Source: Paragordius varius
Taxonomy: Eukaryota > Animalia > Nematomorpha
NCBI GenBank assembly: GCA_964247055.1
Contig: OZ176054.1
Coordinates: forward strand, 12,028,001-12,092,000
Direction: 5' to 3'
DNA length: 64,000 bases
The position numbers and the translations under genes were made by a program. Position 1 is the stretch's first letter. Each line of letters opens with the position of its first letter. The notes below the pieces were generated by a model that made no database searches, was not told where the DNA came from, and saw only the letters and a program-made list of their open reading frames with translations. Below are positions 1-64,000 of this stretch, piece by piece.

Positions 1-647
1 ATTTATTTTTTGACCATGGTCATTAAAAAAACAGCTGTTTTTTGAAAAATTACTGGTAAATTTTTTTTGAAAAATAAGATTTTATTGTTTTTTATATATT
101 TTTTTAAATTATAAATTAAATATTTAAATATGCTTATTTAATAATATAAAATTGTTAAACATGCATCGTTATAACATTAGCATTTAAGAATATCCAGTTA
201 TTTCGAAAAACTAAACAATCAAGCATTTTGCAAAATATGCAATTATTCCATATATGTGAACCAATATTTGGAATAAACATTTTATAATTGGATATTTCAA
301 TGATGAAAGTAAGTTTAAAACAAACTAGGTAAAATTATATTTAAAATATCCAGTATTAAAAGCTAAGTATTTCAAAATTCAGAAGACCACAAACATGTGG
401 CATTTATTTAACAAAATTCTTGATTAAATTTAATTTAAAATATTTGTAAATAATAAATATCAAAAAAATGTATAAACTTTTTATAAAAAACATGACATTA
501 TTAGTGAAACTCAAGTGTCGTACGAATATTATTTTCACAATCCATCGCATAATATTTACTTAAGTAAGGTCATGACCGTGGTCATGACCATGGTCTGACT
601 GGGTCTGACCGGAATTTTTTGAAAAAGCAGTCAAATGCACAACCCTA
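1..647. mobile_element. Right end of a non-autonomous DNA element (hAT-like, TAGGG-type terminus); begins before the window
   Basis: Ends in TGCACAACCCTA (reverse complement TAGGGTTGTGCA). Subterminal cluster of palindromic GGTCATGACC/GGTCTGAC motifs at about 568-610, and TGACCATGGTCA at 11-22. Confidence 0.45.
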
Positions 648-2430
648 GGAGAGATACAATAAATAAGGATGTGAAGCAGTTGGTTAGATTAAAATTTGAT
701 ATTATTAAGATTTTAATCCATATTTTAAATCATGACCACTCATAATTGAGTAATTTTTTTATGGATTTAAAATAAAAACTTTTAAATACCCCTTATTTTT
801 GAAATAAAATTAAAATTTCTTAGAATTGAGCCCCCCCTTCAACTATAGCACCCTCCCACCCCCTTACGCCCTTCATAGGTAAGTCATTAAAATAAGCTGC
901 ACACAACCCGTATATAGGGCTTTGATGTCAATGAACGTGTTTCGAAAAAGTCGACAAATTATAAATAGTCAGCTATGTATATTAAATTTTTGAAATATCA
1001 GAATATGGTCCATCACAAGTCTTTTTTCAAATCATCTAATGTCACTTTATAATGTGTTCGAATCTAATATTTGGATAACGTTTGGCCATTTAATAGGGTC
1101 ACAAATTTCATTCAGAAGGTGCACATAAAGAAGTCCATTTTCGAATTCCCTATAATAAGCGCATCTTATGAATATACAGTTTTTCTAAAGACAACTTCAA
1201 AAATCGTTATGATAGACTATTTATTATTGATTTAAACCGCCTAACATAGTATTGTTCTTGAGCAATACTTGGTACAATACCATAGGTTATGAAAAACATG
1301 TACTCAAAATTGTTTAAAAGAAACAATGTTGAATTTGCCGAAAAACGCCTCCCAATTAAATTTTCATTTATAATTTAAAGAATGCGCATTATGGTTGCTA
1401 AGAAACTGACCCCTTGTTTAGTTCAACTAAATAGAATTTCTCACCAAAAAATTTAATATAATTTCGTTTGTCATCTTCTTTCGATTAATAAATTTTCCAA
1501 TGTTCCAGGTACCTTCCTAAAAGTGAAAAACAATCTAACGCTTTTTTCAAATTTGCTTCCATGGAAAGGATAGCTTATAGACACGCTTTCATATAAAAAA
1601 ACATGGCTTAGTTTAAAATCAATTTAATCTTGTAATAGTAAGTATTTTACAAATAAATTCTTTACATCTAGGCCTCCCTTTTTGAATTGTAGAGGTTAGT
1701 TATTATTTTAGACGTATTGCAATTAAATTTTATAGCAGGCCCAATTTGCTAGTCATTTTGACTTAATCACAGTCATGCCGATTGTCATATGCAACCCTTT
1801 TATTTTTTTGTTTTTTGTGATTATTTAATATATTTACTATTTTTGGTAGTTTTTTTGCATCAAACATCCCAATCATATGCAGAAGAGTTAAAAAAACTAA
1901 ATAAATATTACCCGACGAATGACATTTAATAACTTATATAGGTTAAATAAAAATTTGAAGGTAGCCTCTTTTGTAGTGTGTGTCAAGTTAAACAATATTT
2001 ATTTAATATTGGAGAACAATAATTATTAATATTTTTGTTGGCGTAAAAAATGTTTAAAAATAAATTAATATATATCCTTGTTTTAACTATATCCCTGGAT
2101 TCGAGTGGTGCATTGCAGACAAGTATATTGATAGTTTTATTAAATACAGTTTACTACTATCTATTAAATTTTCTTTAATCTAATATAGCAATTGAAATAA
2201 AAATTATTTTTTAATTAGGGACGGAGTAAATTTATGTAGAAAGATATCATGGTTTTTAAAGAATATATTTTAAAAATTTTCTTTAAAAAAACCTCTACCT
2301 GCTTAAAATATATTTTACCAAAGTAACAGTCTATTTAAAATAATCTAACAATAAAGTTAAAAGTTTTAAAATAAAAATTATCAGAAAATGGTAATTCTAT
2401 AATTTGCTGTTGTTCATACTACCCTTGTAG

Positions 2431-2529
2431 TGCCAAACTATTTAATGGAACAATATTTTGCGAAACGGAATTCGGTGATTAACACAGAAAAAGCAGAGAT
2501 GCCCCAAACAAACGTTCAATCAATACAAG
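2431..2529 (+). other. Candidate exon of an orphan gene (MEQYFAKRNSVINTEKAEMPQTNVQSIQ)
   Basis: Flanked by CTTGTAG (acceptor) and AAG|GTAAAG (donor). Open frame with ATG at 2445. Ends in phase 1, compatible with the exon at 7467. No homology recognised. Confidence 0.3.
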
Positions 2530-2566
2530 GTAAAGAATATTTGACATTATTTCAACATGAGTAAGT

Positions 2567-2770
2567 GATATACCATTTACAATTCATATTCAATCTCAAA
2601 TAAATTATGTGTTTTTTAAAATTAAAAACCTATATTTTAATATATTTTAAAAAAACTGAAAAAATAATTAAGTGTGCCATAAAGTTATATTTCATATTAA
2701 TAACGAAAACACATAATTGTTTTTTAGGGTGAATTTGAATTGTTTGAGGGTGATTTTGAATTGTTTGAGA
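2567..2770. mobile_element. Foldback-like MITE, GATATACCATTT family, right end truncated
   Basis: Starts GATATACCATTTACAATTCA. The right side has two 21-bp units (GAGGGTGAATTTGAATTGTTT-like) as in the 12010 copy, but lacks the terminal AAATGGTATATC. Confidence 0.55.
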
Positions 2771-3783
2771 ATTTTTGTCGGTAAAATGCAACCTAAAAGC
2801 TTACTAAAGTTAATTAATTACATTTAACCATAATATACATTTATTTCTATTTTATCAGCGACTTAAAAATGTTTAAAGAAAAAATGAGAGCGAAAAAATA
2901 AGGATTTTTTTAATTTTATATATTTTAATTTTTTTGTATTATGCGCGCAAAAGATTAAATAAAGCATATTTTGAATTTGGCCTAATACCTTTTTTACTTT
3001 TTTGGATTTTAAAATTTTAAATCGCTTAGGGATATAAAACAACCCGGTCACAAAATGTTAAATTCGAAATATGTTACCCATTTCTGAATTTTAAAATTAC
3101 TCCACGATTCAAATTTTTTCTAAAATAAATATTTGATTTTGAATAGTAAAATCTTTCATTCATATAGCAATTTTTATAGCTAGAATTACAAATAACAAAT
3201 ATTTATCTATATTTTTTGTACAATTCTTAATTAACTTAATGTGTGTGATATGGATAGTTTTAGCCTTGACATTTTTTAATTGTTTTAATATCGCTCCTAA
3301 ATAAATATTGATTTATTTATTTTGCACACTACTTTTATTGAATTGTATAACTCTGCGTACGAAATTGGGGGCTATAAAAAATATCCTGATAAATATATAT
3401 AAATATATAAGCATTTTATGGTGATTTTGGTTTTGAGCCATATGGATTTAAGAAAGTTGATTCCACTTATATGGTTATTGCCCATATCGAAAAGTGTCAA
3501 AATTAGCGCACTCTATATCAAAAATATTGGTAACAGCTAAAGGAATTCAAAATATTATGAATTTATATCATAACATATATTTGAAAAGTAAAACATTATT
3601 ACAATTAAAATAATAATTTGATCTCGTAAAATTTAAATTAAACTATATCCAAAATTTTCGATATAGTATCTTTTTCAATGGATCAACTAAATTTTAAAAT
3701 TTTACATTTAGGCTTCGAAAGTTGCCGATTTATTGACTATCTTAAAATGGGCTACTTTCTAAACACTTTATGACCTTTTAGGG

Positions 3784-6196
3784 AAGTGGTACTCAAACCG
3801 CGGCGCTAAGAGTGCTTTAAAATTTCCCTACGACCATATTGATACTTAAATTATTTTTTGATGAACTTTTAAAATACACGTAAACGAATTTTCGCTTATT
3901 TCAATATTAATTTATTTTCCTTAGGTTTTATTTTGGTAATTTTTATTTTTTACCCAATAAAAAATTTTCTCTACATTTAAAAAATTTCCAAATTTTGGCA
4001 CTCGTTGTTTCTGTTTCTGTATTCTATTTTCTTTTCTATTTTAAAATTTTTATTGCATTCCTTTTTTGTAATTAAGCAAGCCTTTTACCCAAACTTGCTT
4101 ATACATATTCTTTTCATTGCTATCCTGCATCTGTTTCATAACTCATTCTCATTAAATTTTAAAATCAACATCATTAAATTTCGACCTGTTTGTTTATAGC
4201 ATAATTCAAATTATATTCGGATATTTTTTGAAAAAATAATATTTAAACATAAATTCAAAGGATGACATCTGAAGCTAAACACGTAAATTATCCGATGAAA
4301 AAAGCGTCTCTAAAGAATAGGAAAAAAAATTCTTTGTCGTTTTAAATAAAAATGTTGTTACCTGCCTCATATGTAAGGACAACATATTTTAAAAAAATTC
4401 AATATTGAAAGACATTTAATCCAAAAAGAAATGAAGAATATAAAAATATTAAGGAATTTACCAGAGAGAAAATATTAGGTCCATCTTTCTCCCAGGAAGA
4501 AGCTGTAACATCAGCTTCGTATGAAATTCGCCATATTTTAGGAAAAAATATGAAACTGTTTACTGATTCCCAACTAATAAAAGAATGTGTAATAAATGGT
4601 TGCACTTTTTAATTTGATATAATATATTATAAAAATCTAATCATGAGACAAATTAAAAAGCTTCCACTTTCTGATTCATCAGGCACTCGACGTGTTGAAG
4701 ATATGTCTAAATATATTTTCTACAATACATTATTGGCTCTGAAAAACTGCAAATATTTTAGTACTGCTATTGGTAGCACTGATATTAGTTCAACACCTCA
4801 ATGTGCGCTCTTCGTGAGATTTTGCAACGACAACATAATCAACGAGGAATATTTTAAATTTTTACCAATGAATAATACCACGAAAGGAAGTGACTTTCTC
4901 GAAATAATTAGCACTTTTTTCCATAATAATGGTATATCTATGAAAGATTGGTTTTGATCTGCACAGATGGATGTCCCTCTATGATTGGAATAAACAAAGG
5001 AGATATTCTTCTTGAAAAACAAATATAATTTGCAAAATATTTTATCCTTTCACTGCTTTATTCATCAGCAAAACTTGGTTTCGAATGTTCAAGATGAATC
5101 ATTCAATTCAATAAACGGATGTGGCAGAAAATTTAACCACCGTAAATTCAAAAACCTTCGGAAAGATATCCACAGTGTGTTTGATGATATTCTTTTATAC
5201 ACAGCTGTGAGGCCTAGCCTTATCAAAGTAATAAATAGATTTTTTGTTTTAAGACGTGAAATTTTATTATTTATAAAAGTTAACAGAAAGTTTTTCGATG
5301 ATATTAATGGTGACAAATGGTGGTTTTATTAGCCTACCTTTTCGACATTACTTATAAACTTAGTATTTTTAATACAAGTCTTCAAGGGAGCAAAATAATA
5401 ACCCAATTTGCTAATCAAATATTTGCTTTTGAATAAAAATTAATAATATATAAACAAGATTTTATAAATAAAACACTCCAGGATTTTCCAACACTTAAAA
5501 CGATTCATGAAGAAACCGCGGAGATTAATTTAATAGTATACAATCTTAACATTTTTATCTTATGAGTTGAAATTCATATTTCAAGAATTAAGAAATATTA
5601 AAAATTGCTTAAAATTCGTTAAAAATCATGGCATATGTATATCCAATATTAAGCAATTTGAGCGTTTCGGTTTTGATCAGGCGCATATTATAGAAGAATT
5701 CGTAAATTTTAAAAATGATTCCAATTTAGAGGCTACATTCAAGGAGAATCGTAGAGAAGATAGATATGTAGAGTTTTGGGAAGATGTGCCAAATAAATAT
5801 TAAAATATATAAAAATGTGCTCAAGTTATCCTAACTGTTTTCCCTCAACTTACACTGTGACGGCATATTCAAAAATGAAGTATGCCAACAGTACATGCAG
5901 AAATCGCAACCGATGATCATATGGACGACGTATTTAGATTGGCCTGTCATGAGGCGAAACCAAATTATATTGGTTAATATGAAAATAAATGTTGTTATCA
6001 AAATATTTTAAACTATATAGTGCAAACCGAATTTTTATCTGGATTTACATGCGATATGCAAAAAATTCATTGTGCTGATTTAGAATATAAATATGTGCAT
6101 ATGTGTCAAATAGCTATGGAATATTTGCCATTATAAGGTTCATGGCCCTCAAAAAAAAATATATTTGATTTGACCCGTTTTTAGTGAGTACCACTG
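3784..6196 (+). mobile_element. Decayed hAT DNA transposon (Buster/SPIN/Charlie, GTF2IRD2-like transposase), copy 1
   Basis: TIRs AAGTGGTACTC...GAGTACCACTG. 8-bp TSD TTTTAGGG/TTTTGGGG. Frameshifted transposase pieces, e.g. ORF 4643-4957 (KKLPLSDS..RRVEDM, STDISSTPQCALFVRF, NTTKGSD), 5012-5332 and 5567-5803. Confidence 0.9.
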
Positions 6197-6602
6197 TTTT
6201 GGGGTAATTATATACTACGTGGCCTATTATAATTTAAATATCTTAAAAATTTAAAATATGCTGTCTTTAGCCTTTTGGGCACAAAATACAAATTTTTTGA
6301 AAAAAAGTAAAATTGTAAAAAATCCTCATTTAAACTTTTTGTGGCCATTTATTTCTTTAATTTTTATCGTGATTATAACAGGCAAATATATATTATGGTA
6401 AAAAAATAATAAAACTTTGGAAAGCTTCAATTACAATTTGCCAGCAAATGAAATTTTCGATTTTAATATCAGCTGTTTGTTTCAAATGTGTTGAACTATC
6501 TAAATTTTAATGTCTAGAAGTTATAAATATTGTAAAAATTGTAGCTTTCATTTATTTAAATTTTAACCATAACAACTTTCAAAATAGTTGTTATTTTATA
6601 CT

Positions 6603-7174
6603 TTAATACTTGGATACAATACATTCATTTTAGTCCTTCGATTCGGATAGTTAAATACCCCAGGCCTGTTTAAAATTAAATTCTTTAAAAAATATGAAAG
6701 GAATCGAAACCATAGCAAAATTTTGCACTTATATAACATTAATAAACCGAAATATATAAAAAATTAATTCAAAAATACTTGATTTTACTTATTTTAATCT
6801 AAAACTGAGAGGTAAAATGTCAACCTGACATGTGTGCAATATTAAAATTGAAAAAATACAAAATAAACCGCCTATTCTATATCTATCAATGTTAGATGTA
6901 ATTTAAATTAAAAATTAGCTTTAATTTTACCCTTAAAATTAAAGGATCACGATATTTTGCAAACATGTAAAATAAAAAATGGCGTCGAAGAGTTTGACAT
7001 GGAACTTTTTTTTAAAAACAAAATTTTATTTAGATATTTCGGCATATTTACATAATTTTTATTAGGATAGATGCATAAATTTAAATTGGGACCCTTTCCT
7101 TCAGTACTTTTTAAAAAATCTTAACTCTAATTTAGTCTGAGGTATTTAAATACCCATTTGAATCGAAGTGTTAA
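6603..7174. mobile_element. piggyBac-like MITE, copy 1
   Basis: Flanked by TTAA at both ends. Right end CCATTTGAATCGAAGTG|TTAA. Colinear with the copy at 15181-15769. Confidence 0.7.
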
Positions 7175-7466
7175 CCTCAGGGTTAATAAACCCCATATTT
7201 GGACAAAAAAGGAAAATGTAATGAAGTGTTAATGCTGTTTTTTGGAATAAAGCATTTGGCTATCGCCAAATATTTTTAGTTAGAATATGAACAAATTTTA
7301 CGATTTTACGATATAAAGAAAATATTTCAAAAGTGTATATATTTTTTTTAAATTATTTCTAAGGCCCAAAATACCAAAACATGAGAATTCTGCATTTTTT
7401 ATCAGAAAATTATATATTTAAGCTATATTTTGCCACTGTGTGTAATAAAACATTTATTGTTTACAG

Positions 7467-7909
7467 GGAAAGCGAAAATGAAGACCAAACTTGTCCGATT
7501 TTCACTAAAGGGAATAAATGTGGAGGATATTGTTAAAAGTGAATTGGTTATTCCACTTAATACGGATGCAAAGAATTTGTCTGATCACCAATTGTTTGAT
7601 AAAATCAAAGGTAACCCGATTAAAAACACGGTCATAATTTCTATTAAGGAAACTCCAGTGATAAACAGCAACGTACAGCAGAGTAGAATACATCAAATAC
7701 CTTCCGGAATTAATCAACAATGCTCGAAAACTTTGGCAAAATGTGATAATGCCACACATTATTTAATCATTTCACTTAACACTAGCGATTATAAACATTT
7801 GGTAAAGAATGCTAAAATATCAATGTTGTTTGATGTCCAAGAAATCGCTAAGCCTTTCCTTGGTGTCGATAAATATTTGATGATTTACACAAAGGATACG
7901 GGCCTTGGG
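7467..7909 (+). CDS. Orphan coding exon (about 147 codons), function unknown
   Basis: Lies within ORF 7430-7912. Bounded by TTGTTTACAG| and |GTAATA. Stop-free with protein-like composition in a very AT-rich background. A possible last exon at 8017-8050 (GPSIKIMFNAL*). No family recognised. Confidence 0.45.
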
Positions 7910-8139
7910 TAATATTAAATAAAAAAATAATTTATATATCAATTATAATGTACGAGATTTTGCGTTATAGATAAATACAGTGAGATATACATTTAAATTA
8001 AACTTTTATTTCTTAGACCAAGTATCAAAATTATGTTTAATGCTTTATAAGTACATTTTAGCATTTAAAATTTAGAGATTTGAGTATGCCATCAATTAAC
8101 ATTAAGATGAATGGTCGATGATAAGTTATCATGCCTGAA

Positions 8140-8845
8140 CATAAGTGAATATGTGGAAATATTTTAACGTACATTCTGAGAAATTATCTACTATTTTTAC
8201 CTTCAACTTCATTCAATATGAGACAGTTTCATAATAAGAAAACAATATGTGTATCTTTTAATAAATTGATAAATATCTTGCACATTAGTGCCATAATCGA
8301 TGTTTGACCATTTAAAGCTATGTGAGGATATATTTCTTAATATATTGGTCACCATTATATAAAAAATATAATTTTTACGAATTCGTTAATGAAATATTTT
8401 CACTTTTTCCACTAAACTGTTAATGTAACGCAGAGACGAAACATATGAAGCTATGAAACCAAAATTGCATCAAGCTATCTCTCGTATTCAAAAGCGGTCA
8501 ATATCTTCGATGAAGTTATCCAATAAAAAGGCAAAATCTTGCGGCATAAATACTTTTTTCACCGATCTACAAGAGATTATGACTAGTGTTGTCGCACCGA
8601 TTGGTAACATTGCAATAAATCAATGCAGAGGTATGCTATAGCTTTGATATGTTTGATAAAATGAGAGATTTTACAAGCTAGTATTAAAGCTCCTAAAAGT
8701 ACTTTTTATAGCCCTAATTTAACAGCGCTTATTCTAAGTACAGAATCTTCAAAAGTGAAACTATATATTATTTACCGGTAATATGGCCCTTGGAAAAATA
8801 AAAATATTTGTTTGGCCCTTTAAAAAATTTTGGTGAGTGCCACTG
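8140..8845 (+). mobile_element. hAT remnant: degenerate dimerisation-domain sequence plus right TIR
   Basis: Ends TTTGGCCC...GGTGAGTGCCACTG, the same terminus as copy 2. An LPSTSF..ETV-like remnant lies near 8190-8230. Left boundary approximate. Confidence 0.5.
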
Positions 8846-9477
8846 TATTACATTCTATTCTTTTTTCCATATTTAGGCGAGTGTCCCTACGACTTTTTAA
8901 CTGTCCTTGTCAAAGGTTACAGATTTCCAGCCATGATTAAAGCTTATCATATGATTAAATATGGAAGAAGCATGGCATCCGACATTCAATTAACATGTGC
9001 TCCTACCTCATATGACATTCAATCGATCATAATACATGATGGGACTAGTTTTCTCTTAAGGAATTATCCTTTTGGTGCGTTATCGTGTGAATGTTTGTAA
9101 TATGTTGCATACATATTATTACAATACCTCTTTCTATATTATTTTTGTTCAATAATTACTTATTTTTTTCAAATAATTAGAATATAAAAATATAGCTTAG
9201 TCATATAGCTAGTATAATAAATTATTTAGGCAGCAAAAAAAATGTTTTTTTAGTATGAGAAGTAGAATATATAAATCCTGCAATATAATCCAGTGCCATC
9301 ATTTAATATATAAATTATTAGGTGTAAGTATATATAATTTGCCCTAAACAAATCAACATGGTTACTGAATCATATTTTTAAGATCATGCCATTTTGATTT
9401 TATTTAGAGAACTTACTAGCTTGCAAGATTTATAAAAATGTTAGATCATGTAAATCAATAAACCCAACGGATTACAG

Positions 9478-11804
9478 CAGTGGTACTCCAACCGCAACCC
9501 GCGGGCCACATGCGGCCCTAAGAGTGATTAGAAATTGCCCTATGGCTATATGATGTTTTTTTACAATACAGATAAACCATTTTCGCTTTTTTAATATTAA
9601 TTTATATTTTTCTTTAGATTTAATTTTGGTAATTTGTTTTTTACCCAATTTGAAATATGAAAAATTTCCTTACATTATAATGATTTAAAAATTTTGGCAC
9701 ACGTTGTTTCTGTTCCTGTATTCTATTTCCTTTTTTGTATTTAAGCATGCTTTCACCTAAACCTGCATATACATATTATTTTCAATGCTATCCTGCATTA
9801 TTTTTTATAACTCATTTCCATAAAATATTTTTCAAATCAATATCAATTTTGAACTGTTTTTATATCATAACTCAATTTCCTATTTTTTTAAAAAAAATTA
9901 CATAAAAGACATAAATTCAAAGGAGGATATCTAATGCTAAAAAACGTATCTGATGATAATCGCTCCTTTAAAAAAGAATGGGAAGAAAAATTTTTTGTCG
10001 TTTTAAATAAAAATGTTGTTACCTGCCTTATATGTAAGGACAACATAATTATAAAAAAATACAATGTTGAAAGACATTTTACAAATCATTATAATAAATT
10101 ATCAGAAAATCATGAGGAAAGAAACGAAAAATAAAAATTTATTATGTCATAGCTTTCTCCCAGGAAAAAGCTGTAACATTAGCTTGGTATGAAATTTGCT
10201 ATATTTAAAAAATTATGAAACCGTCTGATTCTCAACTAATAATAGAATGTCTAATAAATGGTTGCACTTTTTTATTTAATAAATTCCATAATAAAGATCA
10301 AATCATGAGGCAAAAAACTTCAACTTTCTGATTCATCTCTAAACACATTTTTAACAATATATTATTGGCTCTGAAAAACTGCAAAATTTTAGTATTGCTA
10401 TTGATTCTGGGACTGAGATTAGTTAACACAATAATGTGCGCACTTCGTGAGATTTTGCAAGGACAAAATAATCAACGAGGAATATTTAAAATTTTTACCT
10501 ATATATAATACCACGAAAGGAAGTGATTATCGAAATAATTAGCACTTTGTTCGATAATAATGGTATATTTATGAAAAAATTGGTTTCAATCTGCACAAAT
10601 AGCTGTCCCTCTATGATTGAAATAAACAAATGATACATTCCTCTTTTGAAAAACAACTATATTTTTATGCTTTCACTGCTTTATTCATCAGCAAAACTTG
10701 GTTTCGCATGTAAAAGATGAATCACTCAATTCAGTAATTAAAACGGTTGTGGATATAGTTACCCATATCCGTGGCAGAGATTCAACTGCTGTAAATTCAA
10801 AAACCTTCTGAAAGATATCCACAGTGAGTTTGATGATATTCTTTTGTGGACCGCTGTAAGATGGCTAAGTCTTAGCAAAGTATTAAATAGATTTATTGTT
10901 TTAAGACATGAAATTCTATTATTTATGAAACATTACTTCAAAACTTAGTATTTACAAGTTTTCAAGGGAGCAAAATAATCCAATTTGCTAATAAAATATT
11001 TGCTTTTGAAGAAAAAATAATAAATAAACAAGATTTTATAAATATAACACTCTTATATTTTCCAACACTTAAAACGATTTATGAAGAAAATATGGAAACC
11101 GCGAATATTAATTTAATAATAGACATTCATTTAACATTTTTATCTAATGAGATGAAATTCATATTTCAAGAATTATGAAATATTAAAAATTGCTTAAAAC
11201 TCGTTGAAAATCATGGCATATGGATATATTTAATATTAAGCAACTTGAGCATTTCGGTTTTGATCAGGCGCATATCATTGAAGAATTCGTATATTTTAAA
11301 AATGATTCCAATTTGGAGGCTATATTCAAGAAGAATCGCAGAGATGAAAGATATGTAGAGTTTTGGCATAATGTGCCAAATAAATATGAAAATATAAAAT
11401 GTACTGAAGCTATCCTAACTGTTTTCCCCTCAACTTATACGTGCGAGACGGTATATTCAAAAATGAATTCAAAAATACATATATAAATCGCTAAACCGGT
11501 CATATGGACGCCATATTAAGATTGGCCTGTCATGAGGCGAAACCAAATTTGTCAAAAATTATTGGTTAATATTAAAATAAACGTTGTTATCAAAATATTA
11601 TAATTTTTTAAACTAAATGGTGCAAAACGAGTTTTTAGGTGGATTTACATGCGTTACGCAAAAAAGTCGTTGTGCTGATTTAGAGTATAAATATGTGCAT
11701 ATGTGTCAAATAGCTATGGAATATTTGCCATTATAAGGTTCATGGCCCTCGAAAAAAAAATATATCTTATTTGGCCCGTCAAATTTTTTTGGTGAGTGCC
11801 ACTG
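9478..11804 (+). mobile_element. Decayed hAT DNA transposon (Buster/SPIN-like), copy 2
   Basis: TIRs CAGTGGTACTC...GAGTGCCACTG. 8-bp TSD GATTACAG/GATTAGAG. N-terminal zinc-finger-like remnant (RSFKKEWEEKFF..VTCLICK..KKYNVERHF, 9934-10134) and dimerisation motif (FPSTYTCETVYSKM, 11220-11486). Colinear with copy 1. Confidence 0.9.
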
Positions 11805-12009
11805 GATTAGAGTAATCTGCTGTTTAAAAATTTCAATGACAAAATATCATTTATGTAGCTAAATAGTGAGGTTTCGTTAGAGTTATTAAAAAACGACCTT
11901 TGCCAGCACCGACAATGATTATCCGCAGGACTCTTGACTTAATACTTGTTTTTACTAAAACTTATATGGTTAGTCATGGCTTCTGTATAAGTGTGAAGCA
12001 GAAAATCGA

Positions 12010-12256
12010 TATATACCATTTACAGTTCAAATTCACTCTTTAACAATTCAAATCCACCTAAAAATAAACTATGTGTTTTCAAACTATAAATCATTATTAA
12101 AATAAAATATAGCTTTATGGCATAGTTTATTATTTTGTATTATTTTAATTTTAAACAAAATTTTATTTTTTTAAATATATAAAAATATAGGTAATTTCTA
12201 ATCTTAAAAAACATATTATTTATTTGAGGGTGAATTTGAATTGTAAATGGTATATC
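12010..12256. mobile_element. Foldback-like MITE, GATATACCATTT family
   Basis: TIRs TATACCATTTACAGTTCAAATTCAC ... GTGAATTTGAATTGTAAATGGTATATC. Confidence 0.65.
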
Positions 12257-12811
12257 ATTTTTAATAAATCAAAAACATATCATTAATTATATTAAAAATT
12301 TAAAAGTTTTTTAAATCTGTTAGTAGTAATTTAATTGACTTTCTAATTTAAGTAAGCACTTATGACAACATGACAAAATATTTACATTAAAATTATGCAA
12401 AATACTATAATAATTATATTGTAAAGATTTAACAGAATTTTAGCGCATATAAAAGGTAACTAGTTTAGACAATTTTTATTGATCTGAAACATATGTTACT
12501 AGAATTGGGAACAAGGATTTGTTAACGGTGTGTAAATTTAATAAATTTATATTAAAGACAAGTATTGGATATTATATAATCAAGGATAATAATTTAGCAA
12601 TAAAGATATTAAATGTTTAAGGCTTAGAGGTTTAGAATACAAAAAGGGCTTTTATAAATCATGATGTAAAAATATGAGCGCACAGAAACAAAAGTAAATA
12701 TGCGTATTGAAAAAAATAGAAGCTTTTTTCTGTATTACCGTAAATCGATATGTTAATTTTTTTTCATAATACGAAAAGGTATAAAATGCATTTTTATACT
12801 TGTCCCCAATA

Positions 12812-12995
12812 TACAGTAGCGTATGCAGTAAAAGATTGTTAGTGCAATAATCTTAATGGACACAAAACAGGGGGACAATTTTGATATATTAATTATCATT
12901 CAGTCCTATTTATAAACATATCCATTATATCCCCCTGTTTTGTGTTCATTAAGATTATTTTGCACTAACAATCTTTTACTGCATACGTTACTGTA
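12812..12995. mobile_element. Tc1/mariner/pogo-type MITE (180 bp between the TA sites)
   Basis: TA|CAGTAGCGTATGCAGTAAAAGATTGTTAGTGCAA...TTGCACTAACAATCTTTTACTGCATACGTTACTG|TA. Near-perfect TIRs of about 60 bp and a TA TSD. Confidence 0.8.
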
Positions 12996-13021
12996 AAGTA
13001 TTTTTATATATCCTCAGGAAA

Positions 13022-13142
13022 TCGCCATTTAAAAGGTGTGATGTATGGTAGGTAGGGGGCCGGACTTTCCCACATGGCTGTGACAGAGTTCGAACCTCGG
13101 AACTGGGACATATAACCGTCATCACAGTTAGCCCTAGACAGG
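13022..13142 (-). mobile_element. Possible tRNA-derived SINE or LINE 3' tail
   Basis: On the minus strand: B-box GGTTCGAACTC, a weak A-box about 35 nt upstream, and a CCTACCTACCATAC tail like the RTE-type tails at about 24020 and 45010. Confidence 0.35.
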
Positions 13143-13338
13143 ATAGTTTTAAAACCTTAATGAAATAAGACAATTTAAGTTTTTACCTTTTAATAAAAAA
13201 GAGATTTTAAAAGGATTTTTAAAGTCTATTGTTCGATGTGGAGAATAACTACAGCACGGGTAAAGAATTATTATAGCAGAAAAATAGCAAATTTTGTAAA
13301 AGCGTGTTTTAATAATTTTAAAAGTGTGTAGTTTAGAT

Positions 13339-13645
13339 CAGGGGGGTACAACACCACCTCTCAAGCGGTTCGAGACATTAAGTGCAGCCCGGCTAAACAA
13401 TCGTAGTAATATAATTTGCAAAAAATATCCTCAAAAAATCTTTAAAATATATATTTCCCAAACATATTTTCTGGATGGGCATATCCAATCGGAACGAACT
13501 AAAAATAAATGTTATATTCTATGTGCATTTTACAGTCTAATGAAAATCTAATCAGGTATATTCGAATGCCAATATATATTTCGAATAGTGCCCATTTTTT
13601 GAGTTAAAATGTGGCCCACGAAGCCATTTGTGTTGGAAACTCCTG
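13339..13645. mobile_element. hAT-type MITE (about 307 bp)
   Basis: Imperfect TIRs CAGGGGGGTACAAC...GTTGGAAACTCCTG. Flanks GTTTAGAT/GTATAGAA match at 6 of 8 positions and resemble the Charlie-type nTCTAGAn target. Confidence 0.6.
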
Positions 13646-15180
13646 GTATAGAAAATATAAAATCAAAATTTTTTGACAATATTTTGTTTATATCATAATA
13701 TGCTAAGTAAATTAATCTGTCATAACATCGTGCTTTCCCAGTTCCTTTGCCCTAATAACAAAACTGTCCATTTTAGGAGGGTGGTTAGTGTCACACTTTT
13801 GGAGTCATTTAAAATAAATATTTATAATTTTTTTTATTGCCATCTATATTTTTTAAAATTAACCTAAATGTAAGTTAGATATTATTTAGATTATTAGTAA
13901 TTGACCATCTTTGAAATATTTAAATAGGACCCTCAATTTTGGTAAATATGTAACCGTTGGAGGCATAAACAGATCATTTTCACCTATTACTTTAAGCTCA
14001 TATATCATATAATACTATTACATAATACTATTAAAAAAATGATACAACTATATTTTTGAATTTGATTCTGTAAGATCATTTATCCCTTTTACCATCTAAA
14101 ATTAAAATTTAAAAGTAAGCAATGTATACAATGATTTTGTGTTTTTATAGAATGTGGTAAATTTTGCTAACTAACATAGAGATTATGCAAAAAGTAGATT
14201 TTTTATTTGCTTTTGAATAAAAGTATCTACTGTGGAATTTACGCAACCTTTTGATTACAATTTAAAGAAAGTAAGAATCCACCCAATAATATCTCTGGAA
14301 AATGGTTTAAATTGGTGGCAAATCTATTTTGTTGAGCTTTACAATAAAATTCGCAGGAGACAATCGGGAGAGATAACACATTTTACTCATTAACTTAAAC
14401 TTCGCCATCGTTTGAATATAGATGATTTCCATCAATATTGCTTTTTGTCTGATGTTTAACCTCTTTTTAATTTGTTCATAAACATACAAATTAATTAAAT
14501 TGATGATATACTTTGGTATATAAATATTAGCTTTAATAAGTTAGCTTTTATCTCACATAATGTTGATGAAGTTGGCGATTTGCCTTTCATGGTAACCTTA
14601 ATGAGGGTATCTATATTTTTTCGTAAGTAAACTTTTGAAGTTATGATTTTTATCGTTTGAAGATTGCATAAAGGTTTATCGTTCCAGGTTAGGTCTTATT
14701 TGTATTAACCACATCATAATTATGAATTTTTAATTGCTTCTTAATTATTTATTCATATAGCCACGAACACTAACTTTATGCCAGGTCGTATATTTTTAAT
14801 TAGGTTTTTTATAGTTTATAAAAGGACATATCAACAAACGCAACTTTTATAAATTTACCTGCAACACTTCATTAACTTTTCACTTTTTTATTTTATATTA
14901 CCTTATTGATAGTTTTTTTATCCCAGAGCTCAATTTTATAAACTAACTATTGTTTAAGTTATATTTAAAAATTGATAATCAAACATTGTTCTAATCTATT
15001 AGTTAAAAATGCTTTAGTTGTAACAGTCTTGTGACTTCTAGAGCCTAAAATTAGGACAGCTACAAAACACTTTAAAACAAACAGGTAATATTTATATCAA
15101 AACATATCAAGTTTAGCGTGAAAGTTTTTTATAATATTTAAATTTTGCATAATATATATGAATCCTGTTGCATTGGCAAT

Positions 15181-15769
15181 TTAACACTTGGATACAAAAC
15201 ACTCATTTTAGTCCTTCGATTCAAATTGGGATAGTTGGATACACCAGGCCTGTTTAAAATCGAATACTTTAAAAAGTATGGAAGGAATCGAAACCATGGC
15301 AAAATTTTGCACTTAAATAACATTAATAAAGCGAAATATATAAACATATTTATTCAAAAATACTTGATATTACTTATTATAAGCTAAAACCAAGGGGTAA
15401 AAATTTGGTCAACGTGACATGTGTCAAATTCTAAAATTAAGATATAATACAAAATAAACCGCTTTTTCTATTTCTATCGATGTTAGATGTAATTATATAA
15501 AAAATTAGCTTTAGTTTTACCCTTAAAATTAAATGAAGACGATATTTTGCAAAAATTTTGTAAAATAAAAATGGCGTCGAAGTAGTTTGAGATGGAACTT
15601 TTTTTTCAAAACAAAATTTTATCAAGATATTTTGGCACATTTATATAATTTTCATTAAGTTAGAAGCATAAATTTAAATTGGGGCCGTTTCCTTCAGTAG
15701 TTTTTTTAATATATTAATTTAAATTTAGTCTGGGGTATTTAGATACCCCAATTTGAATCGAAGTGTTAA
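15181..15769. mobile_element. piggyBac-like MITE, copy 2
   Basis: TTAA|CACTT...CGATTCAAATTGGG ... CCCAATTTGAATCGAAGTG|TTAA. Colinear with 6603-7174. Confidence 0.75.
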
Positions 15770-15959
15770 ATAAATTTATAGCGAGTAATTAATATCATAC
15801 AAACCAAACAAATATCATGTCATAAATGAAATCAAAACTATCCAAAATACGGGCCACATTATGGGTATATAACTGTATACCGAAAATATATGAAGGTTCA
15901 TCACTGGTACTTACCTCAAAATTAAAGGGCTACAAAAAATATTAATGATGTCTCAAGAG

Positions 15960-16110
15960 CTAGTGCACTATATAATACTGAAAAAAATCTTATTTGCTTG
16001 ACATATTTGTATATTTAAACAGAAAATAATTATATTCATAATTAATAACTCATGGCCATGAAAAAGCATTTTAGGTTGCATGGCCGCGGATTGCTGTTTA
16101 AATACCACTG
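15960..16110 (+). mobile_element. Degenerate hAT right end about 200 nt upstream of the TOP2 start
   Basis: Ends AATACCACTG and contains CATGGCC motifs as in the right ends of copies 1 and 2. Left boundary approximate. Confidence 0.4.
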
Positions 16111-16308
16111 AACCTTTATTATCGTGTCATATAGTTACTAATATTATTTAATCCATTTTTAAGCAATTAAAAATTATTATTTATAAATGTCCATCCATAT
16201 CATGGGGCCTCCAGAAAAACTGTATTTTGTGTCTTTTTTCAAATTTTAGCGCAATTCTGTTTTGCATACATTCAATTACAACAGTTGAATTCGTCTGCTT
16301 CGGTTAAA

Positions 16309-18776
16309 ATGAGCGATGATGAAGATTTTATAGTAGAATCTGTTAAAAGCAACACAGTAATCAATAAATATCGATGAATATTAAAATATTTTCAACAATA
16401 TTATTTGTATAATTTTTTATTTCTAAAATTATCATAATTTAGGTGAAAAACGGTATTAAAACCGCAATATCGACCCCACCTTTCAAAAGTAAGGCAACAA
16501 GTGGAAAAGCTTTGGAAAAAATATATCAGAAGAAAACTCAATTGGAACATGTTTTATTGCGGCCAGATACTTATATAGGATCTGTTCAACCTACCACTCA
16601 AGTACATAAAACGTTTTATCTTTTAGCCTATGTGGGTATGGGATCGGGCAGATGGCTTAATATTCAGAGAAATTACTTTTGTGCCAGGATTATTTAAAAT
16701 ATTTGATGAGATATTAGTGAATGCTGCTGATAACAAAATTAGAGATTCGACTATGAATTGCATTAAAATAAATATTGATCGGTATAACTTTTTATCTAAT
16801 AATTTATAGCGACAAGAATTCTATATCCATATGGAATAATGGGAAAGGCATACCAGTTGTCGAGCACAAAACCGAAAAAATCTTTATTCCGGAACTAATA
16901 TTTGGGCACCTTTTGACATCTAGCAATTTTAACGATGATGAAAAAAAGGTTACGGGTGGTCGAAATGGTTATGGCGCTAAGCTATGTAACATATTTAGCT
17001 CATCTTTTACCGTTGAAACAGCTTGTCGGGAATATGGCAAGAAATTTAAACAGGTTTTTATTAGATATTTTATGTATTTTTTATGGGTGGGGAAAATAAA
17101 ATTAAGAAGTTTTAAAAGGTGTTTCAACACAAAGGAATATTATTTTAATAAGGCATAAGCAACATTTATGATTTACATTACAGCCTTTTTATTTATATTT
17201 AATATACATTTATTATTGATTTAATCAGCAAACTTACAAATTTTCTCCTTACCATACAAACCAAGTGCTCGTGTTTATATAATCCACTTATTTATTTTTT
17301 CATCATTGTTTTTATGTTAATAATGTTTTAGACATGGACAAACAATATGTCATCAACCGTGAAAGCAAAAATATCGGAACATTCTGGAACCGATTTCACT
17401 TGCATAACGTTTGAACCTGATCTGGCCAAGTTCCACATGACACAATTGGATGATGATATTATAGATTTATTTTCTAAACGGGCCTATGATATTGCCGCTT
17501 CAACCGGGGGTGGTGTCAAAATTTATCTCAACAATAGACGTTTACCGGTAATAACACGTTTCTTAGGAATTTGAGTTTAAATTTAATTTTTCAAGTTAAT
17601 TGAATGTGCAAATAAAAGCGCTGATAATATAAACAAACGCGCGCATAAATTTAAATTAACTATATTTTGTGTTGATAATGCACATGGAGGTTTACAGTCT
17701 TGGCACTATTTTTTTGATGATCTCACTATAGTTAAAGTACATGGTCATATATAAAAATTGGTATAGATATTTTAATCTCTCATATAAGATTTTTTGTCTA
17801 TTTATTTTCTTTTACTTTTTAACTCTATTTATCGTATATTTTACGCATTATTTAATATTTGAAACATATAATCTATAAACTCTTTAATCAAATTATCCAA
17901 CATTATACAGAGAAAACGTAAAAACAGATATAAACAAATATTTTTTTCCAAAAACCATAATATATTTCAAACCTTTTCTACATTAATTGTACAATATGTA
18001 ATTGTTAACAATTTGCATCTCTAACTTCATACTTTGCAATTTGAAACAATGAGCTGAATTTAAAAAACCGCTTTAAAAAAGTAAGCGGTTTGTTGGAAAA
18101 TATATATTTCTCCTTATGTTTTTACGTTTTGTGTGTATCATAATTTCGATTTTCACAGTATTTACCCATTTATTCCAGCTTTTTCACACGTTTTTTTTAC
18201 CATATATATTTGCTTCTATCGTTTTTAGATTGATAACTTTAAGGATTACATCCATTTGTACACGAGTGGTCAAGTCGATGATCAGGGCGAACCCCTTAAA
18301 GTTGTTTATGAACGCGTTGGTTCTCGTTGGGAAATTGCCGTTTGCACCAGTGATAAAGGCTTTCAATCCGTCAGTTTTGTCAACAGTATAAGCACAACCA
18401 AGGGTGGAACTCATGTTGAATATGCCACGGATCAAATTGTCACCAAATTGCTCGACATTGTTAAGAAAAAGAATAAGGCCGGGCTGAAAATTAAACCGTA
18501 TCAGGTTGGTGGATGATTTAATAGTTTTATATTGGTTTTTACTAGGTTTATTAAAGAATGTAAATTTTTGTGATAATTATTAGTAAGATTATTTTAAATA
18601 TTTTAAATTTCTATTTTATTAATTGATCAATCGTCATTTATTCTTTATGAACCGTTTAAGTTAGGATTTTTATTGCTTGTTTAATTATTGCAATTATTTA
18701 AGGCTGAATATGTAATTCAACCTATTATCCCATATTTTTACATTACATTACTATATTAATCATTTTATTTGATTTA

Positions 18777-18822
<46 letters not shown>

Positions 18823-21800
18823 ATTAAAAATCATTTATGGGTCTTTGTTAATTGCTTGATTGAAAATCCATCCTTTGATTCACAAACCAAAGAAAACATG
18901 ACACTACCCGTCAAATCTTTTGGCTCTCAATGTACGATACCTGAAAAGTTTTTAAACACTTTCACGAAATGTGGTATCATAGAAAATATTATGACTTGGA
19001 TACATTTCAAAGCTCAGGTATAGTGTAGTAGTACAAAAATGATTTTATTATATAACAACCAATTTTATTTTTTTGTGTGTAACTAATTGAATTGATACGA
19101 GTTAAATGAATTTATGTGTTTATATATTATGTGTAATATATCCGATGTTGAACCAACTTGCGAATAATATGTGAAAAAATGCTTATAAACAAGGATCAAA
19201 ATAGTTTTTATTTAGATATATTATTAATGTCAAATGAAAATGTGGAATTACAATTATCGAAAATATTTAAATACGCATTATACACATTTTTTATATTAAG
19301 TAAGTATTTTTTTTTGATTTTCCCAGTTATACATTTTTTTTCATCAACAAACTACAAATTAAATTATTCAACAACATATGTAGTAAAATTTTATTTCTTA
19401 TATCGTATAGAATCAATTGAATACGAAATGCGTATCCAAAAAGTTGAGTAAAATTAAAGGCATCCCCAAACTCAATGATGCCAACTTGGCTGGAACGAAG
19501 GATTCTCTCGATTGCACACTCATACTAACGGAAGGTGATTCTGCCAAAACATTTGCCGTTTCTGGCATTAGCGTTATAGGGCCAGACAAATTTGGTATTT
19601 TCCCACTCCGTGGAAAGCTTTTGAATGTGCGTGAAGCTACGCATAAACAGGTATATATTTATGCGTTTATATATTGATTATTATTGTTACTTAAGATAAT
19701 GTTGGTAAGGTTTTAGTATTCTTTTTATTATTAATACTTTATGGTTTATTGAGGCAATTTTTTACGTAACACATACCCTTGTGTAGTACAACTTATGATT
19801 TTACAGACCATACTTCAACAGGATCATTTCTGTAGTCTGATACGTGCTAAGCTACACCAAACTTACTAGTTACCATATATATATATAATGTATAGTTGAT
19901 ATGGCATTTTTTTTGTTTTTAATAATGTACCTACTTTTTTGGGGTCTTTATAGGAAAATGCAGCAAAGTTTGGTTTTTTTTGGGAGGACAGATTAGAAAG
20001 TTTTATTGGTGGGAGACCTCTTTTCTTTTAAGCGATTATTGAGCTAATTTATTATGTTTTACGAGCATTTATGGGACAATTGTGATTTAGGTTATTGTGA
20101 AAGGAAATAATTTTTCTTGTTTATATTTAAAAATAGTGTAATAGATTTTAAAATTATGAAATGAATAATTAAAAACACAAATCGATTCTGTTTTTTATAC
20201 TAATAAAGGTGAGGATTTTCTTGCACAAGTATGGTTAACCATTGTATGTTACTCCAATTATTACGCATTTGATTTAATCATTTTCTTGCGATTATTATTC
20301 ATATGCCTTTCTTCCCACCAAACTTAGTTTCTTTCTTGCTTCCCAGGATGTTAATTATCATCTTGATCATAAAGGTATCTATAATTTTACAGGGATTTTA
20401 TGAGTGGAGATATATTGTACATTCATGCCAGTTTATATACTCTTCCGCCGTTATAACAAAATATTACATAGGACGATTGTGTTAAAATTATATAATTTTA
20501 TTACTGCTCTTTAAAATCCATAGCTGGTAGATAACATTGAAATCAATCACATAATACGTATAATTGGTTTGCAATACAAGAAGCAATACAATACGTTGGA
20601 GGACCTTAAAACACTTCGTTATGGCCGTATAATGATTATGACTGACCAGGATCAAGATGGGAGCCATATCAAAGGACTCATTATAAATTTCATACATTAC
20701 CACTGGCCTTCGTTGATAAAACAACCGTTTATGGATGAATTCATCACGCCGCTTGTTAAGGTTTTTAGTTTTGTAGTTTTAATTTTGGTTCTCAATGCAT
20801 ATTCCTTTTTTTGTTGAATGAAGGGTTAAATAGTTTAGAAAAAAAGATGATTTAAGATAGTTTTGAAAATTAAACGACCGGTTATTTCGATTATTTAATT
20901 AATTAGCTTTGCGTAGAGATTAAAGTTTTTTAATATTTTTACATATTTGAAAACAATTCTATTATATATATTCATATAAATTATAAATTATACTAGTTAA
21001 ATAGATATAAAGATAGCAAAAGATGTTCCGATCATACTTTTTTTAATGCTAAACAAATAATTATTTTTATATAAATATAATTATCATTACCCATCTTTCC
21101 CTTTTTTGTTTCATTTTAACTTTTATATCTTTTTTTCCCCAAACGCTCATAGGTCAGTAAAAAGAAAGAACCAGATCGTGATTTTTTTAGCTTGCCCGAG
21201 TTTGAGGAATGGAAACGGAATACGGCCGATTGGAACAGCTGGTCTATCAAATACTTCAAAGGTTTGGGTACATCTACCGCCATTCAAGCTAAACAGTATT
21301 TTGCCAACATGAATCAACACAGGATACGTTTTAAGTACAGTGGGGCTCAAGATGATGACTCTATTTTACTGGTAAAAATTTTTTTAAGGTTACATATATG
21401 TCAAGTTTTGAGATGTGCAAAATTAGGACTTGTAAAATATGATTATCATAGTTTTGGATAATAAATCGAGAGACTATTGGAGGCGTATATATAATTTAAC
21501 GGGTGGTCGACAGTAACTTGTCAATATTAATCAATATGGGATATGTTTTAAGCACGGTGTGACGGTCAAGATAATGACTCTATTTTACTGCTAAATATGT
21601 TTGTTTTTAAATTTGGTTTTTAAATAAAATATAATGAGAAAGTTTTGTATTTAAAGTGGTAAAATTGAGATTCGATTAATAAAGGTTAATGTACTTTCCT
21701 TTCTAACATGAATTAACCTAGGAACCGTTTTGAGTTTGTGGCCCTCAGATGACTCGATAATTTATTTCATCTTACGCTCGAATTATTTATTATATATTTC

Positions 21801-24800
21801 TATATTTATAATATTTAAAATATGAAGATTTTTGTTTAAAGATAAATTGAATAATAACTCTTTTATTAAATAAAATATATAACATGGATTAGTTTATTCA
21901 TTTAAAATCGATGGTGTTTAGGCCTTTAGTAGGAAACGGATTGAGGATCGCAAAGAATGGCTTAAACGATGGATGGAGGAAAGAAAAGAACGGCGATTAC
22001 AAAATTTGCCAGAGTTATTTTTGTATGGGAAAAGTGCGAGTCATCTCACATATTCCGACTTCATTAACAAGGAGTTAGTCTTGTTCAGTAATATGGATAA
22101 TGAACGCTCTATCCCTAGCATATGTGATGGTATGCAGAATAGTTTTGTTTTTTAGGGTTTGAAAGACGGTTTTTTTTCTCTATATCGAATATGAATATTA
22201 TTACAAATGCTTTTTTTCGCTTTAAAAAACGAAATAATTCAGCAAGGAAAAAGAATCTAAGGTAAGCATAATTATAAATATATTTTATAAACGAATAATA
22301 TTAGCTATGGTGTTTTTTTAGGATTGAGGATTTTTTCTATTTATGCCTAATTAGGATCTGATTAAACATACTTTTTGCATATTATGAATAACAGTTTTTT
22401 TTACATTTTATATTGCCTTTCTTAAATATTGGGCATTATATTTGGGGAGTCGGACTAAAACTTTATTTTTTTACATGGTTTTATTAAGTATTTGAAAGAT
22501 ACTATGATTTTAATTTTAAATATATTTATATATGCCTTTATATAATATGAACGAAAAGCAAAAATGATTTTGTAAATTCATTAATCGACTAAGATATTAC
22601 ATTTTTGATTTTAGCATGACTTAACCTCAGAAAATATTTTATCACAACTATTATATCTATATACTTGTCCATATACAATTATTTAGGTCTCAAACCTGGT
22701 CAACGCAAAGTTTTATTCACTTGCTTTAAACGTAATGATAAACGGGAAGTCAAAGTTGCCCAATTAGCGGGTTCTGTATCAGAGCTATCGGCCTATCACC
22801 ATGGCGAGGTTAAATATTACATTAATTTTTATAAATTAAAAAATGTACTTTAAAGATGCATTTTATTAAATCCCTATAAAAAAATTTTAGGATTGTGTTA
22901 TAATTTTGTAAACTCCAAGTATATTTTTATGGCATGACCAATGAATGTATTTATAACTTTGAATAAATGTAATTGTTATAAAAAAATCACCAGCATTTAA
23001 AACCGGTTAATAAACGATTATTATTATTATATTTTAATCGTTCCACACCCAACCCTACTACATAAAAGCGCATATTATGCTCTAATTAATTATTTAGCTA
23101 TTTTTGCTTTTTTCATTTGCATATAATGAACAACTTTTTATTTTGTTTAGGCTTCACTCATGGGTACCATCATAAATTTGGCCCAAAATTATGTGGGGAG
23201 CAATAATCTTAACATACTCAGACCTAATGGTCAGTTTGGAAGCCGTTTGAGGGGTGGTAAAGATGCAGCCAGTCCTCGTTACATATTTACTATGTTAAGG
23301 TTCGTTTTTACTAAAATTCTTACATAAATTTCTCATTTTAAATATTTTATAGGCAACATATATACAGTGTTTTAAATGTCCTCTAATGACTTATTAATAT
23401 CCATTTTGTTTGTTGGATTTGTGACCAATTTTATTAGTTTTAGTCAATTAGTTTGCATCCGTTATTATTGATTGGAGTTTTTTAGTTGCTTTTTATTTTT
23501 ATAAATATTATCTATTCAAATTTCTATTAGTTTTAGTCAATTTATTTACTTTTTTTACACCCTACCCTTTTCTTCTTAATGCGCTTTTAGAAAAAATACC
23601 ATTGTTTCCAACTATATCGAAATACATTAAGATTACATTAACTATCATACCAAAAAAGTTTAACCATTATTTGAGAAACCTTTAGTTTACATTTCAATTA
23701 TTCTTACTGTACATATATTCACTTTCACTTATGTCTAGTCCAATAACACGAGCCCTATTTAGCCCGCTGGATGATCCCGTTTTAAATTACTTAACGGATG
23801 ATAATTTACGCGTAGAACCGGAATGGTATTGTCCCATTATACCTATGATCTTGGTTAATGGAGCTGAGGGGATTGGCACCGGTTGGTCCACCAAAATACC
23901 CAATTATGATACGCGCGAAGTTGTACGTAACATTATACACATGATTCATGTGGATCAAGAACGGACTAAAAAAGATGGGTAAATTAATTTGATATATGTA
24001 TAGGAAAACCTATAATGATGTGGAATGGTATGGTAGGTTTAGGGCGACTGACTTTTAAATTGCCCGAAACTGTGCAATTTTCCCAACATCATTGTGTCAG
24101 CCATGGACAGGCAAGCGAGTGTTAAAGCCTTCGCAACTTTTGTACAATTTTAGTCCTTACCCTTTAATATAAAAAGGAAAAAAGAAAATATAAAATATAA
24201 TTTATCTATCATATAAGTACCAATAATGGGTTTGTTAGTTTTTGTTTTTAAATTTATATTTCTCTTTAAATGCCAAAAGTATTGACTTTTTGGATTATGG
24301 TAGTTCGATTTGAAACATAAGTTATTATATACCTCTTTTATGTACAGTCTATGTGTGTGATTGAGTATTTTAAATAATAAAACTTTTAATACACTATACA
24401 CTGTGTGGTTTAAATACGACTTTTAAAATCTATTGTTGTTTTTTTACCCAATTTGTGAAACTTTATCCATAGTAATTGAATCAACCTCAAAAAACCAACA
24501 AAATATTATTTTATTGGTCATTTTTATTATTAATTTATTTTTAGTAGATAGATATAAAAGTGTTTTATGATTTATATCCAGTTTTTGCTTAACTTTAATT
24601 AAACTTCTAATACTGTAAAAAATTTCAGTTTATTAAAATTTAATCTTAGATAACCAATTATTATGATAACTAGTGAAAGTGAAAACAATGAATCATTGCC
24701 AACCCCTTTCCATATGATACCGCGTTACAAGAATTACAAGGGAGAAATTTTGGAAATTGAACCGGAACGATGCATGAGTTTTGGTGAAATTAAGGTTTTT

Positions 24801-27800
24801 AATAATTTTATTTAAATTACAAAATGTACTTCAAATAATATATATTTTTATAAAGCTTAAACCACGGTAAAAATTAATAAAAAATCTAAAAAAAGAATTT
24901 GAAAGCAGCATTTATAGTTACATTTAATTCCCTTACAAGAAGGTTTAAATAACTCCTTAACTGTTAATAATAAACATATAATTAATATACATAATCCCCC
25001 TATCATAAATGTATCTTCTATCGCTTTATCCAAATATTCATATATATATATATATATATATATATTTCTAACAATTTTATTTTTCACTTTAATCCAAATA
25101 TACAGGTCTTAAGCAGTAATCAAACGACAAATGCCGCATACACTGACCTGCAAGATGAAATCGAAGATATATGTGGATCCGATCCCAAAGCCGTGGTTGA
25201 ATTGGAGATTACAGAGCTACCGATTCATAAATGGACGGATGATTATAAAACTTTCCTCGATGACTTACTTACAGGTGAAAATTCTTCAAATGCAAACACC
25301 ACAAATTCAACAAAAAGTGGAACAACACAAAATCAGTCTCAGTCTAGTCAGCCTTCAATCCTTGATTACAAAGATTATTGTACGGAAGATAGTATACGGT
25401 TCTTGGTTAAAATGAGTCGACAAAAGTATCTTGAAGCACGTAAAGAGGTACATAGATAGCAATATCCTTTTATTACCAAATGAGATTTTTACATTTAAAG
25501 TGCATATAATGTGTGATTCGATGTTGATGATTAACACATGATTACTTTTAAAATATTTTTTAATAAAGTTTTTAAAATGATGACCTAGGATGGACCTTTT
25601 ATTCAAATGTATGATAATTGGTATCGCTAACCACTTAATGGGTGCTGTCTAATTAAGGAGACCCGCAAAGTGGTATAATTCTTTGGTTTGAATACCTTTC
25701 TTTTACTTATATTTAAGCACAAACTGAGTTTGTTATCTATAAAATAGTTAGAAAGTTATTAAATTATGGGGATTAATGTGCGCATTTAAATATCAGAAAT
25801 AAATTGTTTGTGAGATCGAGCGAGACTTAAGACTTTTCAATTTTAATATGATTTTTATATTATTATTTTTTTCTTAAGGGACTACACAAATTTTTCAAAT
25901 TACAAACACCCATCAGTTTAAACTCTATGGTTTTGTTTGATGCCAATGGTGTACTTAAACGGTACAGCAGAGTTGAAAGCATTATCCAAGAATTTTATCA
26001 AACTCGGCTTGCATATTACCAAAAACGTAAACTGTACATGCAAGGTATAAATATATTGTTTTGTAGTTTTTTGACGTCGATTAAATTTCTCCTGAAATAC
26101 ATAAATCTGAAGTGTTATTTTAGACATTTGGATGAATTATTTGATCGGCATATATGCAAGAAAAATGCTCGTAAAAATACCTTTTTATATTGAAAGATTA
26201 TATAATTTTAAAATTTATTTAACTTGTTATTCAATTTTAACAGTCATAAAATTATGATTTATATTCAAAAAATAATCAAGGTATTTTTTTCACTAAATTT
26301 TCACAATTAATAGGACTGTTCCTTAAAATTATTTATTTTTGTTTTTTTTATTAATTAATTAATTTGTTTTATACATACTAAGGTTTATTAACGGCTGAAG
26401 CCACAAAGTTGGATATGCAAGCTAGATTCATACTTGAAAAAATTCGTGGGGACATTAAGCTTGAAAATGTGAAGCGTGTCGACATTATAAAAACTCTCAT
26501 TTCTCGTGGTTACTTACCAGATCCTGTTAAGGTTAAAACTTAAATAGTTAAATTAAAAATGCATATTTTTTAGAAGCAAAAAACATAAAAAGTTAAGGAA
26601 TTATGTATGTTTTTTGTAAAAAAACATATTTTTAAACTATATTAATTTAAATAACCTATCACTTTGTTTGTGTTGCGGAATAAAGGTAAAGATGTACATG
26701 GTAACCTACCGAAAAAAAACAGTTTTTGATCGTAATAATAAATGCAAATTACTGTTGTACCTTTATGTTTTATACAGATTATTATTCGTATATAAGCTTA
26801 ATTTTATAAGTACCCACGTTCCTAATCTATTATCCATATATTGTGTACAGAAATGGAAACATTCTGTCGATGCCGATAATCCAGAAGAAAATGAGGAACC
26901 TAGCAACACTGAAGATGGCGAAAACGAGGCATCAAAATCCACCCAAGATTTTGAATATTTGCTGGGAATGCCTTTATGGAGTTTAACCAAGGAAAGAGTC
27001 GAGGATTTGATTCAGAAACAAAAAACTAAGGTAGGTATTTTTTTGACTTTGGGGCTTGCTTTTTCATTGCTTTTTTTCTTTTGTATGCCGTTTGACTCCC
27101 ACATTTCATTCCAGTTTGGATTCTGAAAGCATAAGAATCTACTAAAAATTAGTCTTTCAAAGCGTACAAGGGGCACTTCTATATATTTATATATATGAAC
27201 CTTACGTGCTTAGTATTGAGAAAACGTAAATGTTTTTATGTTTAATACATGGTAGATGCATAACACAAAATGACAAATTATTAATAATAGATAGATAAAA
27301 CAAAATACTCATTTTTTTATTTTATTCCTAAGAATGCCGAATTAGCCCATTTGAAGAGTCAAACAATTCATATGCTTTGGCTCAAAGACCTTGAACATTT
27401 TATACAAGAACTTGATAAATGGGAAGCCCACGAAACTGAAGAGGGCAATAAAACCGCATTGTCTTCAAAATCATCGGGCTCTAAGAGTCTTTCCTCCAAA
27501 AATAAGGTAAAATATTACGAATTTATTTTTATAATGGTGGGTTTAAAATTATATGCCTGCTAAATTAATTTAAATATTTATAAATTAAAATCCTCTAGAA
27601 ACGTTTGATTTATTTCTTTATGAAATTGATTGATTAGCGTTCGATTAATATTTTCTAATTTAATGATGTTTAATATTCTTTTGTAATTTTATTTTAAAAA
27701 ATTGATAAATTTGGCATCTACTATCGTTATTAACTTTAGGATTTAATATGAGTATTAACTGTATATATATATTTTTTATTTCTCTCAATTAACATCTCCA

Positions 27801-28911
27801 AGTTTCCTACTAATATATTTAATTCTATTTCTCTGTTTAGAAAACCGATAAACACTTTTTGCCATCAACCCATGGTATGAGGATTAAACCTGAAATAGAT
27901 TCTGGTACGCTTATAAAAATTGAAAAATCGAAACGGGATGCGCTTTCAAACCCAAACAGCGCAAATGGCGGCCCTACAAAAGGATTAAGCCGTAAAAAAC
28001 AGGCTATTTATGATGCTTTTGCAGGTGTTACCACTCCAAAAACACAGGAAAAGTTTCAAAAAAGTTCTTTAGCAGCCGCCACAAATGAAGGTGATAAATC
28101 GTCTTCAATCAATTCCGACGATATACAAATGTTGGATGAAACGATGGAAAATTCTGTTCCTATCGATAAAGGACACGGTGATAACTTCAACACCAATAAT
28201 AAAAAAACCAAAAATGGTGAAGTTAACACTAAAAAAGTTACAAATAAGAAAGCAGTAATTGGCGATGGAGCACCAACTAAACGAGGCCGTAAAAAAGCCA
28301 ATGGTGGTCCAGAAATTCTTTCCTCCACAAACGCTTCAACAAATGGGAAAAAATCATCGTCTACGATTGAAGCATTCCTTGTACCAAAAACAAAAACCAC
28401 ATCATCAAAAGTAGCATCTACTGTTAATGTTCATAAGCGAACACACAAAGTTGAATCCTCAGACAGTGAGGAAGACATTAATTTTGATGATCTTCTTAGT
28501 GCCCATGATTCTGATGATGATTTTGAAAGTCGACCAAAAGTTGCTAAAACATCGTCTAAAACTAAAGAAAGAACGGTGAAAAAAAGTAAAAGTACTATGT
28601 CCAATAACCTACACCCCATCATTGCATCTGTAATTAAAGAGGATAGTCCACCACCTTTGAGGGCCCGTTTGGCTCGAACATGCGTTGGAACTAAAACTTA
28701 TCATGACAGTGGGGAGGAAGCATTATCAGACACTAATAACGCACACCCCGATAAGAATATTTCAGATGCTGAGTCTGATAATGAAATACCCGTATCGCCC
28801 AACAAAAGAGCCAAAATCCGTAAACAAATTAGCGATGATGATGACGATGAATCGTATCATGGGGAAAGTGATGTAGCCTCTGATTACATTGCTGAAAGCT
28901 TTGAACAGTGA
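16309..28911 (+). CDS. TOP2: DNA topoisomerase II (type IIA), 1636 aa, 21 exons
   Basis: Exons 16309-16356, 16443-16601, 16627-16781, 16810-17053, 17332-17547, 18229-18504, 18823-19017, 19411-19650, 20524-20760, 21153-21371, 21922-22129, 22687-22808, 23151-23299, 23739-23978, 24674-24794, 25106-25447, 25879-26044, 26383-26531, 26851-27030, 27333-27506, 27841-28911. All introns GT-AG, phases consistent, 4911 nt total. Motifs: EILVNAADN, GGRNGYGAKL (GHKL), TEGDSAK, PLRGK, DQDQDGSH (TOPRIM), AASPRY (catalytic Tyr at 23280-23282), and a long Lys/Ser/acidic C-terminal domain. Confidence 0.97.
18779..18818. repeat. (AT)20 microsatellite directly before the TOP2 intron 6 acceptor
   Basis: (AT)20 followed by AAAG|ATTAAAAATCAT (exon 7). 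Confidence 0.95.
24010..24125 (-). mobile_element. LINE/SINE 3' tail fragment in TOP2 intron 14
   Basis: On the minus strand it ends ...GCCCTAA ACCTACCATACCATTCC, resembling the tails at about 13040 and 45010. Confidence 0.3.
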
Positions 28912-31900
28912 AAATGCGTTTCGTATCTATAAATTAAGTGATTAATACTACTCAACATCATTATTACTGAATATTACATATACGATCTCTATCTCTTTTT
29001 TATCTCACTCTGTTTTAATATGGTAAAAGCCATATTATTGGTTATATGGGCATTTTAAATTGGTTAATATGGAAATAAATGTAAGTTTAAGTGAAAAAGG
29101 GATTTTTTTACGTTTAGCTTATGTTATACGTATTATGGACGACTTCAAGAAAAATTTGTATATTTTACCTAACAATTACGTTTTTCGCTATTGGACACAA
29201 AAGGTCCATATAACCAATAATGGCTTCTTCTATACCCAAAATAGAAAACTCGAAAGTTAAATGTACCTTATTAATGCAAATCGTTTTTACACAATCTTTC
29301 GCCCCATTTTATACACTTAGATGTTTTTCATATAAATATTTTTAGAGAATATTGTTTGATACCATACATCTATAATTCATATTTGCCGTAATATGCTTAT
29401 ATAATATTGTTGCATTTTATATAACACATTTTGATAAAAATATAGATGGAATTTGTTTTACAAAAATAAGTCCTAAATTAAATGTAAGTATAAGAATATA
29501 TTCCGATAGAAATGTATCAGGTTTCACATAAAAAGATATTTTGCCTATTATTTAATTACACCCCCAAAAATTGTAATAACACTAAATAATTTTATTAATG
29601 GCTAATTTTTTAAAAAAACAATTTATTTTTATCTTTAATTTTAATAAACAAATTAAATAATTATTTATATAGAGATCCCCAGCTAGCGAATCATATAGAA
29701 AATAGTTTTCTTAATATCTTAATTTATTTACTCTTTGCATATCAACATAAAATACGCTTCAATAAAATTCCTTAAATTTTAATTGAGTATATAGCCTTTT
29801 CATAAAATATTATTTATGGAATAATCTATTATATATTAAAAATTTTATCGCGCAATCTTGGCACTTTTACGTTTATTTTAAGAAAACTGCCATTTTAACC
29901 AAAAAATATGATTTACCAAAAAAATATTTGATAAAATGTGTGCTAAATTCACAACATTTTGTCATGAGCAATTATCGAAAAGACATTACTTTGTTAAATG
30001 ATTCATAAGTTTTAAAACCAAAGGTACATGAGAATGCGGATACATTTTTTATCAGAATTATAATTCGACAGGAAATCTACGAATGGATAATTTTTCTTAC
30101 CCATGCAACTATCATTTTGTTTAAAAACTCAATTGGGATAAATTTGTTTATATTTTTCAGGGCATTTAATTGTTTTTTATTTTGTTTGATTAGCTTTTAA
30201 AAGAGTTGAAGAATATAAAATCGATGCCTCATTGTATTTAACTAAATTTCAAGATTTTTTATTTGTTAAAGCCTCAATGAAAATAGATTAATAACTAGTA
30301 TACTAATTCCTTGTGGAATTTAACTTTTTTGATTAACGATCAACAATTGCAGAAGTTACAATTTTGAAATTACCAATACGTATAGGTTTACGTTTGGCAA
30401 ATAAGGAAGGTCCTTGTTTTAACTTTACCAATAGGAAGGCAAAAAAGTAATTATCACCTTAACATAAGGAAAAAAATCTTCGTTTTTTATAATTGAAAAC
30501 GGATTATTATATGAAGAAGGATAGTGATCACTAATATATTTTAATTATATTGTATTTTATTCAAAGAGAGTTCATTTACTTTTATAATAATAAAATATAG
30601 TTAATATCTAATATGTATGTAAAATATGTGAATAATATTTTATCCTCCATTTTTAGTTTTAATGCCGGCGCTTAAAATCCTTAAATATTTATCAATTAAT
30701 GATTCGTTTTATTACAACATTTTTCATTTTTTTCAGCAACTTTTATAAAATATACTTTTATTTAGCGATAGTTAGTACATGAATATTGAATAATGCGCTG
30801 GACTTAAACTGATACAGTTAGAACTGTGGTGTTAGCTGTTTTTGGAATGGTTAGAGCCTGAAAACCTAATAAATTTTAATTATATTTACAACGATTATGT
30901 TTGAATGCATTAAAGTTGTTGTTTTGTTTCTCCGTTAAATTTTAGTATTTTGATTTAATCTGTATCGCAGTTTGGCGGTATCATGTCAGCATACATGTCC
31001 TTTTGATTGATTATTATATATATACTATTTTACTTTTTTTAGTTTTTTTGAACGAAAATATAAAATATAATCTATTTGTCTGTAGTATAAACATTCAAAT
31101 TTTTATAAAAATACAACGCAAATACTTTTTAAAAATCTAGTTTTTTATGTTACTACTAAATTATTGATAAGTTAGTTACCTTTTATTGTATATTTTGTCA
31201 TTCATGTGATGGAGCTGAAACTTTAAATTTTTTTTGAAAAAATGACCTCCATACAGAATGACAAAAACTGGTCAGTCAGTAAGTAATTTAAATCAAATGT
31301 AGTTAAAACGGTTCTTTATTAATTAAGTCCTTTGAAACAAGCTAAACAATAAAGGATAAAATAAAAATTCATCTGTTGATGAGTTTTAAATAAAAATAGG
31401 ATTCCAAAAATTACATATGTTATGGTAACTTACCATTATTAAAAAAATCTATATTTTTTAATCGGGGTTTATATCAATTTTATATTGATTGGGGAAATAG
31501 AAGATTGTTCACCAAAATAAAAATATAGTTAATCTTTGTTTTAAAGAACATATCGTTTTCAAGTGGATCAATAAAAAAATAGAGAATTCAAAAGATTTAG
31601 TATAAAAACCATGTAAAAATGGGAAAACGAAAATCGATCAATTTTTGCGAAAATAATATGTATGTAATACTCGACTATTTAATATCCTTTCATCGGATAA
31701 AATATTTATATAAATTATATTTTCTTGCCGATGATACAGTCCATGCTCATATATGTTAGTTAATATATAAAGTTTAAATATATGAGTAATTTATTTTGAA
31801 AGAAACATCAAATAAAACACGAAAAGCCACATATTATCAAAATTTTTACTACAATATATGAAGAATATAGATATGATGTGTTGTGAATGATTTGAGAAAA

Positions 31901-31982
31901 TTTTGTTTTTTAACCTGTAAAATGATGTACATACAAATAAATTAGAATATATTTATATCTAAACCAAAAAAAGACAGGGCCC

Positions 31983-32444
31983 CTATTTTTTTCTCCCATA
32001 CCTTAAAGGGGTTAACGGGCGAGCCCGTTTAGTCCCTCCAATATCAAGGACCGATGATATTTTCTCTTCTGGTTCCTTCATAAGTAAATCTGACGAAGAG
32101 TAATCTCCTACATTATTTCGACGTAGCAATCGAATAAAATCTTTGGGTGAAATAGCTTGTTGTTGACCTCTTACAGCTGGGTTGAAAGCATACCGACCCA
32201 TCATGAGAGGTCCGTTCTCATAAATATCATTGTCTTCACCGTATTCGCCCGCCACTATTCCGCCATTGAGTTTAAGGATGTTTGCATCCATCGATATTAA
32301 ACAAATTGCAACATAAAGCATGATTGTCCCAATGAATAGCACATTTCGTAAGCCGGCTCCTGATACGTCGGAATTAGATTGGTGGGGTAAATTTGTTCTC
32401 GGGTGAGTTTTTAGTTTGTTGTCTTTCAATGTATCGGTCGACAT
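31983..32444 (-). CDS. Neuropeptide precursor (153 aa); predicted mature peptide ARPLTPLRY-amide
   Basis: Hydrophobic signal or anchor segment (VLFIGTIMLYVAICLISMDA). C-terminus KR-ARPLTPLRY-G-RKK-stop gives a dibasic convertase site, a Gly amide donor and a basic tail. An extra RR site lies upstream. Single-exon ORF with an in-frame stop upstream of the ATG. Confidence 0.8.
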   Translation of the reverse strand: MSTDTLKDNKLKTHPRTNLPHQSNSDVSGAGLRNVLFIGTIMLYVAICLISMDANILKLNGGIVAGEYGEDNDIYENGPLMMGRYAFNPAVRGQQQAISPKDFIRLLRRNNVGDYSSSDLLMKEPEEKISSVLDIGGTKRARPLTPLRYGRKK

Positions 32445-32914
32445 AATTTGCTGTAACTTTGGTGTCTGGATCGTGCGTTAAAATTTAGTTTTAATAAATT
32501 GATTATATATAGAATTAACAATCTCAAAAATCAAGGATGGATAAATAAAAATATCTGTTACTGGATCTTTAATATATGATCACTTGAGAATATAAAAAAA
32601 TGGATGGTTAATATAAAATTTTGTTATATATTGTAGTAATACAGAGCTCTGAAATTTTAGGATAGTGTAGGATGTAATTTCGAAAATTATTTTTTTTTAA
32701 AAAAAACCAAAAAAAATGCAACTTGTATTATAACGGAAATAATTAGCCATATATCATACATTATATACCTTAGTTTAAATATATTACACCTTGAGATAGT
32801 TATTTAACATTAATTAATGTTGAAAGAATACTTCAATTTATTATGTTAAGAGGAATCATGACGTATATTTTTTCACTGCTTAATTAACCCCCCTCCCCTA
32901 CGCCCCACAAAAAA

Positions 32915-32950
<36 letters not shown>

Positions 32951-35900
32951 GATGGTGTGCCTTTAGAAATTTTGTCTTTTCTTTGTTTATAATAATTATT
33001 CAAAATCACTGGAGAAAAAAAAGTAATTCTATGGCATATTTCATAGCCTTTGTGCGAAAATTGAATTTCCTAAAACAGTGTGTTTTGTAGTGTTTAGGAA
33101 AAATAATTAGTTCCATTATATTATGTTATATAAATATTATATATTACGTTTTATGTGATTAATATTGATACTGATGCTATCATTAGTACACAGGATTAAT
33201 TTTATATTATTTTAATAACTTTTAATTAATTATTAGGAAAAAAAATATTTTCTGTAAAGAAAATAGACATAAAACACTGGATGATGACGATATTATTATT
33301 TTCCTTAGTTAAAAGCACATAATATTAGTCATAAGTGGTTTTTTTAAAAATTCAAGCTTTAAATATTGAAATTTTTTCTTTATAAAACCTTAATAATAAC
33401 ATAGTTCTCTAAAATTATTAAAAATTAATATCAATCACTTTTGGCATAGCAATGAGAGTCAAAATCTAAAATATAAATATGAAATAAAAAATAATGATAT
33501 CCGGACATATCTGGAGTAAAAATATTTGTCCTTAAAATTTATATTTTTTCTGCAAAGAATCCAAAAAGGAATGAAAAAGCTATCCAAAAAACATTTCCGA
33601 TATATTCCATTAATGTATTAGAATTAATTAGGGATGATCTTTAAACATTATTTCCAAGATATAAATATCATTTATTATTATAATCTTATTTTTACCAAAG
33701 GAAAATTCAAAAGCCTTTAACCTTATACATTTAGACAACAGTTTAACATAATAATTTTGAGTAGTTGATCAAAATGAAATTACCTAAAAAATGTTTGTAT
33801 TTTGTGAAAAAAATGCTAAAAAATAAGCATATCAGATCTCTTCGTCTACGACTGAAATCTTTACAGACATAGTATGAAAAATTTTTAAAAAGATATTGAT
33901 ATAATTTTAGATTTTAATATTGTAGCTTAAGTAAGAAAAATCAAAGTTTGTAAAATATAGTTGTCTTTTTTAAAAAAAATTGTCTTTAAGCTTTTATGGT
34001 TGGTCTTTATAATTTAAACTGTTTTTGTATTCGCGGGCTATTCATAATTACATCACATTCAATTTTATTTTTGTCACAAGTTTCAAATATATTTTTTAAA
34101 TTTTTGCCTTTATTTAATAATTATATACCGTTGTTATGGAATGTATGGAAAGCGAAATCTATAATTAATTCCTAGGCTCCATTGTTTTGGAATTATTATT
34201 TTTATTATTATCACTTTTTTATTTATAATAATGAAAATTTTGATAAATGAGTTATTAATCCTTTTTATTTGTAAATATATTATTATTGATGATTACGTTT
34301 GTGCTAAAATTTTGTATTAATATAAGCCATTTTTTATCCAAAAATAAAAAAATTTAATCAGTCATCACCGAAAATTTTTCCATTTTAATATTTATTTTAA
34401 AATTTTATTTTTACTATATATTAAAGAGTAGTTAGTAGTTATTTTAATAAACTTTTATACTTAGGTTTTGGATATATATAAATTAAAATAATTTATTCAT
34501 TACTATGCTGAAAAAAGATGCATCATTTTTCATTTCTAAGGCTTCAAAAATTTGCCGATTGTTATACAAAGTTGATATAAAGATTAATATTATTTTTTTA
34601 TAACAAAACTTAAAATAGGATAAGCAAAATTTGGCTAATTGGCTTATTTTATGAAAAATAAAATCAGCAAACCCGAATAGGGAAATATATACTAAAAAAT
34701 TGTGTGTCAGAGTCCGTCCAAAACAATATTAATTTAAAAATTTATATTTGCAAAAAATTAACAAAAAACGGAATACTGGCTCTGAAAAAATGTCCCTCAT
34801 ATATATTTATCGATATGACTCAAAAAATTCTCATTTAAGTAAAAAACGTCTTCTTTAAGCCTTATTTTTGGGTTAATAAGTGGTCCTAAGAAATCTAAGC
34901 CAGAGAATTGCTTTGAAACACTAACACAACTGGGGTATGCAAAATTATGGTTAAATCTTCTAACTAATTTTAATTATTGGATAATATAAACGTCCTCCTA
35001 CATAGGATAGCAAATATGTGTTCCCTTTTTTTTATATTGAGTATTAAAGTTTATTGTTTTTAAGGTTAATGGTATAAAATATATAAATATTTCGGCCCAC
35101 ACAAAAATTATTTCTGTGTTTAAATTCCAAACATAATTAGTACTAAAAAATGTTAAACATTAATCTGGACATTCTCGATCTAACATATACATCATTAATA
35201 AAATAATAGATAACAGAGTAATTTCAATTATGTAATATTACCCTTACAATACATTATGTTACCAATTTTATTTTAATTATAAAAGCTTTTAATTTAAAAT
35301 TAAAGCAGATATATAAATTTTCTAAGTAAACCTAAATAGTTAGAAAGGAAAAAGAAAAAAAGGTTAGGTAATTAATTAAATAAATTAATTTAAAAGATTT
35401 TTTTACAACCTGTCAGACATATAACAATTCGTTTTTTTAATATTCATCTCAGAGTCAGAACTATGAGGTTACCTCATAAAATCAAAACAAATTAAATTAG
35501 TTGTAAAAAAGAGTGCGTTTAGATAACATATTTGGATTACTCTTAAATATTAATACATTCCATTGTTCATGTAACAAACAACCAAACCTTTTATGTTAAA
35601 AAATTAATGTTTAAACCGCTCTTTTCATGCCAAACTTTAATTTATAAAACTATGAATCTTTTGTTATGTACTTTAATAAAAATTGTCCAACAAGTTACAT
35701 TTTATTTAAGTTAAAAATCTTAGGATAAATAAAAAAAGTTGAAAAAATAGTTTATGATTATGATTGGATATGATAATCCTTTGTTTTACAGTTGTGTTGT
35801 CGTTAAAAAAGAGTGATTTAATCAAAATAAAATAATTTTTGAATTATTTCCTTTGGAACATATAAAAGAGAGTTTATTAATCCCTATATAAGCCATTTCT

Positions 35901-36308
35901 CATAGATGGTCCAATTACTGTTCAATACTTTTTATAATTTTTCAAAGCACGGCAAAATTTATCTTATGTGCTCTATATATGTCATTATTAAAAAAAACCA
36001 ATTTAGTTATTAAAACTCAAGACAACAACCAATATATAGTAAGTAATTGATTTTTTTGTAGAAAAGTACAAGCTAATATTTTTTGATTTTGAAATCAGAG
36101 CGTCGTAAATATAAAGATTGTTATTTCATTTATAAAAAGAGAGAGACTGGTATTGGCTCTTTTATCAGTGATTTTTTCGAAAATAGGGATTTCGTTCCCA
36201 TAACGATCCCGAATTCGGAGCATATTGATTTGTATGGAAATATATATGTGCTTTATTATTGCGATTGGAAAGCTATAAGACTAGTACGACCATATATTTC
36301 ATTAATAA

Positions 36309-37425
36309 CACTAGACAACCAATTTTAACTTTTTTAACTGCCATTCTTGTAAATTTAAAATTTATTTCATTAAAATATATAATTAGTATATCTGAAAAGA
36401 AAATTGGTCTAGCATGCAAGAATTTTTTATATTAGAGTTTATCGATAATTTTTGGCCCCGATTTAACATACTCGAAATTTCGAAAATTAAAAGTTTTAGA
36501 TATGAAGCCATGTATTTTATATCGTTCGAAAGAGCGCAAAAAACTGCGTCTTTTAAATGGTAGTAAGTCATTTAAATCAATCGGATGTAAAAGTTATTTG
36601 AATTTAAATGGTCAAAATTTTCAATCCTTAAATAAGTCAAGAATTTTCACAGACAAACTAGTATTAAAATCATATAAATTATTTTAATATAATTATTAGG
36701 GTTATATTAATATTTAATTTTAAAAAAATATTTGAAAAAGCTTTTGGTTTGCTTTTTTAATAAAAATTATTATTATCATAAATTTTTTACCAAGTGGATA
36801 CTAAAATGCATAGTTATAACTGTAAATCTATTACATAATGGCTATAAAAGATCAAAAATGTTAAACTTTGTTTTTATCTTTAAAATTTCGAAATTATCAG
36901 CTTCGTAAAGAAAATAAATTAATATTGATGAGATGGTATTTTTAAAAAAACAAAAAACTTAAAAATGGCTGTTTTGAGTGACATAAAGGCAATAAAAAAA
37001 TGTTTTAATCAAAAAAACTTTCTTGTGTTATCTTTTTTGGACATTCATCACCATCTAAACAAAGTTTGAGCTATTTTCATTCATTAGTTTTAAAAATATA
37101 TTAATTAAAAAAAGTGCTCTCGCTTCGCGCGTTTGTCGCTTTTTGTGTCCAACATTAACTGTCGATGTAATACATATTAGTCTGCATTTTATAGAGTTTT
37201 TATCACTCTTTCGAATGATATATTACAAATGGCATTACTTGTATATTTTCAAAGAAAAACATTTTTTAGTAAAATTTTGATAAAGAGGGCGCATAATCAA
37301 AAAAATCAAATTATACGAAATTCTTCCATCGGGTTATAATTTTTATTTCAGATTTACTGTTAGAATGATACTAAATATCAGAAAATGCAAAAAATTCGAG
37401 TGGCAGAAAAATTTGTTATCTAGTT
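36309..37425. mobile_element. Non-autonomous DNA element with CACTA termini (about 1.1 kb), copy 1
   Basis: TAA|CACTAGACAACCAATTT ... AAATTTGTTATCTAGTT|TAA. Colinear with 62744-63862. Confidence 0.75.
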
Positions 37426-38190
37426 TAATCTATCAATCAAAAATTGATAGAATACTATATTTATTAAAAATGTGAGCTTTGGAACATTTTCAGGTAAACG
37501 TGTGGGCTCAATTCGATTTCAACATAATTTTAAAATTGTTTATAAATGGGTCAAGCGTGAATGAGCCGTTTTTGAAGTTGCATCAATTTTTTGAAAAATA
37601 GTGTCCGAAAATTCTTTGTTTAAAACACGCTTCCGAAAAAAAGTATAGGCCAATCCAATTCAATATAAATTTGTTTTATATTTTAAGGATGCGCGGAATA
37701 TGACTGAGCCATGATTTTCATATTAACCGCGTCCTATTAAACCAATAGAGTGTTTAATAAATTGGCTTAAAGGCATTTTTCCGTAAAATATCGAAGCCTA
37801 TTCAAATTAAATAATGGATTTTTTATAATAAGCCAAACGTTGATTTATATTTTTTGAAATTGTAGTTCCCTCTAGTTCAGATCCTTTGAAAAATTGGTTG
37901 TTTTTGAACAAATTAATATTGGAAGCAATTTACCAAAAAATATGTATGTCTAATGATTCGAGACACAATAAAACAATAAGATTTATTATGTTAAATCACA
38001 AAGACTAAATATATAAAATTTGCGGTAATTATATACTTATTTGTGTATATAATATTTGAAACCAAGGTAAAATAACTTTTACATGTTTAACACTTACTTC
38101 CTTTTTTGTCCTAGTTTACCTTTTGGGGTATGTATCCCAGAGCTCAATTTTTGTAAATAAACATGTTTGAAAGATATTTTAGTTAAAATA

Positions 38191-38773
38191 TTTATACCAT
38201 TTGCACTTCAAGTTGGTCCTTGAACATTTCAAGTTGGTCCTTGAACAATTCAAGTTGGTCCTTTGACTTTTTTGTTTTGTTTTTAATTTTTATCAATCAA
38301 ATCGTACATAATTCATCTATTTTATTGTTTTTAACCTATTTTCTATTATTTACATAAATTTTAAATCGCTATCAACTTTTAATCTTTGAGAAACCGTATA
38401 TCTTTATTAATTTCTTAAAATGATTTTGGATTATAAGATTTAAACACGAAATAAAAAAATATAAGTTTTCTGGGTTATCAATTAAATTTTTTTTATTAAA
38501 AACATTTAAAAGTCAATAATTTTGTTCAATTGAAAAAAAATAGTTTGAAACAAAAAAAAGGTTTTTATATAAAATTTTTTATTTTTAAATGAATAAATAT
38601 ATAAATAAAGAAAATTAGGTTAATAAATAATAAAATAAAAAAAAAATGCAAAATGGTTAAATCAAAATTTATAAATTTTAAGGACCAACTTGAAATATTC
38701 AAGGACCAACTTGAATTGTTCAAGGACCAAGTTGAAGTATTCAAGGACACTCTTGAAGTGCAAATGGTATATC
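38191..38773. mobile_element. Foldback-type element with modular TIRs built of 21-bp tandem units
   Basis: Left: TATACCATTTGCACTTCAAG plus about 3 units of TTCAAGTTGGTCCTTGAACA(T/A). Right: about 4 inverted units plus CTTGAAGTGCAAATGGTATATC. AT-rich centre. Confidence 0.8.
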
Positions 38774-39389
38774 AAACATTGTCCTCATGTGTTAATAAAA
38801 AAGATATTCTTTACAGTTTGATTTTTTTATTGTTAAATTGGGACTTCAAAACACGATTGAATAGAACAGCTAGTATTAAAATCAAAATAAATCAAGTTTT
38901 TGCTAGTAAAATGCACCTAAAACTTTTTAAAGTTAATTTTATAGAGGATTTTTATACAATTTTATTTTTTTTTAAAAAAATTGTAAAAATTTCGGCTTAA
39001 TACTTTAAATACTTTTTAGGAAAACATCAAATAGCTCAGGGAGAAAAAATACCCCAAAAGTTAATGGAGTATTAATACAAAAGTATACAATAGTTAACAA
39101 ATACTAGATTCCATAAAAGATGTATTCAAATATAACATACAAATTTGTTTTTATAAAAGTCACATAAATGATGTATTCAAATCTATATCTTCTTATCCGA
39201 ATCCAAGCCGATCCGCTGCTTTTCTTTCCCTAGCGGATTTCTTTCTCGGTTATTTTTTCTCTTTCCATTGCTGGGGGTCTTTTTCGTTTTTTTCCTTTGT
39301 TCCTTCCCCCCCCCACTTCCCGCTTATTGGTTGCAATATTAAACTCATCAGTTTGGTTTATTGTTGGACCACCATCCTCTCCTCTCCAC

Positions 39390-41108
39390 CCTTCGCGATG
39401 TCGGTGGGCTGTAAATGATCCGCTGCAAAGGATTCGATAACGTGTACGAGTATATGCCTGTTCTTTCCAAAATTAAACCTTTTCTCCACCCCCTATTGAT
39501 TTTATTCTTTATATACACCTCATCGTCCGGTGTGAAAATTTAATTGGGTATGATGTCGTCATCTAATTATTGCGAGGGTGTTTCCTTAACCCAGGAGAAG
39601 GGGATATTGATATTTCTTTTGAGGAATAAGTTATACGGACACTTCTAGAGGACCGAAAATATCAAGATATATCCGTTCCTATATATCTGTATTGAAGTTC
39701 TATTTGAACGTGCGACAGTTTTTTATTTTATTCCGGTTTAACTGAAACTTCATACCCCTGGCAGATTCTTTCATTCTTTTTGCCCTCGAATGTCTAACAC
39801 AAGTGACGTTTTTTTTGCGCAAGCACTGGATATAATAAGGCAATCGCCCTAATACAGCAACCCATATGATTCTCGTATTTCGTTTCTTTTACTCAATATC
39901 GAAACTTAAAATTGGAGTTGACCAATCATTATTGAAACCGCTCTTAATATCATCAAAAACTCATCCCATAGAGTAATTTCTTTTATCCGCTCTACGTTTA
40001 AGTTATCCATTGTTAAACGCATCCATCCTACTATTATTAATATTTTTCAGATCTCTCTTATAGCCAAACAGCTTGATTAGTGGCTTATGATCGGTTAATA
40101 TTACGAACTCTCTACCATACACAAACATTTAAAACTTTTCTAGCGCACATAAAATTGCCCTTGCTTCTTTTTCTATCAGAGAAAAATGTTATTCTGAATT
40201 CGCACATTTCCGAGAAGCAAAAGATATGGGTCTTTTTCCATCACTTGTCATATGTGATAAGACTGATCCACTTTATTCGATTTACCGTAGCCCCACTAAC
40301 AATTATCTAAGTAAACCGCCGTACCCTGATAATCTTTTAATAACTCATCCATAATTTGTTAAAGAATCGTGGGGTGTATGAAAATTCTAAATGGAAGTCT
40401 CTTAAATCGAAAAAGACCTGATAAGGGAAGTAAACGTGATTAAATTTTGATTGGCGGATGTGCATTGGTCAGTAGGCCTCTTGATCCAGGGTCGTAAAAA
40501 CTTTTTAGTGTTCAATTTTGAAAAACCAATTAAAAGTTGGAATCAAATGATCGACTGGAATCAAACTTTGGTTAGCTGTAACTTTAAAAACCACATATGC
40601 GAATATCATTATCATTCTCTTAACTATCACCAACGGAGATACACGTCGATTCGTTGCGAGGGTTTATGGCTTGAATAATACCTAGACCCACGAGCCTTTT
40701 TAATTCCCTCTCCACCTTAGCCTCAAGCGGGATGGGTCTCCTCTGAGCTGCAAATCTTATTTTGATGCTACCTTTTTCAGAAACAACTTGATGGGTGGTC
40801 CCATGTAACATCCAATACTCTCATAAAAGAAATCCTTAAATTTAAGTAAATCCTTATAACTAACATTCTTTGCACATCATCTGGAAATCTGCATTGAAAG
40901 CTTTTCATCCGCGGTAACCCAGAAATTTCACCCCTATCCTCCCTGGTAACCATACATCATACCATTCCATTTGACCTTTACCACCCATTGCCCCCATCAC
41001 CTCCACACGTTGATGATTGAACCCACTATTGGACTCGCGTGTGCTAAAGCCTCCCAATCTCCTTCCAGGTACTTTTCCCAATCACTGATATTTGAGCCTC
41101 GGTATCGA
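39390..41108 (-). mobile_element. Ty3/Gypsy LTR retrotransposon pol remnant (protease-RT-RNase H-integrase pieces)
   Basis: Minus-strand remnants: RRPIPLEAKVERELKRLVGLGII, VYLD, RPISFASRK..EKEARAI..F.YGREF..TDHKPL. Many stops and frameshifts. Boundaries approximate. Confidence 0.85.
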
Positions 41109-41367
41109 AGATCATAACCCATTAATCATTCAGTCTTACTTGCGTGATTCTTATTATTACTATTCAGTTTATTGACTCGCCGACAACACCTTCTTAAATG
41201 TTCATCGGTAACACTCTTTGTTTGAAGAGGGACACCTTCTATTCCGACAATGTGTCTTCAAGCGATTTAATCAATATTTTACAACTTTCATCCTGAACAA
41301 TTTTATTATATGATGAGAGAAATAGCTGTAACGAGTGTTTCTATGGCAACGCCAAACTATACAACAC

Positions 41368-42830
41368 TGGCATCCGCTATGGCTCTCTAAATAACTGTAC
41401 TTGAAATAGGTTTTTTGCGATTCATTATATCTTCAAATTCTTGAGATACGTCCAATTGGCAAATTCTTGCTCGATATCGGTATACAAATCAATAGCGACT
41501 TCATCCGACATAATTGGGAAAAGTACCTGGAAGGAGATTGGGAGGCTTTAGCACACACGAGTCCAATAGTGGGGTTAAATCATCAACGTGTGGAGGTGAT
41601 GGGGGCAATGGGTGGTAAAAGTCAAATGGAATTGTATTATGTATGGTTACCAGGGAAGATTGGGGTAAAATTTTTGGGTTACTGCGGATGAAAAGCTTTC
41701 AATGCAGATTTCCAGATGATGTCTGTGCAAAGAATGTTAGTTATATGGATTTAAATATATTTAAGGATTTGTTTTATGAGAGTATTGGATGTTACATGGG
41801 ACCACCTATCAAGTTGTTTCTGAAAAAAGGTAGCATCAAAAAAAGATTTGCAGCTCAGAGGAGACCCATTCCGCTTGAGGCTAAGGTGGAGAGGGAATTA
41901 AAAAGGCTCGAGAGTCTAGGTATTATTTAAGCCATAAACCCTCGCAGCGAATCGACTGGGTATCTCCGTTGGAGATAGTTAATAGAATGATAATGATATT
42001 CGCATATGTGGTGATTTTAAAGTTAGATTTAACCAAAGTTTGATTCCAGTCGATCATTTGATTCCGACTTTTAATTGGTTTTTCGAAATTGAACAGGAAA
42101 AAGTTTTTACGACCCTGGATCAAAAAGAGGCCTACTGACCAATGATCCACCAAACAAAAATCCTGTATAGGACGTTTTTGGATTTAAGAGACTTCCATTT
42201 GGAATTTTTATACACCCACCATATTTCAACAAATTATGGATGAGTTATTAAAAGATTATCCGGGTACGGCGGTTTATTTAGATGAAGCTACGGTAATGGA
42301 GTATAATGGCTTGGAAAAAGTTTTGAACAAATTAGCTTCTCTTGGTAGGAATTAAATGAGAATAAAATCCAATTAACTCGTTCTTCGGTGTCATTTTAAG
42401 GATAATCTCAGAAAATGGAATTAAACCTGATGAAAACGTAAAAACAATTTTGATTTTTCCTACACTTACCAATAAATCACTCCGGTCTTTCCTGAGAAAG
42501 TTGAATTTTCACGCTTGTTTTAATCCATTTTTGCATGCTACAATTGCGGACTTACATGCGCTAACAGGTTCTAAGAATGGTGTTGGTCGACAAAAGAAGA
42601 GATGGTTTTTGATAAAGCTAAACTGTTTGTGAGTAGGCCATTATGTCTAATACCGTTTAACCCGAACCTTCCATTGGTGTTGGAAACAGACGCAGCGAAT
42701 GACAGATTGGGAGCAGTCTTATCACATAACAGTAATGAAAAACGGCCGATAGCTTTTGCGTCTCGAAAATGTGTGAAGGGCATTGCTGGGTGATTGAAAA
42801 AAAGGAGGGGCAATTTATATGGGCTAGAAA
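41368..42830 (+). mobile_element. Ty3/Gypsy pol remnant, inverted relative to the adjacent copy
   Basis: ORFs 41643-41930 and 42602-42793, plus DIRICGDFK, TTLDQKEAY, AVYLDE and LVLETDAANDRLGAVLSH..RPIAFASRK. A possible LTR end and PBS (TACAACA-C-TGGCATCCG) at 41360-41376. Boundaries approximate. Confidence 0.85.
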
Positions 42831-43647
42831 TTTTTGTCATTCAATTTAATCAATTTTATTGTTTTATTGGTTCTCGAATAATCACATTTGAAAACTTTTC
42901 TAGCGCATATAATAGTGCCCTTTAACATATTAATTTTATACCACATAAATGATGCTTTCAAATCAAACTCTGTGATGGACTTCTCAATTTAACGAATGCT
43001 ATGAATGCGTCTGGGTTATTTAAAGAAATTTCCGCTTAGGTGAGACCCACCCACCATAATATTGGTTTTAAAATATTGATTTACATGAATGGCTAATTAG
43101 AAAAAAGAATTTTTCATTGATTTACAAATAGGCCAAGGGCGACAAACCGAATATTTGATTTTCAATTTAGGCCCACGCCGTGCAGAATATATCTTTTTGA
43201 TCTATTTTTTTATTTTCAAATTTTTGGAATTTAGAAATGATAGTTTTATCAGACAAACGCGTGGCCTACTACGCTAGTCGTAATATAAATAGATATCAAA
43301 CCAGGAATTAAAATTTCGATGATAATCCAAAGTATTAGCAAAATACGGAAAACATCCTTAACTGAAGATAAAATAAAGATATGAAATGCAATGTTAAAAT
43401 AAAGATATGAAATGGAATGTTAAAATAATTATTAAAAAATATTGTATACCTCATTACCCATCCTAATCGCACAACTTTGCCAAAATTATTTTAACAAAAA
43501 GCGTAAATTATTTTATCAAACAATTTAAATGGATGCACATTTTTAGGAAAATTAGTTTTCATTCAAATTTTTAAGATTTAATATATTTTATTACAGGTAA
43601 TGAACGTACAATTGCATTTTCCATTGACTAAAAGTATTCAATAAATT

Positions 43648-46600
43648 TCACCATTTGTTTGTAACTTGTAGGGCTGTTAATAACTTATCTGGTTTTACAC
43701 CTTCAAAACTGGTATAAAATAAGTCTTTGGAGTTTTCACTCTCATTAATTATTTGAGGATCGGTGGTGTTTAAATCATTTATGTGTTCATATATATTTTT
43801 TATTGCGGGGATTTGTTCTACGGGATTTGTAACATAATTTGACGACGTGCTATGATATTTTGCTGATAGCAATTTTTTATAAATAAGGTTATTGGATTTG
43901 GCCACAAAATTAGATTCTTGACCATTTAGTGTAGTAATCGTTTCATTAGTTTTATTATAACCAGCTTCCATATGTTGTGTGTCAGAACAATATGTTTCAA
44001 ATTCTTGAGTTAGAACATCTGTGGGTATAGATGTGTTTCGTATCTGTCCGCCACCATTTAGACAGCCTTATCATTATAATTATAATAAAATTAATGAATC
44101 ATAGATTTTTATTACTAGTTTAAATTACACAAAAAAATCAAATTATAAAATCATAAAAATTAAAATATGCCTTTTTTATAAGGAAATTATATTTTTCATC
44201 ATTGATTTTTGTATATAACATATATAATTACAAATGTGAAATACATGTTTGGCTTTACCAATTTTTACATTCTATTTCTTATTTTATGGCCCAAAAGTGT
44301 TTTTTTAAAAATTTAAGGCTTAATTTACCTTTTTCCTATAATATATGTTCTTTTATTCATGCTTTTACTGTATATATATATTCAAAAAATGATTTGTATT
44401 GTTATTAATGTATATTACCTCCTGGGCAAGCCATAATTTCAATGAAAAGATAAGGACATTTTTTGGTTCGTTTGTAGCGTTGTATAACATTTTGAATGTT
44501 TTTGAAACCGTAAGCTCGTGCAAACGTGAGTATGGGTTTATTTGGTACTTGTGTTGTATCTAATAACCGTATTTCCCGCATATCTTTATTCCTTAATTGT
44601 ACACACATTAAGTAAATTAATAATCATTTAAAGTAAAAATAAAATTGTACAAACAAAAAGTAATAACTAAAAATACAAATATTTTTTACAACAGGACAGA
44701 TACAGGCATACCCTTTAAACTTTAAAATTATATAATTGAGAGAATTAACAATTTGGATCTCTAATCCGTATTTTGTTACCCAATTTGATTTTTAATTAAT
44801 AAAATCAAGAAGGACGACATACTTACCCTTTGAAAACTAATGAAAACATTAATGTTGATGGAAAAAGAAAAAGGGGCGGCTATTCTTTTCTTATAATAAT
44901 AATAAAAATGGACCTGAATCAACGTCTCCTTACGATAGAACAATGTAAAGATCGAAAGCTGTGGAGGGAATTACACTGCGGTCAGAAAACTCTAAATATG
45001 GAGTCCTGAACCTTACCTACCTGCCTGCCTACTTAAGATGTAAAAAATATAGTTGCCTTTCAAAAAATATTTGTCTTTTAGTTTTTACATTTTACTGTAT
45101 ATAATTCGATAAACAGCGACCCTCCGTATAAAAAAACCGCTTATTTGTGAATACAGCGTCTGTAAAGTAATTCATGCTATTGATCCTACACTTTTACGAT
45201 AATAAAATGTTAAAATCACATAAAATTGAATTAAACCTCCCACAAAGTTACTGGCTTACGGGTATTTCGAAGCACTAACGAGACAAAAATTTAAATTTAA
45301 TTATTTTTATCCGTTAATAATATCCAACATTTTATAATATAAAAAACTCGTGGACGATACTATATGTTACCTGAAAAAAATAAATTAATTTTAAAAATAA
45401 TTAGTAAAACTTTAATTTTAAAAAATGGCTCTCAAAAAAAAGCGTTGTGATTCGAATTTTAAGCCATTTACCTTTCATAATCGACACATTATAAGAAGGT
45501 AGATATGGCCATTCTATATGATAACAACTAAATATAAAACACAATACTTACTTGAGCGTTAAAGTTTCAATTCGATAATTTCGTATTTGATTCAAGGGTG
45601 GGCTATCCATAAATTCATTGATACCAAAGCAATGTTTTGCAGCATAACGCATTATAAATTCGGCATAACCCCCTGAACCATCTCCCAAATGATTGTAATC
45701 AAAGGAAGTCAACCATTGAAGCGGTGAGTTTTTTTCTTCACACGGCTTCTTATTTTTGAATAAAATATGTTGAAATTATTCACAAGTAGCTAAAGATTTT
45801 TGAAATCTAAATTTAAGATGATATCTATTGGATACATATGGTAAATCAGGGGTGTTCAACAAGGGGTGCGGCGAAATCTCATCTGAGACCCGCGAAAAAT
45901 TTACATAATTTGCAAAAAAATAGGCTGACGAATTCTTATTTTTGCAAAAAATTTTCTGAAAAAGCCTATTCAATTAGCAACAAACATGTTAAACTTGTTT
46001 TCTGTTTGCATTTTACATACATTTTTATGTTTAAATCTAATCTAGTAAAATAATATTATTTAAATGCCCACATATAACGGAAAACTAGTCTTTACATGTT
46101 TTATTTTTTTTCACTCACTGTAAAAAATTAATTTATTACCACAATAGTCGGGTCAGACTGAGGTGCTAAAGTTCGGAATTCAGGACATTTTTGGTCTAAA
46201 AGATCCCTTATTTCTAGGGTTGATAAAACGCAATCAACATCTTTGTATGATAACATGTTGCTTTCTCTATTATCCAAAAAATTGGAGGGAGTCACCATAT
46301 TTTCTTCATTGTGCAAATGTTTGCCATGGGTAAATTGTTTGCGGGTAGCTTCCAATTTTTTATCATAACACGGCATAATGGATACGTGAAAAATATTTTT
46401 GGCATTGGGAATGATTTCAACATTGGGTGTTTTTGCAGACTCTAAAAAAGTGAAAAAATTTATGATTATCATAAAATCCAAAAAAAATCATAACAGTGTA
46501 TTAAAAAAGTTATAAAAATATGAAAAAATTTGAATTAAATTACTTATATGATATTTCAATTATTATTCAATTTCTTTTCCGATAATATCTAATATTATTA

Positions 46601-49600
46601 ACAAATATATTAGAACAATTATATTTTTATAAGTTTGATTATGAGGATTCCAACAATCTTTTCAAGCGATTCGCAGGAATGTTTTTTGGCAAATCTCGTT
46701 AACAACCCATTCTTAACAAATTTGTTTTATAAGGTTTGGCGGGTTGAACGATGTGACCAAAAAAATATTTAATTTGCATATAATAATTTGTATTCTCGTA
46801 AAATTTATTGAATTCAAACTATATCCAAAATTTTAGATACATAAGAGTATCTTTTTCAATGGATTAACTAAAATAAAAGAAAATAATAATAAGAATTTCA
46901 AATTTTGTTTTAATTAATCTTATTATTATTTTCTTTTATTTTAGTTAATCCATTGAAAAAGATACTCTCATGTATCGAAAATTTTGGATATAGTTTGAAT
47001 TCAATAAATTTTACGAGAATACAAATTATTATTTAAAAAAAATATTTAACTTGCATATAATAATAAATTCTTAAATTTCAAACTTTATAATCCGGTTTAA
47101 TATAGCTTAGTTTTAGTATATAAACTTCTAAAGCACGCTGAAAACAATCCATCAAAATCATTGGCTAAAAGAGATGACCTTAAAAAGTCTCATAATAACT
47201 AACTATTTATGATAAGCATTTATGGGCATTATAAAACAAATTTGGAGTATGCTATGCTAAGTTGTATTTGGTTTTATTGTTTGATTTAGCATAAACCTTG
47301 TATGTGATATTAACTCGCTATCTTTTCGGGAAAAATTGTCTTATTATTAATTTCTTGTAACAATGTTTTTTTATGATAAATCCACATCCCTTTTTTGATA
47401 TATATATATATATATAAAATCTGTTAAATAATTCACGAGTATATAAAAAAATGCCTATTATTATTTTTAATTTTAAAGAAAAAAAAACTCCTCAATAATT
47501 ATATAACTAAGGGATTTTATAAACAACAAAATGTGTAATTTTATAAATTAGTAATTGTGTATTTTGGGCATTACTTTATACCACATGCCAAATTTATCTG
47601 TACTAAATTAGATCCAACAAACAGATTAAAAATTTTGAATTCTGGTTATTTTTATTATCAATGATTTAAATATTTTACACATATTTGAGAACCTTAAAAT
47701 CTAACCCTTTAAATGTAATTTAACAAATTAAAAAATATTTTTCCGCCCATCATACATACAAAATAAATCCAAAAAAGTAAAATTAACAAAATACCATTAG
47801 CATGTTCAAGCGTTTGATTGTGGTAAAGATTTTGTGGGCTTAAGGCTAAAAAATTATCCTGGGATTTTAACATTGCCCCCATAACCTGTTGAGGGGAACG
47901 TACCCGACTCATGTGTGGAAGGATAAAGTTTGATAAACTTTTTTCGGCATAACAAACCCAACCAGGACATATACTAGATATGATTGGAAATTGAAGGCCA
48001 TCATTAGCTTTTGACCTTTGGATATATTCTATTTTTCAAGATCGATATATATATATATATGAAAAAACTAAAAGACAAATAATTTTTTGGAAAAAAACCA
48101 TATATACTAAACTATATATACTGTATTATCCGTTTGTGTATGTCGATAATTAACTAATATCCAAAAAATATGGTACTCTTTTTAGAAAATATATTGTAAT
48201 TTAGTTTTTACGCGATTGTATAAAATTTTAACTGTATCCCACTCATGATAAGCTTTCTTAAATAATAACGCCCACATAACAGTAAAAATTGAAATTAAAG
48301 GGAAAACGTAAAAATATAAAGACAAACATACTTTTTAAATCTTAATTTTTTTTGGATATAACTCATTGTTTTGAGCTGTAAATGAAATAGAGATGTATAT
48401 TGGTAACACAATCAATTATGTATTTTTTGATTGTAATGAAATGATTTTTATAGGATAAATTAAGGTTTGAAAAAAATATGGTTGTTTTTTAAAAAAAAAT
48501 CTTTATTTTTACGTTTTAGCTGTAAAATTTCAGTTTTTACTGTAATGCTGATCAACATGCACTCTTCTAATTATAAAATAGGACCCTAATATTTTGATTA
48601 TCTTTCAAAATTGAGCATACCATCCCACAAAATTACTAATTTATGGGGCATTTCGGCTGATCATGATCTAAAAATCAAAAAAATTTCTAAATTTTTAGAT
48701 GAAACTATTATTGATTGTCATATAATATAATAAATATAATATTTAATAAAAAATAATTTTTAATATTTTTTAATAGCGGTGATATTGTGGAAAATCTACT
48801 TTATTTTTATTATAATTGGGGACATTGTAGTAAAGGGGGGCAGGGGGGAAGTCGAATGTATAAGAAATAATATTTTAAAATTTTTAGAATAAATATAGAT
48901 TTTTATAGATGTAATAGTATTAAATTAATGAAAAGAATTGAAATAAAACAAATTTATCTTACCGTATCATCAAGCAAAAAATTGGGAGTTAATATTTGGT
49001 TTATAAATCTTTTTTAAATTATTTTACGGCGAACTTCACTTTAATATTAATATGTTATATAAAAAGTAATTACCTTCATCGTTAGTCCTATCTTCATTAA
49101 ACGTTGTTTGATAAAGGGAAACAAATTCTTTGGCTGATTCAAGCAAACTCATATTCCGCGCAAAAACACTGTTAACAAAGAGTTTAGTATCTGAATAACG
49201 GATAAAGAAATTATTTAGTTATATTATCAGTCATTTTATAGGGTATTATGCAAATAAGTCTAATAACAAAAAGTTTAGTATTTGAATAACGGATAAAGTA
49301 ATTATTTAGCAATATTATCATTCATTTTATAGGATATTATGCAAATAAGTCTAATAACAAAAAGTTTAGTATTTGAATAACGGATAAAGTAATTATTTAG
49401 CTATATTATCATTCATTTTATAGGATATTATGCAAATATATCAAATATTTTTTGTAAATTAGTTTCGCATTAAAATTATATGCGTTTCTTATAAGTTTTC
49501 CTAATTTAGGGATTTATAAAAATTAATTTATGGAGATTCAGATTCCATAAATATAAAAGAAAAAATCGGGCTAAATTTAAGGAATATGCACATAAAGAAT

Positions 49601-50418
49601 AAAATAAAGTACCGTAATGTTTTTGAAAGAAGTAGGATAAATTTTGTGCCGTTTTAAGCACAGACATATTGTAATAGATTGATAGTGAGGTAAGACTTTG
49701 TAATGAGCATGAGACTACAATAGGACGCCGTTGTTTAAACTAACAATTATTATTAAATATTATGTAGTGTAAAATTAAAATTATAATGACAGGACAAATA
49801 TATTTTGCTTATAAAGACATCCATACCTTTTTAAACCATTACTTGTTCCAATATAACTTAAGTGATATATCAAAATATAAATATTGCTACCAATTTAAAT
49901 TTTCATTCCAGAATTCGCCACCCAAAATTATAGCATTAACAAAAATTAGATTCAAAAAATATGCCAATCTATATTTAATATATATTTAGTATTTAAGTTT
50001 TGTCCTTATAATTTAAATAATTATTGTTTAGAAAAACATATTACTTGGGATATATTTATATTTTCCTCATACACTTTATTTAGTTCATCGACACTTTGTT
50101 GAGTTATTAAAACTGTTTCGGCCGATGTTACACAACCACTGCATGCAAGACAATCACTTAAAGTGATCTGAGCTTTTTTCAGAGGTAACTCTTTGCCTTT
50201 ATCGTCAATTTGAGTATATTTTCCATCCTTTATTCGAATACTATGTAGTTTAATGCTATCAGTTATAGTAGGAGACTCTACGGGTTTTATGCAATCCTAA
50301 ATTTTAACCATATATTATCAGATTATTAATATGGGAAAAAATATTAATTTACCTGAGACGGGGCGATATAATCATCTAAATCTACCAGTTTTAAAATTCC
50401 TCCGAAATTCGATACCAT
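43648..50418 (-). CDS. CIAO3: Cytosolic Fe-S cluster assembly component 3 (NARFL/IOP1/Nar1), about 628 aa, 9 exons
   Basis: Exons (minus) 50418-50353, 50296-50045, 49739-49613, 49190-49074, 48028-47795, 46441-46140, 45748-45552, 44591-44419, 44066-43648. Total 1887 nt, phases consistent. Motifs: LDDYIAPSQDCIKP, DCLACSGCVTSAE, SICPGW, SPQQVMG, IMPCYDKKLEA, GSGGY, AYGFKNIQN, EIMACPGGCLNGGGQ. Small additional exons in the long introns cannot be excluded. Confidence 0.93.
44800..45035 (+). mobile_element. RTE-type LINE 3' end in CIAO3 intron 7 (antisense to the gene)
   Basis: NVDGKRKRGR...KDRKLWRE remnant followed by a stop and a CCTA/CCTG microsatellite tail. Confidence 0.6.
46780..47032. repeat. 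Near-perfect inverted repeat (115-bp arms, 23-nt loop) in CIAO3 intron 5
   Basis: 46780-46894 is the reverse complement of 46918-47032, with about 2 mismatches. The arm is related to 3611-3700. Confidence 0.9.
49174..49438. repeat. 91-bp tandem repeat (about 2.9 copies) spanning a CIAO3 3' splice site
   Basis: Units offset by exactly 91 nt (CTG at 49191, TTG at 49282, TTG at 49373). Confidence 0.9.
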
Positions 50419-50456
50419 CGTTTACGCACACATTCGTTAAAACAAACGCAAAAAAC

Positions 50457-51206
50457 ATGCGTCTTCAAGATCCCGAATATTTTCCAAAGGAATTAAATAT
50501 TAAATTTATTCCTAATAGCATTGATACTTTCCATATTCTTATCATATTTTTTACAGCTTTCGGCTTTTTATTCATCGCTATTTGGAGATTTTATGAAAAT
50601 AAAAGTGTTAACCATAGATTTTTTATATTTTGGTTTACGATGTCCGGACTAATTCATTGCTTCCTGGAAGGATATCTTGTGTTAAATCACAAATCGGTAT
50701 CCATGGAAAACCATATATTTGCTCAAATTTGGAAAGAATATGCATATTCCGACAGCAGATACCTGATGTAATGATTGTTATTTTTAATTTATATATTTTT
50801 GCCTTATGCTATATAATAATTTAATTTTTTTAGCTCTGACCCTTTTACTATTTCTATGGAAGCTGTAACTGCCCTGATTGTTGGTCCACTCAGTTTACTT
50901 ACAGCTTATTTTTATATCCGAAATGACAAGAAATATCTAATTTATGGCCTTTTGGTGTCGCTGTGTCAATTATATGGTGACATTTTATACATTGGGACAA
51001 ATTGGTTCGAACATTTTAAATACACTTGTCCATACGATGGAATTTATTTTTGGTTTTATTTTATTGGTCTCAATGCACCTTGGATTATCATTCCAATCGA
51101 TTACATAGCTTACAGTATTAATGAGTTAACGAAATTTGTGGGATCTCAAACAATCACAAACACTACAACATCCTATAATGAAGATAAACCCCTAAAATGG
51201 GATTAA
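50457..51206 (+). CDS. EBP: 3-beta-hydroxysteroid delta8-delta7 isomerase (emopamil-binding protein), 227 aa
   Basis: Exons 50457-50767 and 50834-51206, with a 66-nt GT-AG intron. Motifs GLIHCFLEGY, WKEYAYSDSRY, SMEAVTA, GLNAPWIIIP. DSRY fits EBP rather than EBPL (DARW), from recalled sequences. Confidence 0.9.
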
Positions 51207-51315
51207 TATTCAAATATGCATTTTATTTTTTAACTAAACACAACACATATCATATTTATCTCAAATTTACAACGCAACATATGCATACATCAAAAAAAAG
51301 ATCAAAATGGATATG

Positions 51316-51789
51316 TTATTTAAATATATTTTTGCGTTTGTTATGGATTTGTTTTGGTGGTTTTATATTTAAACGTTTTACGAATTGGATGGTGGAACCA
51401 TGTGTAATTCCATAATCTTCAACATGTGCGTTATCTTGCATTAATTTTTTGTTTTGACATATTAGCCAAAACTCTTGCCAAATATGCTTCCAATTTATAT
51501 TGTGTTTTCCTGTGTTCAAAACTATCATTCGGTTGAGAACATGTTTAATGAGTGTTTTTAAGTCTTGTACGGTGCATTCAAAAGGGATATAGAGAGGTAT
51601 TAGGGTGTCATCAAACTTTTTTAAATTTACTGAGTAAGCTTCAAATTTTTCCCATGCGAGGATTGATTTGAGTTCAGGTATCGAAATAGAGGAATAAATA
51701 TCCGAAAGTATTGGTGTTTCTTTCAATATGTGGGTTAACTTTTTGCGTAAACTTTTAAGCGATTTTTGAGTACCTTTTTCCATGTTCAT
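51316..51789 (-). CDS. SNRNP25: U11/U12 snRNP 25 kDa protein (ubiquitin-like fold), intronless, 155-157 aa
   Basis: PILSDI..SIPELKS.LAWE..AYSVNLKKFD..IPLYI...TVQDLKTLI...HNINWKHIWQEFWL...KLMQD...EDYGI...TIQFVKRL follows the SNRNP25 pattern. Start at 51789 or 51783. Confidence 0.88.
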   Translation of the reverse strand: MNMEKGTQKSLKSLRKKLTHILKETPILSDIYSSISIPELKSILAWEKFEAYSVNLKKFDDTLIPLYIPFECTVQDLKTLIKHVLNRMIVLNTGKHNINWKHIWQEFWLICQNKKLMQDNAHVEDYGITHGSTIQFVKRLNIKPPKQIHNKRKNIFK

Positions 51790-51804
51790 TCATTTATTCA
51801 AAAA

Positions 51805-54161
51805 ATGTTAAATTTTCAAACTACTGTGATAAAGCATGCTTTAGCTTACGACTATCTTAAAGGGACATGCGATAACACCAATCTCAAATTAGGGGTATTT
51901 GGTTCGACACTCCTGAAAAATTTAAAAAATGAATGGTATTTCTATTGTAATTATCGATTAGGATTAACAGTTTTGTTAAAAAAGAACCAAACATCCTTAT
52001 GTCCGAACCATACACCGGAGTAGGTATAAAATGCAACATTATTTTAGAAAATATAAAATTTGCAAACGGTAATTTTGGTTACTGCAATATAGTAAAAGGA
52101 GCAACCAGACAAATTGAAAGGTATTAAAGATATAAAATTTAGGGAAGTCCTTTACAAATAAATCTAGAGGGAAACTTAACATATTCCACCATTTTTAATG
52201 GGAATTTAAAGGAAATATCTGATGTATGGCGCACTAAGAGATTATTATTTTGGCGACAAGTATAAATACTCACATTTTATTAGTTTTTTAATCAACCACA
52301 TTACCTGACAAATTTATGTGTCCAACAATCCGATATAAACCATAATGAACCTTATACTTCGCATTGTCTAAGTTTTAACGCCAATGATTTATATAATACA
52401 CCTGCAAAAAATAAAAATGATCATGATAATATTTCATTTGAAAAACTTATCATAAAGGCCCAAAAACACAAAACTCATAGTTTTATACTAAATTTAAACA
52501 TTGTTTTCCAATCCATTTTATGGGCAATTTTGTGTGATGCCTCCGCCCCAACACCATTGAATAAAATTAGTTTTGAAAGAGCAAGCCAAGAATCTTGCGA
52601 CAATTCATCACAGGTAACAGAAAATTAATATATCAAACAAATTTTATCGTTTATACCATTCATTTATCAAGGTTATATTTAATTAGTTAAAAAAGTTTAG
52701 ATAATATAGAATTATCATAATGTGGCTTGTTAATTTCTATAAAACGATTATGTTTAGTATTTTTAATATAGGGTGGGACTTCAAACTCTATCTATATTAC
52801 AACTTAGGTAAATAAAAAAGTATGAATTCATAAATAAGGTAAACTTCAAATTGAGGCGAGTCCCATTTATGAGATTAATATGACTTTTAATTTGAAGTCT
52901 AACGTTAAATTGAATATTTTCCTTCGTTAACATATGGTAGTTATTTGTTTGTTATACAAGAGACTTTAAATACTGTAAAATTAAAACTTGATCCGGTTTT
53001 TTAGGTTGCAATATGTTTTCATTAAAAATATGTCGGAATCCTTATTTATTGGTCAAAGAATTACCATTTCAGTTTTTCATAATTAATAAATATTATATTA
53101 CAAAATTATAACCATCTAAACAGCAAGTGTACCATTTTTTACATCTTCAAAAATATAATTTTGCAATTCAAATACATCGGTTGTCGTTGAAACTCGCTCC
53201 AAAACATTCGAAAAAACGATTGATTATATCCAAAATTTTGCGTTAAATTTATAATAAACACATTTTTTTCTTTTGTAATCTGATTTTAAAAGTTTTTCAA
53301 TATTTTTATTTATTACAAATTTTGTTTCCATATTACATATAGACTCTTAGACTTCATCATAAAATTTCACCGTTTCAAATTAGCATTATATATCCCATAG
53401 AATGCGTTGCCCTGCTTGAATATGTTCAGAAAAAAATCCATCTAAATTCTGCTACACTTTTTGGCCCATGGGAATATTCTTCAGACGACAAAAATAATTA
53501 CGTGCCTTATTTAAATTAGTAAAAATTATTATTATATTATACGGTAAAAATTTAATTTATACCGACAAAACGTATAAATATAAAGATAAATTTTGTTTAA
53601 AAAAGACAACTATAATTTTTCAATATCGAATTTTCGATATATAAATAATTATTTAAGATTGCAAAGTATAAATTGGTTAATCAATGTTATAATTTATTAA
53701 TGTAAATAGATAAAATTAATATCGGAAAAATTTAGATTTAAAAAAAAATGATTGCTTTTAGAAAATATATTTGTCTCTATAATTTTACGATTTAATAAAT
53801 TAAAAAAAGTCCATGTTCTCTTTATTTTAAAATGTTTATTTGAGGAAAAGATTACCCTATAAATGAAATTTATGCGCTATTTTCTAGGTTTAAAATTTTT
53901 TATTTTGAAAATATTAGTTGTGATAGTATTGGAATCCCTTACATCATTAATATTCGGAAATCGACTTTAATCGATGGAATAATTGGTATTCGAAACCGGG
54001 ATACTAAAATAGAAGTTCATAACTGTTTTATCATACATATTTTTTCTTAAATTCAAATTTAATTTTTGAAAGCATTTTAAATATATATTTTTTTGTTATA
54101 GGAGGAAATCCATATCACCGAAATATCCAAATATCTGGACACTTATTTGAACCGCTACTAA
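51805..54161 (+). CDS. POLG2: Mitochondrial DNA polymerase gamma accessory subunit, about 346-354 aa
   Basis: Exons 51805-51935, 51962-52023, 52048-52120, 52148-52259, 52284-52613, 53343-53518, 53918-54014, 54102-54161. The 24-nt 52024-52047 intron is optional because it is a multiple of three and stop-free. The 52148 acceptor is inferred from frame. Motifs LGVFGSTLLKNLKNEW, WRTKRLLFWRQF, LRLHHKISPFQI, CDSIGIPY..STLIDGIIGIRNRDTKIEEEIHI match POLG2. Largely missed by the ORF track. Confidence 0.85.
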
Positions 54162-54419
54162 ATTGAATAATAAATTTTTTGAAAAAAAATGTTTTTGATG
54201 TATATTGCAGGACTGATGTTGAATACATTTAGGCCGTAGTCAAGGGGCATTGTTAATATATAAAAAGTATATTGTTTAAAATTGTAGTGAGAAAAATATA
54301 TTTTTACCTTTAATTGTTAAAAAAATTCAATTATATTTTGTTGGATAACGAAGTATTTATGTCCAAATATAAAACTTATTCAGCATTATTATATAATTAA
54401 CCATCATCATTTGTATGGA

Positions 54420-54815
54420 GATTCGCCGTTAAATGGCGGTACACCCGTTTTTTCCAGTCTTTTCTTGATTTGGATAATTCTAAATTTAAATTAAGCGATT
54501 CGAGGTCTTATGTTATTGTGTTGAGCCATGTGGTATGAGGTCTACCGGATTTGGTTGGTAGTTTAACCGAGTAATTTTTTATAGTTTTAAAAATATGTGC
54601 CTATCTCCCCGTCTCTCAATATGTCCAGTCCATTGTAATCGGAGATTACTAATAAGGTTGAGATTTAGAATATGGTACGGGTTAATGGATTATTCGTTAT
54701 AGTTGCATTTAAATGGATTTTGTGTGCGAATAATATTGTTTTCAGTATTTTGGATTCGTTTGTTTTTAACATCGACCAGGGGGGTCCAGATCCGTATATA
54801 AGGACGGGACTAATA
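54420..54815 (-). mobile_element. RTE-type LINE 3' remnant
   Basis: Minus-strand remnants RPVLIYGS ... LRLQWTGHIERR ... GRPHTTWLNTI ... RKDWK. Confidence 0.7.
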
Positions 54816-56011
54816 ACTGTTGTATAAATGGCACACTTAGTTTATAGTTTGACGAATATATTAATAATATTTTTATTGAATGGTTTTATTATGCGATGTT
54901 TAATTGCATGTTATAAAAAGTGCTTACTGTTTCTCTATATTGAGAGGGTTGGAAATTGAATTGATTGTTAAATTATTGATATAATATTTAACCATGCTGA
55001 GCATTTATAATTTTTTTCGTAGTCATTAGTTTTGAAAAATAAGCATTGGCTTTATAAACTAATTAAGTTTTTGAAAGTGCATTTTACAAAAAATTAAGAT
55101 AAAATCCGTCATATTATATTCAATAATTTTGGATTTAGAAAAAAATATACATAATAAAAAAAAGTCCATAATTATTCATGTTTATGTTTAATTTATGCGA
55201 AAATCGTAGGGATCTTTATTTAATAATACGTTTTAATTGAATTTTTTTATCACCACTGGGTTTGATAAAATTGCGATTAAACAACATTCAAAACTTATGA
55301 AAAAAATGGGCAAGAATTTTTTGCATGAATCGTAAAAAGTGCTGGTACAAAACAGTATAGAAATATTTGCACACGATATCTTTGAAAAAATATATAATCC
55401 TTTTTTATCATGTGGAAAATGGGATTGTAAATTCATATTTAGATTCCTTCAATATAAATCACAGAATTTTAAACATTACAAGAAAAATAATTAATTCAAT
55501 AAATATCACCACAAAAAAATTTCTCCTTTATCAAAAAATAATTATTTAAAAATCGGTTCCACAAAAAAAATGTGATAATAAATTTATTTATATGGTAGAT
55601 ATTTTCAAATAATGAATATATAAGTAATAAAAGATTATAAAATCTATATAAAATAATGAACTATAATATTAGGTTAATTCAATCACAAAGTTCGCACACC
55701 AACAAAGTTATCTTTTTTCCTGTATTTAAAATAATTTATAATTTGAAAATTATACTGGATATAAAAAATTGCATATGGTACAGATGTTATTTAAAGAATT
55801 ATAAAAAATAAAATTATTCTAAAGTTTAACAAGTCTAAAATAAAATCATAATTTTTTCCATTTTCTACAAAAATTAGCTAAAAAACCTTATTTATAAAAT
55901 ATATATATATAACCATCCCCAAACTGTAATAAAAAATGCATGTAAAATATATCAAATTTTCTAGGTGACAGAGTTGTCATTTAAAGTATTGATTGTCCTT
56001 TGTTTAATCAT

Positions 56012-58436
56012 TTAGGCTGGTAACTTGAGGTTTTTTCCTTTCAACACTAAATTAATATTAAAATTAAAAAAAAATTATTTTAATGAATGCCAAAACTTAT
56101 TAATATTAGTTGATAATTAATCGTTTATAATGAATGAAAAATATTAACATAAAATGTTAATTAAAACATGCCACAAAGAATTATTTTTTAATAAATTATA
56201 AAAAGTCTAATCTCACTTAAACAACTCAAAATAACAACTTGGCAGAAAAATTGTTTTAATGAACTCTTAATCCAAAAATTAGTTCGTGAAATGGTGAAAC
56301 TGAAGTAAAAACAAAGATAATTCACAAAAGATCTTTGTTTTGCGGCACAAAATCATGGCATTAAAAGCTAAACTTAGATCGACAAACAAATTTTACATTG
56401 ATATTAATATTTAATAGATAAGGTTGAATTTAAATAATTGTAGTCCACAATGTGACCAATTTACTATTTTAAACATTTAATTTAAACAATAATTTTTGTA
56501 AAATTTAGCTATATATATATTTAAGCGCTAAAAAATAATATCAAAATTATTCATTCAATTACCCTTAGTAACGTACAGGTAAAAGAAATCACAATAGAGG
56601 ATCGTTTGAACACAACCAGACACAATAGCTATCCAATCGCGGTGTCCCTCAACATAGTACCTGATTATAAAATTAAAATTTATTATTAATAAAAAATATT
56701 ATTATCTTAAATTTATATTTCAACTAAAAATTATTGATTGGAATTACAATGGGGATTTATAATAACTATAACATAGAAGTATAATATACCTGTATATCCA
56801 ATTCAAAATGTAGAGAGCTCGGTAAGAACCCAAAGCGAACAAATAGTGACTTGTAATGGTTTCAGCCTCACCTATTGCAAGGATAAATCATACATATGTT
56901 TGGAAAAACAAAATTACAGAGTCAAAAAGTAGAAACTAAAAAGCAAATATTCTTTTATAAAAACAACAGCCATGCTTTTATAAACCACCCCCCTGATTTT
57001 TTCTATACAAACCATATATTAACATTTTTGAAACATATAATTAAGTGTGTATTTCATCTCTATCCTTATTTTGCGACGCAAATGTTGAGTTATATCGACA
57101 AAAAAGTTGTATTATTTAAAAAAAATTGTCTTTTAATTTTCAGGTGTCGGCTGTGTAAATCAACCCCTCCCCCCCCCCCCCTCCAAAAAAAACATTATAT
57201 AAAAAAACGTCTATAACTTAATCAGGTCATGATAGTTATCAAACACTTTTGCAATTTTAAATAGGATTAAGTTATTATCGTTTAATGTAGAAAACAACCT
57301 ACTTCCCTAATGAGTCAAAAAATAATGAAAAAAAATTAATTCATATATTTTTTCCCACAACCACGGTCATTAGAGAGGAGATTTCTCTGTATATAAAATG
57401 TTAAAAGGTCCCAATTAAACTCTTAGTAAATGATATATCCATTTTATATATTTTTGATTTACATTTTATATAGTATCAATAGTCCAACCAATAACTTTTT
57501 GCAATCGAATTAGGTATGTCGTGTTTTATGTAATTTTTTTTAAAAAAAATGGACTTAATTCTATGAAGATTTTTTAACATAAATTAACCATTAGTTTTTG
57601 TAGCAACAATAAAATTGTTAAAAATTAATAAATATACATAAATATTCAATTATTTCCCACCTGTTTTGCTAACCATAAAAAGTTGGGGTAAAATAGCCAC
57701 AGCCTCCAAATAAATTGAAAAAGTCCATAAAATTTCAAGGATTGAAAATTCGTGATTAATCAGCAGGGAAAGTATGACAGAGGGGATTATAAGGGACTCG
57801 ATTCGGAATGTATCGTGATTCCGATCATAAGTTACTCTAAACTATATTATTGGTAAAAAAATTGCGATAAATATTTGAAAATAATTATATTAACTGATAA
57901 TTATAATAGTACTTAAATAAATAACATAGATTCAGTTAATATATCTGTTATAAATAAAACTTATTCCAACATAGGTTCGTTTAATCTTCCATTGATTAAC
58001 CATTTTAATTTTTAGATTATTTTTATCGCAAAATTTAAATTTAAAAAATAGAGGAAATTTCTACTATACCAACAAAACCATTATGTTAAATGAAAATAAT
58101 GAAGAATTTTAAAAATAATATACTTTAAAATAAATGAGATAGATGGTGGCATAAGATGCGACCAAGAATATAACTTTCATAACCGAGTTGTAAAGAGATA
58201 TATAAGTAAGGAACAAGTCAACATATCTTGTAGTATAGACCAAAGCAAATAATATTTGGGATTTTCCAGATATTCCTAATATATTCAACATGTAATTTTA
58301 AATTTATTAAGCGAATTAATTTAAAAGAGTTTTGATATAAATTACCAGCACAAGAACGAGTTTTCCATATTTTAAGAAGCAGGATTAAGATTGCAAATAG
58401 ATGGGACAAATCCCCAACTAAACGAAAAACGTTCAT
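56012..58436 (-). CDS. KDELR: ER lumen protein-retaining (KDEL) receptor, 212 aa, 6 exons
   Basis: Exons (minus) 58436-58346, 58275-58124, 57841-57661, 56871-56790, 56660-56563, 56046-56012. Total 639 nt. [55 protein letters not shown]. Confidence 0.97.
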
Positions 58437-58525
58437 GTCGTTGTATGAAAATCGCAATGTGCAAAAACACGTGGCAAGACCATTAATTATTTGGATTTTA
58501 AAAAATCAGCGATATTATAAAATAA
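58437..58525. promoter_or_regulatory. Bidirectional promoter region KDELR/PYM1 with a TGCCACGTGT (CREB3/CrebA/XBP1-type) site
   Basis: 89 nt between divergent ATGs. ACACGTGGCA at 58467-58476. Confidence 0.55.
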
Positions 58526-59146
58526 ATGAGGACAGGGACTGTGGTAGATAAAGAAGGTTGTTTTATTCTTTATTTCTAGGAAATACATTTTTACCTGCCT
58601 CTCAAAGACCAGATGGAAGTTGGAGAAAGCAAACGAAAGTAAAGGCTGGATATATACCCCAAGAAGAAGTTCCAGTGTAATCTTTATATCTAAATAAAAC
58701 AGATATGAAATTAAGCCTAAAAGTCAAATTGTTGGCACAAAAATTAATAAGTCTTTACCGCCTGGTTTAAATTTGGTCAACAGAGCAAATAATATGCCCA
58801 AACCTAAAAGCAAGGAAAATAAATCGCTAGATATGTCCGACATCAAAACACAAATTATGGGCATAGGTAATTTTAAATTATATATTATTAAGATTCAAAA
58901 TCTCATTCCAAAACAAAACTTTCAGAATCTACAGGCCTACAGTCTCAAAAAGTAGCTTTAACGTCTGACACTCTAAAAAACAAAATACGAAATTTAAAGA
59001 AACGACTCAAGCAAATTGAAGATTTAAAAAAAAAGCTGGTAAATGGAGAATCAATCGATAAAGAACAAATGGATAAAATTGATAAGCAACAAAGTGTTGA
59101 GTCTGAAATGGCTAAATATGAACAAATTTTGAGGGAGATATCTTAA
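58526..59146 (+). CDS. PYM1: Partner of Y14 and Mago (PYM/wibg), 181 aa, 4 exons
   Basis: Exons 58526-58556, 58580-58676, 58703-58866, 58893-59146, separated by introns of 23, 26 and 26 nt. N-terminal [31 protein letters not shown] and C-terminal [22 protein letters not shown] match PYM. Confidence 0.93.
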
Positions 59147-60049
59147 TTTTTTAAAATAATATGTACATAAATTTATTTATTATACACGCCTACTTGTAAT
59201 TATGGAACGATAACCAGACGGTTTTAAAATTTATTTGGAAATTTTATATCAAGTAAATAATTAGAGGGTGTAGCGTCGGAAGATAGGCGGCCACCTGCCA
59301 ACAAGCCATTTTTTACCCGCCCGTAACGCATAGAGCTTTAGAGCGGAGTGGCACATCGGAGGTTGGGTTTGGTATTAGTACCTACAAAAATAAATAATTT
59401 CTTTATGTTAGATCTGGTTTTGTAAGTTAGTATGTTTAATATTTATATCTTAAATTACAGTCAATCAGGCCCACATACATAATATAGGCATTTCTTTTAA
59501 TATTAGGCGCAATTGGTTTACGCATGTTATTTATTTTGAAAAGGTCATTATGAGAGCCCCTGTTTAGCTGTATGTAAAAGTTTTTTACCTTTAACTTAAT
59601 TTTCAGATTTATACTGTTTTTAACTTTAAAAATGCACATCATATATTTTTTTATTTAGTACTTTAATTAACTCTTTTGTTTATCCACTTTTGATTTTTTG
59701 GATCATAACCAAATAGTCTACAAGTAATAATCGTTTGAAATTCTGTTTTGAATCGTAAATAACATTGAATCTAATTGGTGGTTATATGCAATTGTGTTTA
59801 ACTGGCTTTATTCTCAAGGCTAAACAAAAAATTTTAATTATATAAGTTACGTACATAGATATAAATTGTTAGGCCAAATAACGTTATCCACTTTGTATAA
59901 TTATAGAGTTTTTTGCAGAACACATTTGTAGATTTAGTTGTAATTAAAAATTTAAATGGATGCTGGTCCATCATCTTTTTTGTTTAAAGCCGTGTACTCA
60001 TCAAAAAATTTTTATAGGCCCTATAAAATATATGTATTACTGGCAAATA

Positions 60050-60300
60050 ATATTGGATAGCTCTGTTTGGCACCTATGCAGATATTTTCACTTTAATTTA
60101 GCGGTCCACCGTTTTTTACGACCGGCATGTAAATAGCACTAAAATGCCCCTTGTGCCATTTTGTATGGTTAGTTATAATATATTGATCAAATATGCGGAC
60201 ATATTAACTCATTCTGCTGAAATATATGACAAGCCGATCTAATTTCCTTTGTGAATATGCCGCCTCGCATGTCCAAGTTTAGAGGAAAACGGTAAGGTCA
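60050..60300 (-). mobile_element. hAT transposase C-terminal remnant
   Basis: Minus strand encodes TWTCEAAYSQRKL, similar to the STYxCExxFS dimerisation motif. Boundaries approximate. Confidence 0.4.
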
Positions 60301-62743
60301 ACAAGAGCACATATTATTATATTTATTTGACCTATCTTGCTAGATTTCAATATACCATTATTTATTGTTTGGTTCCTAATTTTAAATTATTGTTTGATCG
60401 ACAATTTTTTCAACAGACATGTGAATATGATCAAAGCCGAATAGCACGGATTTAAAGAAAATTCCGGAAATTTTTCTTATTAAATAAATTTTACAATGAT
60501 TAAAAATAGCGGATTACCAAAATTAAAAATACTAAATAAATTTGAAATTAATTCAAATTTATTCAAAGCAATCATTCAATAAAAACTCAATCCTAAGGGT
60601 CATAAATAAGCCATTAAAATAATTTTTATACCGTTTTCATCACCTATATACATTTTAAGCAAAGTATGCATTTTTCTAAAAAAAATTGATGTCATAATAG
60701 CATAAATTAAATTGTTCGCATTTGCTTTTTTTGAATAAGCGAGTCCATTTTTATATTTAATTGATTTTTGAAATGAAACATTTACCTCTCACCAAAAAAT
60801 TATTCAAGTGTGCACAAATTTTACGATATTCGATATGAAGTACACCATAAAAGTGGTATGACTTTGTTAAATTAGTTGCACAGCCGAAAACTAACACCAT
60901 AATAAACTTTATAACTTTATCTATCAGAAATATATTATATCTCAGAAATATGTGCCATCCTTTTATAAATCTTTTTTTGTTAAAAAAATGAAATGAATCA
61001 ATTATTATATTTTTATTATTTAGTCGCCTACCATCCCTTTAATAAAATTTAATAATCAATCGATTAAACTTATATTACGGCGATCTCAACATTTGATTAA
61101 TACCTACATTGTTGAATAAACTCGAAAAATGCAATTTTCGTTAATTTTGCCAAATAAATTCTCAAACATATATTTCATCGCCAACAGGTGTCTTTCAATT
61201 ATTGTAAAAAATTTTAAGTATAAAAGTTGCCTACAGTAAATCACCATTTTGTCATTTAAAATTCCGTGACCCCGTTACATAGTTATTTTATAAAGATGAA
61301 AATTCCGGATTATATATAAAATACAAAATAAATGAACACATATGATCAGCAACAATATTGGACAAATGGAAACATAAAGACAAGTAATATATATTAAGCT
61401 ATGTTGAGTTAGAGGGTCAAAAATGTAGTCTTTATTTAATTATTTTTGACTAGGAAACACAGCTTTCTGAATCTGTAAAAAAAATAAGAAATCATTTAAT
61501 GTAAGAACATGAGTTAAATAATTGATTTTAAGCAAAAAGCATTTTGTAAATTTTATTAGTAAAACTATTAAAATAAGATCAAAATTTCAAAAAATGTCTA
61601 AAATATTGTTTTGGATGCTTAAAAAAAGGGAAAGTTTATCTATATATCAGTATAAATTTTATTTTAATTCTAGTTAATTTTTTTATCATATATGTCATTA
61701 ACCGGGTTGGTACAAAAAATGGCGAAATAAAAATTATATCTTTTTTTACTAAGATGCATAAACCACCATTTATTGACTATAAAGGTTATTTTTACATTTT
61801 AAATATATATTTTATTTTTTTATTTATAAATTTGAAAAAACATAATTTACTCAGTTACAAACGGGATATGTACATTTTTTACAAAAATTTACATAACTTA
61901 TGTGTGAGATTTTATTATTAAATAACCCCATTATAAATTTTTACCAAATTTTATATATACAATAAATTAAATTATGCAGACAAAAAGTAAAAATATAACG
62001 AAATTTTTTTTCTAAAAGACAACCCTCACCTTTTAAATTACATTATTCCATATTATTTTTAACTATAAAATATATAATTGATTGTGTTACCAATATATCC
62101 CTATTTCATACTGTGCGATTTACCAATTATTTATATTTCAAAAGTTCGAATTGAAAAAATATGTTGTTTTTTAAAACTAATTGTCTTTATATCTATACGT
62201 TTTGTCCGTTAAATTTCAATTATTACTATACTTTTAATTTTATTTTGTTTACATTTGAGACGCTTATTATTTATTGAAACACAGGTAAATTAAACTATAT
62301 TCTCTATTGTTGCAAAGTAGCCATTCTGATTCATAAATAATTTTGATAGCGAAAATACTTTAAAAACAGATGTATGCTTAAATCAGTTTTTTTTGAGTTT
62401 ATAAACTTATCTACATCGTGACTCCCAAATTTTTTTGAGTTCATGAGGAAAATTACGAAAAATCATATTTTGAGCCTAAAGGCACAATATGATATAAATA
62501 CCAAATTTAGTCATATTCCTTTACCGCTTTTTTGTTTAAAAACACGGAATTTTGAAGGGAAATCAATTTTATTTAAAATAGCCATCGGCCACTACCGGTT
62601 TCGCCGATCTTTCAAGTAACACAACTTAATGTCATGCCAAAAAAACTGATTTGCGACACACCATACATCAGCCATTTTCTAACGTATGAAAATTATTTAA
62701 GTGTTGGTCTGCGTGCATGTGCCCCAATCATGGGAATAGATAA

Positions 62744-63862
62744 CACTAGACAACAAATTTTAACTTTTTTTAACTGCCATACTTGTAAATTTTAAATTTA
62801 TTTTATTAAATTATATAATTAGTATATCTGAAAAGAAAATTGGTCTAGCATGCAAGAATTTTTTTATATTAGAGTTTATCGATAATTTTTGGCCCCGATT
62901 TAACATTAAACTCGAAATTTCGAAAATTAAAAGTTTTAGATATGAAGCCATGTATTTTATATCATTCGAAAGAGCGCAAAAAACTGCATCTTTTAAATGG
63001 TAGTAAGTCATTTAAATCAATCGGATGTAAAAGTTATTTGGATTTAAATGGTCGAAATTTTCAATCCTTCAATAAGTCAAGAATTTTAACAGACAAACTA
63101 ATTTGAAAATCATATAAATTATTTTAATATATAGGGTTATATTAGTCATTAATTTATAAAAAATGTTTGAAAAAGCTTTTGGTTTGCTTTTTTAATAAAA
63201 ATTATTATTATCATAAATATTTTACCTAGTGGATACTAAAATGCATAGTTATAACTGTAAATTTATTATATAATGGCTATAAAAGATTAAAAATACCTTA
63301 AACTTTGTTGTTATCTTTAAAATTTCGAAATTATTAGCCTCGTAAAGAAAATAAATTAATATTGATGAGATGGTAATTTTTAAAAAACAAAAAAATTTAA
63401 AAATGGTTGTTTTGAGTGTCATAAAAGCAATAAAAAAATGTTTTAATCAATAAAACTTCTTGTGTTATCTTTTTTGGACATTCATCACCATCTAGACAAA
63501 GTTTGAGCTATTTTAATCCATTAGTTTTAAAAAAATAATAATAAAAAAAATGCTCTCGCTTCGCGCGTTTGTCGCTCTCTGTGTCCAATATTAACTGTCG
63601 ATGTAATACATATTAGTATGCATTTTATAGAGTTTTTATTACTCTTTCGAATGATATATTACAAATGGGCATTAGTTGTATATTTTCAAAGAAAAACATT
63701 TTGTAGTAAAATTTTGATAAAGAGGGCGCATAATCAAAAAAATCAAATTATACAAAATTCTTCCAACGAGTTATAATTTTTATTTCAGATTTACTGTTAA
63801 AATGATACTAAATATCAGAAATTGCAAAAAACTCGAGTGGCAGAAAAATTTGTTGTCCAGTG
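62744..63862. mobile_element. Non-autonomous DNA element with CACTA terminus (about 1.1 kb), copy 2
   Basis: TAA|CACTAGACAACAAATTT ... AAATTTGTTGTCCAGTG|TAA. Colinear with 36309-37425. Confidence 0.8.
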
Positions 63863-64000
63863 TAATTGTCACATGACGCCATGCTTGAAAAGTAGTAACG
63901 GATGCGGAAAAGGTTCCCATTGAAGCGATATTAAAGTGCTCTTTTTATTGGTTTTGCTGTGTGACACGGAGCATTTCAGGTAAATTACTTTTACATGTAT

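Follow-up and report, generated by a model that had tools for sequence, protein, structure and literature searches.

Within the 64,000-nt stretch of the Paragordius varius genome analysed here (the window), two adjacent genes are arranged head to head on opposite strands, no other gene lying between them: a homologue of SNRNP25 (U11/U12 snRNP 25K) on the minus strand, and a probable POLG2 on the plus strand. The SNRNP25 reading frame starts at the CAT of positions 51787-51789, which is an ATG on the minus strand, and the POLG2 reading frame starts at the plus-strand ATG of 51805-51807. Read directly from the window sequence, the two start codons are separated by a spacer of 15 nt, TCATTTATTCAAAAA (51790-51804, no strand assigned), exactly as the initial annotation had claimed. 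An independent DNA contig from the public run X1 covers positions 51632-52166 and differs from the window at three positions, none of them in the spacer, indicating that the junction is not an assembly artefact.

The identity of the minus-strand gene as an SNRNP25 homologue is firm by homology. Its coding sequence occupies a single exon (51316-51789, minus strand) of 157 codons plus stop. The translated product matched the human U11/U12 snRNP 25K structure in the PDB (8r7n_B, E = 7.7e-15), with query residues 23-141 corresponding to human residues 12-130 of 132, and the Pfam Ubiquitin_4 domain (PF18036) over residues 52-139 (2.8e-23). A scan of 1.84 billion representatives returned 249 relatives, the best of which, P0001 from assembly GCA_954871325.2, is 41% identical and aligns through its residues 9-139 with query residues 11-141. 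Since the alignment begins at residue 11, the protein is homologous almost to its first residue. This bears out one half of the earlier claim that both proteins resemble their families close to their starts; the POLG2 half was not confirmed, as the only family match of that gene is a weak one in a C-terminal exon. Exact-protein look-ups with the 157-aa and 155-aa versions of SNRNP25 gave no contig match, and a word search with SNRNP25 for relatives found nothing.

There is little freedom in placing the SNRNP25 start. The first ATG is immediately preceded by an in-frame TGA, and the next in-frame methionine after Met3 is residue 88, inside the ubiquitin-like domain, so only Met1, with its A at 51789, and Met3, with its A at 51783, can be the start. 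Met3 (51781-51783, minus strand, context GAACATGG) has an A at -3 and a G at +4, while Met1 has a T at -3, and a start at Met3 makes the N-terminus exactly collinear with P0001. Met3 is likely to be the start codon in use, in which case the spacer would measure 21 nt, the alternative distance that had also been given in the initial annotation. An out-of-frame minus-strand ATG with its A at 51793 opens an upstream reading frame of 12 codons plus stop (51755-51793), which overlaps the SNRNP25 start and is present just as previously described. Downstream, SNRNP25 runs towards EBP, and only 109 nt (51207-51315) separate the two stop codons, which obliges the 3' ends as well to be short or to overlap; SNRNP25 has an AATAAA ~90 nt beyond its stop.

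The plus-strand gene is a probable POLG2, for which a model of seven exons and ~354 codons was assembled from open frames and GT..AG junctions, very short introns being allowed. Exon 1 (51805-51935) contains no in-frame ATG other than the start codon, and the frame opened by this codon runs for 72 codons with no further ATG inside. It would be joined, from frame 0 to frame 2, by a 26-nt GT..TAG intron (51936-51961) to exon 2 (51962-52120, placed from frames only, with an alternative end at 52091 and a 51-nt intron). The remaining predicted exons, all on the plus strand, are exon 3 (52148-52259), exon 4 (52284-52613), which follows a 24-nt GT..TAG intron (52260-52283), exon 5 (53343-53518), exon 6 (53918-54014) and the last exon, which includes the stop codon (54102-54161). 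The six introns of 26, 27 (or 51), 24, 729, 399 and 87 nt are all of the GT..AG type, and their acceptors are TAG, save that intron 2 in its 27-nt form has AAG.

Exon 6 would carry part of an anticodon-binding-like domain. Its match to the Pfam HGTP_anticodon family (E = 0.0047, 17.5 bits) is below the cut-off of 21, and its best PDB match is Pol gamma B (5c53_B, E = 0.04), followed by the archaeal protein NEQ417 (5z5e_A, 0.066). The other exons, including the N-terminal synthetase-like region, matched nothing in PDB, Pfam or Atlas when searched singly. A genome-wide search with HGTP_anticodon recovered four or five other loci, and the POLG2 locus was absent from the results at E <= 0.1. Several exons of the plus-strand model look POLG2-like beside the human sequence, a resemblance that serves as a lead. 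Among the population differences listed for the POLG2 exons, eight are synonymous and five are non-synonymous; in exon 1, those at 51858 and 51876 are synonymous and the one at 51821 changes Thr6 to Asn. For SNRNP25, the listed variants comprise two synonymous and no non-synonymous changes. These counts fit two working genes.

Upstream of the POLG2 start, the nearest in-frame stop is at 51748-51750, and none of the 18 codons that follow it is an ATG, in agreement with the initial annotation. An out-of-frame ATG on the plus strand opens a reading frame of nine codons plus stop (51782-51811) that overlaps the POLG2 start. Out-of-frame ATGs are thus found at -23 from POLG2 and at -4 from SNRNP25, and each upstream reading frame overlaps the real start. 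An ATG-free leader could measure at most 22 nt for POLG2 and at most 3-9 nt for SNRNP25, and a leader that began further upstream would carry inhibitory overlapping upstream reading frames.

Divergent pairs are defined by a distance of under 1 kb between transcription start sites (PMC2670823). With only 15 nt between the start codons, such a distance is implied here unless a distant 5' exon exists. SNRNP25/POLG2 is a divergent gene pair with a predicted bidirectional promoter, and its spacing is far tighter than usual. If both start codons are correct, then with 15 nt between them either the 5' ends overlap into the coding exon of the partner, or the leaders are no longer than ~15-20 nt. Crossed promoters, near-leaderless messages and trans-splicing had all been proposed beforehand; the geometry forces one of the first two if the starts are correct, while trans-splicing is disfavoured by the results given below.

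The pair is not isolated in the window. The six recognisable housekeeping genes located between 43.6 and 59.2 kb are arranged as three head-to-head pairs. In the first, NARFL/CIAO3 (A of the minus-strand start at 50418) and EBP (plus-strand ATG at 50457) are separated by 38 nt; exon 1 of NARFL/CIAO3 has 22 codons (50353-50418, minus strand) and its downstream exons match Fe_hyd_lg_C, and exon 1 of EBP, an EXPERA gene, spans 50457-50768 on the plus strand, with exon 2 matching PF05241 (1.6e-16). In the third, the KDEL receptor gene (KDELR; exon 1 at 58346-58436, minus strand, A of the start at 58436) faces PYM (exon 1 at 58526-58556, plus strand, ATG at 58526) across 89 nt. The claim that SNRNP25/POLG2 was the third tight divergent pair in 8 kb was thus accurate, with distances of 38, 15 and 89 nt, and the idea of a general promoter system in this genome gains support from three tight pairs among six housekeeping genes.

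Exon 1 of PYM is followed by a 23-nt GT..TAG intron (58557-58579), and the Mago-bind domain (5.8e-14) begins directly after it, which provides independent support for tiny introns in the window. Long introns occur beside the tight starts: those of NARFL are several kb in length, and two in POLG2 measure 729 and 399 nt. The tightness is therefore specific to the 5' ends, and the genome is not compact in general. G+C content in the window is 23-30%, except for one stretch of 38% at 40-42 kb. No promoter word shared by the three pairs emerged, since 25 6-mers were in common against 28 expected, and no 8- or 9-mers were. In 200 kb of flanking sequence, 36 ORF pairs were counted against 20 in a reversed-sequence control, which is not clearly higher; no further conserved gene pair was found in that flank, where transposon-like ORFs are present. 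The EBP frame has no stop in the 42 codons that precede its likely start, beginning with an ATG at 50331 (50331-50456), and this open stretch is antisense to NARFL exon 1 and to the first part of NARFL intron 1; an open frame of this kind has a chance of ~2% at the local composition.

In the assembly that encodes the best SNRNP25 relative (GCA_954871325.2, 27% G+C), the single related hairworm genome compared, SNRNP25 faces Nup98 across 731 nt (locus L001, 7270-8000), and no POLG2-like sequence was detected within 8 kb of SNRNP25. The pairing of SNRNP25 with POLG2 is consequently not ancient. The head-to-head spacing of 731 nt in that genome is also much looser than in the genome of the window.

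The best explanation of the locus, to which we give a probability of roughly 45%, is that a single shared initiation zone lies in and around the spacer. Two intact and ordinary housekeeping genes would be driven from one very small common zone, and both transcripts would begin within the 15-21-nt spacer or at its margins. With leaders of only ~5-25 nt for each message, the 5' ends would meet edge to edge or overlap slightly, by no more than a few tens of bases, so that each initiation complex would contact the first coding exon of the partner gene. Cap-proximal AUGs would be poorly read on such short leaders; most SNRNP25 translation would then start at the second AUG, which is well placed, and that of POLG2 at the AUG of 51805. 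We infer both the positions of the transcription starts and the mode of translation from the sequence.

Two overlapping TCAKTY words, the arthropod initiator, lie at the junction (51786-51795, plus strand), with the A at +1 falling on 51788 and 51792. POLG2 transcripts initiated at these words would have leaders of 17 and 13 nt. The word occurs 185 times per 128 kb of strand in the window, and ~0.03 matches are expected in the 20-nt ATG-free stretch before POLG2. Both words are the reverse complements of minus-strand ATG contexts, AAATGA and GAATGA, and they may be either a start context that doubles as the initiator of the partner gene or a by-product of that context. The sequence TCATTT, which is the reverse complement of AAATGA and fits TCAKTY perfectly, was also observed at the starts of PYM (58524-58529) and of a probable TOP2 (16307-16312), as well as at that of SNRNP25.

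Some points count against short leaders. Upstream ATGs within 60 nt of the six genes are not depleted (6 against ~6.5 expected), in a sample that is far too small for weight to be placed on it. Animal mRNAs with leaders of this length are a minority class elsewhere. The five runs that contain the stretch are all DNA, and the four that were aligned to 49500-55400 gave contigs that continue through introns, haplotype bubbles and no GT..AG joints.

A broader version of the shared initiation zone can be put forward, although we consider it rather unlikely. It holds that the housekeeping genes of this genome use ultra-compact two-way initiators, with transcription start sites within ~20 nt of each other, in which the A-rich start context of one gene (TCATTY on the opposite strand) serves as the initiator of its partner, and that the near-leaderless messages so produced are translated with no normal scanning. 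We know of no animal for which such a promoter and translation architecture has been described.

The alternative that survives best, possible but doubtful in our judgement, places each transcription start 30-150 nt or more inside the first coding exon of the partner gene, so that both mRNAs have leaders of ordinary length which are mutually antisense and bear upstream reading frames. Crossed 5' ends of this kind are known in other animals, as 5.2% of the divergent pairs of Drosophila overlap (PMC2670823), and T-rich tracts are found upstream of POLG2, within the SNRNP25 exon. However, crossed leaders would hold overlapping out-of-frame upstream reading frames directly before both starts, and such promoters would yield complementary 5' ends.

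Alternatively, one or both start codons could be mis-assigned, with coding sequences that overlap on opposite strands; this appears unlikely. Mitochondrial proteins need a presequence, but among the first 20 POLG2 residues read from 51805, which include two Lys/Arg and one acidic residue, no obvious mitochondrial presequence is seen. Only ~6 residues, without presequence character, presumably precede the first family-like stretch of human-type POLG2. With no visible room for a presequence at 51805, the true start may lie upstream, inside the SNRNP25 exon on the opposite strand. In the 150 nt upstream of POLG2 a single in-frame spliced extension can be modelled, consisting of a speculative mini-exon, ATG TGG (51728-51733, plus strand), followed by a 26-nt GT..AG intron (51734-51759), after which the frame resumes at 51760. 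It would add 17 residues, MWRFLSTFFHVHSFIQK, encoded antisense to SNRNP25 codons 11-21.

This candidate extension is presequence-like, with no acidic residues, five Ser/Thr and three Lys/Arg plus three His, and an intron length of 23-27 nt is nothing unusual for this genome. Nevertheless, an equally presequence-like extension was obtained in 5.9% of dinucleotide shuffles and from 5.1% of random genomic ATGs. A variant on the SNRNP25 side starts at the ATG of 51793 and uses a 22-nt GT..AG intron (51773-51752) that restores the frame; against it, the unspliced SNRNP25 N-terminus is already collinear with P0001. Both candidate introns end in AAG, while nearly all supported acceptors here are TAG. 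The mini-exon start of POLG2 is a minority reading, and the 51793 start of SNRNP25 with its 22-nt intron carries little weight.

It is quite improbable that the leaders come from elsewhere, either from a distant non-coding 5' exon or from a spliced leader joined at an AG upstream of each ATG. Nematodes, which form the sister phylum, trans-splice their mRNAs, and AG-ending tracts had been described 35-40 nt upstream on both strands; an AG does lie exactly 34 nt upstream of the start on each strand, but the one on the POLG2 side is GAG rather than YAG. No YAG occurs within 80 nt upstream of POLG2, NARFL or KDELR, and no AG of any kind was found within 80 nt upstream of KDELR. On the SNRNP25 side, an upstream CAG and TAG would give leaders of 34 and 31 nt. 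The search for a spliced leader that had been suggested came out against this option, as the SL1 family (RF00198) had no match at E <= 1 in the 110.6-Mb genome and consistent YAG acceptors are missing. The 43-60 kb part of the window, searched against Rfam, matched none of its families. Literature searches turned up no paper on trans-splicing or gene pairs in hairworms. Very improbable, finally, is a decaying or mis-modelled plus-strand gene that would leave only one real promoter: the family match is limited to the C-terminal exon of POLG2, below the Pfam cut-off, and the N-terminal exons match nothing, but the model is open from ATG to stop with canonical GT..AG junctions, its exon variants number eight synonymous against five non-synonymous, and the other HGTP_anticodon genes of the genome sit at different loci.

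The shared initiation zone can be compared with several known systems. Like the bidirectional promoters of Drosophila and vertebrates, it involves opposite-strand neighbours with facing 5' ends, often housekeeping genes, and a presumed common regulatory DNA (PMC2670823). Most divergent pairs of Drosophila have distances of 200-400 bp between transcription start sites, and 5.2% of them overlap at their 5' ends (PMC2670823). Here, unlike in those pairs, even the start codons are only 15 nt apart, and such closeness seems to be usual among the housekeeping genes of this genome. Lefai and colleagues reportedly described, in 2000 (Insect Mol Biol), a compact Drosophila gene cluster for the mitochondrial DNA polymerase that includes POLG2, in which promoter regions are bidirectional and the 5' ends of one gene pair overlap. 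Both arrangements are tightly packed and include POLG2, or a probable POLG2 here, but the partner genes and the phylum differ, and the likeness is best taken as a lead.

A second point of comparison is TISU, a mammalian element with the consensus SAASATGGCGGC (PMC3177215), in which 5-30 nt separate the transcription start and the AUG. The median leader of TISU mRNAs is 12 nt (PMC2518114), and short leaders lead to leaky scanning past weak cap-proximal AUGs (PMC3177215). Like the present pair, TISU genes have housekeeping and mitochondrial functions; in them a single element around the AUG acts in transcription as well as in translation. The SNRNP25 Met3 sequence, GAACATGGAAAA, matches the first 8 of the 12 TISU positions (SAASATGG), but the 3' half, CGGC, is absent, and by this comparison Met3 is not a TISU member. 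The context of the POLG2 start does not match the TISU consensus.

The compact protist and microsporidian genomes of Giardia and Encephalitozoon, where transcription is near-leaderless and overlapping, also have start codons a few bases from transcription starts and promoters within neighbouring genes. Those genomes are compact throughout, in contrast to the one studied here, which contains kb-long introns and gene deserts and in which only the 5' ends are pressed together. In the nematodes, SL1 trans-splicing at bidirectional promoters would uncouple the position of the start codon from that of the promoter, but here the genome search revealed no SL1-like gene, and the sequences before the start codons lack a consistent acceptor.

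In current models, divergent transcription start sites are placed ~100-200 bp apart at the edges of nucleosome-free regions, and animal leaders are long enough for scanning. A genome with kb-long introns and housekeeping start codons less than 90 nt apart cannot obey both models. It would offer a natural system to study the minimum distance between two working polymerase II initiation complexes, coding sequence that doubles as core promoter, and the translation of very short leaders. SNRNP25/POLG2 adds the question of where a mitochondrial replication protein takes its import signal from when there is no room upstream. Alone, the locus proves no mechanism; it is a clean and well-defined case for 5'-end mapping.

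Other features were observed in the window. A multi-exon DNA topoisomerase II-like gene, identified from peptides read by eye, extends over 16300-28900 on the plus strand; its start lies near 16.3 kb, where it has no obvious tight divergent partner. Retrotransposon remnants at 40400-42900, in the 38% G+C stretch, include reverse-transcriptase-like ORFs in several frames that are partly duplicated. In all runs, the depth of DNA words in 53440-53833 and in 54425-54818 exceeds that of the adjoining sequence 10- to 100-fold, indicating high-copy repeats in the fifth intron of POLG2 and just downstream of the gene. Haplotype differences were evident in sample S2 (run X3), where two haplotypes differ from the reference by 1 and 20 letters within the 222 nt of 51922-52143, and where 10-11 letters differ within the 230 nt of 51535-51764. 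Around both starts (~51734-51952), S2 apparently has a single path among the differences listed, which could reflect lower diversity at the common 5' region.
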